64,000 bases of DNA from an uncultured Victivallales bacterium. Lineage in GTDB: Bacteria; Verrucomicrobiota; Lentisphaeria; Oligosphaerales; JABHEG01. This document shows positions 1 through 64,000 of the stretch, one piece after another; position 1 is the first letter of the stretch, and each line of letters starts with the position of its first letter. The translations under genes and the position numbers were made by a program. The stretch is taken from positions 12,189 to 76,188 of the forward strand of contig CAZSNT010000022.1 of the NCBI GenBank assembly GCA_964607765.1, in the 5' to 3' direction. Under the pieces are notes generated by a model that did not search any database, was not told where the DNA came from, and saw only the letters and a list, made by a program, of their open reading frames with translations.

Positions 1-448
1 GTTCAGCTTCGCGGACGACAACTGCATGCTGTTGAACGCGGACATGTACGAGTTCTTCGGCTACCCCGTGCTGAAGGGCATGTTCGATCGCTACAGTCCG
101 GATCCCGGCGACGCGCGCGGCCAGCATTCGGACTCGGAAATGGCCCATCTCCTGCCCATCCTCGGCAAGCTGGATATGACCTGGGTGAATCTCGGGCCGC
201 GGCTTACCGTGACGGAGATCCGCGAGCACCTGCCGCGAGCCGTGATCCGCGGGCAGTTGGCGCCGTTCACGTTCAGCCGCAACGAGGAAGTGAATATCGT
301 GGCGGAACTCATCCGCGATTTCGAGATGGCCCGGGAGCGCAAGGGGCTCGTGTTCTCAACGGCCGGTTCCATCAACAACGGCTCACGGCTGAGCGGGATG
401 CGGCTGATCATGGCTGCGATACAGGAGTTTGGCCGGTACGACCGGTAA
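1..448 (+). CDS. Uroporphyrinogen decarboxylase (URO-D) family protein, MtaA/CmuA-like methyltransferase; 5' end lies outside the window
   Basis: Reading frame is open from the window edge (FSFADDNC...) and ends at TAA 446-448. The C-terminal region resembles the URO-D / methylcobamide methyltransferase family by eye only. Confidence 0.55.
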   Translation, partial: FSFADDNCMLLNADMYEFFGYPVLKGMFDRYSPDPGDARGQHSDSEMAHLLPILGKLDMTWVNLGPRLTVTEIREHLPRAVIRGQLAPFTFSRNEEVNIVAELIRDFEMARERKGLVFSTAGSINNGSRLSGMRLIMAAIQEFGRYDR

Positions 449-464
449 GAAGGGAGGACACCCC

Positions 465-1334
465 ATGAAAGGCATCATACTGGCAGGCGGAGCGGGAACG
501 CGCCTTTACCCCATCACGCAGGTTGCCAGCAAGCAGCTGCAGCCGATCTACGACAAGCCGATGATCTACTATCCGCTGTCCACGCTGATGCTCGCAGGCG
601 TCCGTGAGATCATGTTGATCTCCACGCCGCAGGATCTGCCTCGATTCGAGGCGTTTCTCGGCGACGGCAGCGTGTGGGGGTTGTCGCTGTCGTACAAGGT
701 ACAGGAGAAACCGGAGGGTATCGCGCAGGCGTTCCTGCTGGCAGAGGATTTCCTGGACGGTTCGCCCGCTGTCCTGATCCTCGGCGACAACCTGTTCTAC
801 GGCAAGATGGGGCTGGACCGGATTGTTGCCGCGTTCGACCAGGGCGCCTGCGTGTTCGGGTATCCGGTCAGTGATCCTGAACGCTACGGCGTGGTGGAGT
901 TCGGCCCGGACGGACGCGTCCTCAGCCTGGAGGAGAAGCCGCAGAACCCGAAGAGCCATTACGCCGTGCCCGGGCTCTATCTGTACGACGAGCACGTTGT
1001 GGAGTACACCAAACAGCTGAAGCCGTCGGCTCGCGGCGAGCTCGAGATCACCGATCTGAACCTGCACTACCTGGCGCTGGGCCAGTTGCGCGTGGAGAAA
1101 CTCGGCCGCGGCATCGCGTGGCTCGACACCGGCACGCCGGCCAGCCTGCTCGAGGCCGGCATGTTCATCTTCGCCATCGAGACGCGGCAGGGCTTCAAAA
1201 TCTCATGTCCGGAAGAGATAGCGTTCCGGCAGGGCTTCATCTCGCCCGAGCAGCTCCGAGCCCTGACAGCGAACCTGCCCAACTCCAATTACCGGGAGTA
1301 CCTGGAACGCATCATCCGCGAGGAGGTCGGCTGA
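465..1334 (+). CDS. rfbA: Glucose-1-phosphate thymidylyltransferase
   Basis: MKGIILAGGAGTRLYPIT nucleotidyltransferase N-terminus and full-length RmlA-like sequence. SD AAGGGAGGA lies just upstream of ATG 465 (the track ORF starts earlier, at 429). Confidence 0.93.
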   Translation: MKGIILAGGAGTRLYPITQVASKQLQPIYDKPMIYYPLSTLMLAGVREIMLISTPQDLPRFEAFLGDGSVWGLSLSYKVQEKPEGIAQAFLLAEDFLDGSPAVLILGDNLFYGKMGLDRIVAAFDQGACVFGYPVSDPERYGVVEFGPDGRVLSLEEKPQNPKSHYAVPGLYLYDEHVVEYTKQLKPSARGELEITDLNLHYLALGQLRVEKLGRGIAWLDTGTPASLLEAGMFIFAIETRQGFKISCPEEIAFRQGFISPEQLRALTANLPNSNYREYLERIIREEVG

Positions 1335-1380
1335 CCACGAATGACGCGGGGTTGCAGGTCTGCCCAGGAAGGAGTGAACC

Positions 1381-1971
1381 GTGAGAAAGTACTGGCAACA
1401 TGGCCTTGCAGCTGCGGCGCTGGCCGTCTGGGCTGTTCCGCAGGGCGTGGCCGAGGAGACCGAGCGTATGTCGACGATCCATGAAGTCTCGGTAACCACC
1501 ATTGACGGCAAGAACACGACACTGGCCGAGTACCGCGGCAAGGCGCTTCTGATCGTGAATGTGGCAAGCAAGTGCGGCTTCACCAAGCAGTACGTGGGGC
1601 TGCAGACGCTCTACGAGCGGTACAAGGACCGCGGCTTGGTCATACTCGGCTTCCCCGCGAACGACTTCGGGTGGCAGGAGCCGGGAACGAACGCGGAGAT
1701 CAAGACGTTCTGCACGACTAAGTACGCGGTGAGCTTCCCCATGTTCGCGAAAGTCACCGTCAAAGGCAAGGATATGCATCCGCTCTACCGGCTCCTCACC
1801 ACGGCCTCGGACGACGGGGTCAAGCCGGGGCGCGTGACGTGGAACTTCAACAAGTTCCTGGTCGATCGGCAGGGGCGCGTCGCGGCCCGGTTCGGCAGCC
1901 GTGAAGAACCCGGCAGCGACAAGATGGTCGCGGCCATCGAGAACGCGCTGGGCAGCGCAGCAGGGGAGTAG
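1381..1971 (+). CDS. Glutathione peroxidase (Cys type) with N-terminal signal-like segment
   Basis: VASKCGFT and FPANDFGWQEPG motifs. GTG start is preceded by GGAAGGAG. Confidence 0.88.
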   Translation: MRKYWQHGLAAAALAVWAVPQGVAEETERMSTIHEVSVTTIDGKNTTLAEYRGKALLIVNVASKCGFTKQYVGLQTLYERYKDRGLVILGFPANDFGWQEPGTNAEIKTFCTTKYAVSFPMFAKVTVKGKDMHPLYRLLTTASDDGVKPGRVTWNFNKFLVDRQGRVAARFGSREEPGSDKMVAAIENALGSAAGE

Positions 1972-2152
1972 TCAGGCTGGAGAGGGGCTGCTCCGAATGG
2001 CGTTCAGTTGAGCCGTAGGACGACCCCCACGGCCTTGTGCCGTGGGTGAGCGAGGTCGGTCCCGCACGCAAAGCGCCCACACTCCCTCCCTACCCACACA
2101 AGGCGGGTGGGGGGCAGTGGCTTCCCGGCCCCCATCCTGACGCCATTCAGCG

Positions 2153-2953
2153 CTACCCCATCTTCCCGAGTTCCACCGACCGGTCCCGGGCCGCATGCAC
2201 CACAGAGCTGATCAAGCCGCGGAAGTCTGATTTCTCCAGCACAGCCAGCCCGGCCTGAGTTGTGCCGCCTGGTGATGTGACCGCGACACGCAATTCATCC
2301 GGCGTGCCCAGGCCGCGCCGCACCATCTCAGCCGCGCCCGCCACGGTCTGCGTCGTCAGCTCGAGGGCAACGTCCGCAGGCAGGCCCACGTCCACCGCAG
2401 CATCCACGAGCGCCTGGATCATCTCGAACACGTAAGCCGGCCCGCTGCCGCTCAGCGCGGTCACGGCGTCCATTAGCCCCTCGGGCATCTCATGGACAAT
2501 GCCGGGGGCGCCGAATACGGTGGCGGCAAACTCACGATCGGCCGCATCGACGCCCGGGGCGCAGGCGGTGACGCTCGCGCCTTTGCCCACGGTCAGGGGC
2601 GTGTTGGGCATGACGCGGACCACGCGGTCCGTACCGAACCAATCGCACAGCTTCGAGAGCGGCAGCCCGGCGCAGATCGAGATGATGAGTTTATCCGCAC
2701 ACAGATCGGCAATCGGCTGCACGGCCTGTTCGGCCACCTGCGGCTTTACAGCGAGAAGGACGACGTCGGCAACGCCCAGTATCTCGGTCGCGTCCGCCAC
2801 ACAGCTGACGCCGGTCGCTGCCGTGAACGCGTCACGTGCGGCCGGAGAGACGTCCGCAGCCGCCATATCGGCCGCGCTCAGTACATCGTTGTTTGTCAGG
2901 CCGCTCGCAATGGCCGTGGCCATCTTGCCGGCACCGATGAATGCGATTCTCAT
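2153..2953 (-). CDS. proC: Pyrroline-5-carboxylate reductase
   Basis: MRIAFIGAGKMA Rossmann N-terminus and P5CR-like C-terminal half. The ATG at 2953 is preceded by GGAAGG (the track ORF starts 5 codons earlier). Confidence 0.88.
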   Translation of the reverse strand: MRIAFIGAGKMATAIASGLTNNDVLSAADMAAADVSPAARDAFTAATGVSCVADATEILGVADVVLLAVKPQVAEQAVQPIADLCADKLIISICAGLPLSKLCDWFGTDRVVRVMPNTPLTVGKGASVTACAPGVDAADREFAATVFGAPGIVHEMPEGLMDAVTALSGSGPAYVFEMIQALVDAAVDVGLPADVALELTTQTVAGAAEMVRRGLGTPDELRVAVTSPGGTTQAGLAVLEKSDFRGLISSVVHAARDRSVELGKMG

Positions 2954-3352
2954 TGGTATGCCTTCCATCTGTCGCGCTCACTGCGGTTTTCAGGTTAGCT
3001 GCCGCGTTTGGCCATGTCAACGCGTTCCGACAGATTCTTCCGGCTGCTCCCTCCCAATTCCACGGACGTTGACAGTGGCACCGGGCGGCCCGTGCCCAGG
3101 GCAGACCGCGGCCTCGGCGATCCCGCGCCACAGGCCGGGCGCCAAGACAGCCCACCGGCGAAGGAACAGTCCCGGCAAATTCCAGGCACCCGCCCCTTGA
3201 TCTGGCGATCCCGTCGGGCTAGTGTGTGTGTCCGGAACCGGAACTTGGGAGTCTTGGTCCGCGTGTCCCGGCTTGCTGCATCGGGCGATATGCTGCTGCC
3301 AGGTCGGGTGTCACGGCCAACTCCCCGAAGGACGTTGTCCCAGAGGTGTCGC

Positions 3353-4228
3353 ATGGAATTGCAGGGCTGCTACACGGCGATCGTTACTCCGTTCAGAGAC
3401 GGGCAGGTGGACTACACTGCTTTCCGGTCGCTGATCGAGGAACAGCTGGCCGCGGGCGTCGACGGGCTTGTGCCGGTCGGCACAACCGGTGAATCACCCA
3501 CGCTCGGATTCGACCTGCACAAGAAGGTCATTGAGTTCACAGTGGCGACGGTCGGCGGCCGCTGCGCGGTCGTTGCCGGCACGGGCGGCAATTCCACCGA
3601 GGAAGCTGTCGATTTGACGCGGCACGCGGCGGCGGCCGGTGCGGACGCGTCGCTGCAGGTCACCCCGTACTACAACAAGCCCATGCAGGAAGGGCTCTAC
3701 CGCCACTTCGCTACCATTGCGGACGAAGGCGGCCTGCCCGTGGTGCTCTACAATGTGCCGGGCCGCACGGGCCGTGAGATTGCCGTGGACACCGTGTGCC
3801 GCCTGTCGAGCCACGACCACGTCGTGGCGGTGAAGGAAGCGGGGGGCAGCGTGGATCGTGTCAGCGCGATCCTCGACTGCTGCGCGATCACCGTGCTGAG
3901 CGGCGATGACGCACTCACACTGCCCATGATGGCGGTCGGCGCGAAAGGCGTGATCAGCGTCGCGTCGAACCTGCTGCCCGCGGACGTGACGGCCATGGTT
4001 CACGCGGCCCTTGCCGGTGACTGGGACCGGGCACGCGCGCTGCACTACCGCCTCTACCGCTTGTTCTGCGATCTGTTCGTCGAGACGAACCCGATCCCGA
4101 TCAAGGCCGCTCTGGCCATGGTGGGGAAGATCGCCGAAGAGTACCGGCTGCCGCTTTCGTCAATGACCGACAGCAGTCGGGAAGTGCTCAAGTCGAGCAT
4201 GCGTGCGGCGGGCGTCGAGGTGCCGTGA
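3353..4228 (+). CDS. dapA: 4-hydroxy-tetrahydrodipicolinate synthase
   Basis: TAIVTPF, PVGTTGESPTL and VAVKEAGG motifs. The first 115 codons of the track ORF are Arg/Pro-rich junk. The conserved protein starts at ATG 3353. Confidence 0.92.
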   Translation: MELQGCYTAIVTPFRDGQVDYTAFRSLIEEQLAAGVDGLVPVGTTGESPTLGFDLHKKVIEFTVATVGGRCAVVAGTGGNSTEEAVDLTRHAAAAGADASLQVTPYYNKPMQEGLYRHFATIADEGGLPVVLYNVPGRTGREIAVDTVCRLSSHDHVVAVKEAGGSVDRVSAILDCCAITVLSGDDALTLPMMAVGAKGVISVASNLLPADVTAMVHAALAGDWDRARALHYRLYRLFCDLFVETNPIPIKAALAMVGKIAEEYRLPLSSMTDSSREVLKSSMRAAGVEVP

Positions 4229-4275
4229 CGCGGCGGCCCGCCTTGCCTGAAAGCGGACCGTGAGGAGACCGGAAC

Positions 4276-5253
4276 ATGCGTGGCTATTCCGTACTGCTGC
4301 TGTTCGTGGGGCTGACCGCTGTTCACGCGCGTGCCGAAGCGCCGGCGGCGTTGCGGTCGGGGTTCGAGGAGTCGGACGCGGCGGCCGTGTGGTCGCTGAG
4401 CACGAACGGCATCGCGAGCGTCTCGGCGGAGGCCGCGCGGACGGGCGAGCGCAGTCTGAAAATCGTTGACGGCAGCGATGCGGACGGGTCGAGCGTGTTC
4501 AGCCATGCCGTGCGTGTCGTTCCGGACCGGAACTGCTTCGCCATGGCGTGGGCAAAGTGCGCCGAGGGCAGCGGACTCGGCTTCTACGTCAGGTTCTACG
4601 CAGCCGATGGGAAGACAATCGAGGTCGACGAGGCGGTTTACCACAAGCAGGTCGCGTTTTCCGGGAACGAGTGGACGCCCGTGTTCCTCGTGGTGCCGGC
4701 CGTGGCAGGCGCGGCGACGTGCAAAGTCTGGCTGCACAGCTACAACGCATCGACGGTGACGTGTTTCGTTGATGATGTCTTGCTGTGCTGGAGCGCGTCG
4801 CGCGACCTGTTGCAGGCGTCGAAGTGGTCCGGGGGCTATCCGGACGGCAAGACGACGAAGGATTCGCAGTGCGCCTTGCGCTGGGAACACCGGCTCTCGG
4901 GACGTCTGGCGCGGCAGTTTGCCCGGCCTGCGGACTGGAGCGCGCACGGCGCGCTGCAGTTCTGGCTGCACAACGAGACGCCGGTCGACACGACATTCGT
5001 GCTGACGGTGACCTCGGAGAACGCCGACACGGAAGGCGGCGATTACTACTCGCTGAAGATCCCCATCGATTGGACCGGCTGGCGACAGTTCGTGGTGCCC
5101 TTCGAACGGTTCACGACAGCCCGCAGTCCTCTGGGCTGGCATCACGTCGAGGGGATGGCGTTCAACGCCGGGGGCTGGGGCCAGACACCGGACCCGGATG
5201 CCGTGCTCGTTCTCGACGGGGTCAAACTCCTGCCGAAGCAGGAACGGGAGTAG
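4276..5253 (+). CDS. Secreted protein with two carbohydrate-binding-module-like beta-sandwich regions
   Basis: Signal peptide MRGYSVLLLFVGLTAVHARA. SD GAGGAG lies upstream. The domain assignment is by eye only. Confidence 0.6.
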   Translation: MRGYSVLLLFVGLTAVHARAEAPAALRSGFEESDAAAVWSLSTNGIASVSAEAARTGERSLKIVDGSDADGSSVFSHAVRVVPDRNCFAMAWAKCAEGSGLGFYVRFYAADGKTIEVDEAVYHKQVAFSGNEWTPVFLVVPAVAGAATCKVWLHSYNASTVTCFVDDVLLCWSASRDLLQASKWSGGYPDGKTTKDSQCALRWEHRLSGRLARQFARPADWSAHGALQFWLHNETPVDTTFVLTVTSENADTEGGDYYSLKIPIDWTGWRQFVVPFERFTTARSPLGWHHVEGMAFNAGGWGQTPDPDAVLVLDGVKLLPKQERE

Positions 5254-5292
5254 GCTGCCAGTACTTCAGCCCTGACGGCCCGCCGGGCCGTG

Positions 5293-6324
5293 TCAATGGT
5301 ACACGGCCGGAAGCGTCTTACCTTCACGTGCGCTGCGGTCGGACAGGTCCATGATGTGCACGTTCCGACGCGCCCACTCCGCCGTGATGATGAGCGGCTC
5401 GCCCGTGGTCAGGTGCGCGGCAATATTCTCGTAGAACCGGCCGGCTTTGGAGCCTGGGTTGGGGCCGCGGAACAGCGCATGCCCACCCTCCTGCTGCACG
5501 GTCGCGTGCCACTCCTGGGGGCTGAAGTGGAAGCTGCCGTTCGTTCCGGTTATGTCGAACCAGCCGTCGCGTGGGTGCGACTCGATACGTGAAATGAGCA
5601 GCGTCAGCACCTGGCCGCTGTCGAACCGGACAACGGTGAACGTCTCGTCCTCGACCGTGTCGTCGCCCCAGGGGCTTTGCGGTGCCCAAAACCCGTACCT
5701 GGCGAACCCCGTCACCTCCACGACATCGGCGTCGATCAGTTGCAGGGCGTACTCCAGGAAATGGGCGCCCCAGTCGTAGTTAACGCCGCCCGAGATCGAT
5801 TTGCTGCAGCGCCACCAGGCGCGCGGCCTGCCCCGGCCGCCCGAGTGCGCTTCGATGCGTACCACGTCCCCGATCATCCCAGCCTTGATGTGCTTGACCG
5901 CATTCATGATCCAGCCGTCCCAATGCCGGTTGTGATGCACGCTGATCATGACGTCGTTGGCACGGGCCGCCTCGATCACCGCATCCGCTTCCGCCGTCGT
6001 GACCACGAATGGCTTCTCGGTGATCACGTGCTTGCCCGCCTCTATGCACTGGATGGCCAATTCGGCGTGGCTGTCGTGCGGCGTGATCACGCCCACCAGG
6101 TCCACGTCGCAGTTGGCGAGCATCTCGGTGGCGGACGAGAAGGTCCGAACCCCGGGAAACTCCTCCTCGGCTACGGGCAGGCGCTCCGGGTCAATGTCCG
6201 CCACAGCCACCGGCACCATGCCGACACGCTTCATCGCGTTGAGGTGGTGACGCCCCATGTTGAACGCCGGGCCGTACCCCACCACGGCGACCTTGATATC
6301 TTCGGGCCGGTCAAATCGCTTCAT
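5293..6324 (-). CDS. Gfo/Idh/MocA family oxidoreductase
   Basis: IKVAVVGYG...GVITPHDSHAELAIQCIEAGKHVITEKPF Rossmann/EKP motif. The start is taken at MKRFD (6324). The upstream 44 codons of the track ORF are read from a repeat array. Confidence 0.85.
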   Translation of the reverse strand: MKRFDRPEDIKVAVVGYGPAFNMGRHHLNAMKRVGMVPVAVADIDPERLPVAEEEFPGVRTFSSATEMLANCDVDLVGVITPHDSHAELAIQCIEAGKHVITEKPFVVTTAEADAVIEAARANDVMISVHHNRHWDGWIMNAVKHIKAGMIGDVVRIEAHSGGRGRPRAWWRCSKSISGGVNYDWGAHFLEYALQLIDADVVEVTGFARYGFWAPQSPWGDDTVEDETFTVVRFDSGQVLTLLISRIESHPRDGWFDITGTNGSFHFSPQEWHATVQQEGGHALFRGPNPGSKAGRFYENIAAHLTTGEPLIITAEWARRNVHIMDLSDRSAREGKTLPAVYH

Positions 6325-6338
6325 GTGGTCTCCGAGAG

Positions 6339-6432
6339 ATTGCTGGGTTGTTGGATTATTGGACTGGTGGGTTGCCGGATCCAGGTTCCTCCCCACTCCT
6401 CGCTCCCCGCTCCCCGCTCCCCGCTCCTCACC
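6339..6432. repeat. Composite short-tandem-repeat element in the pfk-to-oxidoreductase spacer (TTGCTGG/GTTGTTG-type block plus CGCTCCC heptamers)
   Basis: Read directly. 6339-6378 is attgctgggttgttggattattggactggtgggttgccgg. 6388-6432 reads on the minus (mRNA) strand as TGA GGAGCGG GGAGCGG GGAGCGG GGAGCGA GGAGTGG GGAGGAA, starting at the pfk stop codon. Confidence 0.9.
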
Positions 6433-7744
6433 AGTATTTGTGCTGCTGGGTGACACTCAGCACGCTCTGCCAGAGCTGTCCTTTCGGATCCACTTTGCGC
6501 CGGCTGCGCGTGGCCAGGTCGATCGGCACGCAGGTGAAGTGGCCGTGCCAGTAGCCGATGACGACGTTGGTCATCCCCGCCATGGCCGCGTGTACCGCGT
6601 TCTGGGCCAGATGCAGGCAGAATACCGCGTCCGTACCGAGGGCCGGCACGCTTCGGACCAGGTAGCTCGGATCGAAGTAGCGGATAGCGTGGTCCACGCT
6701 GCGTCCCGTGAGATACTCGGAGATCCGGCCCTTGAGGAACAGCCCGATGTCCTGGTGCAGGACATTGCCCGAGGCGTCGGTGCGCTGGGCCTCACTGTCG
6801 AACAGCTCCTGGCCCGCGCCTTCAGCCACCACGATCACCGCGTGCTGCTTCTCGATCAGCCTGCGTTCGAGAGCGGACAGGAAACCGGTGGCTCCTTCCA
6901 GCTCGAAAGGGACCTCCGGAATGAGACAGAAATTGACGACCGAGTTGGCCAGGCTGGCACTGGCCGCGATGAATCCGGAGTCGCGCCCCATGAGCCGGAC
7001 CAGACCGATGCCGTTGAACGCGCCCTTTGCCTCGGAATGCGCGCAGCTGATAACCGGCGCGGCGGCGTACACGGCCGTCTCGTAACCGAACGTGCGTTCC
7101 ATGAAATTCAGGTCGTTGTCGATCGTTTTCGGGATACCCACCACGCTGACGGGCATCTGCCTTTCGCGCAGCGCGTTGGCAATGTCTCTGCCGCCCCGCT
7201 GCGTGCCGTCGCCACCGATCGTGAAGAGCATGTTGATGTTCAACCGGTCAAGGGTGCGGACAATCTCGTCGGTGTCCTGTTCGCCCCGCGACGAACCGAG
7301 GATCGACCCGCCATTTTCGTGGATCGGGTCAACGCTGTCAGGGTCAAGATGCAGCGGCTCCAGGCCATAGTCGGGGACCAGCCCACGGTAGCCGTATCGG
7401 ATCCCGAATATGTTGTCCACGCCATAATCCAGGCTCAGCGTGTTGACCAGCGCTTTGATGACGTCGTTGATGCCGGGGCACAGGCCGCCGCAGGTCACAA
7501 TGGCCGCGCGCGTCCAGGCAGGGTCGTGGAAGATCCGCTGGCGCGGTCCGGCCGCGACGAACCCGGGAACGGGCTCCCCGGCAGCAGCCAGCTCAGTCAA
7601 TTGCTGCGTGTCGGCATGGAATGCAATGCGGGCGTCGTCGTCCACAAACGAGACGCCGTGCAGGCCGGACTTGAGGGTGGGCTTACCGACGCGCCGTACG
7701 TCGAAGTCAGCGGCTTGGATGTCTGCGTTGTTTGCGGCTGTCAT
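6428..7744 (-). CDS. pfk: 6-phosphofructokinase (long ~440 aa clade; phosphoryl donor not decidable from sequence)
   Basis: CGGLCPGINDV, TIGGDGTQRG and PKTIDNDL motifs. Confidence 0.9.
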   Translation of the reverse strand: MTAANNADIQAADFDVRRVGKPTLKSGLHGVSFVDDDARIAFHADTQQLTELAAAGEPVPGFVAAGPRQRIFHDPAWTRAAIVTCGGLCPGINDVIKALVNTLSLDYGVDNIFGIRYGYRGLVPDYGLEPLHLDPDSVDPIHENGGSILGSSRGEQDTDEIVRTLDRLNINMLFTIGGDGTQRGGRDIANALRERQMPVSVVGIPKTIDNDLNFMERTFGYETAVYAAAPVISCAHSEAKGAFNGIGLVRLMGRDSGFIAASASLANSVVNFCLIPEVPFELEGATGFLSALERRLIEKQHAVIVVAEGAGQELFDSEAQRTDASGNVLHQDIGLFLKGRISEYLTGRSVDHAIRYFDPSYLVRSVPALGTDAVFCLHLAQNAVHAAMAGMTNVVIGYWHGHFTCVPIDLATRSRRKVDPKGQLWQSVLSVTQQHKYW

Positions 7745-7873
7745 GGACTTGAGGGTCCCTGCTGTTGAGTTTCGGGAAGTGACCGTGAGCGGGTTCTGGT
7801 CCGGTCACAGTCGGACCACCCCGAACGCTACTCGCCTGGAGCGCAGATACTGTAGGGAAGCGGAGGCCGGACG

Positions 7874-9808
7874 TCAAGGTGCCGTGTAGAGCGCGATGTC
7901 GCTCAGTGACATGACGCGCGGACGCCGGGCAGGCCCCGCCCCGTCGCGCTGCAGGACGCGGATACGCTGCGTCTTGACGGGAGCCGCAAACTGCACACGC
8001 TGCCACAGGCCGTCGGCCGCATCGGCCTGCGCTGTCACACGCTGCCAGGTGTCGCCGACCTGCGTCTGCACCTCGCAAGCCTGCGAGGCCAGCACGCCTT
8101 CGTGATCGATCCCCCAGTGCAGAACGGCTCCCGCCACGGTCTGAGCCGTGGGCAGTGTTACCTCCACCCAGTGCGCGCCATCGCGCTCGGCGGACAACCA
8201 TGAGGTGTTTTGTGTGCCGGCGCCGGTCGCGGGGCTCATGCCGTCGATCAGGACATCCGGGCTGCGGCCTGGGCTCGACGTGCTGTCCACCGTCACCGCG
8301 GCGCCCGCTGTGGCGAGCGCCACGTTACGGCCTTTGACGTCCATTCCGGCATGGTGAACGACAGTGAGTTGCGGGCGTGCCACCACGCGTTTGCCATCCG
8401 TGATGACGGCTTCGACCGGGTAGACGCCGGGCTTTGCGTCTTCCGGGGCTGTCAGGCGGAACAGTTTTCCCCGGTTGGACATGCCGAGCACGCCAAGCCG
8501 CATCTCGGCAGGCGTGACACGCCAGCCTTCGGGCACGGCGAGTCGTACGTGGCCGCGGAAGCTGGCGGACATCAGGTTCTTGAGCTTCAGCGCCAGCGTC
8601 AGTTTGCGCGCGGGCACGTCCGTGCTCGTGCAGCGCAGCTCCGCGTCCAGCGGCTTCATCACCCCGACACTGCGCCACACCGCAGTCTCCAGCATCCGCC
8701 CGCCGCTGTCCCTGCCCCGGACCGTGGCGACCAGCGCAGCCCATTGTCCAACCGGCGCACCAGCAGGCACGCCAAGCGTGAAAACGCGCGATGACGGGCG
8801 TTCGCCTGCTGCGGAATCCACACTCCAGCCGGGCGGCACTTCCAGGTTGATGTGCGGTTTGGACAGCATACCTCGGGGTTGAAGCGAGACAGTGACCGAG
8901 AATTGCCGCTCCGGCAGCGGCTCCCCTTCGATATCGACCTGGATGCGGCCGCCTGTGGCAAGGAACCGGGCACGCTCCAGCTGCCGGCTGGCCAGCGCGA
9001 TGTCGCGCGTCAGCGTGCCGACGGCGTGCAGCGCATCCTGCCGCGCCATGGCGCCCAGCTCGCGTGTGATGGCCGCGCTGGGCACATGGACCATGAGCTG
9101 TTTGATGGCGTTGAGGCGCACGACCAGGGCCTTCTGCACCTCGTTCAGAGTCGTCTGTGCAGCGTGCGGCGAGAGCATGGCACGCTCAAGTGTCTCCACC
9201 ACGTGCTGCAGCGCAATCGTGCCCGTGTCCTCATCGCGCGTGAGCTGCACGACAATCACGTCTTCCGGCGCCAGCGTGAACGGCGCCCTCAGCGTCTGCC
9301 GGCGGCGCACGGACGGGAGCGCGGAATTGCCCAGGAACTCCATGCAGGTGATGCCGTCGCGCGGGGCTGCGCCCAAAGCCGCCAGGTCGACCTCCAAGTC
9401 GGCGCGGACCCAGCGCGGCCCGGGATTGAAGAGGGCCAGAAAGACTACCTTCTGGCGCCACTCGCCATAGCGCTCCAGCCAGACGCCGTCACTCGGCTCA
9501 CCGATTTCGTCCACTACACGGGCGTGCGGCACCGCGTGCCAGCCCGCGCGCGACAGACGGCGCGCGGCCGGTACGTACCGCATGAACAGCGCCCGGTCGC
9601 GCTCGTACAGCGCCGGTGTCTCCCAATACCCGACACGCTGCCACTGTTCGTTCTCCCGATACTCACCAGCGGAGAAGCTCGGGAGCATTCCGTAGAACAG
9701 ACTCCGCTTCAGGTAGGACTCGATCATGTCCGGCCCGAATTCGGTGAAATTCGCGGCCATCATCAGGGCGTAAGGCTTGCGATGGGCGAGCGTGCGGCGG
9801 AAACTCAT
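7874..9808 (-). CDS. Large protein with C-terminal F5/8 type C (discoidin) domain
   Basis: The C-terminal ~150 aa (NVALATAG...WLSAERDGAHWVEVTLP...IRVLQRDG) has a discoidin pattern. The N-terminal part looks continuous with the upstream ORF family. Confidence 0.7.
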   Translation of the reverse strand: MSFRRTLAHRKPYALMMAANFTEFGPDMIESYLKRSLFYGMLPSFSAGEYRENEQWQRVGYWETPALYERDRALFMRYVPAARRLSRAGWHAVPHARVVDEIGEPSDGVWLERYGEWRQKVVFLALFNPGPRWVRADLEVDLAALGAAPRDGITCMEFLGNSALPSVRRRQTLRAPFTLAPEDVIVVQLTRDEDTGTIALQHVVETLERAMLSPHAAQTTLNEVQKALVVRLNAIKQLMVHVPSAAITRELGAMARQDALHAVGTLTRDIALASRQLERARFLATGGRIQVDIEGEPLPERQFSVTVSLQPRGMLSKPHINLEVPPGWSVDSAAGERPSSRVFTLGVPAGAPVGQWAALVATVRGRDSGGRMLETAVWRSVGVMKPLDAELRCTSTDVPARKLTLALKLKNLMSASFRGHVRLAVPEGWRVTPAEMRLGVLGMSNRGKLFRLTAPEDAKPGVYPVEAVITDGKRVVARPQLTVVHHAGMDVKGRNVALATAGAAVTVDSTSSPGRSPDVLIDGMSPATGAGTQNTSWLSAERDGAHWVEVTLPTAQTVAGAVLHWGIDHEGVLASQACEVQTQVGDTWQRVTAQADAADGLWQRVQFAAPVKTQRIRVLQRDGAGPARRPRVMSLSDIALYTAP

Positions 9809-9828
9809 GAGCGCGTCCGAATCGGGGG

Positions 9829-11457
9829 CTACTGTCCGTGTTCGAGCCAGCAGACTTCCGAACCCAACATGTCGAAGTGCGCGGCTGCCCAGGGCGCGAA
9901 GTCACCGGCAGACGTGCCGAACATCAGCTTGTCACGCCGCCGCACATCGGCGCTCACATACTGGGCAAACTCACAGGCGGAGAAGAACTGATAGATCCCC
10001 ACACGCCGTGTCGCGCTGTTGAACAGCAGAGGAGCATCCGTGGTGGCGAAGTGGTCCCGACGGTAGTTCAGCGTGTTCAACTGTCCGTAGCGGCCGAGGG
10101 CATCGAGAAGTTCCCCGTCCTGGCCTTGCACTGTGACGCGCCCGGCCGTGGACCTGTAAAGCCTGTCCGCACTGCGCGGCGTGTAGCTGATCTGGGCGCG
10201 ATTCTCCGGGTTGCCCGGCAGCTCGGGATCCGGATTAAAGCGGAACAGGGCGCCATCGCACCAAGGCGCCGTGACGCCGACCAGGTCGTACTGCCCTGTG
10301 TCTGTGAGGCATGCACTGCTTGCCACGGACCGTGCCACACGCCTGAGCAACAGCTTCTGAGACCGGCAGGTCAGGCGGAGCCGGCGCAGGATCCCCTCGA
10401 CGTCTCGGGAGTCCTGAGCGTAGAGCGGCAGCCAGAACGTGGCCGGTTCGGAACGGCGGAAGCTGTGGATGCCAAGTCTGTCGTCGTAGGACGTGTTGTC
10501 CGTGTTCTGCTGACACGCGAACCCGAAGTCGAGCGGCCTGTCGACCGTGGCGATGTGGGTGCCCGGCATCCAAATGCCCTCGCCTGCGATGCGCTTGCGG
10601 AAGAGCCGCGGGTACAGTTCGTAGTAGCGCTGCGCTGCCGCCCGGAATCCCCATTCACGGTCGAACCGGAACAGCCGGAAGGACACCGTCGCCTGCGATG
10701 GGAACTTGCTTGTCGCCGGAGACAGCCCCAAGTCGAAGCAGAGGTAGTACGTGCCCGTCCCTGAATGGTACGCACTGCGCCAGAACCGGGGTTGATCGAG
10801 GGGGTAGCAGAACGCCAGACCGCAATCTTCAGCAAGAAGGGCCGACCAAGGGTAGGGCGTGTGCTTGCCGGTAGCGCCCACGCCGCGGCTTTGGAACGAG
10901 CCCAGCTCGACTGCGCCGTCGGGCGGCCTGGGACTGCTGCGGAGACCGTCGCACCACAGGATATCCCCGCCCTCGACGGGTAGTCCGTAGTAGAGCACAA
11001 CCGCCCGATCTTCACCTGTCAGATCCCGCAACGTCGCCGTGACGTCGATCGCGCCGTCGCCCGGGGTGTAGGTCGCGCTCAACTCAAGTCCCAACTCGGT
11101 GTTGCTGACACGTTGCGTCCAACGCCCGAGTCTGCCTTTGACGAGCCCTCCTTGCAGCGTGGTCAGCTCGGCGCCGCGCGCTAGATCTCGCACGAAGAAC
11201 CCGGATGGTCCGCGTGGCGCAGCGGCTGCCGGCACGCCATCCACGCTGAGCAGATGCCCTCCCGCAGCCATCGACACGGCCAGCCCGTCGGCAGTTGCCA
11301 CCGTGGGCGTGTCGTCGTCCACCGTGACGGCCAGCGGCGCTGTCACGGTCGTGTCCAGACCGTCAAACTCCACAGTCTGGCCCCAGGCAGTCAGCGCCCC
11401 GTACAACGAGAATGTCCCCAAGACCATTGCCACGCGCATGAGCTCTGTCCTCCTCAA
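9829..11457 (-). CDS. Secreted hypothetical protein (possible N-terminal half of a split glycan-active protein)
   Basis: Signal peptide MRVAMVLGTFSLYGALTAWG. A long ORF with no recognisable antisense alternative. No family recognised. Confidence 0.6.
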   Translation of the reverse strand: MRRTELMRVAMVLGTFSLYGALTAWGQTVEFDGLDTTVTAPLAVTVDDDTPTVATADGLAVSMAAGGHLLSVDGVPAAAAPRGPSGFFVRDLARGAELTTLQGGLVKGRLGRWTQRVSNTELGLELSATYTPGDGAIDVTATLRDLTGEDRAVVLYYGLPVEGGDILWCDGLRSSPRPPDGAVELGSFQSRGVGATGKHTPYPWSALLAEDCGLAFCYPLDQPRFWRSAYHSGTGTYYLCFDLGLSPATSKFPSQATVSFRLFRFDREWGFRAAAQRYYELYPRLFRKRIAGEGIWMPGTHIATVDRPLDFGFACQQNTDNTSYDDRLGIHSFRRSEPATFWLPLYAQDSRDVEGILRRLRLTCRSQKLLLRRVARSVASSACLTDTGQYDLVGVTAPWCDGALFRFNPDPELPGNPENRAQISYTPRSADRLYRSTAGRVTVQGQDGELLDALGRYGQLNTLNYRRDHFATTDAPLLFNSATRRVGIYQFFSACEFAQYVSADVRRRDKLMFGTSAGDFAPWAAAHFDMLGSEVCWLEHGQ

Positions 11458-11476
11458 CGTGAATCGGCCACAGCCA

Positions 11477-12184
11477 TTACCCGGCCTCGGTGTCCCCGTC
11501 GGTGTCTTGGCCCCGCTGCCGGTCGTCGGTGATGGCGAGCATGGCGTCGCGCAAAGCGCGGCACGCCGCGTCGCGGTCTCTTCGGAACTCGCCCTCGCTC
11601 AGATTCAGCGGCTCGCCCAGGCGCAGCTCCACCTTGCTGAACGGCTTCGGGATCTGAGTGCGGTCCCAGCTGCGCAGCTCCCAACGCGACGGCGCGTTCA
11701 CTGAGACGGGCACTACAGGGACCCTGCACATCTGGGAGAGCGCTGCCGCACCGGGTTGTACCTCGTACCGCGGCCCGCGCGGCCCGTCCAACGTCAACAC
11801 GGACGAGAATCCCTCGCCCAGACTGCGGCGCAATCCGCGGAGGGCCTCGGCGCCGCGACGACTGGACGAACCCCGCACAACCCGCAACCCGAACTGCCCG
11901 ATGTAGCCCGCAGCGTATTCCCCGTCGCGGGAGGCGCTGACGATCACCGCACACCGTCTGCGGAAAGCTCTGGGAAACGTCCCGGCGCAGAACAGGAAAC
12001 GGTTGTGCCAGAGCGCCAGCACGACGGGCCACGGCTCGCGCGTGTCGATCAGCCCATTCTCGTCCACCACCCGGATCCGATACGTCCAGATAAAGACTCG
12101 GCTGACCGTCGCGAACAGCCAGGCGAGTGAACGCGGCAAGTGCCGCTTGTTCTTGAACGTGAAGATGCGTTTGGACTTGCTCAT
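11477..12184 (-). CDS. DUF374 / lysophospholipid acyltransferase (LPLAT) superfamily protein
   Basis: ALWHNRF...SASRDGE...LDGPRGP pattern typical of DUF374. The start is taken at MSKSKRIF (12184). Confidence 0.8.
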   Translation of the reverse strand: MSKSKRIFTFKNKRHLPRSLAWLFATVSRVFIWTYRIRVVDENGLIDTREPWPVVLALWHNRFLFCAGTFPRAFRRRCAVIVSASRDGEYAAGYIGQFGLRVVRGSSSRRGAEALRGLRRSLGEGFSSVLTLDGPRGPRYEVQPGAAALSQMCRVPVVPVSVNAPSRWELRSWDRTQIPKPFSKVELRLGEPLNLSEGEFRRDRDAACRALRDAMLAITDDRQRGQDTDGDTEAG

Positions 12185-12361
12185 GTCAGGCGTTACCATA
12201 GCCGCCCAAACGCTTTGCGTCCCTGCACGGCCGTGCCGTTGTATTGTCACACGTGCTGTCTATGTTAGTGTCGACAGCTGGTTGGGGCGCGTCCCTCAGC
12301 GAGAGGCACTCACGTGCTGCACTGTTGGTCATCGGTCAGCGAGCAAGGAACCACACGACCC

Positions 12362-14314
12362 ATGGAACGTACTTTCGAAGTTTTCGTGCCCGGCCGGGTC
12401 TGCCTTTTCGGCGAGCATTCGGACTGGGCCGGCGCCTGCCGGCGTTTCAATTCACACATCCTGCCGGGCCAGGTCATCATTTCCGGAACGAATCAAGGCC
12501 TGTTCGCCCGGGTCAAAGCCCACCCCGACTCCTTCGTGGTCCGCTCCACGCTGCCTGACGGAAGTGCCGCGGAACCGTTCCAGATGCCCATGGATCGCGA
12601 GGCGCTCCAGGCGGAAGCCGAGAAGGGCGGGTTCTACAGCTACGCGGCAGGCGTGGCCCACTACATGATGACCTTCTACCAACTGCGCGGGATCGAGATC
12701 GACAACTACCGCACCACGCTGCCTGTCAGGAAGGGGCTGAGCTCGTCTGCGGCGCTGTGTGTGCTGGTCGCCCGTGCGTTTAATAAGGTCTACGATCTGA
12801 AGCTGACGACCCGGGCCGAGATGGAGGCCGCATACCAGGGCGAAATCCTGACACCGTCGCGCTGCGGGCGCATGGACCAGGGCTGCGCCTATGGCCAGGT
12901 CCCCGTTCTCATGACGTTCAATGGCGACATGCTGCGGACCAGGCGCCTGAGCGTGGGCGGCGCGCTGACGCTGCTCATCGGCGACCTGAAAGGGGCAAAG
13001 GACACGATCAGGATCCTGTCCGATCTGAACCGTGCCTACCCCTTCGCCGACGATCCGGTGAGCCGCAGCGTGCACGAATACCTCGGGCCCATCAATACGG
13101 ATGTCGTCAGCCGTGCCAGGGCCGCTTTGGAGGCGGGCGATGCGGAGACATTGGGCGCGTTGATGACAGAAGCGCAGCGCCAGTTCGACGGGCATCTCAT
13201 GCCCGCCTGTCCCACAGAGCTGACCGCGCCCAAACTGCACGCCGTGCTTGACGACGCGCAGGTCAAGCGCCTGACCCACGGGGGCAAAGGCGTGGGGTCG
13301 CAAGGGGACGGGTGTGTGCAGTTTGTGGCCAAAGGGCCTGACCAGAGAGAGGAGCTTCGCGCGTACCTGGAACAGACCTACGGTATGGAGTGTTTCGATC
13401 TCGATCTGGCCCCGCCGCAGACGGTGCGCAAGGCCGTCATTCCGGCTGCCGGCTTCGGCACGCGCATGTTCCCTGCGAGCAAGGCAGTCAAAAAGGAGCT
13501 GTTCCCCGTCATCACACCTGACGGTACTATCAAGCCGATCATTCTGGCGATCGTCGAGGAAGCGGTCGATGCCGGCATCGACGAGGTCGCGATTGTTGTG
13601 CGCGCGGGCGACGAGACCTTCTTTGACGACTTCTTCAACCGGCCGCCGCCGCCCGAACTCTACAACAAACTCCCCGAGCAGGCCAAGCGCATGTGCGCCA
13701 GACTGCATGAGTTGGGCGAGAAGCTGACCTTCATTCCGCAACAGACCCAGGAAGGTTTCGGTCATGCCGTGTTCTGCGCCCGGGAATGGGTGGGCAACGA
13801 GCCCTTCCTGCTCATGCTCGGCGACCACATCTACGTGTCCACCACGGACGCGCCCTGCGCGCGACAGTTGATCGCCGCATTCGAAGCGAACGGCAGGAGG
13901 AGCGTTCTGGGCGTGTATGAAGCGACCGCAGAGGAGGTCTCCCACTACGGCACCATGGCCGGGAAGTGGGTGGACGACGCGCAGCGCGTGCTCGAGATCG
14001 CCGAGCTGGCCGAGAAACCGACAGTTGACTATGCCCGGCACAATCTGGTCACTGCAGGGCTGCCTGCCGACCATTTCCTCTGCATCTACGGGCAGTACGT
14101 GTTGACTCCCGCCATTTTTGATGTGCTCAGTCGCGAGATTGAGGGCGACCAGCGTCAGGCCGGCGAGTTCCAGCTGACGACCGCCCTCGAGCAACTCCGG
14201 CAGGAACAGGGGATGCTGGGGTATCGCGTGGCCGGCGAGCACTACGACACCGGCCTGCCCGAGAGCTACCTGCACAGCCTTACGTCAGTGTTCGCGGGGG
14301 GCGCCCCCTCATGA
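12362..14314 (+). CDS. Bifunctional GHMP sugar kinase (GalK-like) / UTP-sugar-1-phosphate uridylyltransferase (GalU-like) fusion
   Basis: N-terminal half: PGRVCLFGEHSDWAG and GLSSSAALCV GHMP motifs. C-terminal half: KAVIPAAGFGTRMFPASKAVKKELFPV and GFGHAV GalU-like motifs. ATG at 12362. Confidence 0.82.
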   Translation: MERTFEVFVPGRVCLFGEHSDWAGACRRFNSHILPGQVIISGTNQGLFARVKAHPDSFVVRSTLPDGSAAEPFQMPMDREALQAEAEKGGFYSYAAGVAHYMMTFYQLRGIEIDNYRTTLPVRKGLSSSAALCVLVARAFNKVYDLKLTTRAEMEAAYQGEILTPSRCGRMDQGCAYGQVPVLMTFNGDMLRTRRLSVGGALTLLIGDLKGAKDTIRILSDLNRAYPFADDPVSRSVHEYLGPINTDVVSRARAALEAGDAETLGALMTEAQRQFDGHLMPACPTELTAPKLHAVLDDAQVKRLTHGGKGVGSQGDGCVQFVAKGPDQREELRAYLEQTYGMECFDLDLAPPQTVRKAVIPAAGFGTRMFPASKAVKKELFPVITPDGTIKPIILAIVEEAVDAGIDEVAIVVRAGDETFFDDFFNRPPPPELYNKLPEQAKRMCARLHELGEKLTFIPQQTQEGFGHAVFCAREWVGNEPFLLMLGDHIYVSTTDAPCARQLIAAFEANGRRSVLGVYEATAEEVSHYGTMAGKWVDDAQRVLEIAELAEKPTVDYARHNLVTAGLPADHFLCIYGQYVLTPAIFDVLSREIEGDQRQAGEFQLTTALEQLRQEQGMLGYRVAGEHYDTGLPESYLHSLTSVFAGGAPS

Positions 14315-15396
14315 ACGTGCTGGTCACGGGCGGGGGCGGGTTCCTGGGGCGCCGCGTCGCTGAAATGCTGCTGCAGCGCGGCGACCAGGTCCGTGTTCTC
14401 GGCCGTCATCGATACGAGAATATGGTCGCGCTCGGTGCCGACTCCATTGTGGGCGATGTCCGCAACCCCGAAGCTGCGACCGAAGCCGCCCGCGGCGCGG
14501 ACGCGGTCGTGCACTGCGCCGCACTGGCTGGCGTGTGGGGGGCGCGCCGCGACTTCTTCGAGATCAATGTCAAGGGCACCGCGAACGTCATTCACGCCTG
14601 CCTGGAGAACAAGATCACGGCGTTGGTCCACACCAGCTCGCCGAGTGTGGCCATCGGCGAGGAAGACATCGAGGGTGGGGACGAGACGCTCGCTTACCCG
14701 AAACGCTACTTGGCTCACTACCCGGCCTCGAAGGCGGAGGCCGAGAAGATGGTGCTGGATGCGGACGGCTGGGAGATGGTCGTAGAGCCGGAACCCGCCC
14801 CGGGCGCTCCCGGCAGCACTGCCGATTCAGTGATCCACAGACTGCGGACCTGTGCGCTCCGACCGCACCTGATCTGGGGGCCTCGGGACACCCATCTCAT
14901 TCCGCGGGTTGTGGACGCGGCGCGGGCCGGCACGCTGCGGCGCGTCGGGGACGGATCCAACAAGGTCGACGTGACCTACATCGATAATGCGGCGCACGCC
15001 CACGTTCTGGCGCTTGACGACCTGCGTGGGGAAGGGCGCGCGGCGGGTCGCGCCTATTTCATCGGCGACGCCGAACCCGTCGTGCTGTGGCAGTGGCTGA
15101 ACGAGTTGCTGGCACGCGTCGGGATTGCGCCGATCCGGCGCGGCGTTTCCTACCGCGCAGGCCGCTGCGTTGGCGCTGTTCTCGAACTGATTCACACACT
15201 GTTCCCCGCTTTGGGTGAGCCGCGCATGACGCGATTCGTGGCCACGCAGCTTGCCAAGTCCCACTATTTCAGCCATGCTCGGGCGGAGCACGACTTCGGC
15301 TACAACCCCATCGTGGGCAACGCGGAAGGCCTGGATCGTTTGACCGCCTGGCTGCAGAACGAGTACCTGGCCGACGAGAAACAGGCGACACAGTGA
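14311..15396 (+). CDS. 3-beta-hydroxysteroid dehydrogenase/isomerase-family NAD-dependent epimerase/dehydratase
   Basis: VTGGGGFLG Rossmann motif and YPASK (Y-x3-K). The start overlaps the upstream stop (ATGA). Confidence 0.85.
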   Translation: MNVLVTGGGGFLGRRVAEMLLQRGDQVRVLGRHRYENMVALGADSIVGDVRNPEAATEAARGADAVVHCAALAGVWGARRDFFEINVKGTANVIHACLENKITALVHTSSPSVAIGEEDIEGGDETLAYPKRYLAHYPASKAEAEKMVLDADGWEMVVEPEPAPGAPGSTADSVIHRLRTCALRPHLIWGPRDTHLIPRVVDAARAGTLRRVGDGSNKVDVTYIDNAAHAHVLALDDLRGEGRAAGRAYFIGDAEPVVLWQWLNELLARVGIAPIRRGVSYRAGRCVGAVLELIHTLFPALGEPRMTRFVATQLAKSHYFSHARAEHDFGYNPIVGNAEGLDRLTAWLQNEYLADEKQATQ

Positions 15397-15476
15397 AACG
15401 GTGTGCGTCCGCTCGTGTCGAAACAGAGAGAGGAGGGCTGAGCTCTCCCCCATGAGGAGCACTTGAGACGATCGAT

Positions 15477-17333
15477 ATGTGGCAGCAGTTGGTGACATCC
15501 TTCGCGGCGGGTCTGTCCGTTGGTCCGGTTTGCGTTCTGCACTGCGGCGTGTTCCACCTCGCGTTCCTGGCGCGCCACAGCCAGGCGGAGCGCGGGCGTA
15601 CCGCTCTGCTCGGCGCCGCGCTGCTTACAGGGCGCTTGGCCGCGTACCTGCTGTTCGGGCTGCTGCTGGGGCTGGTCGCTGCCGGCGGGCTGGTCGTTGT
15701 GCAACCGTGGGTGCTGACGCTGGCTCTGGGCCTGGTGATGGTCGCCTACGCCGTGCTGCCGCGGCGACGGCAGCATCGGTGCGGCTGCAACACACGCGGC
15801 TTCGGCGTGGTTACGGGCGGTCTCCTGCTTGGGTTTCTGACCGGGCTCAGCCCGTGTCCGCCGTTCCTGGCCTCAGGGCTGATTGCACTCCGCAGCCATG
15901 GCGTGGCCGCGGCCATGCTGACGTTGTTCGCGTTTTTCCTCGGTTCGTCGCTGCTGCTGCTGCCCCTGTGGTTTGCGCCGGCCGCACTCACGCCGCGGGT
16001 GCGGGAGCGCCTGCGCGTGGCCAGCCGTGTGATTGCCGGTGTGGTGGCGCTGTATGCGTTCACCTCGGTGGCCCGTGCCGTGCGGCATCAGCCGGCGCAC
16101 GAGCCAAGTTACCAAGGCGCTGGCGCCGCGCCTGTTCTGAAAGCGGCGGGGCAGGGCACCGAATCGGCTCCCCGGCCCGCCAAGACCAAGGCCCGGGCCT
16201 ACGTGCCGCCGCCCGCACCCGCGGACGTCAAGCCGCTGTTTCCGAAAGAGCCGCTTACGCGCCGCTTCACGGCGAGCATTTTGAAACGCCTGAAGCTCTC
16301 GCTCAAGGAAGCGATGTACTACACACCCCTGGAGGACGGCAGGATCCAGTGCGACCTGTGCCCGAGCCGCTGCGAGCTGGAGGAGGGCGAGCGTGGAATG
16401 TGTCGGGTCCGCGTCAACGTTGACGGCAAAATGCGCAGCATCGTCTATGCGCGACCCGTGGCTCTGCACAACGACCCCATCGAGAAGAAGCCGCTGTTTC
16501 ACGTGCTGCCCGGCTCGCGAGCGCTTTCGCTCGCCACGGTGGGCTGTAACCTGGGATGTGTCTTCTGCCAGAATTTCGAGATTTCTCAAGCATCCCCGGA
16601 GGACGTGCGGCACGCCGTCTGGAGCCCTGAGAAGCTCGTCGAAGTGTGCCTGGAACGGGATTGGGAAGGGCTCGCGTACACTTACACCGAGCCAACCGTG
16701 TTCTTCGAATACATGCTGGACACCGCGACCCTGGCACGGCAGAAAGGGCTGAAAAACTACTGGATTACCTGCGGCCAGATCGAGGAAGATCCATTGCTGG
16801 ATCTGTGCGAAGTGCTGGACGCGGCAAACGTCGATCTGAAGGGGTTTAGTGATGAGTTCTACGTCCGCTACTGCAATGCGCACCTCTATCCGGTACTCCG
16901 CACCCTCAAAATCCTGCGCAAAGAGGGGGTCTTCTTCGAAGTCACCAATTTGCTCATCCCGGAAGCGAACGACAGTCCGGCGATGATCCGTGACATGTGT
17001 CGCTGGATAGTGACCGAGCTGGGCCCCGATGTCCCAATCCACTTCTCCCGGTTCCATCCTGCCTACAAGCTCACCCGGCGCCCGGCCACGCCTATGGCAA
17101 CGCTGCTGCTGGCGGGCAAGATCGCGCGCGAGGAAGGGCTGCAATACGTTTACCTGGGCAATGTCCGCGGCTCAGGCCATGCCGACACCAAGTGCCCGGG
17201 GTGCGGCACCGCGGTGGTCAGGCGCAGCGGCTACCTAGTCACTGCCAATCAGCTGAAGGACGGACGCTGCAAGAGCTGCGGCGCGTCCGTTTCGGGGATC
17301 TGGGGGGCGGCTGAAACGCCCTCGAAACCGTGA
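15477..17333 (+). CDS. Fusion protein: N-terminal ~6-TM Cys-motif membrane domain (DsbD_2/TauE-like) + C-terminal AmmeMemoRadiSam-type radical SAM enzyme
   Basis: The C-terminal half has IQCDLCPSRCELEEGERGMCRVR and the CNLGCVFCQN (CxxxCxxC) cluster typical of AmrS/PflA-like activases. The N-terminal 250 aa is hydrophobic with VCVLHCG and GLSPCPPF motifs. Confidence 0.8.
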   Translation: MWQQLVTSFAAGLSVGPVCVLHCGVFHLAFLARHSQAERGRTALLGAALLTGRLAAYLLFGLLLGLVAAGGLVVVQPWVLTLALGLVMVAYAVLPRRRQHRCGCNTRGFGVVTGGLLLGFLTGLSPCPPFLASGLIALRSHGVAAAMLTLFAFFLGSSLLLLPLWFAPAALTPRVRERLRVASRVIAGVVALYAFTSVARAVRHQPAHEPSYQGAGAAPVLKAAGQGTESAPRPAKTKARAYVPPPAPADVKPLFPKEPLTRRFTASILKRLKLSLKEAMYYTPLEDGRIQCDLCPSRCELEEGERGMCRVRVNVDGKMRSIVYARPVALHNDPIEKKPLFHVLPGSRALSLATVGCNLGCVFCQNFEISQASPEDVRHAVWSPEKLVEVCLERDWEGLAYTYTEPTVFFEYMLDTATLARQKGLKNYWITCGQIEEDPLLDLCEVLDAANVDLKGFSDEFYVRYCNAHLYPVLRTLKILRKEGVFFEVTNLLIPEANDSPAMIRDMCRWIVTELGPDVPIHFSRFHPAYKLTRRPATPMATLLLAGKIAREEGLQYVYLGNVRGSGHADTKCPGCGTAVVRRSGYLVTANQLKDGRCKSCGASVSGIWGAAETPSKP

Positions 17334-17359
17334 CGGTCGGGGGGGGGCGTCCCGTTCAC

Positions 17360-18598
17360 ATGAATGTTTACGCCGTGATCATCCTGGGGGCTTTGCTTGC
17401 CGAGTATGTCCTCGGTGGTGTGGCTGCGGCCCTGAATGTGCGTGCGGCTGCGTTGAGCGTTCCGGACGAGTTCGCCGGCGTCTTCAGCCCGGAGCGCTAC
17501 CGGCAGTCCCAGCAGTACCTGAGAGCGAACACACGCGTGGGCCTGGCAACGGCCACTGCCAATCTCATACTCATCGTTGTGTTCTGGTTCAGTGGCGGGT
17601 TCGAGGTGCTCGACCAGCTGCTGCGCGGCTGGGTTGCCGGGCCCGTCCTCCGCGGCGTGTTGTTCATCGGCATTCTGGGCATCGGGCATGCCTTGCTGCT
17701 GTTGCCGTTCTCAGCCTATGACACGTTTGTCGTCGAGCGCAGGTTCGGATTCAACCGTACCACGGTCGGTACATTCCTGCTGGACAGGGCGAAGGTGCTT
17801 GCCTTGGCGATCGGGCTGGGCGGTGCACTCCTGGCCGCCATCCTGTTCTTCTTCGAGGCGGCCGGCCCCTGCGCCTGGCTCTATTGCTGGGGCGTGAGCG
17901 TCGCCTTCCTGCTGGTGGTCCAGTTTGTAGCCCCGATCTGGATCATGCCCCTGTTCAACCGCTTCAGCCCGCTGGAGGACGGCGAACTGCGGCAGACCAT
18001 CACCGCCTATGCCGCACGCATGTCCTTCCCCGTCCGCTCGCTGTGGGTGATCGACGGCTCTCGACGTTCGACCCACAGCAATGCGTTCATTGCGGGGTTC
18101 GGCCGTAACAAACGCGTCGGGCTGTTCGACACGCTCGTGGCAGAGCACCCGGCGCGGGAACTGCTCGCCGTTGTGGCACACGAGGTGGGGCACTGGCGTC
18201 GAGGTCACGTCATCAAGGCGACCGTTCTGGAGATCATCCACACCGGCGTTGTGTTTTTCCTGTTGTCGCTGTTCCTCAGCAGCGAAGGGCTGTTCGCGGC
18301 GTTCGGCGTGACACACCTGTCGGTTTACGCGGGGCTGGTGTTCTTCAGTATGCTCTACGCGCCGGTCGAGATGCTGCTGGGGCCCGGCCTGAAGCTGCTC
18401 TCTCGTCGACACGAATTCCAGGCCGACCGCTTCGCCGCGGAGACCACGGGGGATGCCGACGCGATGATCTGTGCCCTCAAAAAGCTCGCAGCCCACAACC
18501 TGAGCAACCTGACGCCTCACCCCCTTACCGTGGTCCTCCAATACTCCCATCCGCCCGTGCTGCAGCGGCTCAGAGCATTGCGGCGCGGCGGCGCGTGA
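17360..18598 (+). CDS. M48 family (Ste24-like) zinc metalloprotease, polytopic membrane protein
   Basis: HEVGHWRRGH (HExxH) motif, multiple TM segments and Ste24-like length. ATG at 17360. Confidence 0.85.
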   Translation: MNVYAVIILGALLAEYVLGGVAAALNVRAAALSVPDEFAGVFSPERYRQSQQYLRANTRVGLATATANLILIVVFWFSGGFEVLDQLLRGWVAGPVLRGVLFIGILGIGHALLLLPFSAYDTFVVERRFGFNRTTVGTFLLDRAKVLALAIGLGGALLAAILFFFEAAGPCAWLYCWGVSVAFLLVVQFVAPIWIMPLFNRFSPLEDGELRQTITAYAARMSFPVRSLWVIDGSRRSTHSNAFIAGFGRNKRVGLFDTLVAEHPARELLAVVAHEVGHWRRGHVIKATVLEIIHTGVVFFLLSLFLSSEGLFAAFGVTHLSVYAGLVFFSMLYAPVEMLLGPGLKLLSRRHEFQADRFAAETTGDADAMICALKKLAAHNLSNLTPHPLTVVLQYSHPPVLQRLRALRRGGA

Positions 18599-18627
18599 GC
18601 CGGACGCGGCCGAGCCCCAAATGCAGA

Positions 18628-18653
18628 GCAGCGTGCCCTTTCGGGCACGCTGC
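18628..18653. terminator. Perfect 11-bp stem hairpin between convergent genes (bidirectional terminator candidate)
   Basis: gcagcgtgccc-tttc-gggcacgctgc read directly. No flanking U-run. Confidence 0.55.
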
Positions 18654-18726
18654 CTGAGAAAGTGAGAATCGAGTTCAGATCAGGGCGGTCAGCATCCCGT
18701 GCAGGGCTGCTCCGGCCCGAGCTGCA

Positions 18727-19734
18727 CTACCGAAACCAGCCGCGTCTCCTACGCCGGCGCCGGCGCCGGCCCGGGTCGTCGTCATCGTCGTCATCATCGT
18801 CGTCATCATCGTCGTCATCGTCGTCGTCATCGTCGTCCCCGGGATTGTCCCCGTCTTCCGTCCCGTCGCCTCCGGGCAGTTGGTTGACCTCGCGCCGCGT
18901 GGTCTCGTTCTCGACCGTGCCGCTTGCCTGCGTGAACAGGCCGGAGTTCGTTGCCGTGGCTCCGGTCAACGCCACGGCGCCGCTGCCTACGCGCAACTCG
19001 GTCTGGGCGTGCGTGTCGTTCACGCTCGTGTCGACAATGAACTGTGTGCCCACAACACCGGCGATGGCCGCGGGGGTCACCACCTCGAACTTGGACTTCG
19101 GCGTGCGGTTCGAGGGCACGCTCACGTTGATGCTGGTGGCGCCGTAGTCCTCGAACACGCGGATGATCGAGTACAAACGCCCGTCCATGGAACGGATGGA
19201 CGTCAGGACCATCGCCCGGCCCGACAGGCTCGCCGTGGAGCCGTCCTCAAACGTGAGAACGCCGCCCGTTACCTCGTCGCCCGGATTTACGGGCTTGCCG
19301 TCGTGCAGGATCACACCGTTGTGGAACGCTCGCGTGCCCCTGCCCGGCGCGAAATTCACCACTTGATGGTGTGGACAGCCGGCAAAGTAGCTGTCGAGCT
19401 GCGCATGCTCGTCCTGTTCTTCACCCATGGCCCTGGGCACGTAGTACATCTCGTAGTTGTTCCCCGTGGTGGGGCAGTACCAGCTGTCCTTCTCTCCCCC
19501 GTGGTACTTGGCCAAAGCGGTCTGAAGCCCCTCGTGCGCGGGATAGCTCTGGTTGTCGTTGTAGAACAACTGAACGGCCATGGAGATGCCGCGAATGTTG
19601 TTGATACACTCCGCCTGGGCGGCACGCTCGGAAGCCTTGCGGATCACTGGTACCACCAGCGCCATGAGCACAAAGACCATGCTCAGTGCTACAAGCAGTT
19701 CGGTGAGACTGAAGACGTTCTGTTTGCTTCTCAT
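18727..19734 (-). CDS. Pseudopilin-like protein (prepilin-type N-terminal helix) fused to a FecR-like domain, with Asp21-Pro-Gly-Arg9 C-terminal tail
   Basis: N-terminus NVFSLTELLVALSMVFVLMALVVP. Central/C-terminal TPAAIAGVVGTQFIV resembles FecR-domain strands. The tail is read directly. Confidence 0.8.
   Translation of the reverse strand: MRSKQNVFSLTELLVALSMVFVLMALVVPVIRKASERAAQAECINNIRGISMAVQLFYNDNQSYPAHEGLQTALAKYHGGEKDSWYCPTTGNNYEMYYVPRAMGEEQDEHAQLDSYFAGCPHHQVVNFAPGRGTRAFHNGVILHDGKPVNPGDEVTGGVLTFEDGSTASLSGRAMVLTSIRSMDGRLYSIIRVFEDYGATSINVSVPSNRTPKSKFEVVTPAAIAGVVGTQFIVDTSVNDTHAQTELRVGSGAVALTGATATNSGLFTQASGTVENETTRREVNQLPGGDGTEDGDNPGDDDDDDDDDDDDDDDDDDDDDPGRRRRRRRRRGWFR
18742..18837 (-). repeat. 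Coding homopolymer tracts: 21 Asp codons (18775-18837) and 9 Arg codons (18742-18768)
   Basis: Counted codon by codon: 14 GAC + 7 GAT, and Arg encoded by 5 different codons. Confidence 0.95.
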
Positions 19735-19988
19735 TCTGGTGCTCCCGTGGGACCGTCCCGAAACTGCAGCTCAACGCTGGCAAACGTTGCTGAGTTCGTT
19801 CAGATCTGACCTCTCCTTTGGACCGTTCTCACTTTCGCAAACAACACGGCTCAGTCACTCTCAGGCTCCTCGGCGTTGATAGCTTAGCATATTCGATGCC
19901 AGAACGTTGTCCGAGCTCAGGCACCATGGTCCCGGTGTGCCGGCTTTCGCAAAACTGAACACTTGCGTCGACGTTATCGTCCGCCTTC

Positions 19989-20017
19989 TTGACAACGCCT
20001 CTGAACCGGTGTACTTA
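19989..20017 (+). promoter_or_regulatory. Candidate sigma-70 promoter for the CHASE2 kinase gene
   Basis: TTGACA, 17 nt spacer, TACTTA, about 115 nt upstream of ATG 20133. Confidence 0.3.
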
Positions 20018-20132
20018 CACCTGCACCCCGTCCGCCTCCGCCCCGGGGGGGCCGGACCGGGTTGCCCGCCCGGGGCGGCCCGCTCGCTCAGGGCGTCCGA
20101 GGTCGGCCAAACAGTTGGAGGCCCCCGTCCGC

Positions 20133-22592
20133 ATGTCAGGCACCAAGCTGATTCCCGCAAGCACTCGTCTGCCGCTGCTCATGGCAGCACTAGTTGTGAC
20201 CCTGTTCACGATTCGGGCTTTCGAGCCGCTCGAGACCATGGCGCAGGACGTGCGCTTCATGTTGCGCGGCTACGACACCGCGACGGAGTCGGACGTCGTG
20301 GTCGTGGGCATCACAAGCCAGTGCATCGACAAGCTTGGGGAGCCGCCCTGGCCGCGGTCGCACTACGCCAAGGCCATTGACACCCTGGTCGCAGCAGACG
20401 TGGCAGTGATCGCTCTGGACGTCTGCTTCCAATCCCAAAGGGACAAGGAGAAGCAGAGCGACGCACAGTTCGTGGACGCCGTACGGCGCGCGGGTAACGT
20501 CGTGCTGCCCGTGTTCTGTCCTGTGGCGCTGAGGAGTTTCGGCACGGGCGGGATTCGCCGAGTCGATGATCTGACGGAGAATTTTCCTGCGCTGAGCCGG
20601 GCGGCGGCAGGCCTGGGTCACATCAACCTGCCGCCGAGCCTGGACAGCCGTCGCCGGTTCGCGCCCTGGGGTATCGAGCACAACGATAGGGTCTACCTCA
20701 ATCTCGGGCTGGAGAGCGCCTTCAAGTACTTGGAAGTCAAGGCCAAACAGGGCCGCACTTTCGACGTGCCGCCAGCGGATCAGGTCCGCTCCATTCCGGT
20801 GAACGACGAGGGCGAATTCGTCATCAACTACATGGGCCAGCATGCGACGCTCGATCTGTTCCCGTTCCATTGGCTGCTGCAGGGCAGGCTGCCTGCCGAC
20901 CTCATCAGGGGCAAGCTCGTGCTCATCGGGCAGACGGCTCTGGGACGCAAGAACGCCGATCTCATCCCCACGCCGTTGGGCGAGATGTACGGCGTGTTCG
21001 CCCAAGCTGCCATCATGGACAATGTGCTGAGCAGGCGCTTCCTGGTCCGTCAGGGCTACGTGAGCGCACTGATCATGATCCTGCTGCTGTCCCTGGTCAG
21101 CGGGGTTGCCTTCCGGCGCCTGTCATGGGGCCTGACGCTGGTGGGCGGCGCGCTGTCCATGTTCCTGGTGGCCTTCGCTGCGTTCTTCGCGTTCAACCGG
21201 TTCGGCCACTCTGTCGAGGTCGTGCCGTGCCTGGCTGTGCTGGCTGGTAATTTCCTGGCGGCCCTGGTGATGAACCTGCACGAATCGTGGCAGACCGTCG
21301 AGCACCAGGAGATGGAGCTGGGACACATTCTGCATTCCAGTCAGATGGCTACCGAGCGTGTGGCTGCGCGTAACGCGCCGCAGATGCTGATCAGTCTGAT
21401 AGGGCAGACAATCGGCTGCGAATTTGCCACGCTGTGCCTGCGCAAACGCGACGGAAGTTGGTCGTGGACCGATCCGCAGCGACGCTCGGCCGGTGAGGAC
21501 GAACTCACCCCGGCTCGCGTGCGGGAGTTCGAGGAGGAAGCCAACGTCTGGCTCGGCAAAGAGTCTGCTCCGTACCTTACGTATCACCTGAGCAAAGACG
21601 CTCGGTTCCCTGCAACCGACTTGCCGGCCGCCTCCTTCCTCAGTGTGCCGCTCGTGGTGCAGGAGTCGCCCATCGGCCACGTCAATCTCTACAACAAGAC
21701 CCCGTCCCTGGTGTCGCCGACAGGCGAGTACACCGAGGACGACCTGCGCCTGGTCGCCGTGCTCTGCCAACAGGCCGCGTTGCTGCTGGATAATTCGATG
21801 CTCGTCGAGGACCTGGAGGGACGCAATGCCGAGCTGCGGCAGGCAATGATCCAGCTTCGGGAAGCGCAGGATGAGCTCGTGCGCCGCGAGAAGCTCTCCA
21901 CGGTGGGGAAGATGGCGTCGATGATCATCCACGATATCCGCGGCCCGTTGACGGCATTGATGGGATTCGGCGAGCTGATGAAAGGCCGAGACATGCCCGA
22001 GGAAGAAGCCACGGAATACGGCGAGATCATCGTGCAGGAGACGGATCGGGTCAACCGCATGATACAGGAGATTCTCGACTTCACGCGCGGCACGAAAAGC
22101 CTCAAAGTCGAACAGCTCGACGGCTCCGTGCTGTTGGCGGAACTGGTCCGGCGCCTCAACGACGAGTTCCGTGGGCAGGAGATTCAGCTGGTGACCAAAA
22201 TCCCGGGAGAGACCTCTTTCCGAGGCGACCGGGAGAAGATGCTGCGAGTGCTGCTGAACTTGTGCCGGAACGCCGCCGAAGCCATGAACGGGCGCGGCAG
22301 TATCGAGGTCGCGTACCAGGACTGTGAGGATGGCGTCAAGTTCGTCGTGAGAGACGACGGGCCCGGCGTTCCGGAGAGCATTCGGGACAAGCTCTTCGAT
22401 CCCTTCGTCACGGCCGGGAAGAAGAAAGGTACGGGGCTCGGCCTCGCTATCGTGCAGAAAATCGTGCACGACCACGATGGTGACATCACCGTGTCGAGTG
22501 AGTCGGACAGCGGTACCACATTCACCGTCCAGCTTCCGACCGAAGGCACCCGCGACGCTGCCGCTGCGGCAGCCGCGGCCAGTCAGGAGTAG
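20133..22592 (+). CDS. CHASE2 - TM - GAF - HisKA - HATPase sensor histidine kinase
   Basis: CHASE2-like N-terminal region (VVVVGI...PWPRSHYAKAIDTLVAADVAVIALDV), three or more TM helices, H-box HDIRGPLTAL, and G-box GTGLGLAIV. ATG at 20133. Confidence 0.85.
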   Translation: MSGTKLIPASTRLPLLMAALVVTLFTIRAFEPLETMAQDVRFMLRGYDTATESDVVVVGITSQCIDKLGEPPWPRSHYAKAIDTLVAADVAVIALDVCFQSQRDKEKQSDAQFVDAVRRAGNVVLPVFCPVALRSFGTGGIRRVDDLTENFPALSRAAAGLGHINLPPSLDSRRRFAPWGIEHNDRVYLNLGLESAFKYLEVKAKQGRTFDVPPADQVRSIPVNDEGEFVINYMGQHATLDLFPFHWLLQGRLPADLIRGKLVLIGQTALGRKNADLIPTPLGEMYGVFAQAAIMDNVLSRRFLVRQGYVSALIMILLLSLVSGVAFRRLSWGLTLVGGALSMFLVAFAAFFAFNRFGHSVEVVPCLAVLAGNFLAALVMNLHESWQTVEHQEMELGHILHSSQMATERVAARNAPQMLISLIGQTIGCEFATLCLRKRDGSWSWTDPQRRSAGEDELTPARVREFEEEANVWLGKESAPYLTYHLSKDARFPATDLPAASFLSVPLVVQESPIGHVNLYNKTPSLVSPTGEYTEDDLRLVAVLCQQAALLLDNSMLVEDLEGRNAELRQAMIQLREAQDELVRREKLSTVGKMASMIIHDIRGPLTALMGFGELMKGRDMPEEEATEYGEIIVQETDRVNRMIQEILDFTRGTKSLKVEQLDGSVLLAELVRRLNDEFRGQEIQLVTKIPGETSFRGDREKMLRVLLNLCRNAAEAMNGRGSIEVAYQDCEDGVKFVVRDDGPGVPESIRDKLFDPFVTAGKKKGTGLGLAIVQKIVHDHDGDITVSSESDSGTTFTVQLPTEGTRDAAAAAAAASQE

Positions 22593-22600
22593 GCGAGACA

Positions 22601-23392
22601 ATGCAGGTGGGAATCAGTCAGTTGATCGCCGGGCAGATGCCCATGGCGGAGTTCTTCGCGGCGGCGGCGGCGGCGGGGTACGAGGCGGTGGAAGTGGCCA
22701 TGCGCCGCGAGGGACAACTCACCCCGCAGACGACGGCGGCGGAGCAGGCGCGGATCGTTGAGCTTGCTGCCGAGCACGGCCTGGACCTCGTGTCCATGAC
22801 ACACGGCCAGTGCACCGGCAATCTGCTGGCCGCGGGCGAGGAGCAGCAGCGCAGCATCGAACAGACCAAGCAGGGGCTGCGCATCGCAGCAGGGCTGGGG
22901 ATCACGTGTACGCTGCACACGCTCGGGCGCGTGTCTCCGGACCTGTTCTACGACGAGGCGTATCGCAACGGTATCGCCGCGCTCCGGAACATCGCGCAGA
23001 CTGCCGAGGAGCTGGGAGTCTGCGTCGCCGTGGAGTTCGTCTGGAACGGGTTCCTCTTCAGCCCCCTGGAAATGTGCAGTTTCCTCGATGCCGTCGGCAG
23101 TGACTACGTTGGATTCTACTTCGATCCCGGCAACATGGCTGTGTTCCAGCTGCCGCAGCACTGGGCGCGCATCACGGGCCGGCACATCAAGCGCGTGCAT
23201 CTCAAGGACTGGCAGGGCCGGGCCCTTAACGGGGCCTGGACAGCGCTGCTGGAAGGCGCGGTTGACTTCCCGGCCGTGATGCGCGAACTGCGCGCCGCGG
23301 GCTATGCCGGCCCCCTGATCAGCGAGGTCTCGCCGTCACTCGCTGCATTGCCGGACACGGCCGCGGCCATACGTCAGATCAGGGAAATGTGA
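22601..23392 (+). CDS. Sugar phosphate isomerase/epimerase (xylose isomerase-like TIM barrel)
   Basis: Family-typical pattern VAVEFVWN...FYFDPGNM...HLKD. Confidence 0.8.
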   Translation: MQVGISQLIAGQMPMAEFFAAAAAAGYEAVEVAMRREGQLTPQTTAAEQARIVELAAEHGLDLVSMTHGQCTGNLLAAGEEQQRSIEQTKQGLRIAAGLGITCTLHTLGRVSPDLFYDEAYRNGIAALRNIAQTAEELGVCVAVEFVWNGFLFSPLEMCSFLDAVGSDYVGFYFDPGNMAVFQLPQHWARITGRHIKRVHLKDWQGRALNGAWTALLEGAVDFPAVMRELRAAGYAGPLISEVSPSLAALPDTAAAIRQIREM

Positions 23393-23398
23393 GGCCCG

Positions 23399-23791
23399 TC
23401 AGGGGGAGGGGTTGCCCAGGCGCTGTTCCCAGTCGTAGTCGCGCGAAGTAACGATCGTTTCGATCCGCTCCACCCGCCGCCGCAGATCCTCGAACGTGCG
23501 CCGCAGTCGCCGCAGCGCGAGCGCGCGGCTCTGCACATACGACTCGTAGAACTCCGCTTCCGCATCGGACCGCAGGGGCACGACAGGCTCCGGCTTCAGA
23601 ACGAACGCGGCTACGATGTAGATGATCACCACGGGCCAGCCCGTGGTCAGGATGAACGTGATGATCGCCAGCAGGCGCCACCACAGGACACCGACCCCGA
23701 AGTAGTCGGCCAAACCCCGGCAAACGCCCAGGAACAGGCCGCGACGCGAACGGTAGAGTCTTGCCCTGATCGGGCTGCTATTGCGGTCCAT
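23399..23791 (-). CDS. pspC: Envelope stress response membrane protein PspC
   Basis: LYRSRRGLFLGVCRGLADYFG PspC domain followed by a TM helix and a C-terminal coiled region. It follows pspB. Confidence 0.85.
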   Translation of the reverse strand: MDRNSSPIRARLYRSRRGLFLGVCRGLADYFGVGVLWWRLLAIITFILTTGWPVVIIYIVAAFVLKPEPVVPLRSDAEAEFYESYVQSRALALRRLRRTFEDLRRRVERIETIVTSRDYDWEQRLGNPSP

Positions 23792-24044
23792 GCTGCGTAT
23801 CCTCCGTCCTGCCCTTGACATCCAGCAGTAGCGTCTCCAACGCCTCCACGCGCGATCCCAACTTCGCCACCTCGGCATACATCTCCTGGATCATGCGCGC
23901 CTCTTCCCGGCGCGATTCGGCGCCGCTGCCCCCACCCCCGCGCAACAGCATGGCCAGAAGAACGGTCAGGCCGACGGCGAGTAGAATGACAAAAGGAATC
24001 GCCAACAACAGCAGCATCCCGTAACTCATCGCGTTATATCCCAT
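23778..24044 (-). CDS. pspB: Phage shock protein B
   Basis: Single N-terminal TM helix followed by a charged helix (EEARMIQEMYAEVAKLGSRVEALETLL). Position is between pspA and pspC. The start could also be the internal ATG at 24029. Confidence 0.75.
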   Translation of the reverse strand: MGYNAMSYGMLLLLAIPFVILLAVGLTVLLAMLLRGGGGSGAESRREEARMIQEMYAEVAKLGSRVEALETLLLDVKGRTEDTQHGPQ

Positions 24045-24107
24045 CCCTGTCTGCCTTCATCAGCTGGAGAGCGTTCGTAAGGGGCGGCCGCAGTCACCCG
24101 GGCCCCG

Positions 24108-24124
24108 GTTCCCGCTACTCGCTA
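24108..24124 (-). repeat. GAGTAGC x2 heptamer mini-array overlapping the pspA stop codon
   Basis: The minus strand reads GGC GAG TAG CGAGTAGCGGG. It is the same unit as the arrays at 28910 and 39097. Confidence 0.8.
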
Positions 24125-24802
24125 CTCGCCGGCGTGCGGCTTGCCGCCAGCCCGCTGTTTCATCTCTTCGAGCTCACGCTCAATATCCTCGTCACCGGTC
24201 AGTTCGGCAAACGCTTCGTCCAGGGCGCTGCCGCGTCGGCTGTCGTTCACCAACTCCGCAGCAGCCTCCATGCGCTCGATTCGCCCCTCGAACTGCTCGA
24301 ACCGTACCCACGCATCACTCGTGTCGGCGCGGCGGATGCCCTGCTGCGCCTGACGCTTGCGTTGCGCATGAATGTGGCGTCGCACCAGCACACGGTGCTT
24401 CTCACGTGCCGAGCTCAGCTTGTCCTCCAACTGATCGATGTCGCGGCGGTGCTGCTCGATCAGCTCCTGACACTCGGCCGCCTCCCGCTCGAGCGCATCG
24501 ACCCGATCAGTGCACTGTCGCTTGCGCAACAAGGCCTCCCGCGTCAGGCCCTCACACCCTTTGCTCAACGCCAACTCGGCGCGCTCGGACCAGAGCGTGA
24601 CGTTCTGTCCGGCCGCTTCCAGCTCACGCTCGATCTTCTTCCGTGTCGCCATTGTCCCGGCGCAGGACGCTTTGATCTCGACCAGCGTGTCCTCCATCTC
24701 CTGGATCATCAGCTTGATGAGCTTCTCCGGATCCTCCGCCTTCTCCAGCATCGCATTGATGTTCGAGCTCACAATGTCACGCAATCGTGTGAAAATGCCC
24801 AT
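24122..24802 (-). CDS. pspA: Phage shock protein A (PspA/IM30 family)
   Basis: MGIFTRLRDIVSSNINAMLEKAEDPEKLIKLMIQEMEDTL is a canonical PspA N-terminus. The start is taken at 24802. Confidence 0.92.
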   Translation of the reverse strand: MGIFTRLRDIVSSNINAMLEKAEDPEKLIKLMIQEMEDTLVEIKASCAGTMATRKKIERELEAAGQNVTLWSERAELALSKGCEGLTREALLRKRQCTDRVDALEREAAECQELIEQHRRDIDQLEDKLSSAREKHRVLVRRHIHAQRKRQAQQGIRRADTSDAWVRFEQFEGRIERMEAAAELVNDSRRGSALDEAFAELTGDEDIERELEEMKQRAGGKPHAGE

Positions 24803-24881
24803 GATAGTGCCTCGCTTCTCATCGCCCGGTGGGCGTCTGCGCCGACTCACGTCCGGCTCCTGCTCGATTCGCCAACCCCAA

Positions 24882-24897
24882 TGCACACTTCAAGCCA
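24882..24897 (-). promoter_or_regulatory. Candidate sigma-54 (-24/-12) promoter for pspABC
   Basis: The minus strand reads TGGCTTGAAGTGTGCA: GG and GC with the canonical 10-nt separation. It lies about 80 nt upstream of the pspA ATG and is divergent from pspF. Confidence 0.55.
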
Positions 24898-25100
24898 AAC
24901 AGGGACAGCCGTGCTCTAGGTTCGTGAAAATCAACTCATTAGGAGCCCCGCCCCGCCTTCTCCATGGCACAGGCGAGGTGGTCAAAAAGGCCGTAAGGTG
25001 GCTGAAGAAGCTAGGAGATGGTATAGTAAGCCTGCCGGGCGGCGGCGGTTCTCTGCAACCGGTCAGGAATGGCCGCCCGTCGGAGAAGGAGACGATCCTG

Positions 25101-26147
25101 ATGCCGTCCCATGCGGTCGAAGCTCTGGGCGAGTCGGATGCGTTTGTGGCATTCAATGAGGCCGTGTCACGGGTCGCCAAAGTGGAACGGCCCGTACTCA
25201 TCGTCGGCGAACGCGGCACGGGCAAGGAACTCGCCGCCAGACGCCTGCACTTTCTCTCGAACCGTTGGGATGGGCCGCTGGTCGCCCTGAACTGTGCGTC
25301 GTTGCCGGAGTCACTGATCGAGGATGAGCTGTTCGGCCATGAGGCGGGCGCGTTCACCGGGGCCGTCGGCCCGCGGGCGGGCCGCTTCGAGGCGGCTGAC
25401 CGAGGGACCTGCTTCCTGGACGAGATCGGCAACATCCCCGTTGAAACGCAGGAGAAGATCCTGCGTGTGGTGGAGTACGGCACATTCGAGCGTCTGGGCA
25501 GTTCAGAGGCGATCCAGGTTGACGTACGCATTGTGGCGGCAACCAACGCGAACTTGGTCGAACTGGTGACGGCAGGCCGTTTCAAAGCGGACCTGCTGGA
25601 CAGGCTCTCGTTCGAAGTCCTGCACGTGCCGCCGTTGCGGGAGCGCCACAGCGACGTGGTGCTGTTGAGCAATCACTTCGCCGTGCGCATGGCGCACGAG
25701 CTCGGCCGGCGACAACTGCCCGAGTTCGCCGGTCGCGCCTTGACCAAGCTCACGTCCTACGAGTGGCCCGGCAACATTCGGGAGCTGAAGAACGTGGTGG
25801 AGCGTGCCGTGTATCGGTCTGACGGCCCTCGGATCGGGCCGGATGCCATCGACTTCGATCCGTTTCGCCAGGACACGGCCGGCGTTGAGGAACGGGCCGC
25901 GGTCAAAGCGCCGGACCTTGGCGCTGCCACGGTTGCCGCCGAGGCGGCCCAATCCCCACTGCCGGCCGCGCTGATGACCAGACCGTTGAAGGAGGCGCTG
26001 CGGGAACTCGAGCGGGTCAGGCTCCGTCGCGCACTGCAGCAGAACCGCTACAACCAGCGCCGCAGCGCCGCCGCCTTGGGGCTCAGCTACGACCAGTTCC
26101 GCGGCATCTACCGCAAGCACCGGAGCAGCCTCGATCCGGCAGGTTAA
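25101..26147 (+). CDS. pspF: Sigma-54-dependent transcriptional activator PspF (AAA+ and C-terminal HTH, no receiver domain)
   Basis: LIVGERGTGKELAARRLH Walker A, GAFTGA loop and a C-terminal Fis-type HTH. ATG 25101 is preceded by GGAGAAGGAG. The track ORF's upstream 197 codons are antisense to pspA. Confidence 0.9.
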   Translation: MPSHAVEALGESDAFVAFNEAVSRVAKVERPVLIVGERGTGKELAARRLHFLSNRWDGPLVALNCASLPESLIEDELFGHEAGAFTGAVGPRAGRFEAADRGTCFLDEIGNIPVETQEKILRVVEYGTFERLGSSEAIQVDVRIVAATNANLVELVTAGRFKADLLDRLSFEVLHVPPLRERHSDVVLLSNHFAVRMAHELGRRQLPEFAGRALTKLTSYEWPGNIRELKNVVERAVYRSDGPRIGPDAIDFDPFRQDTAGVEERAAVKAPDLGAATVAAEAAQSPLPAALMTRPLKEALRELERVRLRRALQQNRYNQRRSAAALGLSYDQFRGIYRKHRSSLDPAG

Positions 26148-26270
26148 GTCAGGCACCCGCCCTCGCCCGCCCATCTGCCGGCCCACAATCCCCTTCGTCC
26201 TCCTCTTCGTCCTCGCCAGGAAATCGCAGCGTGGACAGCGCCGGTCGAGCAGGGCAACCCGGCGTCCCGT

Positions 26271-27044
26271 CTACCGTGTCGGAAATGTGCCCTGGAGCGC
26301 GTCCTGGACAATCTTCTTGACGACCGGAGAGAAGTCCTTGTTCAGCATCCACTTCAGGTAGCCCGCCTCGCGCGCGGCCAACTCGCGCAGAGGAATGCCG
26401 GACTTCTGTCCGAATGCGATCACCACCTCACCCGCGCGCCAGCGCAGCTTGCCTTCGTCGTCCACCTGGTCCGGGTCCCGCGGGTTGCAGATGTCGTGCA
26501 GGCCGTCGACCGTTCGCGGCAGGTCGGCGTAGCGTTGACACTGGCCCAGCAGCACTTGCCAGGTCGCTTCGCAGTCGGCCGCGGCACCGTGCGCTCCCAC
26601 GTGCTCCTCACCGCAGTAGAACATGAGGGCTGCGGACAGGTTGCGCGGTTCGCGCATGTGGAAGATGCGCTGTGCGTCTACTACCTGCACATCCGCCCAG
26701 TCCAGCTCTGCTCCGGCTCGAGCCAGTTCGGCCTTGAGCAGGGGAATGTCGAAACGGATGAGCGAGAACCCGGCCAGATCGGCGCCGGTCAGGAAGCACA
26801 CGACCTGCTCGGCTACCGCTTTGAACGGAGGGCAGTCGGCAACGTCCGCATCAGTGATGCCGTGCACGGCTGTGGCTTCGGGGGGAATGGGCCGTTGCGG
26901 GTGCACGCGCAGGTTCAGCTCTTCGCGGCGTCCGGTCGGGTGCACTTTGAGCGCCCCAAACTCCACAATGCGGTCGAACCGGGGATTGATTCCGGTAGTC
27001 TCCAGGTCGAACACGATCAACGGCCGTTGCAGTTGCAGAATCAT
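26271..27044 (-). CDS. DEDDh 3'-5' exonuclease (DnaQ/epsilon-like) domain protein
   Basis: VFDLETTG, HGITD and H-x4-D motifs. The start is taken at MILQLQRP (27044). Confidence 0.8.
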   Translation of the reverse strand: MILQLQRPLIVFDLETTGINPRFDRIVEFGALKVHPTGRREELNLRVHPQRPIPPEATAVHGITDADVADCPPFKAVAEQVVCFLTGADLAGFSLIRFDIPLLKAELARAGAELDWADVQVVDAQRIFHMREPRNLSAALMFYCGEEHVGAHGAAADCEATWQVLLGQCQRYADLPRTVDGLHDICNPRDPDQVDDEGKLRWRAGEVVIAFGQKSGIPLRELAAREAGYLKWMLNKDFSPVVKKIVQDALQGTFPTR

Positions 27045-27313
27045 CTGGTTCCTCTGTCCGGGTGTTCTTGTGTCGTTCGCGGCTGCGCCGTCCGTGATGC
27101 GGCGGCGGACATGGGTTGGAGGGGAGAACGGCGGCTGTCCGGCGGTCCGGTCCACGCGTCTCACCGTAGCGTGCGGTTGCTGCGAAGGCAAGGGAGATTT
27201 CCTGGCATCTTAGGCGACTTTGGGTTTGGAACACGCGAAACCGCCGCTAAGGTATGCGGTGTCGATATGTGTTGATGTGTGCAGTGATGTGTACCAGCAG
27301 GAGGGTAACACTG

Positions 27314-27952
27314 ATGGCAGAGGAACTTCTGGAGCAATTGGCGGACTTGGTCATCAAGGGCAGAGCCCCGGAGACCGAAGAGACGACTCAGAAAGCCATT
27401 GACGCGGGAATGCCTGTGGGGGACATCCTGAACCAAGGCTTGGTCGCCGGCATGGCGGTGATCGGTGACAGATTCAAGCGTAATGAAGTTTATGTGCCGG
27501 AAGTCCTGATCGCCGCACGCGCCATGAAGGCGGGCATGGGCCTGCTGAAGCCGCTGCTGGCCGAGTCCGGCGTGAAGCCGAAGGGCACCGTCTGTGTCGG
27601 CACGGTCAAGGGCGACCTGCACGACATCGGCAAGAACCTGGTCTGCATGATGCTCGAAGGCGCGGGCTACAAAGTCGTGGACCTCGGCGTCAACGTGGAA
27701 GCCGAGAACTTCGTGGCAGCGGCCAAGGAGAACGCCGCAGACGCCGTGGGCATGAGCGCACTGCTCACCACGACCATGACATCGATGAAGAGCACCATCG
27801 ACGCATTCGTGGAAGCGGGCTGTCGCGACGACGTCAAGATCATGGTCGGCGGCGCCCCGCTCACGCAGAATTTCTCCGATGAGATCGGTGCGGACGGGTA
27901 CGCTCCCGATGCGGCCTCCGCAGTCGACCTGCTCGCCGAGCTTATGGGCTGA
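27314..27952 (+). CDS. Cobalamin-binding corrinoid protein (MtaC/MtbC-like)
   Basis: B12-binding DxHxxG motif (GDLHDIGKN), SALLTTT, and an N-terminal helical cap domain. ATG at 27314. Confidence 0.85.
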   Translation: MAEELLEQLADLVIKGRAPETEETTQKAIDAGMPVGDILNQGLVAGMAVIGDRFKRNEVYVPEVLIAARAMKAGMGLLKPLLAESGVKPKGTVCVGTVKGDLHDIGKNLVCMMLEGAGYKVVDLGVNVEAENFVAAAKENAADAVGMSALLTTTMTSMKSTIDAFVEAGCRDDVKIMVGGAPLTQNFSDEIGADGYAPDAASAVDLLAELMG

Positions 27953-27997
27953 AGTGAGCCGAGCCGGCGCTGCCGGGTTGATCGCGAGTAGTTTCAG

Positions 27998-28040
27998 AAC
28001 GCCTTGGCGGCGCCCCTGCCGCCAGGGCGTTCCCTTTTTT
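27998..28040 (+). terminator. Rho-independent terminator after the corrinoid protein gene
   Basis: About 15-bp stem aacgccttggcggcg / tgccgccagggcgtt with a cccc loop, followed by cccTTTTTT. Confidence 0.7.
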
Positions 28041-28054
28041 GCGGAGATGGCACA

Positions 28055-28909
28055 ATGCAGTTCGTACTGTTCTCGAAGCACTGGAAAGAGCTCGACATCG
28101 AGGGGATGGTCGAGCGGACACTCGAGATTGGCGCCGACGGCGTGGACCTGGCCGTGCGCCCCGGCTTCGTCGTCAATCCGGACAATGTGCGCACGGAGCT
28201 TGCGCCTGCCGTCGCCAAGTTCCGCGCGGCCGGGCTCGACGTGCCCATGATCTCGACGGACGCGGGTTTCATCAGCCCGGACGACCCCGTTGCGGAGTCG
28301 ACGGCGGCTGCGCTCCAGGAGGCCGGCGTGCGCTACGGCAAGCTGGGCTACTGGCGCTGGCGCGACGGCGAGACCCCGTACTGGGAGCAGGTCGCGAAGA
28401 TCCGGCATGACCTGGAAGGGTTCGAAGCGCTCGGCCGCAGGTACGGCGTGACCTTCTGCTACCACACGCACAGCGACTACTTCGGGCTCAACGCGGCCGC
28501 CATGATGGACTTGCTCGAGGGCCGCGACCCGCAACACATGGGCGCGTACCTGGACACGGGCCACCTGCACTACTGCGGCGAGCCGTACCCCATGGCCATC
28601 GACATCGTGGGGCGCTATCTCACGCTCGTCTCGTTCAAAGACACGTCGTTCAAGCGCGTGAACGACGAGGCGGAGGAGCTGCCGGAGTGGAAGCGCGTCA
28701 TTGTGCCCGCCGGTTACGGCGTGGTGAAGTGGCAGAGCGTGTTCGGCGGCCTCATCAAGGCCGGCTACGACGGCGTGTGCAGCTGTCATTGCGAGTTCGC
28801 TGCGTCATCCCCGGAGGAGTTCCTGCACCTGCAGAAACGCGAGGTCGCGTATCTTCGCAATCAGCACGCGCAAGCGCAAACCCGTGCCGCCGCGGCATCG
28901 ACTCAGTAA
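28055..28909 (+). CDS. Sugar phosphate isomerase/epimerase (xylose isomerase-like TIM barrel)
   Basis: Family-like pattern (GADGVDLAVRP...CYHTHS...YLDTGH). ATG at 28055. Confidence 0.8.
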   Translation: MQFVLFSKHWKELDIEGMVERTLEIGADGVDLAVRPGFVVNPDNVRTELAPAVAKFRAAGLDVPMISTDAGFISPDDPVAESTAAALQEAGVRYGKLGYWRWRDGETPYWEQVAKIRHDLEGFEALGRRYGVTFCYHTHSDYFGLNAAAMMDLLEGRDPQHMGAYLDTGHLHYCGEPYPMAIDIVGRYLTLVSFKDTSFKRVNDEAEELPEWKRVIVPAGYGVVKWQSVFGGLIKAGYDGVCSCHCEFAASSPEEFLHLQKREVAYLRNQHAQAQTRAAAASTQ

Positions 28910-29016
28910 CGAGTAGCGGGGAGCGAGTAGCGAGTAGCGGGGACAGAGGAATGCCTGGCGCCTAACCCCTAACGCCTAGCGCCTAACCCCTAACGCCTAG
29001 CCCCTAACCCCTGACG
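28910..29016. repeat. Composite heptamer element: [GAGTAGC/GGGGAGC]x5 - spacer - [CCTAACC/CCTAACG/CCTAGCG]x8
   Basis: Read directly. The first block starts right after the TAA of the plus-strand gene. The second block (28961-29016) encodes the last 8 codons and the TAG stop of the minus-strand HlyD gene. Confidence 0.92.
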
Positions 29017-30474
29017 AATCCAGATGATCGCCCGTGCCGTGGTGCCGGTTACCGGCGTGCCCTCGAGCGGGGCGAGCGGCCGGATCCTGACCCACACCCG
29101 GTCGGCTTGCGTCGTGCGCAGCGAGGCCCCGCCGAGATCGACCGTGCCGCGTTCCAGCGACTGCGTGTGAAGGCTGACCTGCTCGACCACCGCGTCGACG
29201 TAGGAGCCCGAGCCGGCCGGCACACGGACCTGTGCCGCCTGGCCGGCCTCCACCAGCATGGCGTCCTCCTCCCGAACGAACCCCTCGATCCAGCGCGGTT
29301 TGCTGTCGTCGCTCACCAGGATGCAGGGCACGCCTTTGCGGCAGACCTCGCCCACATCATCGAAGACGCGTGTCACGGTGCCGGACACCGGGCTGATGAT
29401 CTCCATGCTCTCCAGCGCGGCGGCGCGGCCCCTTATCTCTGCGTCGCTCTTGGTGATCTCCGCTTCGGCTGCCCGGGTCTTCTCCTGGGCTATGGCCACC
29501 GCCGTGCGTTTGGCCTGGGCCTGTTTCAGGCGGGCTTCCGCTTCCGTCTGCTCCGCCTTGCGGATGGTGAGGTCGGCACGCAGCGCATCCAGCTCTTTCT
29601 CGCTCGCCATGACCAGGGCGAGACCTGCTTCCCTCGCGGCCAGCCCCTGCGCAGCTGCTTCGATCTCGTCCGGCGTGGCACCGGCACGCAGCCGTGCGAG
29701 CTCCAGCTCCGCTTCACGCACGGCATTTTCCTGCATGGTAAGCCGGGTCTTGCGTTCCTCGAGCTGATGCTGGGAGTGGATGCCGTCCACCACGAGTGCC
29801 TCAGACTGGCGCACCTCCAGCGCGTAGAGCGCCTGCAGGGCCTTGGCGGTGGCCACCCGCGCCTCCGCTGCCTGGACCAGTTCCTTGCGCGTGCCTGCCT
29901 TGACTTGCTTGAGCGTCGCGCGTGCTTCCTCTGCCTGGGCTTTCGCCTGCTGCGCCTCCGCTGCCAGGCGCGCCACGCGCAGATCGATTACGGCCTGGGC
30001 CGCCGTGACCTGCGCTTTGGCCACGGCCAGTTGTGCCTCGGCCATGTGAATGTCGGCCTCCACCTGCGCGGACACCAGCGTGCACTGGGCCTGGGCTTCG
30101 GCCAGCCTGCTGCGCCGGATCAGGTGGTCGGCGCGTGCGGCCTCGAGAGCGGCCACCAGCTCGGAGTCGTCAAGACGCGCCAGCCGCTCGCCTTTGCTCA
30201 CCTGCTGCTTCTCCTTGACATACACTTCCAGCAAGCGGGCATCGACCTTCGACGAGAGCGCCGCCACGCTTGCCTGAACGCGCGCGCTCACCGTGCGCAC
30301 CGTGCAGAAACTGAACCAGAGGAACACGCTCAGACCGATCAAGGCACAGATCAGCACACCCCCCACACCCCACACAATGCGCTGCATCCAGCGCCGTTTC
30401 TTGCGGCGCGGCGTGCCGCCCCGCGCCTTGCGTCGCAGGTCGTAGTTGCCGTCCTTGTTGCTTTCGGAGGCCAT
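28990..30474 (-). CDS. HlyD-family membrane fusion / secretion adaptor protein
   Basis: N-terminal basic region and TM helix, a long Ala/Gln-rich coiled coil, and a C-terminal beta-barrel region. The start is taken at MASESNK (30474). Confidence 0.85.
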   Translation of the reverse strand: MASESNKDGNYDLRRKARGGTPRRKKRRWMQRIVWGVGGVLICALIGLSVFLWFSFCTVRTVSARVQASVAALSSKVDARLLEVYVKEKQQVSKGERLARLDDSELVAALEAARADHLIRRSRLAEAQAQCTLVSAQVEADIHMAEAQLAVAKAQVTAAQAVIDLRVARLAAEAQQAKAQAEEARATLKQVKAGTRKELVQAAEARVATAKALQALYALEVRQSEALVVDGIHSQHQLEERKTRLTMQENAVREAELELARLRAGATPDEIEAAAQGLAAREAGLALVMASEKELDALRADLTIRKAEQTEAEARLKQAQAKRTAVAIAQEKTRAAEAEITKSDAEIRGRAAALESMEIISPVSGTVTRVFDDVGEVCRKGVPCILVSDDSKPRWIEGFVREEDAMLVEAGQAAQVRVPAGSGSYVDAVVEQVSLHTQSLERGTVDLGGASLRTTQADRVWVRIRPLAPLEGTPVTGTTARAIIWIRQGLGARR

Positions 30475-30487
30475 GTGTGCCGTATCC

Positions 30488-31036
30488 TCACGTTTCGGTC
30501 GAGACGAGCATCTGGCTGTGCGCATCCAGATCCGCGATATTCTCTATCTCGAAGCGGTTGCCGTCAACATCGCTGATCAGGTAGCGCCCGTGCGGCAGAA
30601 TGCGAATGTGGCGGTTCCGATCGCTGACTTCGAACGTGGCCGCGCCGCGGTCCGTGTCCACGTCCCAGAGCGAAACGCCCATCGCTTCGGTGACCTCGTG
30701 CACGCATTGGATCCGGGCCACGTAATACATGCGGCCCAGGGCCTGTTGCAGCGCCCCGGCGCTCGCTTCGTCCAGATGCTCAGGGTCGCGCAGCAGTACC
30801 TTCTCCACGCCGCGATCGTCGACGAAGCTGATGTAGCTCGCCTTCGTCGAAAGCGGAAACACGCGCCGTGGCCGGAGTCCGGCGAAATCCTCGTCCGCAA
30901 CCGTTACGTGCAGCTCGCACGCATCGTCTTCCCAGACCCGGGTCGCCGCCGCCTCAACGGCCCACTCGACAGCGGGGCCCGAGGTCGCGCCGGACGGCGT
31001 GTCCGACACTGGCTCTTTCTCTTCCGTTTGCTGCAT
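30488..31036 (-). CDS. DUF1854-like protein (small cytoplasmic partner of ABC exporter)
   Basis: Position between the ABC and HlyD genes. The sequence (LRPRRVFPLS...YISF...RIL.HGRYLI.D..GNRF.I) recalls DUF1854. Assigned from memory. Confidence 0.65.
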   Translation of the reverse strand: MQQTEEKEPVSDTPSGATSGPAVEWAVEAAATRVWEDDACELHVTVADEDFAGLRPRRVFPLSTKASYISFVDDRGVEKVLLRDPEHLDEASAGALQQALGRMYYVARIQCVHEVTEAMGVSLWDVDTDRGAATFEVSDRNRHIRILPHGRYLISDVDGNRFEIENIADLDAHSQMLVSTET

Positions 31037-31340
31037 TCCCTCGTTTCCGTTCCTTGTCCCGCTCCCTGTTTCCTCGTCCTCGTCCCCGTCCTCGTCCCCG
31101 TGTCCTCCGCCCTCCGGATGACTGAATGACTCAGTGACTCAGTGACTCATGTGGGCTGGCGCTTCGCATCCCGCATCTCCGCCGCTCCCCGCTCCTCCCT
31201 CTCGTTCCTCGCTCCTCGCTCCTCGTTCCTCGCTCCTCGCTCCTCGTTCCTCCCTCCTCGTTCCTCCCTCCTCCCTCCTCGCTCCTCGTTCCTCGTTCCT
31301 CGCTCCTCGCTCCTCGTTCCTCCCTCCTCCCTCCTCCCTC
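31037..31340 (-). repeat. Intercistronic spacer made of phased tandem repeats (20 x 7-mer, 4 x 8-mer, plus purine-rich degenerate heptamers)
   Basis: 31201-31340 is exactly 20 units of CTCGTTC/CTCGCTC/CTCCCTC. 31118-31150 is gatgactg aatgactc agtgactc agtgactc. 31037-31117 is a C-rich degenerate repeat. Confidence 0.95.
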
Positions 31341-33609
31341 ACACCGCCTTCAGGCTCGCAAGCTCGGACTGCAACCGGCACAGTCGCGCGTACAGCCCGT
31401 CCGTCTCAAGCAGCTCGTCGTGCGTCCCGATCTCGATCAGTTTGGAGCGCTCCAGCACCACCAGGCGGTGCGCTTTGCGCAAGGTGGACAGGCGGTGCGC
31501 GATCGCAAACGTCGTGCGGTCTTGCACCAACCGTTCCAAGGCGGCCTGGATCTTGGCTTCGGTTTCGGTATCGACCGAGGCGGTTGCTTCGTCGAGGATT
31601 AGGATACGCGGGTCACGCAGCACGGCCCGTGCGATCGAGATCCGCTGTCTCTCGCCGCCGGACAAGGTCTGACCGCGCTCCCCGATCACCGTGTCGTAAC
31701 CGTCGGGCAGGTTGACGACGAACTCGTGCGCGTTCGCCGCGCGTGCCGCGCTCATGATCTCCTCAGCCGAAGCTTCCGGCTTCCCGTAGGCGATGTTGGA
31801 CCACACCGTGCCGTGGAACAGGTAGGGTTCCTGCAGCACGACGCCGATCTGTTCCCGGTACCAGCCCAGGTCGAACTCCTGGATGTCGCGGCCGTCCACC
31901 CGGATTTCGCCTTCCTCCACGTCGTAGAAGCGCGCTATCAGGTGTACGAGCGTGCTCTTGCCCGCGCCGCTCGGACCCACGAGTCCGATCATCTCCCCGG
32001 GCTCGATCTTGAAGCTGATGTCGTCCAGCGCGTACTTGCCGGGCTCGTAGGAGAAGCGCACGTCCTGTAGTTCCACCGCGCCCTGCATGCGGTTGAGTAT
32101 GAGGCCCGGGGTTTCGAGCGGTTCGGGTTCGGCGTCCAGAATCTCGAACACGCGCTCCGCCGCTGTCAGGCAATGCTGCAGGCGGTGGTTCATTCGCCCG
32201 AACTCCTGGACCGGCCGGTAGAAACGCCACAGGTAGCTGGTAAACGCCACGAGCGTGCCCAGCGTCTCCATGTTGTTGATCACCATGAACCCGCCGACGC
32301 TGAAGATCAGGATGGAGCCCAGCGATGTCTGGATCGTCACGAACGGGAAGAAGGCGCTCACCAGCTTGATCGCCCGCATCTCCTGCTGGAACAGGTCCTG
32401 GCTCTTGGCGCGGAACGTGGCCGCCTCACGCCGTTCCTGTGCGAACGCCTTGACCACCCGGATGCCCGGTATGGTGTCGGCCAGGACCGCGTGCAGCCCA
32501 GACATCCGGCGCCAGATACGGTGATAGAGCAGGTGCATCTTGTGCCCGAACAGCCAGGTGCTGAACATGATGACAGGCGTTGGCGCGAGGGCGAGCAGGA
32601 ACAGGCGCCAGTTCAGGAACAGCAGGATCGCAGCGATCAGCACCATGGTGGCGATATTGACGATCGCGTCCTGGAACCCCTCCGCGATGAAGTACTGCAG
32701 CCGCCCCAGGTCGCTGGTCACCCGCGACATGATCCGGCCCGTCTGGCGTTGGCTGAAGAAGCGCAGCTGCAGCATCTGCATGTGCGCGTAGAGCCGCACG
32801 CGCAGGTCGAACAGCACGCGCTGGCCGACCCATTGCATGACGTAACCACGGAACACGGAGCCGACTGCCGAGAGCAGGTGGATGGCGGTCAGGGCGCCGA
32901 CCACCACGGGCAGAAGCGCGGCGTTGCCGGGCGTGATGACCCGGTCGATCAGGATCTTGGTCAGGTACGGCGGCATGAGCTGGATCCCGGTGATCGACAG
33001 CGTCAGCACCAACCCCAGCAAGGCCATCCACCGGTAGGGCAGCAAGAAAGAAAACAGGCGGCGCAGAATCTGACGGCGGTCCTGGCAGTGGATACACACC
33101 TCGCTCCAACGGCTCAGCGCGCGGCCGCACTGGCGGCAGCGGTGATCCGGGCGCTTGGTGGCCGGCGGCGCAATGTCCTCGAAACCGCGCCCCTCGGACA
33201 GGCCCTTTACGACCTCATTGATGTAGTAGCACAGGTCCGATGCCTCGTGGTGCGAGCCCAGGGAGAAACGTGCCACCTCCTCCCCACCCGTGCTGCACCG
33301 GATGACCACCGCTCCGGAGCCGACGTACGAGCGCAACACAGCGTCTTCCACGTCAGCCAGGTCGGCCTCGTAGACCACCTCGCCGCCGCGCCCGCCGTGG
33401 TCGCCGTCTATGCTCAGGATGCGCGTGTTGGTCAGGAAACACCAGCGTTCCCCGAACGCTCCCGACGGCAGGATGTCCGAGAACAGGCAGGCCACGGCGT
33501 GCTCGCCGGCGCGCAGAGCGTCGTCGAGCCAGACGGCAACATCCGGGGGGAGCGTCAGCTCTCCCAAGGCCGGGTGCCGTACCGAACTGCTGGGGATTGC
33601 ATCGGGCAT
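31339..33609 (-). CDS. ABC exporter, fused permease/ATPase (MsbA-like type I exporter fold) with ~200 aa N-terminal PH-like domain and zinc ribbon
   Basis: Walker A GPSGAGKST, signature LSGGERQR, Walker B ILILDEATS and 6 TM helices. The N-terminal extension contains CRQCGRALSRWSEVCIHCQD. The start is taken at MPDAIPSS (33609). Confidence 0.9.
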   Translation of the reverse strand: MPDAIPSSSVRHPALGELTLPPDVAVWLDDALRAGEHAVACLFSDILPSGAFGERWCFLTNTRILSIDGDHGGRGGEVVYEADLADVEDAVLRSYVGSGAVVIRCSTGGEEVARFSLGSHHEASDLCYYINEVVKGLSEGRGFEDIAPPATKRPDHRCRQCGRALSRWSEVCIHCQDRRQILRRLFSFLLPYRWMALLGLVLTLSITGIQLMPPYLTKILIDRVITPGNAALLPVVVGALTAIHLLSAVGSVFRGYVMQWVGQRVLFDLRVRLYAHMQMLQLRFFSQRQTGRIMSRVTSDLGRLQYFIAEGFQDAIVNIATMVLIAAILLFLNWRLFLLALAPTPVIMFSTWLFGHKMHLLYHRIWRRMSGLHAVLADTIPGIRVVKAFAQERREAATFRAKSQDLFQQEMRAIKLVSAFFPFVTIQTSLGSILIFSVGGFMVINNMETLGTLVAFTSYLWRFYRPVQEFGRMNHRLQHCLTAAERVFEILDAEPEPLETPGLILNRMQGAVELQDVRFSYEPGKYALDDISFKIEPGEMIGLVGPSGAGKSTLVHLIARFYDVEEGEIRVDGRDIQEFDLGWYREQIGVVLQEPYLFHGTVWSNIAYGKPEASAEEIMSAARAANAHEFVVNLPDGYDTVIGERGQTLSGGERQRISIARAVLRDPRILILDEATASVDTETEAKIQAALERLVQDRTTFAIAHRLSTLRKAHRLVVLERSKLIEIGTHDELLETDGLYARLCRLQSELASLKAV

Positions 33610-33810
33610 CACGGACCACCAGTTCCCGCGGGTGCCGGAGAGGCGCTCAAACAGCGCCGGAGCGAAGCCGCACCGTCTCACGGCTCGCCTGGCGGCACGA
33701 GGCATGCCGCAACTCATCAGGATAAACCGCCACCCAACGAAATCAAGAGCCTTGCGGCAACAGGCAGCACGGCACGTGGAAATGCGCCGTGTGTTACGGT
33801 ATGTTAGAAC

Positions 33811-34302
33811 TTGGTTGCCGGCAGGGGACGGCCGCTCCCTGCGCTTAGCCGCAGGGGGAGGAAAGTCCGGACTCCGCAGGGCAGGAAGTCCTTTTGAAAA
33901 GAAGGATACCGCGGACCATATGCCGCGGGAAGGAAAGTGCCACAGAAAATATACCGCTCTTCAGCTGAAGAGTAAGGGTGAAAAGGTGGGGTAAGAGCCC
34001 ACCGCTCGAGGAGAGATCCGAGAGGCAAGGCAAACCCCTTCCGGAGCAAGACCAAATAGGGAACAATGATGCTGCCCGTATCGCTCCCGCACCTAAACGG
34101 CTTTGGCAGTGCTGTTTGCAGACGGTCCAGCCTGGTGCAGGCAGGGCCGGGGACAGCCCGAGCCGCCTAGGTGCGGGATAAGTTCCGGGTTCCGGTCGCT
34201 TAGATGAATGGTCGTCGCCCGTGCCTGCTTCGGTGCCGGAGTTTCTCCGGCTCCGATCGCGGCGCGGGGCACAGAATCCGGCTTATACCTGTCGGTAACC
34301 AG
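33811..34302 (+). ncRNA. rnpB: RNase P RNA, bacterial type A
   Basis: GGAGGAAAGTCCGGAC, GTGCCACAGAAAA, GGTAAGAGCCCACC, CAAGACCAAATAGGG, CTTAGATGAATGG and ACAGAATCCGGCTTA conserved blocks in the canonical order. The P1 pairing is ggttgccggcagg / cctgtcggtaacc. Confidence 0.92.
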
Positions 34303-34446
34303 CCTCTTCTGACGATTGCTCGATGCGCAGTCCGACTGCGCGCAGTATAGAGGTCCAGGCCGGGTGCGGTCTGTGCGCCAGGCAGCGTATGGCGCGTTGC
34401 CCGGGCCGCTCCCGGCAGTTAAGCACCACGCGGACGAGTTGCAGCC

Positions 34447-36750
34447 ATGCCTACGACTGAGCTCCAAGTTATTCGCGCCATCAGCGAGATCATTGCCCAC
34501 TGTTCTGACTACGAGGACGGGCTGCGGCTCACTGTCGAAGCGATCGCCGATCGCATGAACGTGGATGTGTGCAGCATCTTCGTCTATGACGAACGCACCA
34601 ACCACCTGGCTCTGGAAGCCACCTTCGGCTTGGAACAGTCCAAAGTGCGCCACCTCCGGCTGGCGCCGAACGAGGGTATTACGGGGCGAGTATTCAGCAC
34701 GGGAAGAGCCGCAAACGTCGCCGATAAGCGGGAACACCCCGACTACATGGATCTGCAGAGCTCGCTGGCGCTCGAGTACCGGGCGCTGCTCGCCGTGCCG
34801 CTGGTCGTGGGCGGCAGCTCCATCGGCGTGCTCGAGTTCGAGACCAAACGCGCCGAGCTCTTTCCGGAGGACGTGGCGGCCCTGGCCAAAGCGCTCGCGT
34901 CGCCCCTGGCTGTGTTCATCTCCAACGCGCAGCTCTCCCAGCGTCTGGGCCGCGGCACACGGGTCGAGGAGCACACGTCCTACCGCACACTGAAAGGGCG
35001 CTCCATCACTGAAGGCGTTGTCCGCGGCCGGGCGCACTTGGTGTTTGGCGCCGATTTCCTCGATGCCGTGCCGTTGCAGTACACCGATGACATCGCCGCC
35101 GAACAGCAGTTCCTCAAAGAGGCGCTGGTCCTGGCGCGCGAGGAAGCCAGCCAGATCAACGAGCAGGCTGGTGAAATCCTGGCCGAGGCGGACGCGGCGA
35201 TTTTTTACGCGCACCTCCTGCTGCTGGAGGACCCCACTCTGATCCAGCGCATCCAGCACGCCCTCAAGAAAGGGTGCAAGCTGCGATTCGCCCTCAAACT
35301 GGTGGCGCAGGAATTCGCCAACGAACTCGAGCAGCTCGATAACGAACTGATGCGCGAGCGGCTGGCCGACATGAAGGACGTGATCCTGCGCATCTACGAG
35401 GCCGCCGATACGCTGGAAGGACTCAAGGCGGCCGGAGAGACCGTGGCGCCGCGGGAGAAGGCCATCATCGTGGCGCGGGAACTGTTACCTTCGCAGCTTA
35501 TCCGCGCGCCGCTGGGTAATCTCGCCGGTATCGTCTGCGAGCAGGGCGGCGCCACAACGCACGTGGCAATCCTGGCCAAGGCACTGCGCGTGCCCATGAT
35601 CGTCGGGGCCCAGGGCGCCAGCCATATCATTCGGCCCAACGACGATCTGATTGTGGACTGCACGACCGGTGCGTGCTACGTGCGGCCGCCAGACTCGATC
35701 GCGCGCAAGTTCCAGGCTGCCATCGCCCACTACAGCCGGCACCGTGCGGACGAGGGCCCCGCGGAGAGCTGCGCGCTGGCCGTTACGCGCGATGGCGTGT
35801 CGGTTCGGCTCGGCGGCAATATCTCACTGGTCAGCGAGCTGCCGCTGCTGGAGCGCTACGGCGCGGTCGGCGTGGGACTGTATCGTACCGAGTTCATGTT
35901 CATGATCCGCGGCACGTACCCCAGCGAGGACGAGCAATACGAGGTGTTTCGGCGTGTCGTCAGCGCTGCGGGTGAGTCGTCGGTCACGGTCCGTGTGCTG
36001 GATGTCGGCGGGGACAAGCCCCTGCCGTACGTGGACTTCGGGCAGGAAGACAATCCGTTCCTCGGCTGGCGCGGAATCCGGTTCCTGCTCTCCAACCCCA
36101 CGTATCTCGGGCCGCATTTGCGTGCGATCCTGCGTACAACCGTGCACGGTCGTGTCAACATCCTCCTGCCCATGGTCGCCGATCTGGACGAACTGCTCAT
36201 GGTCAAGGAGTACCTGGCCGAAGCGGAGGCGGCACTGCGTGCTGACGGCATACCTTTCTCAGAAGACTACCGCGTCGGCGTCATGATCGAGGTGCCGTCC
36301 GTGCTCTGGGTGCTGTCCGACATGCTTCCTTACATCGACTTTGTCAGCCTTGGCACCAACGACCTGACGCAGTACACTCTGGCTGTTGATCGGGGCAATA
36401 GCCGGGTCACGCAGTGGTTCCGACAACTCCATCCTGTCGTTCTGAGGATCATCAAGGAAACGTGCGATATTGTCCGCCAGGAGCCGGACAAGACAGTGTC
36501 GGTGTGCGGCGAGGTCGCCGGGCTGCCCCTGGCCGTGCCGCTGCTGGTGGGGGCCGGGCTCAGGCACTTGAGTATGAACCCGTGGCGGATCCCCAGAGTC
36601 CGCTCCGCAATCTGTGACCTGGCTGTCTCGGACTGTATCCAGTTGACCGAAGAAGCGCTCCAGTGCTCCCGGGACGCGGACTTGGAGGCGCTGCTCAAAC
36701 TGTTTGCTCAGCAGCACAATCTGGGCACCAGCGACGCGTTGCTGTCGTGA
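34447..36750 (+). CDS. ptsP: Phosphoenolpyruvate-protein phosphotransferase with N-terminal GAF domain (EI-Ntr type)
   Basis: GAF domain N-terminus, GGATTHVAILAKALRVPMIVG phospho-His region, and a PEP-utilising TIM barrel (FVSLGTNDLTQY). Confidence 0.9.
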   Translation: MPTTELQVIRAISEIIAHCSDYEDGLRLTVEAIADRMNVDVCSIFVYDERTNHLALEATFGLEQSKVRHLRLAPNEGITGRVFSTGRAANVADKREHPDYMDLQSSLALEYRALLAVPLVVGGSSIGVLEFETKRAELFPEDVAALAKALASPLAVFISNAQLSQRLGRGTRVEEHTSYRTLKGRSITEGVVRGRAHLVFGADFLDAVPLQYTDDIAAEQQFLKEALVLAREEASQINEQAGEILAEADAAIFYAHLLLLEDPTLIQRIQHALKKGCKLRFALKLVAQEFANELEQLDNELMRERLADMKDVILRIYEAADTLEGLKAAGETVAPREKAIIVARELLPSQLIRAPLGNLAGIVCEQGGATTHVAILAKALRVPMIVGAQGASHIIRPNDDLIVDCTTGACYVRPPDSIARKFQAAIAHYSRHRADEGPAESCALAVTRDGVSVRLGGNISLVSELPLLERYGAVGVGLYRTEFMFMIRGTYPSEDEQYEVFRRVVSAAGESSVTVRVLDVGGDKPLPYVDFGQEDNPFLGWRGIRFLLSNPTYLGPHLRAILRTTVHGRVNILLPMVADLDELLMVKEYLAEAEAALRADGIPFSEDYRVGVMIEVPSVLWVLSDMLPYIDFVSLGTNDLTQYTLAVDRGNSRVTQWFRQLHPVVLRIIKETCDIVRQEPDKTVSVCGEVAGLPLAVPLLVGAGLRHLSMNPWRIPRVRSAICDLAVSDCIQLTEEALQCSRDADLEALLKLFAQQHNLGTSDALLS

Positions 36751-36772
36751 ACCACCGAAAGTCGGCTTAACG

Positions 36773-37963
36773 ATGCGAACATACCAGCAAATCAACGCCA
36801 GGATCGAGTCCAAGAAGGCGGTTGTCCTGACCGCGGACGAGGTCATCGACTATGTCGAGCGCAAAGGTGTGGAGGCCGCTGCCGAAGAGATCGATGTGGT
36901 CACCACAGCCACTTTCGGCCCCATGTGCTCTTCCGGCTGTACGCTGAACTTCGGACACAGCAAGCCGAAGATCCGCATGTCGGAAGCCTGGCTGGAAGAT
37001 GTGCTGGTCTATACCGGCCTGGCAGCTGTGGACGTCTACCTCGGCGCTACACAGCTGCGGCACAACGACCCGGCCAACATGAACTACCCCGGCGAGTTCG
37101 CTTACGGCGGCGGACACGTGATGGAGGACTTGGTGGCGGGCAAGGCGTTGCAGCTGTTCGCGCTCTCCTACGGAACGGACGACTACCCGCGACGCGAGAT
37201 CCGGACCTGGTTCACCATGGCCGATCTGAACCAGGCGACAATGGTCAATCCCAGGAACTGCTACCAGAACTACAACGCTGCAATCAACACGTCCGACAGC
37301 GCCATCCACACCTACCTGGGGCGCCTCGAGCCGCGCATGCGCAACCTCACGTATTGCTCGGCCGGACAGCTGTCGCCGCTGCTGAACGACCCGCTCTACG
37401 AGACGATCGGCATCGGCACGAGCGTCTGGCTGGCCGGGGCCCGCGGCCACGTCTACGCGGAAGGCACGCAACACTGCCCAACCTGCGAGCGCGGCGACAA
37501 CGGCGTGCCCACGGAAGGCGCCGGCACACTGGCGCTGACCGCGGACATGAAAGAGATGACGCCCGAGTTCGTGCGCGGCTGCAGCCTGCCGGGCTACGGC
37601 GTGTCCGTGTCCCTCGGCGTGGGCATCCCTATCCCTATCCTGAACGCGGAGATCCTCAGGCGTACCACCGTCCGAGACCGGGATATCTGGGCGCCGATCG
37701 TGGACTACAGCCATGACTATCCGCAGAAAACCGGGAACATCCTGGGGCGCGCCAACTACGAGCAGCTCAAGTCCGGCAGCGTCATGGTCGGCGACAAGGA
37801 AGTGGCCACCGCGTCGCTCTCGTCCTACCGCAAAGCCCTCGAGATTGCCGAACTGCTGCGCGACGAAATCGCGCGCGGCGAGTTCCTGCTCTCAGCACCC
37901 AGCCGGCGACTGCCCGTCGAACAGGGGTTCCTGCCGCTCAAGATCACGGAGAAACCCAAGTGA
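36773..37963 (+). CDS. COG1900 (DUF39) homocysteine biosynthesis protein, aspartate-semialdehyde sulfurtransferase-like
   Basis: The N-terminus (INARIESKKAVVLTADEV...DVVTTATFGPMCSSG) matches my memory of the MA1821/MJ0100-N family. ATG at 36773. Confidence 0.82.
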   Translation: MRTYQQINARIESKKAVVLTADEVIDYVERKGVEAAAEEIDVVTTATFGPMCSSGCTLNFGHSKPKIRMSEAWLEDVLVYTGLAAVDVYLGATQLRHNDPANMNYPGEFAYGGGHVMEDLVAGKALQLFALSYGTDDYPRREIRTWFTMADLNQATMVNPRNCYQNYNAAINTSDSAIHTYLGRLEPRMRNLTYCSAGQLSPLLNDPLYETIGIGTSVWLAGARGHVYAEGTQHCPTCERGDNGVPTEGAGTLALTADMKEMTPEFVRGCSLPGYGVSVSLGVGIPIPILNAEILRRTTVRDRDIWAPIVDYSHDYPQKTGNILGRANYEQLKSGSVMVGDKEVATASLSSYRKALEIAELLRDEIARGEFLLSAPSRRLPVEQGFLPLKITEKPK

Positions 37964-38370
37964 TCACCAAGAAGCTCTTCCTGCACTTCCCGCAGTGCGA
38001 AACAGAAAAGCCGATCGTCTATCACCTGGTCAAGGACTACAACCTGATCATCAATATCTTCCGCGCCAAGGTGACGCCGGACGAAGAGGGATACCTCGTG
38101 CTCGACGTCACGGGCGAGGAGGAGGATATCGATCGGGGCATGGACTTTGTCAAGACGTTCGACGTCACCATCGATCCCGTCAACAAAGGCGTGCGCTGGA
38201 ACGCCGACCGCTGCACGCATTGCGGCAACTGCATCACGCACTGCCCCACTCATGCCCTGCACATCGATGACCGCCGGACAATGACCGTCGCGTTCACCGA
38301 GGAGAAGTGCATCGAGTGCCTGGCCTGCCTGAAGAACTGCCCATACGGCGCCTGCACGTCGGCGTTTTGA
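37960..38370 (+). CDS. NIL domain - 2x[4Fe-4S] ferredoxin protein (MA1822-like)
   Basis: NIL-like N-terminus, then CTHCGNCITHCP and CIECLACLKNCP clusters. The GTG start overlaps the upstream stop (GTGA). Confidence 0.85.
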   Translation: MITKKLFLHFPQCETEKPIVYHLVKDYNLIINIFRAKVTPDEEGYLVLDVTGEEEDIDRGMDFVKTFDVTIDPVNKGVRWNADRCTHCGNCITHCPTHALHIDDRRTMTVAFTEEKCIECLACLKNCPYGACTSAF

Positions 38371-38376
38371 CCCGCC

Positions 38377-39108
38377 ATGCGCACGTTTCGGAACTTCTCC
38401 TGGAAAGACAGCAACCTGCGGATCTGCTGTAGCCGTGCCCAGGCGGTCGAGAGCGAGATCGTCCGTCAGCGGACCACACTCGAAGCCTACATCGAACGGC
38501 ATCCGGAATTCCGCACCAGTTACGTGCCCGTCGGGCTGCGCAGCGATGCGCCACGCATCGCCAGACTCATGCAGGAAGCGGCCGCACGCGTCGGGGTCGG
38601 GCCCATGGCCGCGGTGGCCGGCACCATCGCACAACTGGCCGCGGAAGCCGGCGTGGCCGCAGGTGCGACAGAGGCCATCGTCGAGAATGGCGGAGACATT
38701 TACCTGATTTCCGACTGTGACATCACCGTCGCTCTCCACACCGGTACGGAGCGGCTGGGCAGTCGGCTCGCGCTCGCATTGAGCCCCGCACACCTGCCGC
38801 TGTCGCTCTGTTCCTCGTCCAGTCGGATGGGACACTCCGACAGTCGCGGTGACTGTGACCTGGCTACCGTCGCCTCGCGCAGCGCAGCCCTGGCAGACGC
38901 CGCCGCAACGCATGCCTGCAACCTGGTGCGTGACCAGGCCGATATCGATTGCGTGCTGGAACAGGTGGGCGCCATCCGCGGCGTTGCAGGGCTGCTGATC
39001 GTCAAAGGCGATCGCGTCGGACTCTACGGCGATCTGCCCCCGTTGGTGAAACACGCAGACCCCGACGTCGGTCTGAAAGTCACAAAGGACCGTCGCAGTA
39101 GCGAGTAA
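38377..39108 (+). CDS. UPF0280 / COG2122 (ApbE-like) protein
   Basis: GVGPMAAVAGTIAQ...ENGGDIYL pattern typical of UPF0280. The final codons and the TAA stop come from the GAGTAAC repeat. Confidence 0.78.
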   Translation: MRTFRNFSWKDSNLRICCSRAQAVESEIVRQRTTLEAYIERHPEFRTSYVPVGLRSDAPRIARLMQEAAARVGVGPMAAVAGTIAQLAAEAGVAAGATEAIVENGGDIYLISDCDITVALHTGTERLGSRLALALSPAHLPLSLCSSSSRMGHSDSRGDCDLATVASRSAALADAAATHACNLVRDQADIDCVLEQVGAIRGVAGLLIVKGDRVGLYGDLPPLVKHADPDVGLKVTKDRRSSE

Positions 39109-39229
39109 CGAGTAGCGAGTAACGAGTAGCAGGCCGCAGGCCCGAATGAGTCACCTAACCCCTAACGCCTAACCCTAACGCCTAACCCCTAACGCCTAAC
39201 CCCTAACACTGAACACCGAACACACCAAC
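39097..39229 (+). repeat. Second copy of the composite heptamer element: [GAGTAGC/GAGTAAC]x4 - spacer with ATGAGTCAC - [CCTAACC/CCTAACG...]x11
   Basis: Read directly. It has the same order and orientation as 28910-29016. The last units degenerate to CCTAACA CTGAACA CCGAACA CACCAAC. Confidence 0.92.
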
Positions 39230-40150
39230 CCAAAGCACATCTGCCTGGTCTTCGTCGACGGCCTCGGAATCCCCGAAGGCGATCCCGCAGATTCGATCTA
39301 CGAGGCGTGCCCCGTATTGCTGCGGCTGCTGCGCAACCACTGTGTGCCGATCGATGTGCATCTGGACGTGCCGGGCGTGCCGCAGAGCGCGACGGGCCAG
39401 ACCGCACTGTTGACCGGCGTGAACGCACCGTCGCTCGTGGGTGCGCACGTGGAAGGGTTCCCCAACGCTCCACTCCGGCGGATTCTTGAACAGGACAATG
39501 TCTTCACGAAGCTCCTCGCCCGGGGCCAGGCCTGCACGTTTGCGAACGCGTACATCCTGGCGCGGGGACCGCATCTGCCGCTTGCGTTCCGTTCCGCGAC
39601 AACCGTGTCGACGCTCGCCGCTTTCGGCACGACAAGGAACCGGGAAGAGCTCCTCGCCGGGCGTGCCGTCTACCACGACCTGACGCGGCACACACTGGCC
39701 GAACGGGGCATCAACGGCATCCCCGTCATCTGCGAGGAAGAGGCCGCAACACACCTCTTGGCCATCGCACGCAGTGTCCGGTTCTGCCTGTTCGAGTACT
39801 TCCTGACCGATCACGTCGGGCATCGCGGCACGGATGCGGATAAACGCTCTGTCCTCGCCTCCCTGGATCGGTTCCTCCAGCACCTGCTGGCGGGCCTGGA
39901 CGCAGAGCGTGAACTCCTGCTCCTGGTCAGCGATCACGGCAACATTGAGGCGACGGACCGCCGCGGGCACTCGCACAATCCCGTGCCCTGGCTCGCGGTC
40001 GGCTGTGCTGCGGAACGTGCGTTGTCCGACTGCTCGTCACTGCTCGACGTCACACCGAAGATCCTCGAACTGCTCGCGCCGTGCCGTCCCGAATTGGAAA
40101 CTGAACAAACGTGCTTACAGTGTATGGCCAAAGGCGACACTGAACACTGA
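39209..40150 (+). CDS. Metalloenzyme (alkaline-phosphatase/iPGM-like, PF01676-type) superfamily protein; start codon unresolved
   Basis: VFVDGLG, SATGQTALLTG, TDHVGH and SDHGN metal-site motifs. The frame is open from 39200, but the first canonical start is TTG 39317, downstream of the VFVDGLG motif. 39209 is an in-frame CTG. Confidence 0.6.
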   Translation: MNTEHTNPKHICLVFVDGLGIPEGDPADSIYEACPVLLRLLRNHCVPIDVHLDVPGVPQSATGQTALLTGVNAPSLVGAHVEGFPNAPLRRILEQDNVFTKLLARGQACTFANAYILARGPHLPLAFRSATTVSTLAAFGTTRNREELLAGRAVYHDLTRHTLAERGINGIPVICEEEAATHLLAIARSVRFCLFEYFLTDHVGHRGTDADKRSVLASLDRFLQHLLAGLDAERELLLLVSDHGNIEATDRRGHSHNPVPWLAVGCAAERALSDCSSLLDVTPKILELLAPCRPELETEQTCLQCMAKGDTEH

Positions 40151-40183
40151 ATCCTGCTGGACAGCAGGAAACACTGAAACCTG
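40136..40183 (+). repeat. CACTGAA heptamers flanking a 7-bp-stem hairpin, overlapping the stop codon of the metalloenzyme gene
   Basis: gacactgaacactgaa tcctgct-ggac-agcagga aacactgaaacctg read directly. Confidence 0.8.
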
Positions 40184-40274
40184 TTCTGTGCCTCCCTCGA
40201 TTGGGTGACACTGAGCGCACGGCGGCCGCTCGCAGCTGCCTTGCTCGAACAGGCTTGACTGGAACGACACGCCC

Positions 40275-41504
40275 ATGCCCAGTGGCTTTAGTCAGAGTCC
40301 TTTCTCCAAACCCGCCGCAACACCCGAGGTGTTCGTCGCGGGCGGCAAGGGCGCTTACGCCAATACACGCGCCGCCCTGGCTGACGTGGATCTCTCGTGC
40401 GCGGCTGGGAAACGCGTACTGCTCAAGCCCAACGCCGGCCGGATCGCGCCTCCAAACTCCGGAATCGTGACGGACGCCCAGGCAGTAGCCGCGGCCATCG
40501 ATGCGTTTGTGGCGGCGGGGGCCGAGGTCGCGGTGGGCGAGAGCCCGATCGCTGGCGTAAAGACGCCTGAGGCGTTCCAGGCGATGGGGCTCGACGTTGT
40601 CGCGCAAGACAGAAACTGCCCGCTCATCGATCTGGATGCCCGGCGCTATGTGACCGTCCCCATCCCCGATGGCCAGGCCATCCACTCCCTGAAAGTCTGC
40701 CCCGAAGTGCTGGAATACGATATCGTGGTGTCCATGCCCGTGATGAAGATGCACATGCACACCGGCGTGACCCTCGCCGTGAAGAACATGAAAGGCTGCC
40801 TGTGGCGGCGCAGCAAGGTGGATCTCCACATGCTGCCGCCCGTGGAGGAGTGTCCTGAGGAGAAGCCCATCGATGTCGCCATTGCCGACCTGGCCGGTGT
40901 GCTGCGCCCGCACCTCTCCATCATTGACGGTACGGTCGGCATGGAAGGCCTGGGGCCGAGCGCCGGCGAGCCGAAAGCCCTGGATGTGGTCGTGGCCAGC
41001 GCCGACCCGTTCGCCGCAGATGCGGTCTCCTGCGCCCTGATGGGAATAGACGCAGTGTGCGTGCCGCACCTGCGCATGGGCTGCGACCGCGGCTACGGCA
41101 CAATCGATCTGGAACGGATCGCGGTGACACCGTCCGACTGGCGTGAGTGGCAGAGCCCGTTTGCCGCGCCGCCGCCAAACCTGACCATCGAGTTCCCCAA
41201 CGTCAGGATTCTCGACCGCAACTCCTGCAGTGCTTGTCAGTCCACACTGCTGCTGTTCATGCGCCGCTACGGCAAACGTCTGTTCGATTACTTCCCCGAA
41301 GGCGCGACACCGCATTTTGCCATCGGACGGGGCCACGACGATGTGCCGCCCGGCACGCTCTGTCTCGGCAACTGCACGGCGCGTGTCAAGGACAGGGGCA
41401 CGTTCGTGCGCGGCTGCCCGCCCGTGGCCAGCGAGATCCTGCGCGCCGTGACCGGGCACGCCGCCGCCGACACCCTGGACGGCCACAGCCAGGACCACGC
41501 CTGA
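40275..41504 (+). CDS. DUF362 domain protein
   Basis: KRVLLKPN...GESP...VSMPVMKMHMHTGVTLAVKNMKG pattern typical of DUF362. Confidence 0.78.
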   Translation: MPSGFSQSPFSKPAATPEVFVAGGKGAYANTRAALADVDLSCAAGKRVLLKPNAGRIAPPNSGIVTDAQAVAAAIDAFVAAGAEVAVGESPIAGVKTPEAFQAMGLDVVAQDRNCPLIDLDARRYVTVPIPDGQAIHSLKVCPEVLEYDIVVSMPVMKMHMHTGVTLAVKNMKGCLWRRSKVDLHMLPPVEECPEEKPIDVAIADLAGVLRPHLSIIDGTVGMEGLGPSAGEPKALDVVVASADPFAADAVSCALMGIDAVCVPHLRMGCDRGYGTIDLERIAVTPSDWREWQSPFAAPPPNLTIEFPNVRILDRNSCSACQSTLLLFMRRYGKRLFDYFPEGATPHFAIGRGHDDVPPGTLCLGNCTARVKDRGTFVRGCPPVASEILRAVTGHAAADTLDGHSQDHA

Positions 41505-41511
41505 CCCGCTG

Positions 41512-42576
41512 TCACGGCAACTCGCAGAACTCGTCCAACACCACCTCGCGCCCTGTCTCGGCGCTCCTCAAAACCGCTTCGAGCATGGCCTGGACCATCA
41601 GGCCGTGCCGCAACGGCGCCATGCAGTCTACCCCGTCCACAATGCAGTCGATGTAGTGCGTGGCGATGTTGTCCCACGAGCCGCGCCAGTGTTTCGGCAG
41701 GTTCACCGTGATATCTTTGGGCGCGCCGTTCTCCGTGGTGTGTAGCTTCAGTGGCCGCCACGTGCCGCCGCCTTCCGTGCCGAACAGCTCAATCTGCACG
41801 CCGCCCGGCATGTGCGAGGCCCAGAAACTCTCGATCTGCAGACCAATGCCGTTCTCGAACCGGATGAACCCCCCGGCGTAGTCGTCGGAACCGTAGCGGC
41901 TCCAATACTCCTCCGGCGGCAGCCGGAAATCGGTGTAACCTATTCCGTGCGGCCCGAACTTGGCGCCCCCCACACCCATCGCAGTGGCCGGTTTCGGCAT
42001 GCCCATCAGCCACCAGGCGCCGTCGAGCACGTGCACGCCCATGTCCCGGAACGCGCCGCCCCCCGCTTCGATGAAGCCCAGGTTCCAGTCCGGAATGCCG
42101 CTGCGCCGCACACTCCTGGCCCGGGCATAGTAGAAGTCGCCGAAGAACCCCTCGCGCGCCTGCTGCTTGAGGTACAGGCACTGCGGCGAGAACCGCGTGC
42201 TCAGCGACATCATGTTCACCAGTCCGGACGCTTCCGCTTCCCGGACCAGCTCGACGGCAGGCGCCACCGAGTCGGAAAGCGGCTTCGTGCACATCACGTG
42301 CTTCCCGCCCCGGATCGCCGTGATCGCGGCATGAACGTGCACTTGGTTCGGCGTACCCACAAATACCGCGTCCACCTCGGGGTCCCTGCACAGATCGCTC
42401 AGATCCTCATACTTGCGCATCGGGCGGTCGAGTTCCTTCTCGAACCCATCCATGCGCTCAGGGATGATGTCGCACAACGCCACGATCTCGGCCCGCGGCT
42501 CCCGTTCCAGCGCCCGCCCGTTCTGCTTGCCGATCCCGCCTGTCCCGATGATCCCAATCCGCACCCGTTCGCCCAT
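41512..42576 (-). CDS. Gfo/Idh/MocA family oxidoreductase
   Basis: VRIGIIGTGGIG Rossmann N-terminus and the KHVMCTKPL EKP-like motif. Confidence 0.85.
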   Translation of the reverse strand: MGERVRIGIIGTGGIGKQNGRALEREPRAEIVALCDIIPERMDGFEKELDRPMRKYEDLSDLCRDPEVDAVFVGTPNQVHVHAAITAIRGGKHVMCTKPLSDSVAPAVELVREAEASGLVNMMSLSTRFSPQCLYLKQQAREGFFGDFYYARARSVRRSGIPDWNLGFIEAGGGAFRDMGVHVLDGAWWLMGMPKPATAMGVGGAKFGPHGIGYTDFRLPPEEYWSRYGSDDYAGGFIRFENGIGLQIESFWASHMPGGVQIELFGTEGGGTWRPLKLHTTENGAPKDITVNLPKHWRGSWDNIATHYIDCIVDGVDCMAPLRHGLMVQAMLEAVLRSAETGREVVLDEFCELP

Positions 42577-42641
42577 CAGTCTCTCCCTTATCTGTCAGTT
42601 GAAAACGCCCCACATCGCAGTACCTTATACGTTCCCTTCGT

Positions 42642-42719
42642 CGGGGTGTAGCGCAGCCTGGTCAGCGCGACTGGTTTGGGACCAGTAGGTCGCGAGTTCG
42701 AATCTCGCCACCCCGACCA
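42642..42719 (+). tRNA. tRNA-Pro (UGG), CCA encoded
   Basis: The cloverleaf was folded by hand: acceptor cggggtg/caccccg, anticodon loop ttTGGga, T-arm gcgag-ttcgaat-ctcgc. Confidence 0.92.
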
Positions 42720-42756
42720 TTCCCCCGTCCTTTCCAGTCGACTCGAGACCTCGCGG

Positions 42757-44595
42757 TTATCTCACGGCCAGTGCGCTGACCGGAATGATGGAAACGGCGC
42801 AGTCTTCTTTGCCGACCGAGTAGATCACGTACAGCTTGCCGTCATGCTCGTGGGCGTAGGGGTAGGACCACTGGACTTTGGCGCAGCGTCCCTCGCCTTT
42901 GGGCCTCGGGCAGGCGCCGTGCCGGATGCGCCAAACACGGCAGAACAGCGTCTCGCCGGCGCGGGTGACCGCAATGGTGAGCGTGTCGCGGTTCGGCCAG
43001 TTCGAGATCAGACAGCGTTGACCGTTGCGGAGTTCGCAAGCGTAGGGCTTGGAGCCGGCCATGGGGAAGGTGCTGTAAGCGGCCGGTGTCCAGGTGCGAC
43101 CGTTGTCGCCGCTGCTCGACACCAGCGCCGTCTTCACCCCGGCAGGCCGGATGATCGCCAGCACGCTGCCGTCGTCGTCCGGCAACACGGTCGTCTCGGC
43201 AAAGGACACGGGAATTTCAGGCGGAACCGGGATTCCCACAGAATCCCAGCGCGTGAAGTCGTCGCCGCGGCTGATCGCCACGACCGGGTACTGGTCCTTG
43301 TCCTGACCGCCCGTGATGTAGTTGCCGTCAGCCATGCGTTTGGGCTGATCGTAAGGCCAGCAGTCCTGCATCACGATGCCGCGCGACCGCCATTGCCCGG
43401 TTGCTTCGTGCAGAACGAACGCTTCCACGCAGAGCCCCGGGAACGTTCTGCCTTTGCCAATCCCGAACTTGGCAGCGAACGCCCAGAGCTCCCCGCCGTG
43501 CACGGCAAACACGCCGTGGCTGTGTCGCAGCGGACCGTCGAAGCCCGGACCGATGACCTCGACCGCGCCCCATGTCAGGCCGCCATCCGTCGAGCGTCGA
43601 CCGCGCAGGATCTCCCCCGCACTGTTCTCCTCAACCGGGCTGTTCGCCCAGCTGGCGTAGAGCGTCCCCTTGTAGTGAATGAGGGCAGCACCGTGCAGGA
43701 ACTGGTGCTCGCCCATGGTCGCACGGTGCACCATTGCATGCGTGACCGCGTCGGGTAGCGGAATACTCTCGAGCTCGGGGAACGGCACGCGCTCATCCCA
43801 GAGCGGGAGCGGCCGGGCGCGTTCCGGGACCTCATGCACTGCATCTGTCTGGAAGCCCATCTGTGCCACCTCTCGTGCTGACAGAGCGCGGTTGAACACG
43901 CAGACTTCGTCGAGGGCGCCGGTGAAGCCTTGGAAGATCGTCGCGCCGTTGCGCACAGCACCAAGTGTAATCGGCGCATCCGTGTCGTCAACATCCGTGC
44001 CGATGGCTTTCGTGTCCTTCTTCCGGCCGTTGACGTACAGTGTGACCTGTCCGCGGTCGGCCGTCACGGCAACGTGGACCCAGTGTCCCGCAACAGGCGG
44101 CGTTCGGGCCTGCACCGTGTGCCAGGCCCCGGCATGCCGCAGATAGAAGCGGAACAGGCGGTCTCTGTCGATCATCAACCCCCATTCCCGCTTGTTCGCC
44201 ACGTACACATTCTTGCCGATGATCATCTGCTGCCCGGCGTCCGGGTAGTACGCGTTCACCCACACCGCCACTGAGAAGGCATCGGACGCAAAGCTGAGCG
44301 CCGGCGAGTCCTGCACTGCGATGCAGCTGTCCGGGGCGGGGAAGCGCAGGGCCGTGCCGCTGACGCCCGCCGCCGGTTGGATCGTACCGTGCACGACACC
44401 GTCGCGTCCCGCGCCCGACGCGTCCCGGACCGTGCGGCCGGGAGGCCGGTCGAACGTCCAGTGCGCCAGCAACCCGCTGCGGGGCACGCGCCGTGCCGCT
44501 GCGTCGCCCGGGTCGCCGAACACGCGGCCCGCAAGGGCCACAGCAACGAGGCAGACAAAGGTGCGCAGGGCGCGTTTGCTCGTGGACCGGTCCAT
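42757..44595 (-). CDS. Secreted LamG (concanavalin-like) domain + BNR/Asp-box sialidase-like (GH33-like) protein
   Basis: Signal peptide, then a LamG region (...LDEVCVFNRALSAREV). Asp-boxes STDGGLTW and SGDNGRTW. The start ATG at 44595 overlaps the upstream stop (TGATG). Confidence 0.75.
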   Translation of the reverse strand: MDRSTSKRALRTFVCLVAVALAGRVFGDPGDAAARRVPRSGLLAHWTFDRPPGRTVRDASGAGRDGVVHGTIQPAAGVSGTALRFPAPDSCIAVQDSPALSFASDAFSVAVWVNAYYPDAGQQMIIGKNVYVANKREWGLMIDRDRLFRFYLRHAGAWHTVQARTPPVAGHWVHVAVTADRGQVTLYVNGRKKDTKAIGTDVDDTDAPITLGAVRNGATIFQGFTGALDEVCVFNRALSAREVAQMGFQTDAVHEVPERARPLPLWDERVPFPELESIPLPDAVTHAMVHRATMGEHQFLHGAALIHYKGTLYASWANSPVEENSAGEILRGRRSTDGGLTWGAVEVIGPGFDGPLRHSHGVFAVHGGELWAFAAKFGIGKGRTFPGLCVEAFVLHEATGQWRSRGIVMQDCWPYDQPKRMADGNYITGGQDKDQYPVVAISRGDDFTRWDSVGIPVPPEIPVSFAETTVLPDDDGSVLAIIRPAGVKTALVSSSGDNGRTWTPAAYSTFPMAGSKPYACELRNGQRCLISNWPNRDTLTIAVTRAGETLFCRVWRIRHGACPRPKGEGRCAKVQWSYPYAHEHDGKLYVIYSVGKEDCAVSIIPVSALAVR

Positions 44596-45971
44596 CAGCG
44601 CTGCTCCCTCGGTGTGAACTGCAGAACCCACGCGTGGTCGCAGGGCATGGGCTGCGCGGGGATGCGTACCGTGGCCTGGGGGCCGTCCGTGGACCAATCC
44701 AGGGGCGCGTCCAGCCCCAGCATGCGCACCTCGCTGCCCGGCGCGGGTACCCGTCCGGTCAGCGTCACCCGGGCTGGCGGCGCTGTGCAGCCGTCGTCGG
44801 CGAGGACAATGCCGTAGACCGTGCCGCCCTTCTGCGTGAAGCACACGTTCCCTGCCTTGTAGGGCGCAATCGCGCGCGTGCCGTGGATCGCGTCGGCGTT
44901 CACTGTCATCCAGTCGCCGATCTCGTTCAGGCGCCGAATGGCGTCCGGTGCGAACTGGCCGTCCGGGTCCGGTCCGACATTGAGGAGCAAGTTGCCGCCT
45001 TTGGCCACAATGTCGACGAGCAGGTGAATGAGCTCGCGCGCCGGTTTGTAGACGTCGTTCGGGCGGAAGGCCCAGCCCTTGCCCATGGTCAAGCATGATT
45101 CCCATGTCTTGCCCAGCGGCTCAGCCGGGATCTTCTGCTCCGGCGTCAGGATGTTCTCGTAGGCCCCGTGCACAGTCCGGTCCACCATGATCAGTCCGGG
45201 CTGGTGTCGGCGCGCCATGGCAGCCATCTCAGCCATGCGAATGTCCTGCCGCGGCGGCCGTACCTGACCGCCGTCGAGCCAGAGCGCATCGATGTGACCG
45301 TACCCGGTCATCAGCTCCTCGACCTGGGCGTGTACGAATGCCACAAACTGCCCCCAAAGCTCCGGATGCGTGGCAGTGTCGTAGTTCACGTGCCGGTTCG
45401 GTGTCGGGAAGTCCGGGCACCAGTAATGCGGGCAGTGCCAGTCCGACTTGGAAAAGTAGCAGCTGATCCCGAAATCCCGGGCGCGGAACGCATCGAACAC
45501 GTGCTTTGCGATGTTCGCACGCGGATGCGCGTGGAACGGACAGTCCGGATGCGTGATGCGGTAATCGGTCGTGCGTGTGTCGAACATGCAGAAGCCGTCG
45601 TGGTGTTTGGTGGTGAAGGCGACGTAGCGCATACCGGCTCGCTCTGCCAGCTCCACCCATTGCTCCGGCTCGAACCGGCGCGGCTCAAACGTCCGGTTCA
45701 AAGCCCAGTAGTCGCGTCGGAACAGGTCCAGGTCCCGGCCGCGCTCCACCCAGGCCGGCAGGTCGTCCGGGCGCGCCCACGTGTCCGCTTCGACCAGAGG
45801 CCACGACTCGATGCAGCCCCACTGGCAGTATGGGCCCCAGTGCATGAACAGCCCGAACTTCAGGTCCTGGAACCAGTCCAGGCGTTCCTGCAGCCAGACG
45901 GGGTGTGCGTCATCGGGGCCAGCCATGTCCGGCTCGCAAGACGCCATGATGTCTTTGCGGGGGTCGCTCAT
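44595..45971 (-). CDS. Alpha-L-fucosidase (GH29)
   Basis: FGLFMHWGPY...YVAFTTKHHDGFCMFDT motifs. No signal peptide. Confidence 0.9.
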   Translation of the reverse strand: MSDPRKDIMASCEPDMAGPDDAHPVWLQERLDWFQDLKFGLFMHWGPYCQWGCIESWPLVEADTWARPDDLPAWVERGRDLDLFRRDYWALNRTFEPRRFEPEQWVELAERAGMRYVAFTTKHHDGFCMFDTRTTDYRITHPDCPFHAHPRANIAKHVFDAFRARDFGISCYFSKSDWHCPHYWCPDFPTPNRHVNYDTATHPELWGQFVAFVHAQVEELMTGYGHIDALWLDGGQVRPPRQDIRMAEMAAMARRHQPGLIMVDRTVHGAYENILTPEQKIPAEPLGKTWESCLTMGKGWAFRPNDVYKPARELIHLLVDIVAKGGNLLLNVGPDPDGQFAPDAIRRLNEIGDWMTVNADAIHGTRAIAPYKAGNVCFTQKGGTVYGIVLADDGCTAPPARVTLTGRVPAPGSEVRMLGLDAPLDWSTDGPQATVRIPAQPMPCDHAWVLQFTPREQR

Positions 45972-46152
45972 CCTGTCGTAGTCTCCCGCATTCCACGGCC
46001 CGAGTTCCGCCTGACGGCTGTCATGCGAATAACGTGGCTTTGGGCCGCATGCGGAGATGCGGCGCCTCCAGCGTTTTCAGGCAGCAATCACGTGGCGGCG
46101 CCGGTTCTCCGTAACCGACCAGTTACATCTCTGACAGCCATCAGGCGGCGTG

Positions 46153-47358
46153 TCACTGCCGCTCCAGCTTCCGCAACGCCTCCGCGTAACGCCGCCCCAG
46201 CTCCCGGAGCGCGGCAGACGAGAAGTGCGTACCATCGCCCTTGTGCGAGATGCCGTCAGACTTCACCACAGCCGCGTTCGCGATCCAGTCGGGGACGGCT
46301 GCCAGGTTCTCGTTGAAGCGTTGGCGTGCTGCGTGTCCCTCCTGGTCCCACACCCCGAGTTCACCTGCAACGAAGGGCACGTCGGCAGCGTCCAAGTCGC
46401 GACGCAGATCGGTCACGAGTTTCGTCAGCCGCTCGCGGTATCGGGCAATGCCTGCAGCGGAACTGTCACCTTCGCCCTGGTGCCAGAGCATGCCTTTGAG
46501 AATGCCGTCCGGCAGCGCGGCCTTGGTACGGGCGACTGCGTTCTTGTACAGATGCCCCCACGGCGGCGTTGCCTCGGCGTCCTTCTGCCACTGCGCAACC
46601 CGCGTGCCGCCTACGGCGCACGGAATCAGACCTATCACCGCGTTCGGATGACGGTCCGCCATGATCTTGCCGAATGTCGTCCCCAACCCGACCCCGGCGA
46701 TGGACTTGTCGAAATGGATCGGGTCAACGGCAACTACCCAGCGGTTACCTTTGTCGAGCGTCAGAACGCGCGGGTGGATCGAGAGATCCTGACTCTCCAC
46801 CTTGCCGCGGCCGGCCATATTCGACTGCCCGATCAACAGGTAAAGATGGAACTTCCGCCGCTGCTCCTCGGACTTTGTCGGCGCGGCCGGCTCAGGCTCG
46901 GGCGGCGGCAGCGCCCGGCTTGTGATGCCCTCGTCATCGAGCTTGAGCACAATCACGCCCGCCCCGCACTTCTTCCCGAAGACAATGCGCTCGGGAGGAT
47001 CCGAATACACCACCACGCGATACGGCACCCGCCTCTTGCCGTCCGGGCTCTGGATCGTGAAACGCAGGTCCGTCTCACGTATAGCAAGTCCAAGCTGACG
47101 GATCGCCTTCAGATCACTCTCACTTACGCCAAGCGTGGCGACGCGTGTTCCAGGCGGCACAGTCGCAGTCCGAGCGCCGCATGCCTGCTGCGGCACGGTG
47201 GCGTCGCTTAGCAACGCTGACGGCACATCCCCCATCTGCCACACGCCGCCCCGATCGTGCCACGGACACGCGCCTTCCTTAACCTGATACGTGCCTCCAC
47301 CCAAGACGCTGCCGGAACAGAACACACACACGCACAGAATGCCGTCACACACTCTCAT
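46153..47358 (-). CDS. Sialate O-acetylesterase-like SGNH/DUF303 (SASA) carbohydrate esterase
   Basis: LIGQSNMAGRG and WHQGEGDS motifs. The start is taken at MRVCDG (47358). Confidence 0.8.
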   Translation of the reverse strand: MRVCDGILCVCVFCSGSVLGGGTYQVKEGACPWHDRGGVWQMGDVPSALLSDATVPQQACGARTATVPPGTRVATLGVSESDLKAIRQLGLAIRETDLRFTIQSPDGKRRVPYRVVVYSDPPERIVFGKKCGAGVIVLKLDDEGITSRALPPPEPEPAAPTKSEEQRRKFHLYLLIGQSNMAGRGKVESQDLSIHPRVLTLDKGNRWVVAVDPIHFDKSIAGVGLGTTFGKIMADRHPNAVIGLIPCAVGGTRVAQWQKDAEATPPWGHLYKNAVARTKAALPDGILKGMLWHQGEGDSSAAGIARYRERLTKLVTDLRRDLDAADVPFVAGELGVWDQEGHAARQRFNENLAAVPDWIANAAVVKSDGISHKGDGTHFSSAALRELGRRYAEALRKLERQ

Positions 47359-47396
47359 CGTCAACGCCCTTCCGCCTGCCACCACCCGCAGGCACG

Positions 47397-47502
47397 CCAT
47401 CCGTGGTCGGGCTCTCCGGTATCCGTGGTCGGGCTCTGCCATCCGTGGTCAGTCTGTCCGCCATCCGTGGTCGGGCTCTGCCATCCGTGGTCAGCCCTGT
47501 CC
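47397..47502. repeat. Five imperfect 20-22 bp direct repeats (ATCCGTGGTC-R-G-N-CT-S-T-S-C) upstream of the esterase gene
   Basis: The ATCCGTGGTC core starts at 47399, 47421, 47441, 47463 and 47483, giving spacings of 22, 20, 22 and 20 bp. Confidence 0.9.
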
Positions 47503-47647
47503 GAGACTGATGCGGCCCATCGTCGCCACTATACGAGACCGTTCAGTGGATGCCATCCCGAGCGGCGGAGATGATGCCCCCACGGCGCGCAGCCCTGTCG
47601 TGGCACATCTCTGTTCCGCCACTACGGCATGAAGGACGGTGGGTGAC

Positions 47648-48004
47648 TCAGTCCATATCGGCCGGTGTCAGCAGCATGTTGACACCAACCAACACGTCAG
47701 CGAACCGGGTGGGGTGCAGCGAGCCGATCCTCTCGACCAGGTCCGTTTTGTCAACCGTCATCAGTTGAGGGATGTTGGCGACGCACCTTTTGGGCAGATT
47801 GGCCTCGCCCTTGGCCAACGTCACGTTGCCCGGCGCTTGGGCACGTGTCAGATTCGAAGTCAGGATGCAGACGACCGTCGTGTTGATGCGGCTGCGGTTG
47901 AAGACGTCGTTTTGGACAACGACACATGGCCGGCGATACGCCGGGCCGGAGCCATCCGCCGAGCCGAAGTCGCACCAGAACACGTCGCCTTGGCGGATCA
48001 CCAC
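47648..48004 (-). CDS. PemK/MazF-family type II toxin (endoribonuclease)
   Basis: IRQGDVFWCDF...RPCVVVQND...VVCILTSN pattern. The GTG start overlaps the antitoxin stop (GTGGTGA). Confidence 0.8.
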   Translation of the reverse strand: MVIRQGDVFWCDFGSADGSGPAYRRPCVVVQNDVFNRSRINTTVVCILTSNLTRAQAPGNVTLAKGEANLPKRCVANIPQLMTVDKTDLVERIGSLHPTRFADVLVGVNMLLTPADMD

Positions 48005-48252
48005 TCTTCGATCACCTTCCTGGCGGCGTAGCGTTTGCTCTGCTCGCGGAGTAGCCGATCTTCGCGGGGCGGCGCATCTGCGTAGACCGCATCCAACTGC
48101 TCCAGCATGCACTGGTTGCGGCGCCTGGCAACCAGCGCCTCAGCCGCCTGGGCGAACGCGGCGCTTCGGGAGATATGCTCCTCGCCGGCCAGTTCGTCCA
48201 TTGCCCGAAGCAACCACTCAGGAACCGAGATGGCCGTTTTCACAGTCGCCAT
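47998..48252 (-). CDS. Ribbon-helix-helix (CopG/MazE-like) antitoxin
   Basis: MATVKTAISVPEWLLRAMDELA is an RHH N-terminus. It sits immediately upstream of, and overlaps, the toxin gene. Confidence 0.75.
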   Translation of the reverse strand: MATVKTAISVPEWLLRAMDELAGEEHISRSAAFAQAAEALVARRRNQCMLEQLDAVYADAPPREDRLLREQSKRYAARKVIEEW

Positions 48253-48438
48253 GTTTGGGCCCTCATAACGAGAGGTATAACTAGTGGTTATTCCATAAGT
48301 ATAACCTACTGTTTTACCCGATGTTGTCAAGAGGCTCGAGGAGAAGCCAATGCCACAATCGAACGTGCTGTTCATCATCGTCGACCAGTGGCACTGCCAG
48401 TGCAGCGGCTCTCAACCCCTTATCTCAACGCCATTCGC

Positions 48439-51303
48439 TCACACCTGCAGGCGCACAAGCGCAGCCTGAGCACACTCCACGATCTCCGCTGCCGCACTCA
48501 CGTATTCCACAGCGGCATCGTCGCCGTCGTCCGGAATGGCCGCATTGCGCAGGAACGCGGTCTGCTGTTCGTCCAACACGCCTTCGCTGGTGACGTGAGC
48601 AAAATCCACATCCTCCGGTCGCACTGGGGGTGTTGCCGGCATCTCGGGGTAGGCGAGGATCGCCAGGGCGGGGGCGAGATGCTCGAGCGCCTGGCGCGCC
48701 GGCGCGGCTGCCTCGACCGGGAACCCGCCCGCCTGCAGCACCCCCGCCATCTTCGCCGAACGCGCGGCCTTCTCCAGCAGAGGGCCGGCTGCTTCACAAC
48801 GTTTGCGTCGGTCATCGGGCGCAGGCTCGGTCAGTGATTCGGCGCGGAACAGCTCCTCCATCGCGCTCTCTTCGAAGGAGATCACGCCTTTGGCGGCGAG
48901 CATTTTGAGCAGCTCATACTGGTCGGGCTGCAGGATCGTGACGTCCGCGCTCTGGGCCTCGTGTCCGCTTTTCGCCAGTGCCGTCTGCACCTGTTCCGTC
49001 GCGTCGCGCCGACCTTTGCGTGCTACACCGAACACGGACGTCACGCGCTCGCTGGTCCGGTCCGTCTTGACGCGGCACAGGCCCAGCACGTCGGCCAAGC
49101 CCACGTTGGCTTCCTGGCGGAACCGCTCATCGGCCGGTGTGGCGGCAACAGGTTCAGGTGCGGCGCTCGGTTCCTCCGTCGTCTGCGCCGCGAACGAGGT
49201 GTTGATCACCGTGCTCAGGCGTGCCATGAAGTTGCGCTTGGCAGCGGCCCCCTCCAGCGCTTCCCAGTCTGCCGCGCCGTCCAGAACGCCGTCGGCCAGG
49301 CTCTGCTTGAATCCGATGGTTGCCAGCATGCGGTGCTCAATAGTCTTCTCGGCAATCAGATTGATCACGTTCACGGTCTGCGTCTGGTGTTTGCGCCAGG
49401 CCCGCGCAATGCGCTGCTCCAGCTTCGCGGGGTTCCAGGGCAAGTCCATGTTTACCACCACCGTGGCAGCCTGCAGATTCAGCCCCACGCTGCCCGAGTC
49501 GGAGGAGAGAAACACACAGCACTGTGCAGTGTTCTTGAAGCGTTGGATCTCGTCGCGCCGTCTGCGCTGCGGCACGCTGCCCACATGCCAGGCGTAGTCG
49601 ATGCCCTGTGTGTCCAGCTGTTCGCGGACCAGGTCAAGCATTCGCACCCACTCGGAGAACACGATCACTTTGCGGCCCGGCTCGGCCGACCAGATGTCGC
49701 TCAGCACCTTCAGCAACTCGTCTACCTTCGGGGCGTCCTTGATCTCCTGGTCCAGGATGTGTACCGAGTCGCACAGCATACGCATGCAGGCCAGGCACAT
49801 CTGCAGGCGCTGGAACTCCCCGGGGCGTAGCGGGCGGCGCCGGGCCATGCTGCTGAGTATGGACACCTGGTATTCATACTCCGCGTAGCGCTTGCTCTGT
49901 TCCTGCGTCATGCGCACGAAGTAATTGTTGTCCACCCGGGCGGGCAGCTGATCTTCGATCTCCGACTTGCGGCGGCGCAGCATCACCGGCTGCAGCCGCT
50001 CGTGGAGCTTGCGCAGGTTCTTCATGCCCGTGACACGCCCGTCCTCGTCGAAACGGTAGAACTCACGGTTGAACCGGAACAGGCTGCCCAAAAGCCGGTC
50101 GTCGACGAAATCCACCAGCGAGTAGATCTCGTCGATGCGGTTCTCCAACGGTGTGCCGGTCAGCACGAACGCGTACCTCGACTGCAGGCGTTTGATGCTT
50201 TGCGCAGTCTTGGTCTTCCAGTTCTTGATTCGCTGCGCCTCGTCCAGGATGACCAAGTCGGGTTGGAGCCACTCGTTGATCTCCTGCTCGTCACGGATGA
50301 TCTGTTCGTAGTTCGTGATCAGGAAGAACTCGCTTGCCGTGCGGTACTGCTTCAGCCGCGCCGGCCGCAGACCGTACACGATGCGGCACGGCAGGGAAGT
50401 GAACTGTCGGATCTGTTCTTCCCACTCTGCCTTCAGCGAGGCCGGACACACAATGAGCACGCGCGAGATGCCGCGCAGCTCACGCAGCACCTTGGCCGCG
50501 CCGATCGCCTGAACCGTTTTGCCCAGCCCCATCTCGTCGGTTAACAGCGCTCGGCCCGTGAAGGCCAGGTGCATCATGCCCTCGCGTTGGTAATCGTACA
50601 GCGGGTGGCGCAGGAAGCTGCTGTTGTCGAATTCCGCGCTGAGCCGGCGTCGGGCGGCGGTTGCCTGCTGCGACTCCGCAACGCGCTCGGCCAGCTGCCG
50701 GATGCCGCGCGACACCCGAACACGGTTCCGTGTCGAATGCGGCGCCTGTTCCAGGTCGCGCAGGAATACCTGCAGCGTGTCCTGCCACGGGTTGCGAAAG
50801 CGGTTGTCCGCATCCAGGTAGCCTCGCAGGAACCGCTTCCACTTGCCGCTGCCCCAGGCCGGGAACAGAACGGCCGGCCGGCCGCCCGGATGTGTCGGGG
50901 CAACGATTTCGGCCAAGTCGCTGCGGATGTCACGCGTTCGGGACTTGCGTGCGTGCAGCTTCACCTTCTCGATGTGTTTGCACGTGCCCAGGAAGCTCTT
51001 GGCAAAGTCCGGGCAGGTGCAGTAGTTGCCGTGGTTCTCGAAAGACCGCAGTTCCACGAAGTACTCGCGCCCCTCCTTCTCCTCATCCGCGGGCACCACG
51101 ACATAGTCGCTGAACACGCCTACGCCGCCCCCAATCAGGCGGACTTCCATCGCCTCGATCTGCGCCCGCTGCTGCCGGACCTCGATCTCCTGCTCGTCCG
51201 TAGTCAGCCAGCTGTGTCGCGGCTTGCGACCGCGCTTCTTGCCTTCAGTTCTCTTCGCGTCGCCCATCGGCTCATGTTCCCGTTCCGGCAGCATGTTGTT
51301 CAC
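48439..51303 (-). CDS. SWIM zinc finger + SNF2-family helicase with ~300 aa C-terminal extension
   Basis: SWIM CTCPDFAKSFLGTCKHIEK. SNF2 motifs LTDEMGLGKT, DEAQRIKN and a helicase C region. Confidence 0.9.
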   Translation of the reverse strand: MNNMLPEREHEPMGDAKRTEGKKRGRKPRHSWLTTDEQEIEVRQQRAQIEAMEVRLIGGGVGVFSDYVVVPADEEKEGREYFVELRSFENHGNYCTCPDFAKSFLGTCKHIEKVKLHARKSRTRDIRSDLAEIVAPTHPGGRPAVLFPAWGSGKWKRFLRGYLDADNRFRNPWQDTLQVFLRDLEQAPHSTRNRVRVSRGIRQLAERVAESQQATAARRRLSAEFDNSSFLRHPLYDYQREGMMHLAFTGRALLTDEMGLGKTVQAIGAAKVLRELRGISRVLIVCPASLKAEWEEQIRQFTSLPCRIVYGLRPARLKQYRTASEFFLITNYEQIIRDEQEINEWLQPDLVILDEAQRIKNWKTKTAQSIKRLQSRYAFVLTGTPLENRIDEIYSLVDFVDDRLLGSLFRFNREFYRFDEDGRVTGMKNLRKLHERLQPVMLRRRKSEIEDQLPARVDNNYFVRMTQEQSKRYAEYEYQVSILSSMARRRPLRPGEFQRLQMCLACMRMLCDSVHILDQEIKDAPKVDELLKVLSDIWSAEPGRKVIVFSEWVRMLDLVREQLDTQGIDYAWHVGSVPQRRRRDEIQRFKNTAQCCVFLSSDSGSVGLNLQAATVVVNMDLPWNPAKLEQRIARAWRKHQTQTVNVINLIAEKTIEHRMLATIGFKQSLADGVLDGAADWEALEGAAAKRNFMARLSTVINTSFAAQTTEEPSAAPEPVAATPADERFRQEANVGLADVLGLCRVKTDRTSERVTSVFGVARKGRRDATEQVQTALAKSGHEAQSADVTILQPDQYELLKMLAAKGVISFEESAMEELFRAESLTEPAPDDRRKRCEAAGPLLEKAARSAKMAGVLQAGGFPVEAAAPARQALEHLAPALAILAYPEMPATPPVRPEDVDFAHVTSEGVLDEQQTAFLRNAAIPDDGDDAAVEYVSAAAEIVECAQAALVRLQV

Positions 51304-51305
51304 GG

Positions 51306-51737
51306 CTACGTCTGGTTGAGGGAGAGATACCCGAAAAAGTCTCTGACGGTCACGATGGGAATGCCCCGGAATGTGGCCAGAGACAGCAGGTGCGGGTCAC
51401 CGGAGACAATGAAATCAGCCTTCCCCTCGATCGCGCAGGCCAGGAACATCTCGTCGTCCGGATCGTCTTCGACCGCTGCGACCTCAGTGGTGCCGGGCAG
51501 CACCATGGCATCGGCCTCGATCAAGGTCACCAGCGCCGCAATGTCTGCCTCGTCGATGCCGTACTTGCTCTGAATTCGCGGGTAACGCAGCACGCGTGAC
51601 ACTTCGGCGATCATGGCGGGTGAAGAGAGAAGAAGGAACTGGCGTTGCTTCCAGGCATCGATGAGTCTTCGCGGGAGTCCATGCGGCACGATGACGCTGC
51701 TGACAAACTGGTTCGTGTCCACAACGACCCTCAGCAT
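51306..51737 (-). CDS. PIN-domain toxin (TIGR00305-like)
   Basis: VVVDTNQFVSS N-terminal acidic motif and a later ...SGDPHLL motif. It overlaps the upstream antitoxin by 7 nt. Confidence 0.85.
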   Translation of the reverse strand: MLRVVVDTNQFVSSVIVPHGLPRRLIDAWKQRQFLLLSSPAMIAEVSRVLRYPRIQSKYGIDEADIAALVTLIEADAMVLPGTTEVAAVEDDPDDEMFLACAIEGKADFIVSGDPHLLSLATFRGIPIVTVRDFFGYLSLNQT

Positions 51738-52018
51738 GCCCGCTCGCGCTCCCTCACCGCCCGTACCGCTGCCGCTACATCGTCTTCCACTTCCGAAGTG
51801 CTGACGCCCTTGTTTCGGCCCCGGATCCGCTGCAGCACACGGAAACGCTCCTCGCGTTCTCCCACCAGCCGCTCGTACTCGCGCGCATCCAGGATGGCCA
51901 CCATGGAGATGCCCGATTTCTGTACGATGAAGTGCGTGCCGTCCTGGGCTGCCCGCCGCATGACATCACCGAAGTGAACCCTGGCTTCGACTGCGGGAAT
52001 GACCTTGGCCGTACTCAT
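51731..52018 (-). CDS. Phd/YefM-family antitoxin
   Basis: VIPAVEARVHFGDVMRRA...HFIVQKSGISMVAILDAREYERL pattern. The start is taken at MSTAKV (52018). Confidence 0.8.
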   Translation of the reverse strand: MSTAKVIPAVEARVHFGDVMRRAAQDGTHFIVQKSGISMVAILDAREYERLVGEREERFRVLQRIRGRNKGVSTSEVEDDVAAAVRAVRERERAC

Positions 52019-52131
52019 GTCGCAGCCCTTTTCCATCAATGCTAATGGGTGTTAATCAATACCGATCAGTACAGAACTATAACTTACGAGGCGAGTGCCA
52101 TCAAGCGTGGATTCAGCCCGGCTGCAATACC

Positions 52132-54681
52132 TCAGAGCGCTGCCTGCCGGAGCAGCGACAGCCACAGCTCCCAGTACTCCTGCGTGAGATGGCCGTTGAC
52201 ATCTGCCAAATGCGCTGGCGCGGGATTGACCGTTAACGGCAGCTTGAGCTTGGAGCCGTCGGCGCGCCAGAACGTCCTGCCGCCGTCGTCCGAATAGGCG
52301 TAAACGCTGGAGTCGATGATCCTCACGTCCTGCCCCAACCCCCGGATGGGCAACTGCACGTGCATGCGGTTGGTCCGGTCGAATCTGATTCCCCAATTGG
52401 ATCGGCAGTAGTTGTAGAAGTGCGGTTGCCAGGCCCAGGCCAGAACTTCCGGGCCCGGCTCGGTCGGGACGGCGCCCCGGATCGCGCGGATAAGGTACTG
52501 CGCCCAGCCGGGGGCGTTGTGCTTCGCAGCGGCGATCACGTCGCAGGCATTGCCTCCCAACGCTGTCCAGCGGCGTGTCTCCGCATCGTAGCGGTACAGG
52601 CCCCAGCTCTGCCGCCCGGCCACATTCGTCCTGCCGTAGAGGAACAACTCCCGGTTGTTGTCCTGCGCGAAGTTCATGTAGTTGAGATACTCGGCCGGTA
52701 TGCGCCGGGCGCTCGCACGCTGCCCCACGAACTCGAACGAGTCGATGCTGTGGGGCTTCTCCGATACCCAGTAGAGCTGGCTTGGGAAAGCGTCATTCGT
52801 CCGGTCACGCGACAGCCCGATTCTCTCCCAGCTGCCGGGAATAAAGGCGCCGGGATTCGGCGCATTGTGCTGCCCGCCGGTGACGTGGACATACCCGTTC
52901 CGATCGACTGCGATCGACCAGGCGCGTACTTTGCCGTCAGTGCCGTCGAAGATGAACCTGTCACCTTCCAGGTAGACCTTCCTCGCCTTGCCGTCGCCAT
53001 CCGTCCTGGTGATCGGCGTCCGGTAGAGGTGAGGGTGATCGGCGCTTCGCCACGTTCGTACCTCGGGATACTCCCCCGCCAATGCCGCGACCACCTGCTC
53101 GTAATCAGCCACGGGTACTCTTTCGCATCCTTCCCATGCTATGCCTTTCCCGACCCTGTAAACGCGCCCGTCCGCCTCGGCGGCCGCGGAGTAGTCCCGC
53201 AGCTTGTACCAGCCGCGCTCATCCCGCTGTCGGTCGCCCTGCGAGAAGAAACGGTCACCGTGCTTGCTCGGCGCCAGGGCGCGGCAGCGGTCGAGTGCGT
53301 CCGGATAGCGGCCCTGTCCCACCAACGTCTGTACGTCTGCCAGATAGGGCTTGGCGAGGTCCATCGAGTCGAGCAGCGGCTTGGCCAGGGCGCGTCCGAC
53401 GACTGCGCGCGCCCGTGCATCCCTCGGATCGATGTCCAGCAGCGCCCGGATCAAGGCATTGCGCAGCACATCCTCGACGCGGGGCAGGCGCACGCCTTCC
53501 GGGTCCAGGACACCTTCGAGAGCCGCGATCAGCGTGGGCACGGCATCCCTGGCTTCCGCCTTCATTTCGGCCAGCGCCAAGGCACAGGCGGCGCGCTCCT
53601 CGCGCGGCGTGGTGTCGGCCTGGAGCATCTGAAGCAACCGCGGCATCGTTTCACGCAGGAGTACTCGCGCTCCTCCGTTACCGAGCTTCATCAGCAGGCG
53701 CGCCGCGGCCCGTCGCGTTTGCCGCTGCTCCAGAGAGCGGGCCAGGATGGGCAGCAGCACGCCGGAGACCGCGCGGAGCTCCTGCGTGTCTCGCTTGCCC
53801 AACTGCGCCAGCGCCCGACGTTGATCTCGCACCGGTACCATGAGCAGGTCGTCGAGGCGGACCTCACGGTTGTCGATGACGATTGCGCCCGCCTCACGTA
53901 CCCGGGGCCGCGTGTTGGGGCGGGTTGCCGCGGCCAGGCGCGCCACTTCTTCCGGCTTGAGCGCCCGGTCAAAAAGCACCAGATCCCGCACCGAACCGTT
54001 CAGTGAATTGGAGCCCGGCGGATGCAGCATCCACCAGTCCGCGCAACTGCCGACCAGGAGCGGCTGCTTCCTGCCTTCGAACGAGACATTGCCTGCTGTC
54101 TTCACCAGCTCGCCGTTCAGGTAGAGCTTGCCCGTTCCCCCCTCGCAGGTGTAAATCACGTGCTGCCACGCGTTGATTGCGATCGTGCACTTGCCCGCCT
54201 TGGAACCGATCGCGTCCGCCTTGCCGTTGCTGAGGACCTCGATTTCGTTCTCTTGCCGGATTCGCAGGATGACCGATGGACTGATCCACAGGCGGATGGG
54301 GTTCGCCATGCCCATGAAGAGCATGCCGTTGCGCCGATACGCGCCCCGGCGACTGAAGAGCCAGCCACCGATCGTGAAGGCTTCGCTCCGGTACGCTTCA
54401 TGCCCCGGTATCTCGGCCCACTGGAAGCCGCTGGTGTAGTTCAGCAGCCCGTGCTCCCAAGGCACGTGGTACACCTTGCCGTGATTGCCCTTGCCTGACC
54501 GGTCGTGCAGTGTCATGCCGGCTCCCTCGTCCGCCGGCCAATAGCCGATCGGCTGCAAGGCGAGAACGGGCTGGTGGCGGGCAATGGGCCGCGGCTGGGC
54601 TTCCGCTGCGAAGCCGTGCGGTCCGGCCGCCATGCCCGCGGCAAGAACAAGAACGTTGGAGATAGTGAGGGGTGCTTTCAT
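52132..54681 (-). CDS. Large secreted protein: LamG-like domain + HEAT-like repeats + BNR-like C-terminal region
   Basis: Signal peptide MKAPLTISNVLVLAAGMAAG. LamG-like LNGSVRDLVLFDRALKPEEV. Helical repeat middle region. An Asp-box-like SDDGGRTFW near the C-terminus. Confidence 0.7.
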   Translation of the reverse strand: MKAPLTISNVLVLAAGMAAGPHGFAAEAQPRPIARHQPVLALQPIGYWPADEGAGMTLHDRSGKGNHGKVYHVPWEHGLLNYTSGFQWAEIPGHEAYRSEAFTIGGWLFSRRGAYRRNGMLFMGMANPIRLWISPSVILRIRQENEIEVLSNGKADAIGSKAGKCTIAINAWQHVIYTCEGGTGKLYLNGELVKTAGNVSFEGRKQPLLVGSCADWWMLHPPGSNSLNGSVRDLVLFDRALKPEEVARLAAATRPNTRPRVREAGAIVIDNREVRLDDLLMVPVRDQRRALAQLGKRDTQELRAVSGVLLPILARSLEQRQTRRAAARLLMKLGNGGARVLLRETMPRLLQMLQADTTPREERAACALALAEMKAEARDAVPTLIAALEGVLDPEGVRLPRVEDVLRNALIRALLDIDPRDARARAVVGRALAKPLLDSMDLAKPYLADVQTLVGQGRYPDALDRCRALAPSKHGDRFFSQGDRQRDERGWYKLRDYSAAAEADGRVYRVGKGIAWEGCERVPVADYEQVVAALAGEYPEVRTWRSADHPHLYRTPITRTDGDGKARKVYLEGDRFIFDGTDGKVRAWSIAVDRNGYVHVTGGQHNAPNPGAFIPGSWERIGLSRDRTNDAFPSQLYWVSEKPHSIDSFEFVGQRASARRIPAEYLNYMNFAQDNNRELFLYGRTNVAGRQSWGLYRYDAETRRWTALGGNACDVIAAAKHNAPGWAQYLIRAIRGAVPTEPGPEVLAWAWQPHFYNYCRSNWGIRFDRTNRMHVQLPIRGLGQDVRIIDSSVYAYSDDGGRTFWRADGSKLKLPLTVNPAPAHLADVNGHLTQEYWELWLSLLRQAAL

Positions 54682-54787
54682 GATCTTCTCCCCGTCCTCT
54701 CTGCAGTTGCACCCAGGCCCGTGCAGGTCCCCAACAGTCGGATCCCGCTCACGAACCTGCTTGAGATGTTCTCGATACGCACTATAT

Positions 54788-56158
54788 GTGCTGCATCAAA
54801 CCTGGGAAAGGAACGCCATCATTAACAAAGAGCAGTCCCCCAACGTCCTCGTATTGATGACCGATCAGCACCAGGCGCAGGCACTGCACTGTGCCGGGCA
54901 CCCCGACGTGTCAACGCCGAATCTGGATGAGTTCGCGGAAACGGCGTACCGGTTCGACCACGCCTATTGTCTCGCCCCGGTCTGTGTCGCCTCCCGCGGT
55001 TCGCTGATCACCGGGCTGCGCCCGAGCGCGCACGGCGCCCGTCTACTGTGCGAGGCCCTCGACGACGGCATCCCGACCATCGCCCATCATTTCGCCCGGG
55101 CCGGCTACCGGACAGCTGCCATCGGGCGCATGCACTTTGTCGACGAGTCGCGACGACATGGGTTCCGGCACCGCGTGAACGAAGACGATTTCCGCGCCAC
55201 GCTCAGCCCCGACGACCTCGAGCAGATCCGCTCCTGCAGACGCAACACGGGCAGCGTCGACGGCGCGCCGTCCGACTTGCCGGCACGTCTTTGGCAGGAT
55301 ACCTACTACGCTGACGAGACAATCCGGTTTCTGCAGACCGCCCGGGACACGGACCAACCGTTCCTGCTGTGGTCGTCCTACTTCAATCCGCACACGCCAC
55401 TCACGCCGATGCGCGAGTATTTCGATCTCTACGATCCGGCCCGCCTCACGCTTCCCGACCGACGCACCGACGCGTTGCGGCACGGCTTCGAGGGTCACCT
55501 GATCCGTGCCCGCGAACGCGGCTGGTACGACCAGACGGAAGCGGCGCTCAGGCGCAGCCTGGCCGGTTACTACGGGAACGTCAGCCAGGTCGATGCCTGC
55601 ATCGGCCGCGTACTCTCCGTGCTGCGGCAGACTGGGCTGGACCGGGACACAATCGTCGTCTACACCAGCGACCACGGCGAGATGGCCGGCGCCCATCGCA
55701 TGTGGACCAAACACAACATGCACGAGCAGTCGGTCAACGTCCCCTTGCTCATCCGCGTGCCGGGCACGGCAGATACCGGGACCGTGTGTCCGCACCTGAT
55801 TTCCCAAGTGGATCTCTACCCCGCTTTGGCCGAGCTCTGCGGGCTCCCCGCACCGACCGGCGTGCACGGGCGCAGCTTCGCACCGCTACTCACCGGCGGC
55901 GCATACACGGCGCGCGATGCCGTCGTGGCGCAGTATGACTTCTGTCACAAAGTCTTCACCAAGGATGATCGCTACGTCGGCCGCGATCCGATCCGGATGA
56001 TCCGCACGCAACGCTGGAAACTGAACGAACTGAGCTGGGCGAAGAGCGAGCTGTACGACTTGCAGAACGATCCCGCGGAACATGTCAACCGGGTCGATGA
56101 CCCGGGGCTGGCGGACGTCGTCGCCGAACTCAGAGCAAGACTCTCGAGTGCGTTCTGA
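54788..56158 (+). CDS. Sulfatase (arylsulfatase A family), C-x-A-x-R active-site variant, no signal peptide
   Basis: PNVLVLMTDQH and CVASRGSLITG (C-x-A-x-R-x4-TG). The only in-frame start that retains the conserved N-terminus is GTG 54788. Confidence 0.82.
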   Translation: MLHQTWERNAIINKEQSPNVLVLMTDQHQAQALHCAGHPDVSTPNLDEFAETAYRFDHAYCLAPVCVASRGSLITGLRPSAHGARLLCEALDDGIPTIAHHFARAGYRTAAIGRMHFVDESRRHGFRHRVNEDDFRATLSPDDLEQIRSCRRNTGSVDGAPSDLPARLWQDTYYADETIRFLQTARDTDQPFLLWSSYFNPHTPLTPMREYFDLYDPARLTLPDRRTDALRHGFEGHLIRARERGWYDQTEAALRRSLAGYYGNVSQVDACIGRVLSVLRQTGLDRDTIVVYTSDHGEMAGAHRMWTKHNMHEQSVNVPLLIRVPGTADTGTVCPHLISQVDLYPALAELCGLPAPTGVHGRSFAPLLTGGAYTARDAVVAQYDFCHKVFTKDDRYVGRDPIRMIRTQRWKLNELSWAKSELYDLQNDPAEHVNRVDDPGLADVVAELRARLSSAF

Positions 56159-56312
56159 CTCGCTGCCGGACCGCTCACCCGCCCCTCTCATGTTGAATTC
56201 CGCGCTGCCCCCGGCAAACCGCTCCCGCAGCGCTGAGACGAGCGCGTTCGGAAGCTCGGGCAGGAGCTGCGATCCCCGTGCGGCCCAATGGTCTCGTACG
56301 GATCATGTGTCT

Positions 56313-56891
56313 TCACTCCCCCGCGTCGCCGCCGTCGCCCCCGGTAAACAGCCGCGTGAGCTGCCACAGCGGCAGCCCCGTCCGCCTCAACACGCTCCGG
56401 CCCGGGCGCTTCAGGAAACACGTCACGCCCACATCGCCGCGTTCCATCCAGAAACACTCCCAGCGCTCCTGCCCCAATTCGTTCAGGCGCTGCTCCGCCC
56501 CGGCAGTATCCCGTGATTCCAGCACGACTGTCTTGTACTCCCACGTCCCGATCTTCTTCAGATCCTCCTTCACCCACTCGCTCACCGTAGCAGGGACCTT
56601 CTCACCCGAGCGTTTCGCCTGTTCATACAGCTCATTGATTCTCCGGCTGATCTTCTTCCGGTCATACAGCTCCTTGACTCTCTGCAGTGCGCCGCTCTTC
56701 TCCTCCTGCTCTTGCACGGCCGGCGTGTCGACGGCCGTGTCCCTGCCGACATTCCCCGTCCCGGGATCCTCCCGACCCTCGGCCGCCACCGCAAACACGA
56801 GCAATCCCAACACAACCGAAACAAGCCCTCTGCCACTCTTCATCCGACTCTTCATCCGACTCTTCATCCCGCTCTTCATCCCACTCTTCAT
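56313..56891 (-). CDS. Secreted DUF4177-like protein with repeat-encoded N-terminus (MKS[G/R] x5)
   Basis: Hydrophobic signal core LVSVVLGLLVFAVAA. The C-terminal GTWEYKTVVLE...LNELGQERWE resembles DUF4177. Five in-frame ATGs at 12-nt spacing. The start is placed at the most upstream (56891), which is uncertain. Confidence 0.6.
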   Translation of the reverse strand: MKSGMKSGMKSRMKSRMKSGRGLVSVVLGLLVFAVAAEGREDPGTGNVGRDTAVDTPAVQEQEEKSGALQRVKELYDRKKISRRINELYEQAKRSGEKVPATVSEWVKEDLKKIGTWEYKTVVLESRDTAGAEQRLNELGQERWECFWMERGDVGVTCFLKRPGRSVLRRTGLPLWQLTRLFTGGDGGDAGE

Positions 56892-56907
56892 CCCACTCTT
56901 GCTCCCT
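56836..56907 (-). repeat. 12-bp tandem repeat (5-6 units) inside the 5' end of the DUF4177-like gene
   Basis: ctcttcatccga x2, ctcttcatcccg, ctcttcatccca x2, ctcttgctccct. The mRNA sense is ATGAAGAG(T/C)(G/C)GG. Confidence 0.92.
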
Positions 56908-56970
56908 GACTCCGATTCCGGCTCACAGCCACTCCTGATCCCGTGCTCGATCCCGCTCGTGGTCAACTCT

Positions 56971-57489
56971 TCATCCCTGGCCACTCGCCCCGAATCCCTT
57001 ATGAAACGTGACGCTGCCCTGCGGGAACTGCCCACCAAACGACAGCGCGAAAAACGCCTCCTGCGGCACCCCCTCGCACACAAACCCCGGCACATTCCGG
57101 AATCCGAACTTAGGGTAATAATCCGGATGCCCCACCACACAGCAGCCTCGAGCACTCAATGCCCGCAGCTGTAGCAGTCCTGCCTCCACCAGCGCCTTGC
57201 CGATCCCCTTCCGTTGATGCTCAGGCAACACTGACACGGGACCAAGCCCGTACCAGTCCCGCGTGCCGTCCTCAATGCTCACGGCCGAGAACGCAATATG
57301 CCCCACCACCCGGCCATCCAGCTCCGCGACCAGCGACACCGTAAGCGCCCCGGCCGCACGCAGCGCCTCGATGATGAACTGCTCCGTGTGCTCGCTGATC
57401 GCCAGCGTCTTGAACGCCGCGACAGTCACCTCGGCTATCGAGTCAACATCGGCAGCTGTCTCATCCCTGACGACTATCTCCGGGTCCAT
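56971..57489 (-). CDS. GNAT family N-acetyltransferase
   Basis: The QRKGIGKALV acetyl-CoA binding motif and typical length. The start is taken at MDPEIVV. Confidence 0.85.
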   Translation of the reverse strand: MDPEIVVRDETAADVDSIAEVTVAAFKTLAISEHTEQFIIEALRAAGALTVSLVAELDGRVVGHIAFSAVSIEDGTRDWYGLGPVSVLPEHQRKGIGKALVEAGLLQLRALSARGCCVVGHPDYYPKFGFRNVPGFVCEGVPQEAFFALSFGGQFPQGSVTFHKGFGASGQG

Positions 57490-57534
57490 ACAAGCGTGCT
57501 CCATTCAATTCCTCAATCACCGTATGCTTCGACA

Positions 57535-58728
57535 TCACAGGAGCTGTGACAGGAAGGTGCGCGCCGGCACAACGGTGGGAGAGGTGCGCGCGAAGCAGTC
57601 TGCCTCGATGTGGGGAAGGTCGAGGACCACCTGGAACGCGTGGGCTGCATCGGTCTGTTCCTGGAAATAGGCCAGTTGCGGGGATAGGCGTGTGTCAGCG
57701 ACCTTGACCTCAACGAGGAACCAAGGCTCTCCATCCTTTACCACCAGAAAATCGACCTCACGTTTGCGTTTGTCACGTACGTAACGCAGGTCAAATGTGC
57801 CCAGTCCCAAGTCCGTCCACCCTTCAACCGCCTTGAGCAGGTGGCAGGCAACGATGGTCTCCGCGCGCTGCCCGGTGTCGTCGATCACCGACCAATCGCG
57901 TAGAAACCACTTCGGCTCTTTGCGCAGAGCGGAACTGACGTTCCGGAACCACGGACGGACCAGGAACCCGATATGCAGGGCACAGAGCGCTTCGACCCAC
58001 GCCTTGGCCGTGTTGGGCGCCACCCCGACGTCCCGCGCCAGGTTGGAAACCGTGAGTTGCTGCCCACTGCGTTCGGCAAGGAGCACTCCCATGACCTCAA
58101 CCAGCGCAACGTCCTGGATGCGTGTCAGGTCACGCACATCCTCTTTGAACAGCTGAGCGTGACGCAGGCGCTGCCAACGCCGCGAAAAGCGGTCACTTGC
58201 CGACAGCATCGGCTCAGGAAAGCCGCCGAACCTCAACAGCGCCCCCCAGGCTGCATCGTCGATGGCAGACGGCTCCCGGATCGGGTTGTCACCGGGCAGA
58301 TCGGTCCGCCCCAGCTCCGCGACCGAGAAGGGGTGCATGCGGTAGAGGAAATAGCGGCCCATCAAGCTGTCTCCACCACGACGGTAGACATCCAGGCGGG
58401 ACGAGCCGGTGACCACGATGCGGCAGTCTGCTTCATTGGTATCAAAGAAGCCCTTCAGGAAGTTCTTCCAGCGTGGGTACTTGTGCAGTTCATCAAAGAC
58501 AAGGACGGGCCGCTCGGGGGCCAGTCGAGTCAGATTGCAGGCTGCTGCGACGGCATCAGTGCCTGCCACAATCAGCCGCTGGTCTGAAGATGCATCCCAA
58601 TCCAGGTATGTAGCCGCGAGAGTCCGGCAGGTTGTGGTCTTCCCGACCTGCTTGGGACCGGCCACGAACGCCATCTGCCTGAGCGCCTCCAAGTGCTCAC
58701 TGAGCATACTGTCATAGATTCGTTTCAT
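57535..58728 (-). CDS. AAA+ ATPase with DUF4143 (AAA_14 family ATP-binding protein)
   Basis: GPKQVGKTT Walker A, VFDELHK Walker B, and a C-terminal DUF4143-like region ending in an REVDFLV nuclease-like motif. Confidence 0.85.
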   Translation of the reverse strand: MKRIYDSMLSEHLEALRQMAFVAGPKQVGKTTTCRTLAATYLDWDASSDQRLIVAGTDAVAAACNLTRLAPERPVLVFDELHKYPRWKNFLKGFFDTNEADCRIVVTGSSRLDVYRRGGDSLMGRYFLYRMHPFSVAELGRTDLPGDNPIREPSAIDDAAWGALLRFGGFPEPMLSASDRFSRRWQRLRHAQLFKEDVRDLTRIQDVALVEVMGVLLAERSGQQLTVSNLARDVGVAPNTAKAWVEALCALHIGFLVRPWFRNVSSALRKEPKWFLRDWSVIDDTGQRAETIVACHLLKAVEGWTDLGLGTFDLRYVRDKRKREVDFLVVKDGEPWFLVEVKVADTRLSPQLAYFQEQTDAAHAFQVVLDLPHIEADCFARTSPTVVPARTFLSQLL

Positions 58729-58943
58729 TGTCAACCAAAATAACTGGTTCTGCAAAACAGTCAATGCCAAACCGCAGACAAGTGCAAAATGGTTCGCGAC
58801 TTGCAGCCCACCCGTCCCATGCTATTGTCAAGGGATGGCTGGGAAGGAGCCGGCAACGACCCTTGACGGGCAGGGCTTACACGGCAACATGCGGCCAGTG
58901 TCGCAGGCCAGACCAGACGAACGCCCTTAGGAGAACACGCCCC

Positions 58944-59480
58944 ATGAAGAACGTTAAGTATCTCGGACACCCAGCGCTTGTGGCCATTCTGGCAGGTTTC
59001 ATGCAGTTCCTGGACATGAAGATCGGGTTGTTCTGTGCGTGGGCCGGCTTTGCGGCATGGGCCTGCTACTTCCTGGCCGGCTGCAATCCGAAGGGCGGGG
59101 CGAAGGTCATCGGGTGCTGGATCGGTGGTGTCGTTGGCGCAATCGCCATCATCGAACTCGGGACCAGACTCTCGGGCTCGATGCCTGCAACGGTAGGTTT
59201 CCCGATAGCCGTGGCCATCATCGCGTTCTTCGTCATCTGTTTCGAGAAAGTCCCGGCGCTCGACATGATCCCCGCCTGGTTCGTGGGCGCCGCCTGTTTC
59301 TTCGGCTACAACACGATCGTCGAGGGCAAGTACGGTATCTCCGCACCGACGATCCTGATCTCCTGCGTTGTGGGCCAGATCTTCGGCTTCGTAACCGTTC
59401 TGCTGAGAACCAAGTACGCGGAAATCGTCGAAGGCGCGGGCCAGCAGGAAGAGGCGGCGCCCCAGCCAGCTGAGCAGTAA
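58944..59480 (+). CDS. DUF1097-like integral membrane protein
   Basis: Four to five TM helices. ATG 58944 is preceded by AGGAGA. Family assigned from memory. Confidence 0.7.
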   Translation: MKNVKYLGHPALVAILAGFMQFLDMKIGLFCAWAGFAAWACYFLAGCNPKGGAKVIGCWIGGVVGAIAIIELGTRLSGSMPATVGFPIAVAIIAFFVICFEKVPALDMIPAWFVGAACFFGYNTIVEGKYGISAPTILISCVVGQIFGFVTVLLRTKYAEIVEGAGQQEEAAPQPAEQ

Positions 59481-59616
59481 TCGACAAGCTCAGTACAGGA
59501 ATCCTGCCAGTTGGAGTGGAATCCGGTTGCCGCTCGTGTGAGGCGTGCGTGGCGTGGAGCTCGTGGAGGTCCACGGCCAGATGCCCAGTGTGGAAGTCAA
59601 AATGCCCAGATATTGA

Positions 59617-60018
59617 CTAGTACACCGGGCAAATCGAGCGACGGCATGTCGAGTGCAGGGGAGAGGGATGACAGCTGACGGCCCCTACTTCCCACAGCAC
59701 TTCTTGTACTTCCTGCCCGACTCGCACGGGCACGGCTCGTTGCGGCCGATCTTGCGTGCCGGCCGGACCGGTCCCCGTGCCCACGCCGCGTACGGCAAAC
59801 CCGAACACCGTCGGCATGGTGTGAGACACGAACTCGGACGGTGAGAGTTCTCGGCTGTCGAGGCGGTTGATGTCGCGACGCAACTGGTCAGCGAGATACG
59901 GCGGCAGCGGCCCGACCGGGTGTTCCTGCACCACGCGCTGCACTTCCGCGGGACTCAGCAGCAACCCGATGTGCCGAAGGCTCTCCCACCAGGATTGGTT
60001 GTTGGTTGAGTGGTTCAC
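59617..60018 (-). pseudogene. Small ORF (N-terminal [17 protein letters not shown] region) whose probable SEC-C zinc-motif C-terminus is in another frame; likely frameshifted or a remnant
   Basis: The track ORF becomes low-complexity after ...MPTVFGF. A different frame reads [24 protein letters not shown]-stop at 59685-59759. Confidence 0.4.
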
Positions 60019-60029
60019 GTCTTAGCGGT

Positions 60030-61172
60030 TCACGGTTCAGGCGGTCCCTGGTCTCCCAGTTCTTCACCCCACTGCATGAGGCGCTGTCGCAACAGCGCCT
60101 TATCGGGCAGGTAGAGTTGGTACTCTTTGGCGAAGATTGCCGACTGTCCCTCGGGCAGCGTGAGTTCGACCAGCGCATCGTTTTGTGTCTTGCAGAGGAT
60201 GATGCCCACGGTCGGGTTCTCGTCTTCGAGCTTGACGTGACGGTCGAAGTAGTTGACGTACATCTGCATCTGGCCGAGGTCCTGATGCGTGAGTTTCTCG
60301 CGCTTCAGGTCGATCAGCACGTAGCAGCGCAGCAGGCGATTGTAGAAGACCAAGTCAACGTAGAAATGGTCGTCATCAAACGTGAAACGCCTCTGCCGGG
60401 CCTCGAAGAGAAATCCCTTGCCCAGTTCGAGCAGGAAGTGCTCGAGCTTGTCGATGAGGGCTGTCTCGAGTTGGTGTTCGGAGTAGGATGCCTTCTCGTC
60501 CAGCCCCAGAAACTCTAGTACATAGGGACTCTTGATGATGTCTGCAGGGGTGCCGACGAGGTGTCCCTTCTCGGCGAGTTCCCTCACTTCCGCTTTGTCC
60601 CGACTCAGCGCAAGCCGCTCATACAGGGACGACGCAATCTGGCGCTTGAGTTCTCGCACGCTCCAGCTGTTCTCGACGGCTTCGATCTCGTAGAACCGCC
60701 GCTCGTCTGCGTTGCGGATCGTGAGCAGCGTCACGTAGTGCGACCAGCCGAGGGAGAAGCGAGTCGCCAGCTCACCTGACAGTCGTGTGACCATCTCCTG
60801 CCGCCCGGTAAGCGCAGGAGGGGATGTGGCAGACGCTGTCTGTTGAATCTGCTCCGGGGCCGCAACGAGAGGAGATTCAACAGACAGTGTCTGTCGAATG
60901 TCCGGATAGGCCTGGTAGAACTCGCGGCACTTGCGGAGATTCGTTGGAGAACAGCCTCGTACCCCGGCTTCCTTCAGAGCTCGGGAAAGGCGATCAACCA
61001 GCTCCTTCCCGTAGAGCTCAGCCCGCTGAGCAGCCCCACCTTCATACTCCACAACGTACCAGCCGAACAGCCAGTTCCGCACCACCAGTGCGGTGTCCAC
61101 TGACTTCGCCGCACGCGCCTGGAGTTCGATGTGCGTGCGCTGGAACAGCACGATGAGTTGCTCAAAGGTCAT
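60030..61172 (-). CDS. yhcG: PDDEXK nuclease, YhcG/DUF1016 family
   Basis: N-terminal DUF1016 helical region, and a C-terminal ...YVDLVFYNRLLRCYVLIDLKREKLTHQDLGQMQMYV PD-(D/E)xK core. Confidence 0.85.
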   Translation of the reverse strand: MTFEQLIVLFQRTHIELQARAAKSVDTALVVRNWLFGWYVVEYEGGAAQRAELYGKELVDRLSRALKEAGVRGCSPTNLRKCREFYQAYPDIRQTLSVESPLVAAPEQIQQTASATSPPALTGRQEMVTRLSGELATRFSLGWSHYVTLLTIRNADERRFYEIEAVENSWSVRELKRQIASSLYERLALSRDKAEVRELAEKGHLVGTPADIIKSPYVLEFLGLDEKASYSEHQLETALIDKLEHFLLELGKGFLFEARQRRFTFDDDHFYVDLVFYNRLLRCYVLIDLKREKLTHQDLGQMQMYVNYFDRHVKLEDENPTVGIILCKTQNDALVELTLPEGQSAIFAKEYQLYLPDKALLRQRLMQWGEELGDQGPPEP

Positions 61173-61636
61173 GATGACGAATCCGCTTTCCCCTGCGGAA
61201 AGGTGATCTCCACAGCCACCGGCATGACCTGTGGTATCCCTCGCATTGTGTGGCGTTTTGGGATGACGTGGTCAAGTATTCGCTCGCGCTCTCGGCTCAA
61301 CTGATCCCGAAGTTCTTCATAGTGGAGCTGGCGACGCCTGAGTTCGGTCTCTTTCGCCTCGATATCCCGGTCCAGGCTGTCGAAGACCTGCTGCTGATCG
61401 AAGAGCAGTCCGTGCTGTTTGCGGGTTCGGAGCTCAGCGATTTCTCTCTCCAGCCGCGCCATGCCCGTGGCGGCAATGAGCTCTGAGACCTCGCCATGCC
61501 GACCTTGGTAGCGCGCGTTCTCGTGGTCGTGCGCCGTCTGGCGGTCAATAACGGCAGACCGGAGTGACACAATGAGTGCAAGGAGGCAATCCCTGGGAAT
61601 CCTCCTGCTCGGCCTGGGTACGGCCGCGTCCCGCAT
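61169..61636 (-). CDS. Hypothetical coiled-coil protein, possibly the 3' remnant of a larger gene
   Basis: The coiled-coil segment and the ...ILDHVIPKRHTMRGIPQVMPVAVEITFP tail look like the conserved C-terminus of a larger protein that I cannot name. It is preceded in frame by a single TGA. Confidence 0.35.
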   Translation of the reverse strand: MRDAAVPRPSRRIPRDCLLALIVSLRSAVIDRQTAHDHENARYQGRHGEVSELIAATGMARLEREIAELRTRKQHGLLFDQQQVFDSLDRDIEAKETELRRRQLHYEELRDQLSRERERILDHVIPKRHTMRGIPQVMPVAVEITFPQGKADSSS

Positions 61637-61814
61637 TCAGTTTACGCCAGATTGGCATTCGGTCAAGCCCGCGCCACCGGCCCTCACACGTTTGACTGCC
61701 TGCCATACCACATCGTCGTCGAGCTGGAGCGCATCGGCGAGATCACGTCGGACGGACTCCGAACTGCCCGTTACACTTGCCGCTGGCATGCTTGCCGGCT
61801 CCTTCCCATCCCTT

Positions 61815-62696
61815 TCACCGGTCACCACCTTCTTCTGCTGAAAAGCGTGTCACGACATCCGCGAGGAACTCCCGCGACCACAGATCCAGTGCACGTTGAT
61901 CGCGCACGAAAGGCGCGACCTCTGCTCGGGCTTGCTCAACATCAAGCCGATCAACAGCATCCAAAAGCAAGTCCGTAACAGTGGCCATACTCAATGCCCC
62001 TTCCTCCGTCCACGCACCAGACTGTCGCATCCGTTCTTCCAGATGGCTGAGATTGAGCTGCGGATGACGCCCGGCGTACCACACCAGATCGTACCAATCC
62101 CGCCCCTTCACGCGACGCCCCCACTTGCGGAAGAGCGCCGCGTGCAACTTGCCCGCCAGCAGGTCGGGCAGACAGCAAACACGCACCGAGAACGGAATTG
62201 GTTGGAGCAAGTAGCGGACCTCTGTGGCAAAGCCACCTGGCGGGTCCGTGTCTACCTCGAGCCTGATCTTCATCAACGTGCCCGGATGGAGCCCGTACAA
62301 CAGCGCCTCGTGCGTCTCGACCCGGAGCGACTCACGAAGCGTGTTGGTCTTCAGAAACGCCGACTCGATGGCCGACGTTTGCCGCTTCACGCGTCGTTCG
62401 AACGTCACCTCGAACCCGAAGCTGCTGATTTCGCGTTGCAGCGCGGCACCATACGTCTCAAGGGAGAATCCCGGACTGGGCCGCAGCAGTGAGAAGTCGA
62501 GATCCTCGGAATAGCGGTCCAGCCCGTGCAGCACCCGCAGCGCCGTTCCACCGTAGAAGGCTGCATGCTCAAAGAACCGCGCCCGCCCCAGTCCGAGCAG
62601 CGCGAGCTCCTGCAGGACCTCGCGCAAGGCGTTCAGATAGTCGTCCCGCGTCCGGCAGTCGTAGCGCTCAACCCAGTGTCGGATCGCCTCATTCAC
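61815..62696 (-). CDS. abiEii: AbiEii/AbiGii-family nucleotidyltransferase toxin (type IV TA)
   Basis: FYGGTALRVLHGLDRYSEDLDF nucleotidyltransferase motif. The GTG start overlaps the abiEi stop (GTGAATGA). Confidence 0.85.
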   Translation of the reverse strand: MNEAIRHWVERYDCRTRDDYLNALREVLQELALLGLGRARFFEHAAFYGGTALRVLHGLDRYSEDLDFSLLRPSPGFSLETYGAALQREISSFGFEVTFERRVKRQTSAIESAFLKTNTLRESLRVETHEALLYGLHPGTLMKIRLEVDTDPPGGFATEVRYLLQPIPFSVRVCCLPDLLAGKLHAALFRKWGRRVKGRDWYDLVWYAGRHPQLNLSHLEERMRQSGAWTEEGALSMATVTDLLLDAVDRLDVEQARAEVAPFVRDQRALDLWSREFLADVVTRFSAEEGGDR

Positions 62697-63345
62697 AACC
62701 GCTTCCCTCCCGCAGTTGCTGGACGAAACGGGCCAGGTTCCGGATCTTCGCCGACCCGTAGGCCTTCTCAACAGCCAACAGTCGGTCAAGCTCCAGATTC
62801 GCCAGGGCGTCCGGGGACACCCGCAGATCGTCGAGCAAGTACGGGCCGAACTCACGCAGCCGCGAGCCGCTGAAGCGCTTGTCCGTCCACACCTTGTCCG
62901 CCAGCGCCTTCTCGGCGGATGCCATCAGGAATGCGGGCGCGTCGGCCGGCAACAACAACGCGCCCTCTGCGTACCGGGCCTGGCTCAGCATCCGGTACCT
63001 GAACACGCCGAACGGCGTCTCGAAAACGCGCGAACGCCCGATGCACACCGAGGTCACGCTCGCTACACGTTCCGGGATCAAACCATGATAGCTCAACGCG
63101 CTCTCCAGACTGACATACGACGGGCCGTGGATCTGGTTCGCAAGCTGCTCTCTGACGATTGGGCCGCGCCGCAACGGGGCAGCAAACGCGTAAAGTCCCT
63201 GGCGGATACGGACAATGTCCCCGGCCGCTACCAGCCGCCCGATCCGATCGCGCGGCTTGCTGTAATCGCGCAGGCAATCGACCAACGCCTGGTAGTCGAA
63301 CACATCCTGTACCAGGCGTTCTCTGATGTCAGCGATCTCGCTCAT
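62689..63345 (-). CDS. abiEi: AbiEi-family antitoxin / transcriptional regulator
   Basis: An N-terminal wHTH-like region (RLVAAGDIVRIRQGLYA) and an AbiEi C-terminal domain. The start is taken at MSEIADI. Confidence 0.85.
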   Translation of the reverse strand: MSEIADIRERLVQDVFDYQALVDCLRDYSKPRDRIGRLVAAGDIVRIRQGLYAFAAPLRRGPIVREQLANQIHGPSYVSLESALSYHGLIPERVASVTSVCIGRSRVFETPFGVFRYRMLSQARYAEGALLLPADAPAFLMASAEKALADKVWTDKRFSGSRLREFGPYLLDDLRVSPDALANLELDRLLAVEKAYGSAKIRNLARFVQQLREGSGCE

Positions 63346-63454
63346 AGCTCTCAGTTTCAGCAAAGAATGTCCATGCTCTCTGGACATACTATGCACAAAC
63401 GAGCGCACTTGGTCAACCCAAACGCCTGACAGTACCCGAGCACGGAGGCGGGAG

Positions 63455-63691
63455 CTACTTCCGCCTCCCTCTGTCATTCGTCTCAGCTTCGAGCGCCTGC
63501 GCTTCCTCTTCCCGCCCGGTTTCCCGGTAGAGGTCGCAGAGACGTTCCCGCATGACCTCTTTCTCCTCTACTCCCTGCACACTCCACCCTCGTCTCAGGA
63601 TTGATTCTGCCTTGTCATGGTTTTCGCCGTGGCCGCCTTGCACGCAATCATCCACGTGCCTCGATATGTCGTCGATGGTCTGATCGGTCAT
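63455..63691 (-). CDS. Small hypothetical protein
   Basis: An ORF between tRNA-Arg and abiEi on the same strand. No family recognised. Confidence 0.3.
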   Translation of the reverse strand: MTDQTIDDISRHVDDCVQGGHGENHDKAESILRRGWSVQGVEEKEVMRERLCDLYRETGREEEAQALEAETNDRGRRK

Positions 63692-63825
63692 GTCGGTTGG
63701 GCTCCACTGAGTCTGTTTTGGTCGGTCGATCCGCTTCGAGCATCCTCTGATTGACCGTGAGTGACCCCGACTCACTCAAGATAGCACAACGCGCTGAAAA
63801 GGAAGGGGATAGAGTAAGAGAAGAA

Positions 63826-63902
<77 letters not shown>

Positions 63903-63961
63903 AATCGGCAGGATGCGTAATATGGCACGGGAGCGGCGGAATTAAAGGAATGCCAAAGGCT

Positions 63962-64000
63962 GAGTTGCTGGGTTGCTGAGTTGTTGGATTGTTGGACCGG
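63962..64000 (+). repeat. TTGCTGG/GTTGCTG-type repeat block, second copy of the 6339-6378 family (truncated by window end)
   Basis: gagttgctgggttgctgagttgttggattgttggaccgg compared with attgctgggttgttggattattggactgg...ccgg at 6339. Confidence 0.85.

Follow-up and report, generated by a model that had tools for sequence, protein, structure and literature searches.

Results

In the 64-kb window (the whole stretch of DNA analysed here), a TIM-barrel gene on the plus strand and an HlyD-family gene on the minus strand converge, and the 80-nt gap between them consists almost wholly of two heptamer arrays, which we call block A and block B. The features of this locus are the following.

28055..28909, plus strand: TIM-barrel gene, xylose-isomerase-like (sugar phosphate isomerase/epimerase); PF01261, E 2e-20
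28904..28945, plus strand: block A, six heptamers, cAGTAAC GAGTAGC GGGGAGC GAGTAGC GAGTAGC GGGGACA; TRF and pattern scan
28946..28953, no strand: non-repetitive spacer, GAGGAATG
28954..29016, minus strand: block B, nine heptamers; TRF and pattern scan
28990..29013, minus strand: C-terminal extension QGLGARR and TAG stop (CAG GGG TTA GGG GCT AGG CGT TAG); translation
29013, minus strand: putative stop-loss base, terminal unit CCTGACG against CCTAACG; from the other units and the orthologue ends
28990..30474, minus strand: HlyD-family membrane-fusion/adaptor gene, 494 aa (P0001); Pfam HlyD_D23, HlyD_3, Biotin_lipoyl_2

The TIM-barrel gene (GC3 0.87) encodes a product of 284 aa, identified as P0169 in NCBI and Logan, and ends with a TAA at 28907-28909. 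Block A is purine-rich on the sense strand of this gene, and its first unit contains the last codon and the stop. An earlier note on this DNA had described a composite element between the convergent genes, and the sequence bears this out: the letters that it gave for block A at 28910-28944 (CGAGTAG CGGGGAG CGAGTAG CGAGTAG CGGGGAC) and for block B at 28961-29016 (CCTAACC CCTAACG CCTAGCG CCTAACC CCTAACG CCTAGCC CCTAACC CCTGACG) are those present. It had placed the repeats after the TAA; repeats do follow, but the TAA itself lies inside a degenerate unit, cAGTAAC, at 28904-28910 in the GAGTAGC register. The spacer, given as 12 nt, is in fact 16 nt long, and seven of its bases (CCTGGCG, 28954-28960) are a degenerate ninth unit of block B, leaving 8-9 bases that are truly unique.

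On the plus strand, block B reads CCTGGCG, then the triplet of units CCTAACC CCTAACG CCTAGCS twice, then CCTAACC CCTGACG; read along the sense strand of HlyD, it is CGTCAGG GGTTAGG GGCTAGG CGTTAGG, and so on. TRF assigned period 7 to both arrays, which run head to tail with at least three copies each (4.9 and 7.4), and a higher-order period of 21 nt to block B (93% matches, score 107). CCTARCS x2, with one mismatch at most, matched 14 times against 0.11 expected from shuffles, and GAGTARC x2 matched 7 times against 0.02; the arrays are thus not due to chance. Run SRR8146442 yields three independent Logan contigs that match the window at 100% identity and that all end within an array: L127 matches up to 28939, L128 up to 31230 and L126 from 39178. 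This identity shows that the arrays are not an assembly artefact.

The HlyD gene also matches the NCBIfam entries HlyD/EmrA/RND_mfp, and its product is 100% identical to P0001. The gene closes an operon with the order ABC transporter - DUF1854 - HlyD, an order also found in the homologous loci L001-L006 and L249. Its reading frame ends ...ATT CGT CAG GGG TTA GGG GCT AGG CGT TAG, with the stop at 28992-28990, and the minus-strand translation confirms that both the tail and the stop are repeat-encoded, as had been claimed. The tail is lineage-specific, a point on which the earlier note had proposed a comparison of orthologues: 21/30 of these, among them the two nearest (65% and 57% identity), have precisely the preceding Arg as their last residue. 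At the DNA level the ends of these orthologues are CGC TGA or CGG TGA, and no array is present. No arrays were found at orthologous HlyD loci of 53-65% identity, and the nearest orthologue for a comparison of unit numbers, 65% identical, is one of those without. The C-terminal extensions of the remaining orthologues are unrelated in sequence to QGLGARR. One of them, GLTGVKE in P0009, bears a faint likeness to it and was rejected as its counterpart, its DNA being devoid of repeats.

Base 29013 gives CAG on the sense strand where the other units have TAG. Judging from these units and from the orthologue ends, the simplest cause of the tail would be a TAG>CAG change at this single base of the first unit. 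An ancestral unit CGT-TAG-G would have supplied Arg and the stop; a T>C substitution to CGT-CAG-G would then have let translation run on for 7 codons, the 7 x 3 = 21-nt phasing guaranteeing another in-frame TAG 21 nt further on. We propose that the HlyD tail is a by-product of the array, an accidental addition of seven amino acids. The tails of TIM-barrel orthologues vary, with 7-16 residues after QKREVAFLR, and give no measure of an array origin beyond the last codon.

The association of the two blocks, whose recurrence the earlier note had taken as a test of its reading, is found again in the same order at 39096-39223. At least five further short-period arrays are present within the 64-kb window; the arrays outside the first locus include the following.

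39096..39130, plus strand: second block A, cAGTAGC GAGTAAC GAGTAGC GAGTAAC GAGTAGC; TRF and pattern scan
39131..39153, no strand: spacer of the second composite, AGGCCGCAGGCCCGAATGAGTCA
39154..39223, plus strand: second block B, (CCTAACC CCTAACG) x about 4, with one 1-nt deletion; TRF and pattern scan
24113..24129, minus strand: solitary (GAGTAGC) x2.4 array; TRF and pattern scan
6385..6430, minus strand: (GRGGAGC) x about 6 array with a canonical G4 motif; TRF and fold
6338..6380, minus strand: degenerate octamer array, C/A-rich on the sense strand
31183..31341, minus strand: (GAGGGAG/GAGGAGC/GAGGAAC) x about 22 array; TRF

A PRK04334-family gene (38377-39108) has its final three codons and its stop (TAA, 39106-39108) inside the second block A. 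The partner block B of this array decays to CTGAACA CCGAACA and adjoins the 5' end of a metalloenzyme gene; at 39200-39317 the array may have overwritten a start codon, misleading automatic annotation. Both copies of block A start with cAGTARC, and the A-to-B spacing is 22-23 nt in both composites.

The other arrays are placed in the same way. In array 24113-24129 the first unit forms the end of pspA, namely its final GAG codon and its stop (TAG, 24124-24122); the pspA product matches PspA_IM30 (E 1e-45). Array 6385-6430 starts on the stop of a phosphofructokinase gene (TGA, 6430-6428), and the octamer array sits between that array and the ATG (6324) of a Gfo/Idh/MocA gene, so that the pair 6338-6430 has the G-rich then C-rich polarity of the composites. 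Within the operon, array 31183-31341 starts on the stop of the ABC transporter gene (TGA, 31341-31339); arrays there make up a gap of 302 nt between the ABC transporter and DUF1854 genes, compared with 10-55 nt in orthologous loci. In all, 6/6 purine-rich arrays of the window have their start in or on the stop codon of a same-strand gene; the six genes are those for the TIM-barrel protein, HlyD, the ABC transporter, phosphofructokinase, PspA and the PRK04334-family protein. All period-7 arrays of the window lie between genes supported by GC3 and Pfam, and overlap them by eight terminal codons at most.

The same unit families recur at several unrelated loci of the 64 kb: GAGTARC at three (24113, 28904 and 39096), CCTAACS at two (28954 and 39154) and GRGGAGC at three (6385, 31183 and, as two units, within block A at 28918-28924 and 28939-28945). 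One unit is thus found at many loci, as in short tandemly repeated repetitive (STRR) sequences and long simple-sequence repeats (SSRs).

Beyond the window, CCTARCS x4 occurs in more than 119 stretches of GTDB genomes from many phyla; a G-rich partner lies upstream in 29/92 of these arrays and downstream in 1/92. GAGTARC x3 was found in at least 120 metagenome stretches, with a C-rich partner downstream in 37/99 and upstream in 7/99. A long ORF stops at the start of the GAGTARC array in 59/99 cases, against 25 for the opposite-strand control. Annotated complete genomes with CCTAGCC or GAGTAGC arrays include that of Pseudoxanthomonas mexicana (NZ_CP157201, locus L007). A crude count of ORF ends at CCTARCS arrays gave 49 against 33 of 85; CCTARCS units have stops on both strands, whereas those of GAGTARC have them on one strand only, which makes the latter contrast the clearer one. 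The composite pattern itself (GAGTARC x2, gap, CCTARCS x2) had no match in 185,579 species genomes and 241 million metagenome records, and a literature search on the unit sequences returned nothing concerning bacteria.

Discussion

The composite at 28904-29016 is one more instance of the known intergenic heptameric simple-sequence repeats, a class that the earlier note had not recognised, now in an uncultured bacterium of the PVC group. In our judgement it probably consists of two adjacent heptanucleotide arrays of the STRR / long-SSR class, one for the stop codon of each convergent gene. The purine/G-rich strand of each array is the sense strand of its anchoring gene. STRR heptamers reportedly occur in heterocystous cyanobacteria, and long SSRs with 5-11-nt units are said to have been treated by Mrazek et al. 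in 2007. Both resemble the arrays of the window in their non-coding location and in having polymerase slippage as their proposed generator; in secondary descriptions of the STRR and long-SSR surveys, the host lineage, units and heterologous pair of the window do not appear. As PMC4679880 and PMC4692102 recount it, the heptanucleotide is the commonest unit length of long SSRs (5-11 nt) in many large-genome bacteria.

Arrays of this kind would lengthen and shorten through slipped-strand mispairing, and the higher-order periods of 14 nt and 21 nt may indicate recent multi-unit duplications. They would be tolerated outside coding sequence only, since a 7-nt period shifts the reading frame and many units carry stops, and would for this reason end exactly at ORF boundaries.

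One close published parallel is that of Rehm et al. (2015, PLoS One, PMC4692102), who described G-rich heptameric SSRs with the units GGGAATC in Xanthomonas and GGGGAYT in Nostoc. These repeats are 89-93% intergenic, comprise 2-26 copies and occupy many loci per genome. They lie mostly within 50 bp after a stop on the coding strand, stop overlap included, or alternatively just upstream of a start with the G-rich strand non-coding; convergent pairs number 70-75 per Xanthomonas genome. The arrays of the window are alike in their 7-nt units, intergenic site and many loci. In 6/6 of the purine-rich ones the G-rich strand is the coding strand and lies 0-50 bp after the stop or overlaps it, and convergent pairing is seen at 28904-29016, at 39096-39223 and, with the octamer partner, at 6338-6430. 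They differ in their units (GAGTAGC/GGGGAGC and GGTTAGG/CGTTAGG/CGCTAGG), in their host lineage, which homologue names place in the PVC group (Planctomycetota, Lentisphaerota, Kiritimatiellota), and in having partners that are not complementary. G-tracts are absent from block A and present in every second or third unit of block B, so that the G4 capacity that defines the repeats of Rehm et al. is lacking there; among the window's arrays, 6385-6430 does show it, taken as a G-tract of at least 3 per unit over four or more units.

A second parallel is provided by the TAACTGA heptamer direct repeats of marine Beggiatoaceae, cyanobacteria and Bacteroidetes (MacGregor 2015, PMC4679880), a study that also cites the polymerase-slippage/7-nt proposal. 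In these repeats the presence of stops in every frame restricts how far an array can run into the end of an ORF, and 13 cases overlap a stop. Likeness to the window extends to intergenic arrays at many loci, all-frame stops in one orientation, overlap restricted to the last few codons of ORFs with documented stop codons supplied by the repeat, the absence of predicted secondary structure, a scattered phylogeny and the lack of a known transfer mechanism. However, TAACTGA repeats are A/T-rich and lie mainly just upstream of start codons, where a translational role has been proposed, whereas the arrays of the window are G/C-rich, follow stop codons and form polar pairs.

Several functions can be weighed against this reading. 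REP/BIME elements and intrinsic terminators are likewise short repeated intergenic sequences that follow stop codons, including between convergent genes, but they work through stable stem-loops. All six folds computed for the composites were less stable than the mean of the shuffles (z +1.1 to +3.0), and 177-200 of 200 shuffled sequences matched or exceeded them in stability, which shows that the arrays are not terminator hairpins. A scan of the 80-nt convergent gap (28910-28989) revealed no site resembling a terminator, and a hairpin or intrinsic terminator was rejected on these two grounds. A known RNA family was rejected as well: at the gathering threshold of Rfam 15 the window yields an RNase P RNA and two tRNAs only, none of them at the arrays.

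Rho utilization (rut) sites are C-rich, G-poor and unstructured. The element could accordingly be a bidirectional, factor-dependent (Rho-type) terminator or insulator, in which a transcript would cross its own G-rich array and then the C-rich, unstructured complement of the partner, where Rho would load. The weak folds and the lack of an intrinsic-terminator-like site fit this idea, as does the C>G skew of the arrays, which is among the strongest of all 56-nt windows in the 64 kb (C makes up 50% and G 12% of block B on the plus strand, and 45% and 17%, respectively, of the complement of block A on the minus strand). The G-then-C polarity seen across phyla (29:1 and 37:7) moreover demands a strand-aware explanation. 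Yet the partners found in many further genomes are complementary, so that they could form hairpins instead, and the genes on either side of the pairs at 39096-39223 and 6338-6430 run in the same direction, so that termination between them might do harm. We therefore regard Rho-type termination as conceivable but doubtful. If the arrays have a function at all, it most likely operates at the transcript level, through an unstructured, strand-polar tract, C-rich on any read-through or antisense RNA, as a candidate Rho-loading-site-like element. The block B at 39154-39223 fits awkwardly with such an unstructured RNA, since the C-rich strand there is the sense strand and a gene starts directly after it.

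In a broader and more speculative form, to which we give a slightly lower probability, paired arrays may be a widespread structure-independent, strand-polar intergenic "punctuation" read by a conserved factor (such as Rho or a heptamer-binding OB-fold protein of Csp/S1 type). The module would comprise a purine/G-rich array that starts on the stop codon, a short spacer and a pyrimidine/C-rich array, and preferred units may have spread among stop codons. The pair in the window is non-complementary and unstructured, which argues that the formation of hairpins or G4s is not the common feature of paired arrays. Were the punctuation reading true, this pair would show that hairpins are dispensable and polarity essential.

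The earlier note had suggested that the element may act as an all-frame translational stop cassette. On such a reading the arrays would be selected to stop translation between convergent genes in any frame on either strand. The stop content on which it relied is there in block B, which has 2-3 stops in each frame of both strands. It is incomplete in block A, where two of three frames on the plus strand have stops and the minus strand has none. All-frame stops are also recorded for the TAACTGA repeats (PMC4679880), in-frame stops are scarce at 64% GC, so that back-up stops could help, and after the putative TAG>CAG change HlyD would have been lengthened by just 7 codons. However, the sister arrays GRGGAGC (6385-6430) and GAGGRRS x22 (31183-31341) hold the same position relative to stop codons and are stop-free in every frame, so stop content is not the unifying trait of these arrays. 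The Xanthomonas GGGAATC and Nostoc GGGGAYT units are stop-free on the G-rich strand too (PMC4692102), and all-frame stops result trivially from any stop-containing unit whose period is coprime to 3. A selected stop cassette is accordingly improbable, and as a function for the arrays the suggestion is not supported.

The same note had seen in the minus strand of block B a telomere-like sequence with G-quadruplex potential. On this account the G-strand would fold in the DNA or at the 3' end of the HlyD mRNA. The G4Hunter score of this strand (mean 1.38, maximum 2.04) is the second highest in the window, the related heptamers GGGAATC and GGGGAYT form G4s in circular dichroism (CD) experiments (PMC4692102), and for the sister array 6385-6430 a strong G4 is predicted (ViennaRNA; G4 fold -22.3 against -4.3 kcal/mol). 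In block B, however, the loops between the four GGGG runs measure 3, 10 and 17 nt, and no canonical G3+N1-7 x4 motif is present in block A or block B. With the G-quadruplex model of ViennaRNA, block B at both loci has a minimum-energy fold that contains no G4, making G4 formation there unlikely as far as the model goes. Block A is nearly devoid of G-tracts, the second copy having a mean G4Hunter score of 0.17. The resemblance to eukaryotic telomeric repeats of the TTAGGG type, which share a G-rich strand with TTAGGG(G) strings, is superficial: the unit here has 7 nt, GGGG and GGCG alternate, a second copy lies 10 kb away, and the arrays are internal with genes on either side, so they are not replicon ends. 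Overall, a telomere-like G-quadruplex is distinctly improbable.

Finally, a mobile or templated origin of the composite, as a small element (MITE-like or enzyme-written) that inserts as a unit beside stop codons, is very improbable: the two copies do share A-then-B order, orientation, 22-23-nt spacing and the opening cAGTARC at unrelated loci within 64 kb, and identical heptamers occur in very distant phyla, but in the alignment, on which a MITE was rejected, the arrays alone align, spacers (GAATG apart) and flanks are unrelated, unit numbers and variants differ, neither copy has terminal inverted repeats or target duplications, and the exact composite is missing from the 185,579 species genomes and 241 million metagenome records.

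We thus retain two heptanucleotide arrays of the STRR / long-SSR class, with one qualification. Pure local slippage leaves unexplained the presence of identical units at several unrelated stop codons and, likewise, the recurrence of the A and B pair with a spacing of 22-23 nt. Both imply some dispersal mechanism or selection, for example by a binding protein.

Taken alone, the finding carries little weight. The end of the HlyD gene nevertheless offers a clean natural case of an array capturing a gene end, in which the putative stop loss would have been buffered after exactly 21 nt. Together with the anchoring of arrays on stop codons, the G-then-C polarity found in the surveys (29:1 and 37:7) sharpens the question of how such arrays arise and are maintained in bacteria.

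A composite of two heptamer arrays between convergent genes

The xylose-isomerase-like TIM-barrel gene and the HlyD gene converge, with 80 nt between their stop codons. Two heptamer arrays make up nearly all of this gap and the final 24 nt of HlyD, in a window of 64.1% G+C.

28055-28909, plus strand: TIM-barrel gene (PF01261)
28904-28945: block A, cAGTAAC GAGTAGC GGGGAGC GAGTAGC GAGTAGC GGGGACA
8 nt between the blocks: spacer, GAGGAATG
28954-29016: block B, CCTGGCG, (CCTAACC CCTAACG CCTAGCS) x2, CCTAACC CCTGACG
28990-30474, minus strand: HlyD-family adaptor gene, last in an ABC transporter - DUF1854 - HlyD operon

Block B has an extra 21-nt higher-order period (TRF; 93% matches, score 107). 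In the window, heptamer arrays gave 14 matches against a chance expectation of 0.11, and 7 against 0.02. Three independent Logan contigs (run SRR8146442), each ending within an array, are identical to the window, so that the reads themselves contain the arrays and MAG assembly did not create them. The observation of the earlier note is thus confirmed, its unit lists and HlyD end codons being correct on re-reading, while its 12-nt spacer is really 16 nt, 7 of them a degenerate B unit. Its interpretation was borne out in part only.

The co-occurrence of both blocks is repeated within the window at 39096-39223, with order and orientation kept. The A-to-B spacing is 22 nt in the first composite and 23 nt in the second. 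Further arrays were found:

39096-39130: second block A, cAGTAGC GAGTAAC GAGTAGC GAGTAAC GAGTAGC
39154-39223: second block B, CCTAACC CCTAACG ...
24113-24129, minus strand: (GAGTAGC) x2.4
6385-6430, minus strand: (GRGGAGC) x about 6
6338-6380, 31118-31149 and 63959-63995: octamer arrays, the second being ATGACTCA x4 with a palindromic TGAGTCA core
31071-31101: hexamer array
31183-31341, minus strand: (GAGGRRS) x about 22

Four different arrays occupy the 302-nt ABC-DUF1854 gap (31037-31341), which lies within one operon and measures only 10-55 nt in orthologous operons; the arrays are therefore lineage-specific intergenic fillings. The purine-rich units in this gap resemble a Shine-Dalgarno sequence (GGAGG). 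The octamer array GCTGRGTT/GTTGGATT (63959-63995) directly precedes a tRNA gene of the minus strand (63829-63902) and is similar to the octamers at 6338-6380, the partner of the heptamers there. Other features of the window are:

18775-18837: (GTC/ATC)n trinucleotide tract, higher-order period 12 nt; it falls within minus-strand ORF 18727-19770, which has GC3 support, and would give an Asp-rich run in the product
33816-34301: RNase P RNA, bacterial class A (215.8 bits)
42642-42716: tRNA, like the RNase P RNA an ordinary feature
47395-47503: intergenic 21-22-nt repeat (GCCATCCGTGGTCGGGCTCT) in about five copies, beside a gene ending near 47448; a class distinct from the heptamers
56833-56900: 12-nt tandem repeat CCRCTCTTCATC x5.7

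Arrays are anchored on stop codons

All purine-rich arrays in the window begin in or on the own-strand stop codon of a real gene:

TIM-barrel gene: TAA within the first unit, cAGTAAC
HlyD gene: TAG within the block B array
ABC transporter gene: TGA overlaps GAGGGAG
Phosphofructokinase gene: TGA overlaps GAGGAGC
PspA gene: stop and first unit GAG-TAG-C
PRK04334-family gene: stop and first unit GAG-TAA-C

Where a pyrimidine-rich second array is present, it lies towards the start of the next gene (6338-6380; 39154-39223) or towards the converging gene (block B).

At the second block B, the last in-frame stop ahead of a phosphoglycerate-mutase-like metalloenzyme gene (TAA, 39197-39199) falls inside the array. 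Between this TAA and the invariant metal-binding motif ICLVFVDGLG there is no ATG, GTG or TTG, and only CTG 39209 is usable. The public annotation (277 aa) begins at TTG 39317, whereby the invariant Asp is lost. Apparently the array has taken the place of this gene's former 5' end, and the gene either starts at CTG or is damaged.

The HlyD tail is encoded by the repeat

On the minus strand HlyD ends ...ATT CGT CAG GGG TTA GGG GCT AGG CGT TAG (...IWIR-QGLGARR*), so that the earlier claim of a repeat-encoded tail and stop holds. Alignment of 30 orthologues showed the tail to be lineage-specific: 21 of them, among them the two most similar (65% and 57% identical), stop exactly at the Arg before QGLGARR, and the extensions of the others are unrelated to it. 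Orthologous hlyD DNA ends ...ATC CGC TGA and ...GTG CGG TGA, with no repeats downstream. One orthologue (P0009) has a tail faintly resembling QGLGARR; this tail is not repeat-encoded.

The terminal B unit is CCTGACG, against CCTARCS in every other unit, and its sense strand thus reads CGT-CAG-G instead of CGT-TAG-G. The array would originally have provided the Arg codon and TAG stop of the ancestral HlyD; a single T>C at 29013 would have abolished this TAG, and translation would then continue for 21 nt (three units) to the next in-frame TAG. Such a stop-loss is the simplest reading, drawn from one base that is covered by one assembly.

Array pairs in other genomes and the known repeat class

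More than 119 stretches with CCTARCS x4 were found in GTDB species genomes, drawn from many phyla, including Pseudoxanthomonas, Thiobacillus, Frankia, Pirellulales, Acidobacteriota, Gemmatimonadales, Bacteroidota, many filamentous cyanobacteria, Megasphaera and Yersinia. When each array is read in its C-rich orientation, 29 of 92 loci show a G-rich period-7 partner upstream within 200 nt, and 1 shows such a partner downstream. GAGTARC x3 was found in at least 120 metagenome stretches, with a C-rich partner downstream at 37/99 loci and upstream at 7/99. The order G-rich, spacer, C-rich is thus strongly polar in both sets (29:1 and 37:7). At 59 of these 99 loci an ORF with 100 or more codons has its stop between -50 and +21 nt of the GAGTARC array start, compared with 25 in the opposite-strand control. 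Many metagenome partners are reverse complements, capable of forming hairpins; others are heterologous, like the pair in the window. The exact GAGTARC + CCTARCS combination had no match outside the window in the species genomes and metagenomes searched.

In a relative drawn from the orthologues of HlyD (L005; 55% HlyD identity), two complementary arrays, (TAGGCTG)n ... (CAGCCTA)n, lie at 21110-21190 on the minus strand. The pair directly follows a GATase gene and comes just ahead of the Shine-Dalgarno sequence and start codon (ATG) of the gene after it. At two CCTARCS loci, L012 (Pirellulales, about 7470-7495) and L113 (about 6150-6260), CCTAAC arrays are followed by a common ~30-nt sequence, AACAGGGGGCTAACGCCCCCCGCTCGCC, which occurs three times in L113 and looks like a hairpin-type dispersed repeat accompanying such arrays.

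G-rich heptameric SSRs of Xanthomonas and Nostoc are 89-93% intergenic, mostly follow a stop codon by no more than 50 bp on the coding strand or overlap it, seldom lie between divergent genes, occur as two convergent sites, one per strand, in 70-75 cases per Xanthomonas genome, and form G4 in vitro (Rehm et al. 2015, PMC4692102). Forward TAACTGA heptamer repeats carry stops in each of the three frames, and their arrays therefore overlap ORF ends by at most 18 nt, with 13 listed cases of stop overlap (MacGregor 2015, PMC4679880). As summarised there, Mrazek et al. 2007 found that heptanucleotides outnumber other long-SSR units, perhaps because ~7 nt interact with the polymerase as it slips. The window element agrees with this class in period, location, stop anchoring, strand rule and pairing, and departs from the Rehm subclass only in its predicted G4 capacity. 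It belongs to a known kind, stop-codon-anchored pairs of heptameric SSRs. Our literature search found no paper naming CCTAGCC/CCTAACC or GAGTAGC/GAGTAAC units, arrays of which span very many phyla.

Origin and possible roles

The arrays are probably SSRs that slippage would build and that selection would keep in non-coding DNA, so that the arrays reach right up to the ends of ORFs; the HlyD tail would be a stop-loss by-product. Slippage alone leaves unexplained the same units at several unrelated stop codons, the recurrent A+B pairing and the G-then-C polarity across phyla.

The most plausible addition, itself doubtful, acts at the transcript level: read-through or antisense RNA would carry a putative Rho-loading-site-like tract, because the arrays rank near the top of the 64 kb in C>G skew, are unstructured in predicted folds and stand in place of an intrinsic terminator between the convergent genes. 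A terminator scan found no terminator-like site in the 80-nt gap. A hairpin was rejected: three array pairs were folded on both strands, and each of the six folds was weaker than the dinucleotide-shuffle mean (z +1.1 to +3.0), 177-200 of 200 shuffles folding at least equally well. The window scan matched no known RNA family at the arrays.

The all-frame stop cassette proposed earlier is a weaker reading and an unlikely one. No frame of block B, on either strand, is free of stops, but block A has them in two plus frames only and none on the minus strand, and the GRGGAGC and GAGGRRS arrays are stop-free. Stop content does not unite these arrays.

G4 formation, proposed from a telomere-like G-strand, is unlikelier still. 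Both copies are internal, hence not telomeric. The block B G-strand scores a G4Hunter mean of 1.38 (maximum 2.04); however, its GGGG runs are spaced 3, 10 and 17 nt apart, it has no canonical motif, and the ViennaRNA G-quadruplex model places no G4 in its minimum-energy fold, so that block B is not convincingly G4. For the sister array (GGGGAGC)n at 6385-6430, a G4 fold is indeed predicted (-22.3 vs -4.3 kcal/mol). A mobile element, which might have spread both composites, is highly improbable, and a MITE was rejected, since alignment of the two copies showed no likeness outside the arrays.

Slippage-generated arrays confined by selection thus remain the preferred reading, and the distribution of CCTARCS and GAGTARC arrays across genomes is new in this analysis.

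Follow-up and report, generated by a model that had tools for sequence, protein, structure and literature searches.

Tandem heptamer repeats that begin at a stop codon fill an operon gap in a probable PVC-group bacterium and belong to an undescribed unit family

Introduction

Intergenic tandem repeats with a unit of seven nucleotides have been known since 1990, and we know of no function or mechanism that has been established for them. The STRR heptamers of heterocystous cyanobacteria, which Mazel et al. reportedly described in that year, are intergenic tandem heptamers that come in several unit families per genome and are co-transcribed with operons.

As Mrazek (2007) is summarised in two later papers, heptamers are the most abundant class of long SSRs and are sporadically distributed; long SSRs favour large, high-GC genomes, and polymerase slippage is proposed as their cause (PMC4679880, PMC4692102). 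The closest described arrays are the G-rich intergenic heptamers GGGAATC of Xanthomonas and GGGGA(C/T)T of Nostoc/Anabaena PCC 7120 (Rehm et al. 2015, PMC4692102). These are tandem arrays of 2-26 units, which are scattered through the genome, lie overwhelmingly outside coding sequence and prefer gaps between same-direction ORFs near the upstream stop: the mean distance is 28 nt to the upstream ORF versus 160 nt to the downstream ORF. Most lie 0-50 bp from the stop on the coding strand, some overlap it, and they are transcribed; a GGGGATT x26 array sits inside an operon, between pecE and pecF. Both heptamers fold into G4 in vitro without a regulatory role having been identified, and they vary between close species (PMC4692102).

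TAACTGA direct repeats, present in marine Beggiatoaceae, some Cyanobacteria and Bacteroidetes, mostly have 2-6 copies and lie a few nt upstream of start codons (MacGregor 2015, PMC4679880). A translational or RNA-binding-protein role has been proposed for them, with S1, Csp and CsrA as binders (PMC4679880).

Here we describe a 64-kb stretch of DNA ("the window"), probably from a PVC-group bacterium, in which two genes of an efflux operon, encoding an ABC exporter and a DUF1854 protein, are separated by a gap made of short tandem repeats.

Results

Anatomy of the gap

The upstream gene encodes an ABC exporter of 792 aa (PF00664 + PF00005; 31339..33717, minus strand). Its stop codon is ancestral, because the C-terminus is conserved to the last residue, and the array thus starts right behind it. 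A preliminary description, made from the sequence alone, had reported a 304-bp spacer with heptamers that begin at this stop. The start inside the TGA was verified, and the gap proper measures 302 nt (31037-31338), since the figure of 304 includes two stop-codon bases.

Direct splitting of 31201-31340 into units gave exactly 20 in-phase heptamers of three variants, as had been claimed: CTCGTTC (T, 7 copies), CTCGCTC (C, 7 copies) and CTCCCTC (P, 6 copies). Their order, T C C T C C T P T P P C T T C C T P P P, is also that of the preliminary description; the higher-order patterning read into it is at most suggestive, as the best self-match (7 of 10 units at a 10-unit offset) is not significant after ten offsets tested. 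Tandem Repeats Finder delimits the repeat at 31183-31340 (period 7, 22.7 copies, score 204), and it is the strongest of the window by far. The 20-unit array has no T in the sense strand and therefore neither start nor stop codons in any frame. A degenerate continuation follows, with a GAGCGGG unit that also occurs in the array after pfk (Table 1).

The middle of the gap contains a 9-codon mini-ORF whose stop codon is the TGA within the first of the TGAGTCA octamers. Four octamers are present, as previously noted, but TGAGTCA is exact in three of them only, the fourth reading TCAGTCA in mRNA sense. The block puts TGA into all three frames on both strands. TGASTCA was discarded as a genome-wide operator motif (5 sites versus 7 expected). 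The purine-rich degenerate array that had been noted near the DUF1854 ATG is built of 6/12-mer units and leads into an SD-like GAGGGA immediately 5' of that ATG. The distance from the end of the heptamer array to the ATG is ~165 nt.

The array had been read as non-coding, and we agree: a coding sequence is ruled out by the period of 7, by the conserved ancestral stop and by its position outside GC3-supported ORFs.

Table 1. Repeats and associated features in the 64-kb window.
Feature	Position	Strand	Units or context	Basis
TGA stop of ABC exporter gene	31339..31341	(-)	C-terminus ...LQSELASLKAV-stop matches relatives through final residue	
Heptamer array, 20 units	31201..31340	(-)	mRNA sense GAGGGAG, GAGCGAG, GAACGAG	
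Degenerate array continuation	31178..31200	(-)	AGGGAG GAGCGGG GAGCGGC GGA	
Duplicated heptamer	31164..31177	(-)	GATGCGG GATGCGA, in otherwise unique middle segment	direct reading
9-codon mini-ORF	31147..31176	(-)	MRDAKRQPT-stop, opens at first ATG past array	direct reading, frame analysis
Four octamers	31118..31149	(-)	TGAGTCAC x2, TGAGTCAT, TCAGTCAT; 4.0 copies	
Purine-rich 6/12-mer array	31047..31101	(-)	GGGGACGAGGAC x2.6 + degenerate copies	
ATG of DUF1854 gene (30488..31036, PF08909)	31034..31036	(-)	first start codon past three-frame stop block	
CGAGKAR-type array at pfk	6389..6427	(-)	GGAGCGG x5.6, directly after pfk TGA (6428-6430)	
Array at pspA	24113..24129	(-)	CGAGTAG x2.4, pspA stop TAG (24122-24124) inside first unit; pspB next, same strand	
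12-mer pair	26189..26214	(-)	GAGGACGAAGAG GAGGACGAAGGG, ~55 nt 3' of RNase_T exonuclease gene stop	
Array at TIM-barrel gene	28905..28943	(+)	CGAGTAG/CGGGGAG x5, begins at TAA (28907-28909)	
Array at UPF0280-type gene	39097..39130	(+)	CGAGTAG/CGAGTAA x4.6, at gene stop	

The heptamer array is real, because an independent Logan contig (run SRR8146442) reproduces the adjoining sequence plus 30 nt of the array: the 194 nt beside the DUF1854 gene are identical, with zero mismatches, and the contig breaks off 30 nt into the array. A literature search for the run accession returned no paper. The values for copy number and unit order come from a short-read assembly and are in doubt.

The operon junction in relatives

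Of 53 distant DUF1854 loci, almost all have an ABC gene whose stop either overlaps the DUF1854 start by 4 nt (ATGA) or is separated from it by <=64 nt. Four closer relatives, with 54-56% identity in DUF1854, have gaps of 26, 9, 50 and 180 nt, made of unique sequence without a heptamer array. Judged by this comparison of sequences, the 302-nt repeat-filled gap is a lineage-specific insertion.

The orthologous pspA-pspB junction of one relative (L058) is also free of arrays. Another relative, whose pfk is 75% identical (L187), has many heptamer arrays with other units, and five other relatives have none. At 54-56% (DUF1854) or 75-77% (pfk) protein identity, focal-family arrays are absent or other units are present. 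The nearest named pfk homologues are from Lentisphaeria, Kiritimatiellota and Victivallales (66-72% identity). No strain-level relative was found: protein clusters at 90% identity are singletons, the best match in a search of genome contigs was 38% identical, exact-protein look-up of DUF1854 for strain variants returned one Logan contig only, the one that breaks inside the array, and the exact ABC exporter protein had no other record.

Other arrays of the same family

Five arrays of the window, including the focal one, belong to one unit family, CGAG[G/T]A[G/A]. The arrays at the stops of the pfk, pspA, TIM-barrel and UPF0280-type genes were present as the preliminary description had indicated, and the gene names were compared with Pfam and NCBIfam matches. 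Enrichment at stop codons was borne out: all five arrays abut a same-strand stop, while random placement in the 64-kb window would give 2.5-3.7% for each and ~3e-8 jointly, a coincidence that is partly automatic for units with TAG or TAA, because any ORF that runs into such an array ends there. It is also correct that a same-strand cistron comes next in four of the five cases.

Individual arrays differ in their surroundings. The one after pfk is followed by a 64-nt C/A-rich leader and then by the ATG of a GFO/IDH/MocA gene at 6324, while the array at the UPF0280-type gene provides the final three codons of that gene and its TAA (39106-39108). Period-7 arrays with >=4 copies number at least six in the 64 kb, and they lie between GC3-supported ORFs or overlap only the last codons. 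C-rich CCTAACC arrays are found in sense orientation between same-strand genes. The idea that AGTAGCG and CCTAACC arrays might be two arms of one hairpin was abandoned (z = 0.2 to 2.6).

CGAGTAR/CGAGGAR units were detected on at least 120 metagenome contigs ranging from 36 to 71% GC, often just 3' of an ORF stop. Roughly half of the SD-like CGAGGAR arrays on such contigs are then followed by a convergent gene. On some contigs the units occur as inverted pairs that form very stable hairpins just past stops, and the two strands are asymmetric in the way expected of G.U pairing, so that heptamer arrays are able to serve as functional RNA elements. On one contig (L100), an array of 22 NNNGGAA units lies directly against a PnuC-like start codon. 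Literature searches for the unit strings returned nothing relevant, and those for heptamer repeats in PVC phyla returned nothing. The CGAG[G/T]A[G/A] unit family is thus far undescribed and turns up widely in metagenomes.

Properties of the gap

The sense RNA folds worse than shuffled sequences, with an MFE of -51.5 kcal/mol versus -63.3 for the shuffles (z = +3.0). It has 12 T in 302 nt, and 25 GGAG, 32 GAGG, 14 GGAGG and 43 GGA motifs. The C-minus-G skew is the most extreme of the 64 kb (5.3 sd), with windows of +41 and +36 on the antisense strand. A promoter/terminator scan of 28800-34500 detected no site inside the gap; the scan was for sigma-70-like promoters, which may not be the host's type, and intrinsic terminators. 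Rfam found only RNase P RNA and two tRNAs in the whole window at the gathering threshold, and nothing relevant in the gap at E <= 10, the one match being an irrelevant one of 13 bits.

Discussion

The gap is a new example of the known intergenic heptamer repeats rather than a demonstrated ribosome-recycling device. Comparison with described systems can be summarised as follows:

(i). Intergenic heptameric long SSRs (Mrazek 2007; Rehm 2015) have three traits that are also found here: the focal array is a tandem repeat of period 7, the window has several dispersed, non-coding arrays, and all five of the family lie near the upstream stop on the coding strand. This stop-proximal geometry has already been published for Xanthomonas and Nostoc, and the focal array is a further example. 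Unlike the arrays of those genera, it is built of CGAG[G/T]A[G/A] units in a probable PVC-group host, mixes three variants, is accompanied by 8-mer and 12-mer arrays and has no inverted partner. Nor is a canonical G4 expected of it, as a run of four G3 tracts is lacking: only six units bear GGG, and never four of them in a row.

(ii). STRR repeats were invoked in the preliminary description, and as a description (intergenic tandem heptamers) that is the right class. However, STRR have other units (CCCCAGT, TTGGTCA and CAACAGT, against GAGCGAG, GAACGAG and GAGGGAG here) and are cyanobacterial, whereas the window is not; both the unit sequences and the affinities of pfk with Lentisphaeria, Kiritimatiellota and Victivallales led us to reject a cyanobacterial STRR.

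(iii). TAACTGA repeats also carry stop codons within their units, as CGAGTAG and CGAGTAA do, and also spread one unit across phylogenetically scattered genomes. The focal array is nevertheless not one of them: its unit is another, the window arrays start at stop codons, and the focal array ends 165 nt before the next start instead of a few nt upstream of it.

(iv). Phase-variation SSRs are likewise slippage-prone tandem repeats beside genes. Contingency repeats, however, lie inside ORFs or between promoter elements, where copy number switches expression, whereas the focal array begins past a conserved stop, in a gap where the scan detected no promoter-like site. We rejected this class too.

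(v). TRAP needs 2-3 nt between (G/U)AG triplets and, to our knowledge, is restricted to Bacilli. The spacing of GAG in the array, 0-1 nt, does not fit, and we set TRAP-like binding aside.

The reading that we favour, with a probability of roughly 0.55, is that the gap is a microsatellite generated by slippage and tolerated at a neutral operon junction, where it has pushed ABC and DUF1854 apart. In this reading, the gap is an accumulation, specific to this lineage, of short tandem duplications (7-, 8- and 12-nt units) in which a heptamer microsatellite of 20-23 units from the CGAG[G/T]A[G/A] family predominates, and it has opened a junction that is tight and translationally coupled in relatives. 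The array would arise, and gain or lose length, through slippage during replication or through unequal exchange between heptamer units. Its probable seed is the purine-rich stop/SD segment that the old short spacer contained, an argument built on two short strings: one relative has the same TGAGG junction, and GAAACGAG precedes the ATG here and in another.

Position and orientation would follow from the same reading. If an operon junction offers no neutral site other than the few bases that separate the upstream stop from the ribosome-binding region of the next gene, an array seeded in them can only adjoin the stop, on the coding strand. As RNA, the sense strand would be harmless, since the array has no T and hence no start or stop codons, and Rho should load poorly on a stretch that is predicted to be unstructured and is the most G-over-C-skewed of the window. 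We presume that the gap is transcribed within the operon mRNA and that translation of ABC and DUF1854 is uncoupled, DUF1854 being initiated de novo from the purine-rich leader.

Even if neutral, the gap documents that operon junctions tolerate and shape microsatellite growth. The locus also provides an unusually clean natural experiment, in which a gene pair that normally overlaps or lies <=64 nt apart is separated by 302 nt through repeats alone. In addition, it extends the heptamer class to a probable PVC-group bacterium and to an undescribed unit family that is widespread in metagenomes.

Some observations run against neutrality: the sense-orientation stop-codon positions of five arrays out of five, and likewise the wide recurrence (at least 120 contigs), could reflect selection for function, and the inverted pairs on other contigs show that heptamer arrays can be functional.

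The preliminary description had proposed that the arrays could be platforms for 30S standby or anti-SD binding, slippage-prone expression rheostats, or protein/RNA-binding scaffolds. A slippage-prone repeat is the best-supported origin, while the evidence speaks against a platform for 30S standby and re-initiation. In the platform proposal, 30S subunits set free at the ABC stop would be retained on the mRNA because their anti-SD pairs with the ~25 GAGG/GGAG motifs, and this standby pool would feed DUF1854 initiation. The abundance of such motifs, the predicted single-stranded state of the sense RNA, and the purine-rich array that extends up to the ATG with GAGGGA immediately before it are all consistent with the proposal, as is the array that abuts the PnuC-like start on contig L100. 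Furthermore, 36% of crude gene starts have an SD-like 4-mer ahead of them, versus 15% by chance (p = 4e-4), which indicates that the organism uses SD pairing. Given the motif counts and this SD usage, physical SD pairing of the gap RNA is plausible and a local effect of the repeats on DUF1854 translation is possible. We nevertheless find the platform doubtful. The heptamer array ends ~165 nt upstream of the DUF1854 ATG; relatives couple the two genes by ATGA overlap or very short gaps, so that the array destroys coupling rather than creating it; and CGAGTAG/CGAGTAA arrays occupy the same position at pspA, the TIM-barrel gene and the UPF0280-type gene without any SD core. Heptamers that do not resemble an SD, GGGAATC and GGGGAYT, have the same stop-proximal, coding-strand geometry (PMC4692102). 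Lastly, one array of the window and roughly half of the metagenome CGAGGAR arrays precede a convergent gene, and there is therefore nothing there to re-initiate on.

Equally doubtful is a role as multivalent scaffold or sponge for a single-stranded RNA-binding protein (CsrA, Hfq, S1 or a cold-shock protein) that would regulate the operon or titrate the protein. CsrB carries roughly 18-22 GGA repeats. The 43 GGA motifs in 302 nt of unstructured RNA bring that count to mind, and the gap shares with CsrB/RsmZ a length of a few hundred nt and dozens of GGA in a roughly 7-nt repeat. The recurrence of CGAGTAR/CGAGGAR units across unrelated contigs, and the proposal that S1, Csp and CsrA bind TAACTGA repeats (MacGregor, PMC4679880), point the same way. 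CsrB and RsmZ, however, are separate small RNAs, each of which has a promoter and terminator of its own and presents GGA in hairpin loops, whereas the focal RNA is an intercistronic segment whose GGA motifs are not in hairpin loops. A sponge RNA of the CsrB/Rsm families was rejected, as the gap has no Rfam match to them at E <= 10 and is less structured than shuffles (z = +3.0). Moreover, CGAGTAG/CGAGTAA members have no GGA, no binder gene is identifiable within the 64 kb, and several unrelated unit types coexist in one genome, so that several binders would be needed.

A little less probable still is that the CGAG[G/T]A[G/A] arrays, with companions such as CCTAACS, are no passive products of slippage but the footprint of a dedicated, sporadically distributed system that puts period-7 arrays in place, or makes use of them, at gene 3' ends. 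Candidates would be an RNA 3'-end element (a hairpin arm or a platform for protein or Rho) or templated repeat addition, and the focal array would then be an unusually long single-arm member captured in an operon. Hints in this direction are the identity of units across 36-71% GC, the anchoring of the 5' end at stops, the frequent inverted pairs with G.U-type asymmetry, and the patchy presence among relatives.

We regard as improbable that a non-B structure (a G-quadruplex in RNA or non-template DNA, an R-loop or a polypurine triplex) has a modulating effect on transcription, on replication or on the decay of mRNA. When ViennaRNA is allowed to form G-quadruplexes, it predicts three of two layers each, at -85 kcal/mol against -51.5 without this option, and a pure purine run of ~24 nt opens the array. 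Since nowhere do four GGG tracts lie close together with short loops between them, only the weaker two-tier G4s are to be expected; in addition, 14 of the 20 units have a C that interrupts the purine strand, at a spacing of 7 nt, and CGAGTAR members are not G4-capable. The Xanthomonas and Nostoc heptamers form G4 in vitro, but no regulatory role was found for them either (PMC4692102).

Just as improbable is a selected strand-asymmetric insulator. Because the sense RNA is G-rich and C-poor, Rho could not load on the long untranslated gap, while Rho loading on antisense (CUCGCUC)n would halt antisense transcription into the ABC gene. The two highest C-minus-G values in the 64 kb do fall within the gap (+41 and +36 antisense, >5 sd), and the sense RNA is unstructured. 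Yet the argument is purely compositional, such skew being an automatic by-product of a purine-rich repeat, and relatives need no device of this kind. C-rich CCTAACC arrays stand in sense orientation between same-strand genes, and there is therefore no consistent strand rule.

That the array is an assembly artefact of a short-read metagenome bin is very improbable, for although its 140-160 nt exceed typical assembly k-mers, the independent Logan contig breaks within it and the exact ABC protein has no record elsewhere, that contig is exact over the adjoining 194 nt including 30 nt of array, at least six arrays of related design lie in the window, many comparable ones occur in other assemblies, and the doubt is confined to copy number and unit order.

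A minor observation concerns the repeat pair that the preliminary description had placed 3' of an exonuclease gene. It is indeed present, as a pair of 12-mers, and the gene is RNase_T; the pair resembles the GGGGACGAGGAC units of the focal gap.

The spacer between the ABC exporter and DUF1854 genes

The gap of 302 nt that separates the stop codon of an ABC exporter gene from the ATG of a DUF1854 gene (minus-strand sense) is built of six parts. The preliminary description of this gap, which counted exactly 20 in-phase heptamers in a given order, was found to be accurate; read on the plus strand, the units of this focal array are CTCGTTC (7), CTCGCTC (7) and CTCCCTC (6), and Tandem Repeats Finder ranked the array as the strongest tandem repeat in the 64 kb. 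The TGA, which shares two bases with the array, closes a 792-aa ORF with ABC_membrane and ABC_tran domains, while the DUF1854 ORF is followed by an HlyD-type adaptor gene.

Coordinates and composition of repeats and neighboring features (window unless a contig is named).
Feature	Position (strand)	Description
Focal array	31201-31340 (-)	Units CGAGGAG, CGAGGAA, GGAGGAG
Tandem Repeats Finder call	31183-31340	Period 7, 22.7 copies, score 204
ABC exporter stop	31339-31341 (-)	TGA
DUF1854 start	31036 (-)	ATG
Gap part 1	(-)	TGA + 20 heptamers (GAGGGAG, GAGCGAG, GAACGAG)
Gap part 2	(-)	3 degenerate units, GAGCGGG among them
Gap part 3	(-)	~50 nt with duplicated heptamer GATGCGG GATGCGA
Gap part 4	(-)	4 octamers: TGAGTCAC x2, TGAGTCAT, TCAGTCAT
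Gap part 5	(-)	Purine-rich 6/12-mer array, GGGGACGAGGAC x2.6
Gap part 6	(-)	GAGGGA, then ATG
Mini-ORF	31147-31176 (-)	MRDAKRQPT*
RNase P RNA	33816-34301 (+)	Class A bacterial, 215.8 bits
Array after pfk		CGGGGAG
Array after TIM-barrel gene		CGAGTAG, CGGGGAG
Array after pspA		CGAGTAG
Array after UPF0280-type gene		CGAGTAG, CGAGTAA
Leader	6325-6388 (-)	64 nt, C/A-rich, G-poor (CAACCCACCAGTCCAATAATCCAACAACCCAGCAA...)
Composite elements	28905-29016, 39097-39223 (+)	Two heptamer types
22/42-nt repeat	47395-47503	CGCCATCCGTGGTCGGGCTCTC, 4.6 copies, score 133-165
12-nt repeats	18775-18837; 56833-56900	GTCGTCATCATC x5.2; CCACTCTTCATC x5.7
Sulfatase-like frames	54682-55042, 48113-48438	e.g. ...LMTDQHQAQALHCAGHPDVSTPNLDEF...
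L100 array	925-1120	22 x NNNGGAA (CGAGGAA, CAAGAAA, CCCGGAA)
Inverted pairs	L122 2165-2305; L073 2725-2822; L087 2670-2790	Many others among L065-L144
Inverted pairs, L187	6543-6714, 9420-9534, 19127-19299	
L109 arrays	1-118, 494-672, 2757-2886, 6241-6480, 10690-10763	GAGTAGC (17 units), CTAACC-type (7-26 units)

A Logan contig, assembled independently from run SRR8146442, is identical to the window over the 194 nt beside DUF1854 and ends 30 nt inside the array, as expected of a k = 31 graph. The exact match shows that the repeat is real; its copy number and unit order are provisional, as the array of 140-160 nt comes from a short-read bin.

The first ATG beyond the start-codon-free array opens a 9-codon mini-ORF that has GGAG motifs upstream, lies in the frame of the ABC gene and has its TGA within the first TGAGTCA octamer. 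Some 100 nt upstream of the ABC exporter gene is a divergent RNase P RNA gene, whose length (486 nt, compared with 367 positions in the model) implies sizeable insertions.

Comparison with relatives

At 53 distant DUF1854 loci, the ABC stop and the DUF1854 start nearly always overlap as ATGA or lie at most 64 nt apart; in one Schlesneria contig, unique sequence rich in hairpins fills a 321-nt gap. Four relatives at 54-56% DUF1854 identity have gaps of 26, 9, 50 and 180 nt, all devoid of a heptamer array. By this comparison, the focal array has been inserted into a junction that is usually tight. These relatives share the ABC C-terminus (...LQSELASLKAV*) down to its final residue; the stop codon is therefore ancestral, and the array starts directly after it. 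The junction reads GTGTGAGGCGCAAAGGTG in one relative (L058/L059) and GTGTGAGGGAGGAGGG in the window, and the start codon is preceded by GGGGAAACGAGACACGATG in another (L055) and by GGAAACGAGGGAATG in the window. From these two short strings we infer that an ancestral, short, purine-rich segment comprising the stop and the Shine-Dalgarno (SD) sequence is a plausible seed of the GAACGAG-type units.

Heptamer arrays are patchy among relatives. L187, whose pfk is 75% identical, contains many, made of other units, while none was found in about 80 kb from five other relatives. L058 shares part of the window's synteny, and its pspA-pspB junction lacks the array found there in the window. The best named pfk homologues belong to Lentisphaeria, Kiritimatiellota and Victivallales.

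A family of arrays at stop codons

Once phased as CGAG[G/T]A[G/A], all GAG-type arrays of the window form one family (CGAGKAR), with variants CGGGGAG and GGAGGAG. The flanking genes checked encode PFK, PspA/PspB (accompanied by a divergent sigma-54 activator), an AP_endonuc_2 TIM barrel, PRK04334 and an RNase_T exonuclease. In five out of five arrays the sense-strand 5' end lies a few bases from a same-strand stop codon. With random placement within non-coding space, the chance is 2.5-3.7% per array and about 3e-8 jointly, although the coincidence is partly automatic in three arrays, as units with TAG or TAA end any ORF entering them. At the UPF0280-type gene, the array provides the stop together with the three codons before it.

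Two composite elements of like design were also detected: CGAGTAG-type heptamers running from a TAA stop, a spacer of about 20 nt, and 7-10 heptamers CCTAACC/CCTAACG. Both unit types carry stop codons in all three frames, CCTAACC on both strands. Being C-rich, G-poor and unstructured, the CCTAACC arrays look like candidate Rho-loading sites; their C minus G, +33 over 78 nt, is the third most extreme value of the window. The final ~9 codons of a convergent HlyD-type gene, together with its TAG, also lie within the first composite. A similar order, a G/A-rich array and then a C/A-rich tract, is seen where the leader separates the array after pfk from the ATG of a GFO/IDH/MocA gene.

RNA properties and possible explanations

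Of the 302 nt in the sense strand of the gap, 243 are purines and only 12 are T; within the 140-nt array T is absent, and with it any start or stop codon in sense. The predicted fold (-51.5 vs -63.3 kcal/mol, z = +3.0) is weaker than that of every dinucleotide shuffle. No promoter-like or terminator-like site and no Rfam family match were found inside the gap. The three TGAGTCA octamers provide every frame of either strand with a TGA; across the window, TGASTCA shows no enrichment. No other stretch of the 64 kb has C-minus-G values as extreme as those in the gap (5.3 sd; sense G-rich, antisense C-rich). Only two-layer G4s are predicted when G-quadruplexes are permitted in folding.

The best-supported account, with a probability of about 0.55, is that of a slippage-generated microsatellite complex, seeded in a short operon spacer and kept as neutral. 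Slippage would have started in the short stop/SD spacer of the operon junction, and the array would persist because its position is neutral. The sense RNA would be inert, lacking codon signals and structure and loading Rho poorly, and uncoupling of ABC and DUF1854 translation would be a side effect.

Slippage had been contemplated in the preliminary description, and that part stands; the ribosome re-initiation platform that it also proposed is not supported. The gap contains 43 GGA, 25 GGAG and 32 GAGG. An SD-like 4-mer stands before 36% of crude gene starts, vs 15% by chance, which makes anti-SD pairing physically plausible. The rival accounts are less probable, and none of them explains the family in general: a ribosome standby platform, a scaffold for RNA-binding proteins, a G4 or R-loop element, a strand-asymmetric Rho insulator and an assembly artefact.

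Related arrays in metagenomes

When JGI metagenome contigs were scanned for three CGAGKAR units in tandem, at least 120 contigs matched, 80 of which were analysed (GC 36 to 71%). According to crude ORF calls in these 80, the 5' end of about 21 arrays is at most 30 nt away from where a same-strand ORF ends, and about 10 arrays adjoin an opposite-strand ORF. Around half of the SD-like arrays in the contigs analysed are followed by a convergent gene. Long single arrays akin to the focal one include 38 x CGAGGGG after a 1082-aa ORF and 13 x CGAGGAA-type preceded by TGA GGAGGCT x3. A further one, in the 45% GC contig L100, abuts the ATG of a PnuC-like transporter gene, so that the AGGA ribosome-binding site comes from the last unit.

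Inverted pairs of heptamer arrays directly after stops are common in metagenome contigs and in L187. Their units vary by locus, with period 7 throughout, and they fold into very stable hairpins of 30-45 bp (z -5.6 to -10); the window arrays are not inverted hairpin pairs (z 0.2 to +3.0). Of three cases, two (L122 and L073) have a CGAGUAG-sense strand whose fold is more stable by 6-7 kcal/mol, a difference that G.U pairing would produce, and this predicted asymmetry suggests an RNA-level element. That CGAGKAR arrays across phyla reflect a dedicated system at gene 3' ends seems quite improbable. The long arrays of L109 (209 kb, 42% GC) are made of two unit types that also co-occur, arranged differently, in the 64% GC window.

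Known heptamer repeats

As related in PMC4692102 and PMC4679880, Mrazek et al. (2007) found heptanucleotides to be the most abundant long simple-sequence repeats of bacteria, with a sporadic distribution that favours large genomes of high GC, and suggested polymerase slippage as their origin. Rehm et al. (PMC4692102) described arrays of 2-26 units, GGGAATC in Xanthomonas and GGGGA(C/T)T in Nostoc, mainly between ORFs of the same direction (mean distance 28 nt to the upstream and 160 nt to the downstream ORF). These arrays occupy the coding strand, mostly 0-50 bp from the stop, which some overlap; they are transcribed and comprise some inverted pairs, and no function was identified. One of 26 units lies in the pecE-pecF interval. 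TAACTGA heptamers upstream of start codons were described by MacGregor, who proposed that S1, Csp or CsrA may bind them (PMC4679880).

The focal feature agrees with the class of Mrazek and Rehm in all tested respects, differing only in unit sequence and G4 capacity, and its initial assignment to intergenic heptamer repeats was right. The focal unit strings had no match in the searchable literature, and our literature search found no report of heptamer repeats in PVC bacteria. As an example of an old unexplained phenomenon, the feature is striking and experimentally tractable.

Other repeats in the window

The 22/42-nt repeat spans the start of ORF 46153-47442 (-) and the intergenic region beyond. 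The 12-nt repeats lie within ORFs and, unlike the intergenic heptamers, have a period that is a multiple of three. Sulfatase-like reading frames in two "intergenic" stretches may be gene fragments or ORFs overlooked by the crude gene caller, and either possibility would suit a PVC-group host.

Follow-up and report, generated by a model that had tools for sequence, protein, structure and literature searches.

What kind of repeat fills the junction between the AbpE_bact/UPF0280 gene (38377-39108, plus strand; an ORF matching Pfam PF27030) and the metalloenzyme-superfamily gene (39233-40150, plus strand; PF01676; conserved from KHICLVFVDGLG onward), and is it one dispersed modular element, as the first-pass annotation proposed, or two separate arrays? 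The two genes belong to a conserved four-gene cluster near 39 kb of the window, the whole 64,000-nt stretch of DNA that was analyzed, which has a G+C content of about 64%. The first array, purine-rich (C/GAGTARC)x5 at 39096-39130 (plus strand), consists of the units CAGTAGC, GAGTAAC, GAGTAGC, GAGTAAC, and GAGTAGC; it is 71% purine, with a stop in each of the three sense frames but in no antisense frame. It begins at the ancestral AbpE stop codon and supplies the last two AbpE codons and a TAA stop at 39106-39108 within repeat unit 2, the ORF ending in ...RRSSE. A nonrepetitive 23-nt spacer, aggccgcaggcccgaATGAGTCA (39131-39153, plus strand), includes a mini-hairpin, GGCC-GCA-GGCC, as well as an ATG at 39145, the first codon of an 8-codon ORF closing inside the second array. 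The latter (39154-39229, plus strand) is C/A rich and comprises 11 units, with eight CCTAACS units including one 6-mer, followed by three decayed units (CCTAACC, CCTAACG, CCTAAC, CCTAACG, CCTAACC, CCTAACG, CCTAACC, CCTAACA, CTGAACA, CCGAACA, and CACCAAC). On the opposite strand it reads as a G-rich SGTTAGG array adjoining the downstream gene, and both strands have stops in every frame. The order of array, spacer, and array, with the end of the UPF0280 reading frame inside the first array, was confirmed base for base.

Both arrays are head-to-tail 7-nt tandem repeats longer than chance allows. The TRF scores of the GAGTARC and CCTAACS arrays were 68 and 101, with copy numbers of 4.6 and 7.9 to 10.4, and higher-order periods of 14 and 21 nt were also found by TRF, which fit with multiunit slippage. 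With at most 1 mismatch, CCTAACSCCTAAC gave 13 matches against 0.03 expected, a number reached in 0 of 100 shuffles, and with at most 2 mismatches, GAGTARCGAGTARC gave 21 matches against 0.59 expected. The same sequence is present, without differences, in an independently built Logan unitig from SRR8146442, the reads of which may be those of the source assembly; Logan unitigs break inside the array. The locus was also checked as a contingency locus for phase variation. The neighbors are housekeeping genes, and in-frame phase switching is excluded because the arrays carry stops in all frames. TAA in every frame likewise rules out that the array is translated or that the ATG at 39145 is the metalloenzyme start.

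The possibility of a conserved secondary structure, raised in the first-pass annotation, was rejected. The two blocks do not pair, and z scores against shuffles were +3.27 and +0.79; the former belongs to the RNA at 39085-39245, which folded worse than every shuffle, as did the minus-strand RNA at 31030-31345 (z = +2.95). No Rfam family matched at the arrays, either across the whole window at the gathering threshold or across 12 kb at an E value of ≤1. Promoter counts in the window were at the level of chance, with none at the array loci. The RNA of the 39-kb locus is unusually unstructured.

Orthologous sites were compared using a relative with about 67% protein identity, and the closest named homologs are from Lentisphaeria and Kiritimatiellota. 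The arrays are lineage specific: the orthologous gaps are repeat free in L003, L117, and L119, and the 64-kb window has 8 period-7 runs, compared with a single one in 65 kb from relatives (Poisson P = 0.003). Ortholog alignments placed the start of the array at the ancestral stop codon in all three testable cases; the AbpE C terminus, for example, reads RRS-TGA in the L003 ortholog versus RRSSE-TAA here. The distance between conserved anchors at the 39-kb locus is 156 nt here versus 152 nt in the ortholog, so the arrays replace sequence instead of adding to it, which simple expansion does not predict. At the other end of the locus, the ancestral ATG of the metalloenzyme gene maps within the CCTAACS array, and no ATG, GTG, or TTG occurs from the in-frame stop at 39197-39199 up to the invariant D/G/G motif. 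Overwriting by the CCTAACS array has cost this gene its ancestral start and about 20 codons of its N terminus. The start of the deposited protein P0001 was placed at a TTG (39317), and P0001 consequently lacks the D/G/G motif. Erasure of a start codon by an array has misled automatic annotation here, yielding a truncated deposited protein that has lost its invariant metal-site motif.

The window contains further period-7 arrays, located between genes with Pfam support and extending 0 to 7 codons into them. The purine-rich array at 28904-28952 (plus strand; CAGTAAC, GAGTAGC, GGGGAGC, GAGTAGC, GAGTAGC, and two decayed units) contains the end of the AP_endonuc_2 gene (28004-28909), namely, its final codon and TAA stop. 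It is followed by the C-rich array (SCCTARC)x9 at 28953-29016 (plus strand), which in reverse complement forms the end of a convergent HlyD-family gene, with seven extra residues (QGLGARR), judged to be an extension by comparison with relatives, and a TAG stop at 28990-28992. This second copy (28904-29016) sits exactly between the convergent genes and has the same order and orientation as the 39-kb locus, as had been noted before. The purine-rich array of the 31-kb locus, (GAGGAGC/GAGGAAC/GAGGGAG)x22 at 31183-31342 (minus strand; 160 nt; 89% purine), begins in the TGA stop of an ABC transporter gene (31339-33717), the C terminus of which aligns with relatives. On the same strand, the octamers ATGAGTCAC, TGAGTCAC, TGAGTCAT, and TCAGTCAT and then purine-rich GGACGA-type hexamers occupy 31047-31151, the hexamers reaching as far as 31036, where DUF1854 starts. 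Near 6 kb, a run of (GGGGAGC)x5 (6389-6431, minus strand) comes immediately behind the PFK gene (6428-7744) and its TGA stop. It is followed by five minus-strand octamers rich in C and A (NCCANCAR; 6340-6379; 7 matches versus 0.94 expected), which precede the GFO_IDH_MocA gene, whose start is at 6324. The two runs make up a third composite in the window in which a G-rich block precedes a C-rich block. Finally, the PspA/IM30 gene (24122-24886) ends within at least two GAGTAGC units (24109-24129, minus strand), which provide its last codon and TAG stop.

The order of G-rich or purine-rich block, spacer, and C-rich block is not a matter of chance. The block order claimed earlier held in the three composites of the window and in metagenome contigs, where a G-rich period-7 array lay upstream of a CCTAAC array 15 times and downstream once, but the spacers are unrelated. 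The fixed order also recurs in more than 50 unrelated metagenome loci and in unrelated viral contigs; GAGTARC x3 matched 9 viral contigs, several with a complementary arm downstream, and a CCTAAC scan of viral contigs returned 0 matches, as did its permuted control. Within the window, the purine-rich arrays at stop codons are on the sense strand of the gene on their 5' side in 7 of 7 cases (AbpE, AP_endonuc_2, HlyD, ABC, PFK, PspA, and metalloenzyme), with the array abutting or containing the stop. In metagenome loci, the median distance of CCTAAC arrays is 2 nt from the right-hand gene versus 53 nt from the left-hand gene (P = 0.003), in agreement with this polarity. The polarity can be stated as follows: the G-rich strand of each array runs 5' to 3' away from the gene that it abuts. 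Since the G-rich strand adjoins the gene on its 5' side, two facing arrays always read G-rich and then C-rich on either strand.

This polarity has been described for strongly intergenic G-rich heptamer repeats, GGGAATC in Xanthomonas and GGGGA(C/T)T in Nostoc, with 2 to >20 copies (Rehm et al. 2015, PMC4692102), and the published rule accounts for the block order at 39 kb. Regardless of how the ORF is oriented, the ORF nearest to those repeats is the one located 5' of their G-rich strand; they lie 0 to 50 bp from a stop codon or overlap it when on the coding strand and sit just upstream of a start when on the noncoding strand. They are rarer between divergent genes, inverted pairs exist, and length and sequence differ among relatives. 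Similarly, the 39-kb arrays are 7-nt tandem repeats that are intergenic, overlap ORF ends briefly, overlap stop codons, and turn over rapidly. Unlike the Xanthomonas and Nostoc repeats, they have other units in a PVC-group MAG, several unit types coexist in the window, the two arms at 39 kb are not complementary, and GAGTARC lacks G-quadruplex capacity, a trait that defines only the subclass of Rehm et al. More generally, as cited in PMC4679880 and PMC4692102, Mrazek 2007 found heptamers to be the commonest long simple sequence repeats (SSRs) in many bacteria, more frequent in large, high-GC, nonpathogen genomes, and proposed polymerase slippage; as reported through these two papers, that account describes neither stop-codon anchoring nor paired opposite-strand arrays. 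A search of the PVC-specific and STRR/LSSR literature found nothing newer than the 2015 papers, and a search with the unit sequences was swamped by telomere papers. The kind of repeat is therefore already known, namely, bacterial heptanucleotide long SSRs, to which a PVC-group example is added here, and the known positional rule is sharpened in that the arrays start exactly at ancestral stop codons, which they can take over.

The best-supported reading, with a probability of roughly 0.7, is that the locus consists of two separate heptanucleotide long-SSR arrays, back to back, which grew by slippage and whose order is set by the general polarity of such repeats. Each array would have expanded where it now lies, starting from a local seed and gaining units of 7, 14, and 21 nt through slipped-strand duplication, until it reached a limit set by selection on coding sequence. 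A plausible seed for the GAGGAGC array is present in the 9-nt ABC-DUF1854 gap of L117, TGAGGCGCAAAGGTG, the GAGGCGC of which is one mismatch from GAGGAGC. The arrays are most likely tolerated intercistronic spacers made by slippage, with any function being putative. The polarity is left unexplained by neutral slippage alone, and the 28.9- and 39-kb composites resemble each other more closely than would be required of independent arrays, which counts against slippage as the full account. A further point on that side is an exact 20-mer, CCTAACCCCTAACGCCTARC, present in 108 metagenome contigs with 39 to 70% GC, a hint that the sequence itself is selected or transferred.

Gaps in the gene clusters are tight in relatives (66 nt at one array locus and 9 to 50 nt at another, the position of the 31183-31342 array), and codirectional synteny together with these short gaps suggests cotranscription of the arrays with adjacent genes. 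A cotranscribed, nearly structure-free spacer with stop codons in every frame could end translation robustly and leave an unstructured, A/C-rich leader, being tolerated without constituting a dedicated device; this possibility is somewhat doubtful.

A Rho loading site acting as a two-way terminator-insulator is unlikely. A rut site is a C-rich, G-poor, unstructured stretch of about 60 to 80 nt that is not a tandem repeat. In composition and length, the CCTAACS block resembles one, with 76 nt of which 47% are C and 7% are G and a minimum free energy of 0.0 kcal/mol, any such activity being putative, and C and G make up 57% and 10% of the strand complementary to the 160-nt GAGGARC array; the C-rich block would then serve as rut on the plus strand and the complement of the purine block as rut on the minus strand. 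Such an arrangement would end transcription between convergent genes and silence antisense RNA running into gene 3' ends. It is consistent with the position of the 28.9-kb copy and with the lack of enrichment of intrinsic-terminator-like sites in the window (8 versus 7.0 expected) and their absence from the array loci. However, the block is a tandem repeat inside a conserved gene cluster, and at two array loci whose clusters are tightly packed in relatives, a terminator would cut off the downstream genes. Moreover, at several loci the sense strand carries the purine-rich block alone, and the two arms, which are often complementary in other genomes, would pair there and remove the single-stranded rut.

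It is distinctly unlikely that the arrays reflect a directional process at intergenic breaks or gene boundaries or a functional intercistronic module widespread across phyla. In the former version, the two 3' ends at a break would each receive G-rich heptamers before rejoining, which would yield G-rich and then C-rich sequence on both strands, replacement of sequence, and boundaries slightly inside dispensable gene ends; in the latter, a G-rich arm would mark the stop and a C-rich arm the next gene boundary across phyla. Decay of the outermost units showed no asymmetry indicative of directional growth (1.13 on the junction side versus 1.16 on the gene side). If either version were true, bacterial heptamer repeats would be a mechanistically defined system and not slippage noise.

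It is very unlikely that the arrays serve as a platform on which a protein binds RNA or DNA sequence-specifically to govern a posttranscriptional regulon, as proposed for the TAACTGA direct repeats of Beggiatoaceae (MacGregor 2015, PMC4679880). The TAACTGA unit is common to unrelated phyla, occurring in marine Beggiatoaceae, cyanobacteria, and Bacteroidetes; its arrays are directly upstream of start codons, in place of the ribosome-binding site, with stops in all forward frames that limit overlap with coding ends and with no predicted RNA structure. The CCTAACS array is likewise a heptamer array before a start, with all-frame stops and no RNA structure, and a regulon of this kind would agree with the recurrence of the same heptamer in many unrelated contigs, with the predicted single-stranded, accessible RNA, and with the many metagenome loci where an array takes the place of the Shine-Dalgarno region and ends 0 to 14 nt from a start codon. 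Unlike the TAACTGA repeats, the units here are GAGTARC and CCTAACS, with only the decayed tail CCTAACACTGAACAC being similar, and a second, purine-rich array lies at the stop of the upstream gene. In addition, at least five unit types occupy equivalent positions within the window (GAGTARC, GGGGAGC, GAGGARC, SGTTAGG, and the octamers), the neighboring genes are functionally unrelated, and no candidate binding protein was identified.

The reading favored in the first-pass annotation, a GAGTARC block, an ATG-containing spacer, and a CCTAACS block copied as a single mobile or dispersed unit, is now highly improbable. Like the composites here, REP/BIME palindromes and MITEs are intergenic, often lie just after stops inside operons, and have paired units. 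The two composites, within 10 kb of each other, share GAGTARC and CCTAACS blocks in the same order, five G-block units starting with CAGTA, and spacers of 22 and 23 nt, and ATGAGTCAC is also present at the 31-kb locus. However, the two spacers do not align, and the 31-kb locus, which had been considered consistent with a reverse complement of the same architecture, has no CCTAAC block. The minus-strand match of ATGAGTCA at 31143-31150 is real, but its frequency is that of chance (2 matches versus 1.39 expected, equaled in 44 of 100 shuffles). Neither terminal inverted repeats nor target duplications can be seen at the 28.9- and 39-kb copies, which, unlike REP, BIME, and MITE elements, have no palindrome, no full-length sequence in common, and no mobile-element signature, and the array boundaries coincide with ancestral stop codons, not insertion junctions. 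The relative's orthologous intergenic regions are empty of the element. Wider copies also failed to appear: a scan for GAGTARC x2, N5-35, and CCTAAC x2 across 185,579 species, with one genome per species and evidently without the source genome in the collection, returned a single unrelated match, in a Chloroflexota MAG with an analogous arrangement of different heptamers.

Least probable of all are G-quadruplexes or other non-B elements, as proposed for GGGAATC repeats, even though the positional rule is that of the quadruplex-forming repeats of PMC4692102 and predictions gave an RNA G-quadruplex for (GGGGAGC)5, at -22.3 kcal/mol, as well as two-layer ones within the GAGGARC array, because GAGTARC has no GG runs and the prediction was negative for the SGTTAGG strand of both composites, so that quadruplex formation cannot be a common property of the arrays.

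A further short repeat closes the metalloenzyme gene itself: (ACACTGA)x2 at 40137-40151 (plus strand) provides its last codons and TGA stop and has an 11-mer in common with the tail of the CCTAAC array.

The 39-kb element lies in a co-directional cluster of HcyBio, NIL-ferredoxin, AbpE, and metalloenzyme (PF01676) genes, in a window with a G+C content of about 64%. The AbpE ORF (AbpE_bact/UPF0280, PF27030; 38377-39108) encodes 243 amino acids ending in RRSSE, and its TAA stop (39106-39108) falls within the GAGTARC array at 39096-39130 (CAGTAGC GAGTAAC GAGTAGC GAGTAAC GAGTAGC). A 23-nt spacer, aggccgcaggcccgaATGAGTCA (39131-39153), follows on the 3′ side, and then a C-rich array of eight CCTAACS units, one of them a 6-mer, and three decayed units, the last base being 39229. 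This arrangement of two blocks around a spacer, with the AbpE stop inside the first, is as the first-pass annotation described it. An independent Logan unitig from SRR8146442, the reads of which are possibly those of the source assembly, has the same sequence and breaks within the CCTAAC array. Both arrays were detected by TRF, with 14-nt higher-order periods, and the motif counts (13 matches versus 0.03 expected and 21 versus 0.59) indicate that neither is a chance feature. GAGTARC contains stop codons in all three sense frames, and CCTAACS and the octamer TGAGTCAC contain them on both strands. The match of ATGAGTCA to the octamers at 31 kb, also pointed out previously, exists but is at chance level for an 8-mer.

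The HcyBio-to-metalloenzyme cluster is kept, with short gaps, in a relative (L003/L004) with about 67% protein identity. In L003, AbpE and the metalloenzyme gene are separated by 66 nt of unique sequence, and AbpE ends in RRS-TGA versus RRSSE-TAA in the window, which indicates that the GAGTARC array starts at the ancestral AbpE stop. The distance from the conserved CGCAG in AbpE to GTSGAC in the FVDG motif is 156 nt in the window (39094-39259) and 152 nt in this repeat-free ortholog (9926-10087); here the arrays took the place of about 150 nt instead of being inserted. The ancestral ATG of the metalloenzyme gene falls within the CCTAAC array. At the position of CTGAACA CCGAACA in the window, L003 carries two proto-repeat units, CAGAACT CAGAAAT. 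At 31 kb, the ABC-DUF1854 gap is 302 nt in the window versus 9 nt and 50 nt in the relatives L117 and L119, and the ABC transporter C-terminus can be aligned with theirs to the final residue. The 9-nt gap is TGAGGCGCAAAGGTG, and its GAGGCGC differs by one mismatch from the GAGGAGC unit. The HlyD-family protein ends in IWVR-TGA in relatives versus IWIR-QGLGARR-TAG in the window, with the extension encoded by array units. An array was anchored at the ancestral stop codon in all three testable cases, and the 64-kb window contains eight period-7 runs versus one marginal run in 65 kb of the relatives (Poisson P = 0.003). Together, the repeat-free gaps, the stop positions, and the low density in relatives indicate that the arrays are lineage specific, recent, and anchored at ancestral stops.

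The closest named homologs of the metalloenzyme (54 to 56% identity) are from Lentisphaeria, Kiritimatiellota, and Victivallales MAGs, which places the source bacterium in the PVC group. The metalloenzyme gene has lost none of the invariant residues of its family. No ATG, GTG, or TTG codon was found from the in-frame stop at 39197-39199 to the invariant D20/G21/G23 motif (FVDGLG). The deposited protein (P0001; 277 amino acids), starting at TTG 39317, misses this motif and is truncated. The gene either uses a noncanonical start, with CTG 39209 and ATC 39239 as candidates, or has been newly inactivated by the array. ACACTGA(A) occurs at 40137, 40144, 40170, and 40207 (within 40096-40215), and the 11-mer involved is also present in the tail of the CCTAAC array (39206-39216). 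Directly after the metalloenzyme stop lies a perfect 7-bp hairpin (cctgctg-ga-cagcagg, 40152-40167), exactly where the Logan unitig L116 ends.

All other period-7 and period-8 arrays of the window are also located at gene ends. On the plus strand, a GAGTAGC/GGGGAGC array (28904-28952) holds the last codon and TAA of the AP_endonuc_2 gene, the complement of an SCCTARC array (28953-29016) encodes the last seven residues and TAG of the convergent HlyD-family gene, and (ACACTGA)2 (40137-40151) provides the metalloenzyme TGA. On the minus strand, (GGGGAGC)5 (6389-6431) directly follows the TGA of the PFK gene, with C/A-rich octamers (6340-6379) between it and the next start, and (GAGTAGC)2 (24109-24129) gives PspA its last codon and its TAG. 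Also on the minus strand, 22 GAGGARC/GAGGGAG units (31183-31342) begin in the TGA of the ABC transporter gene and are followed by the octamers ATGAGTCAC TGAGTCAC TGAGTCAT TCAGTCAT (31118-31151), which have TGA in every frame of both strands, and by purine-rich GGGGAC/GAGGAC hexamers (31047-31101) up to the DUF1854 start. The purine-rich sense strand of this leader is an exception to the pattern of C-rich sequence before starts. TTGNTGGR octamers (seven matches versus 0.94 expected; five copies at 6340-6379, four at 63965-63996) are C/A-rich on the sense strand and lie just 5′ of the GFO_IDH_MocA start and of tRNA-Arg(CCT) (63826-63902, minus strand).

The sense strand immediately 3′ of the stop is purine rich in all seven array cases in the window, and its three composites all read G-rich then C-rich, none the reverse. 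The 39-kb and 28.9-kb composites are alike, with five units each and spacers of 22 to 23 nt. Heptanucleotide units are reported as the most abundant long simple sequence repeats (SSRs) in many bacteria, notably those with large, high-GC genomes, and polymerase slippage has been proposed as their cause (Mrazek 2007). Intergenic GGGAATC/GGGGAYT arrays lie nearest the 5′ neighboring ORF in either ORF orientation, 0 to 50 bp from or over the stop when on the coding strand and immediately upstream of starts when on the noncoding strand; they are rare between divergent genes, include inverted pairs, and differ among close relatives (Rehm et al., PMC4692102). TAACTGA arrays adjoin start codons, have stops in all forward frames and no predicted structure, and are present in unrelated phyla (MacGregor, PMC4679880). 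The arrays of the window follow the same rules, and opposite-strand arrays each anchored to their own 5′ neighbor account for the invariable G-rich-then-C-rich order.

The first-pass annotation called for a check of conserved secondary structure. For RNA 39085-39245 the folding energy is -15 kcal/mol versus -26.2 for shuffles (z = +3.27), and none of the 200 shuffles folds less well. The z score is +2.95 for the 31-kb intercistronic RNA and about +0.7 to +0.8 for the remaining two loci. An Rfam search gave no family match for the arrays, and terminator-like sites in the window were at chance level. These results indicate that conserved structure is not what unites the element. The element, tandem in structure, lineage specific, anchored at an ancestral stop, polar, and lacking structure, is probably (about 0.7) a pair of heptanucleotide SSR arrays formed in situ, neither a mobile module nor a structured RNA. 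Slippage from local seeds may have produced the arrays, which would be cotranscribed with the neighboring genes. They would form a tolerated intercistronic spacer, free of structure and rich in stops, that leaves an A/C-rich leader. No directional decay was seen when the array ends were tested for it. The CCTAACS block has a minimum free energy of 0.0 and contains 47% C and 7% G; that the arrays act as a Rho loading site or insulator is nevertheless unlikely, and a protein-binding regulon is less likely still.

A mobile composite is improbable. When one genome per species was scanned for the composite pattern, the only match was a Chloroflexota MAG, whose arrays (GTGAAAC/GTGATGA/GTAACGA, spacer, CTCCTAA) are analogous. 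In-situ SSR arrays are favored over the dispersed modular element proposed earlier. G-quadruplex elements are the least probable explanation. The 20-mer CCTAACCCCTAACGCCTARC was found in 108 metagenome contigs (G+C content, 39 to 70%), some of which have telomere-like CCCTAA/CCCTAAA tracts (L008, L015, L031, L040, and other marine contigs), presumably eukaryotic, and were left out of the counts below. In the nontelomeric contigs, G-rich period-7 arrays within 150 nt of the C-rich array were upstream in 15 cases and downstream in 1, and the block order noted in the first pass is thus real beyond the window. With crude ORF-based gene calls and regardless of gene orientation, the median distance of the C-rich array from the gene boundary was 2 nt on the right-hand side and 53 nt on the left-hand side (Wilcoxon P = 0.003, n = 29). 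In four contigs (L018, L058, L042, and L096), complementary heptamer arms fill the intercistronic gap in the order stop, G-rich arm, spacer, and CCTAAC arm, ending 0 to 12 nt before an ATG without a Shine-Dalgarno sequence. The downstream product in L018 (Ga0076006_138) begins with MKGTIAQIIGPVVDVRFEGE and is putatively ATP synthase beta subunit-like. Contig L039 reads TAG-(GAGGGGC)4-spacer-CCTAAC, and three GAGTARC units occur in nine viral contigs, in several of which a complementary arm (GCTAYTC or GCCATTC) lies downstream. The arms are complementary in many other genomes and noncomplementary in the window.

The window contains other repeats. Five direct copies of a 21- to 22-nt unit (GCCATCCGTGGTCGGGCTCT) with a 42-nt higher-order period occupy 47395-47503, are apparently noncoding, and may be iteron-like or protein binding. 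Two 12-nt tandem repeats, GTCGTCATCATC (5.2 copies, 18775-18837) and CCACTCTTCATC (5.7 copies, 56833-56900), probably encode repeats within ORFs, since their unit length is a multiple of three. A class A RNase P RNA (33816-34301; 215.8 bits) is 486 nt long versus 367 model positions, which indicates large insertions.
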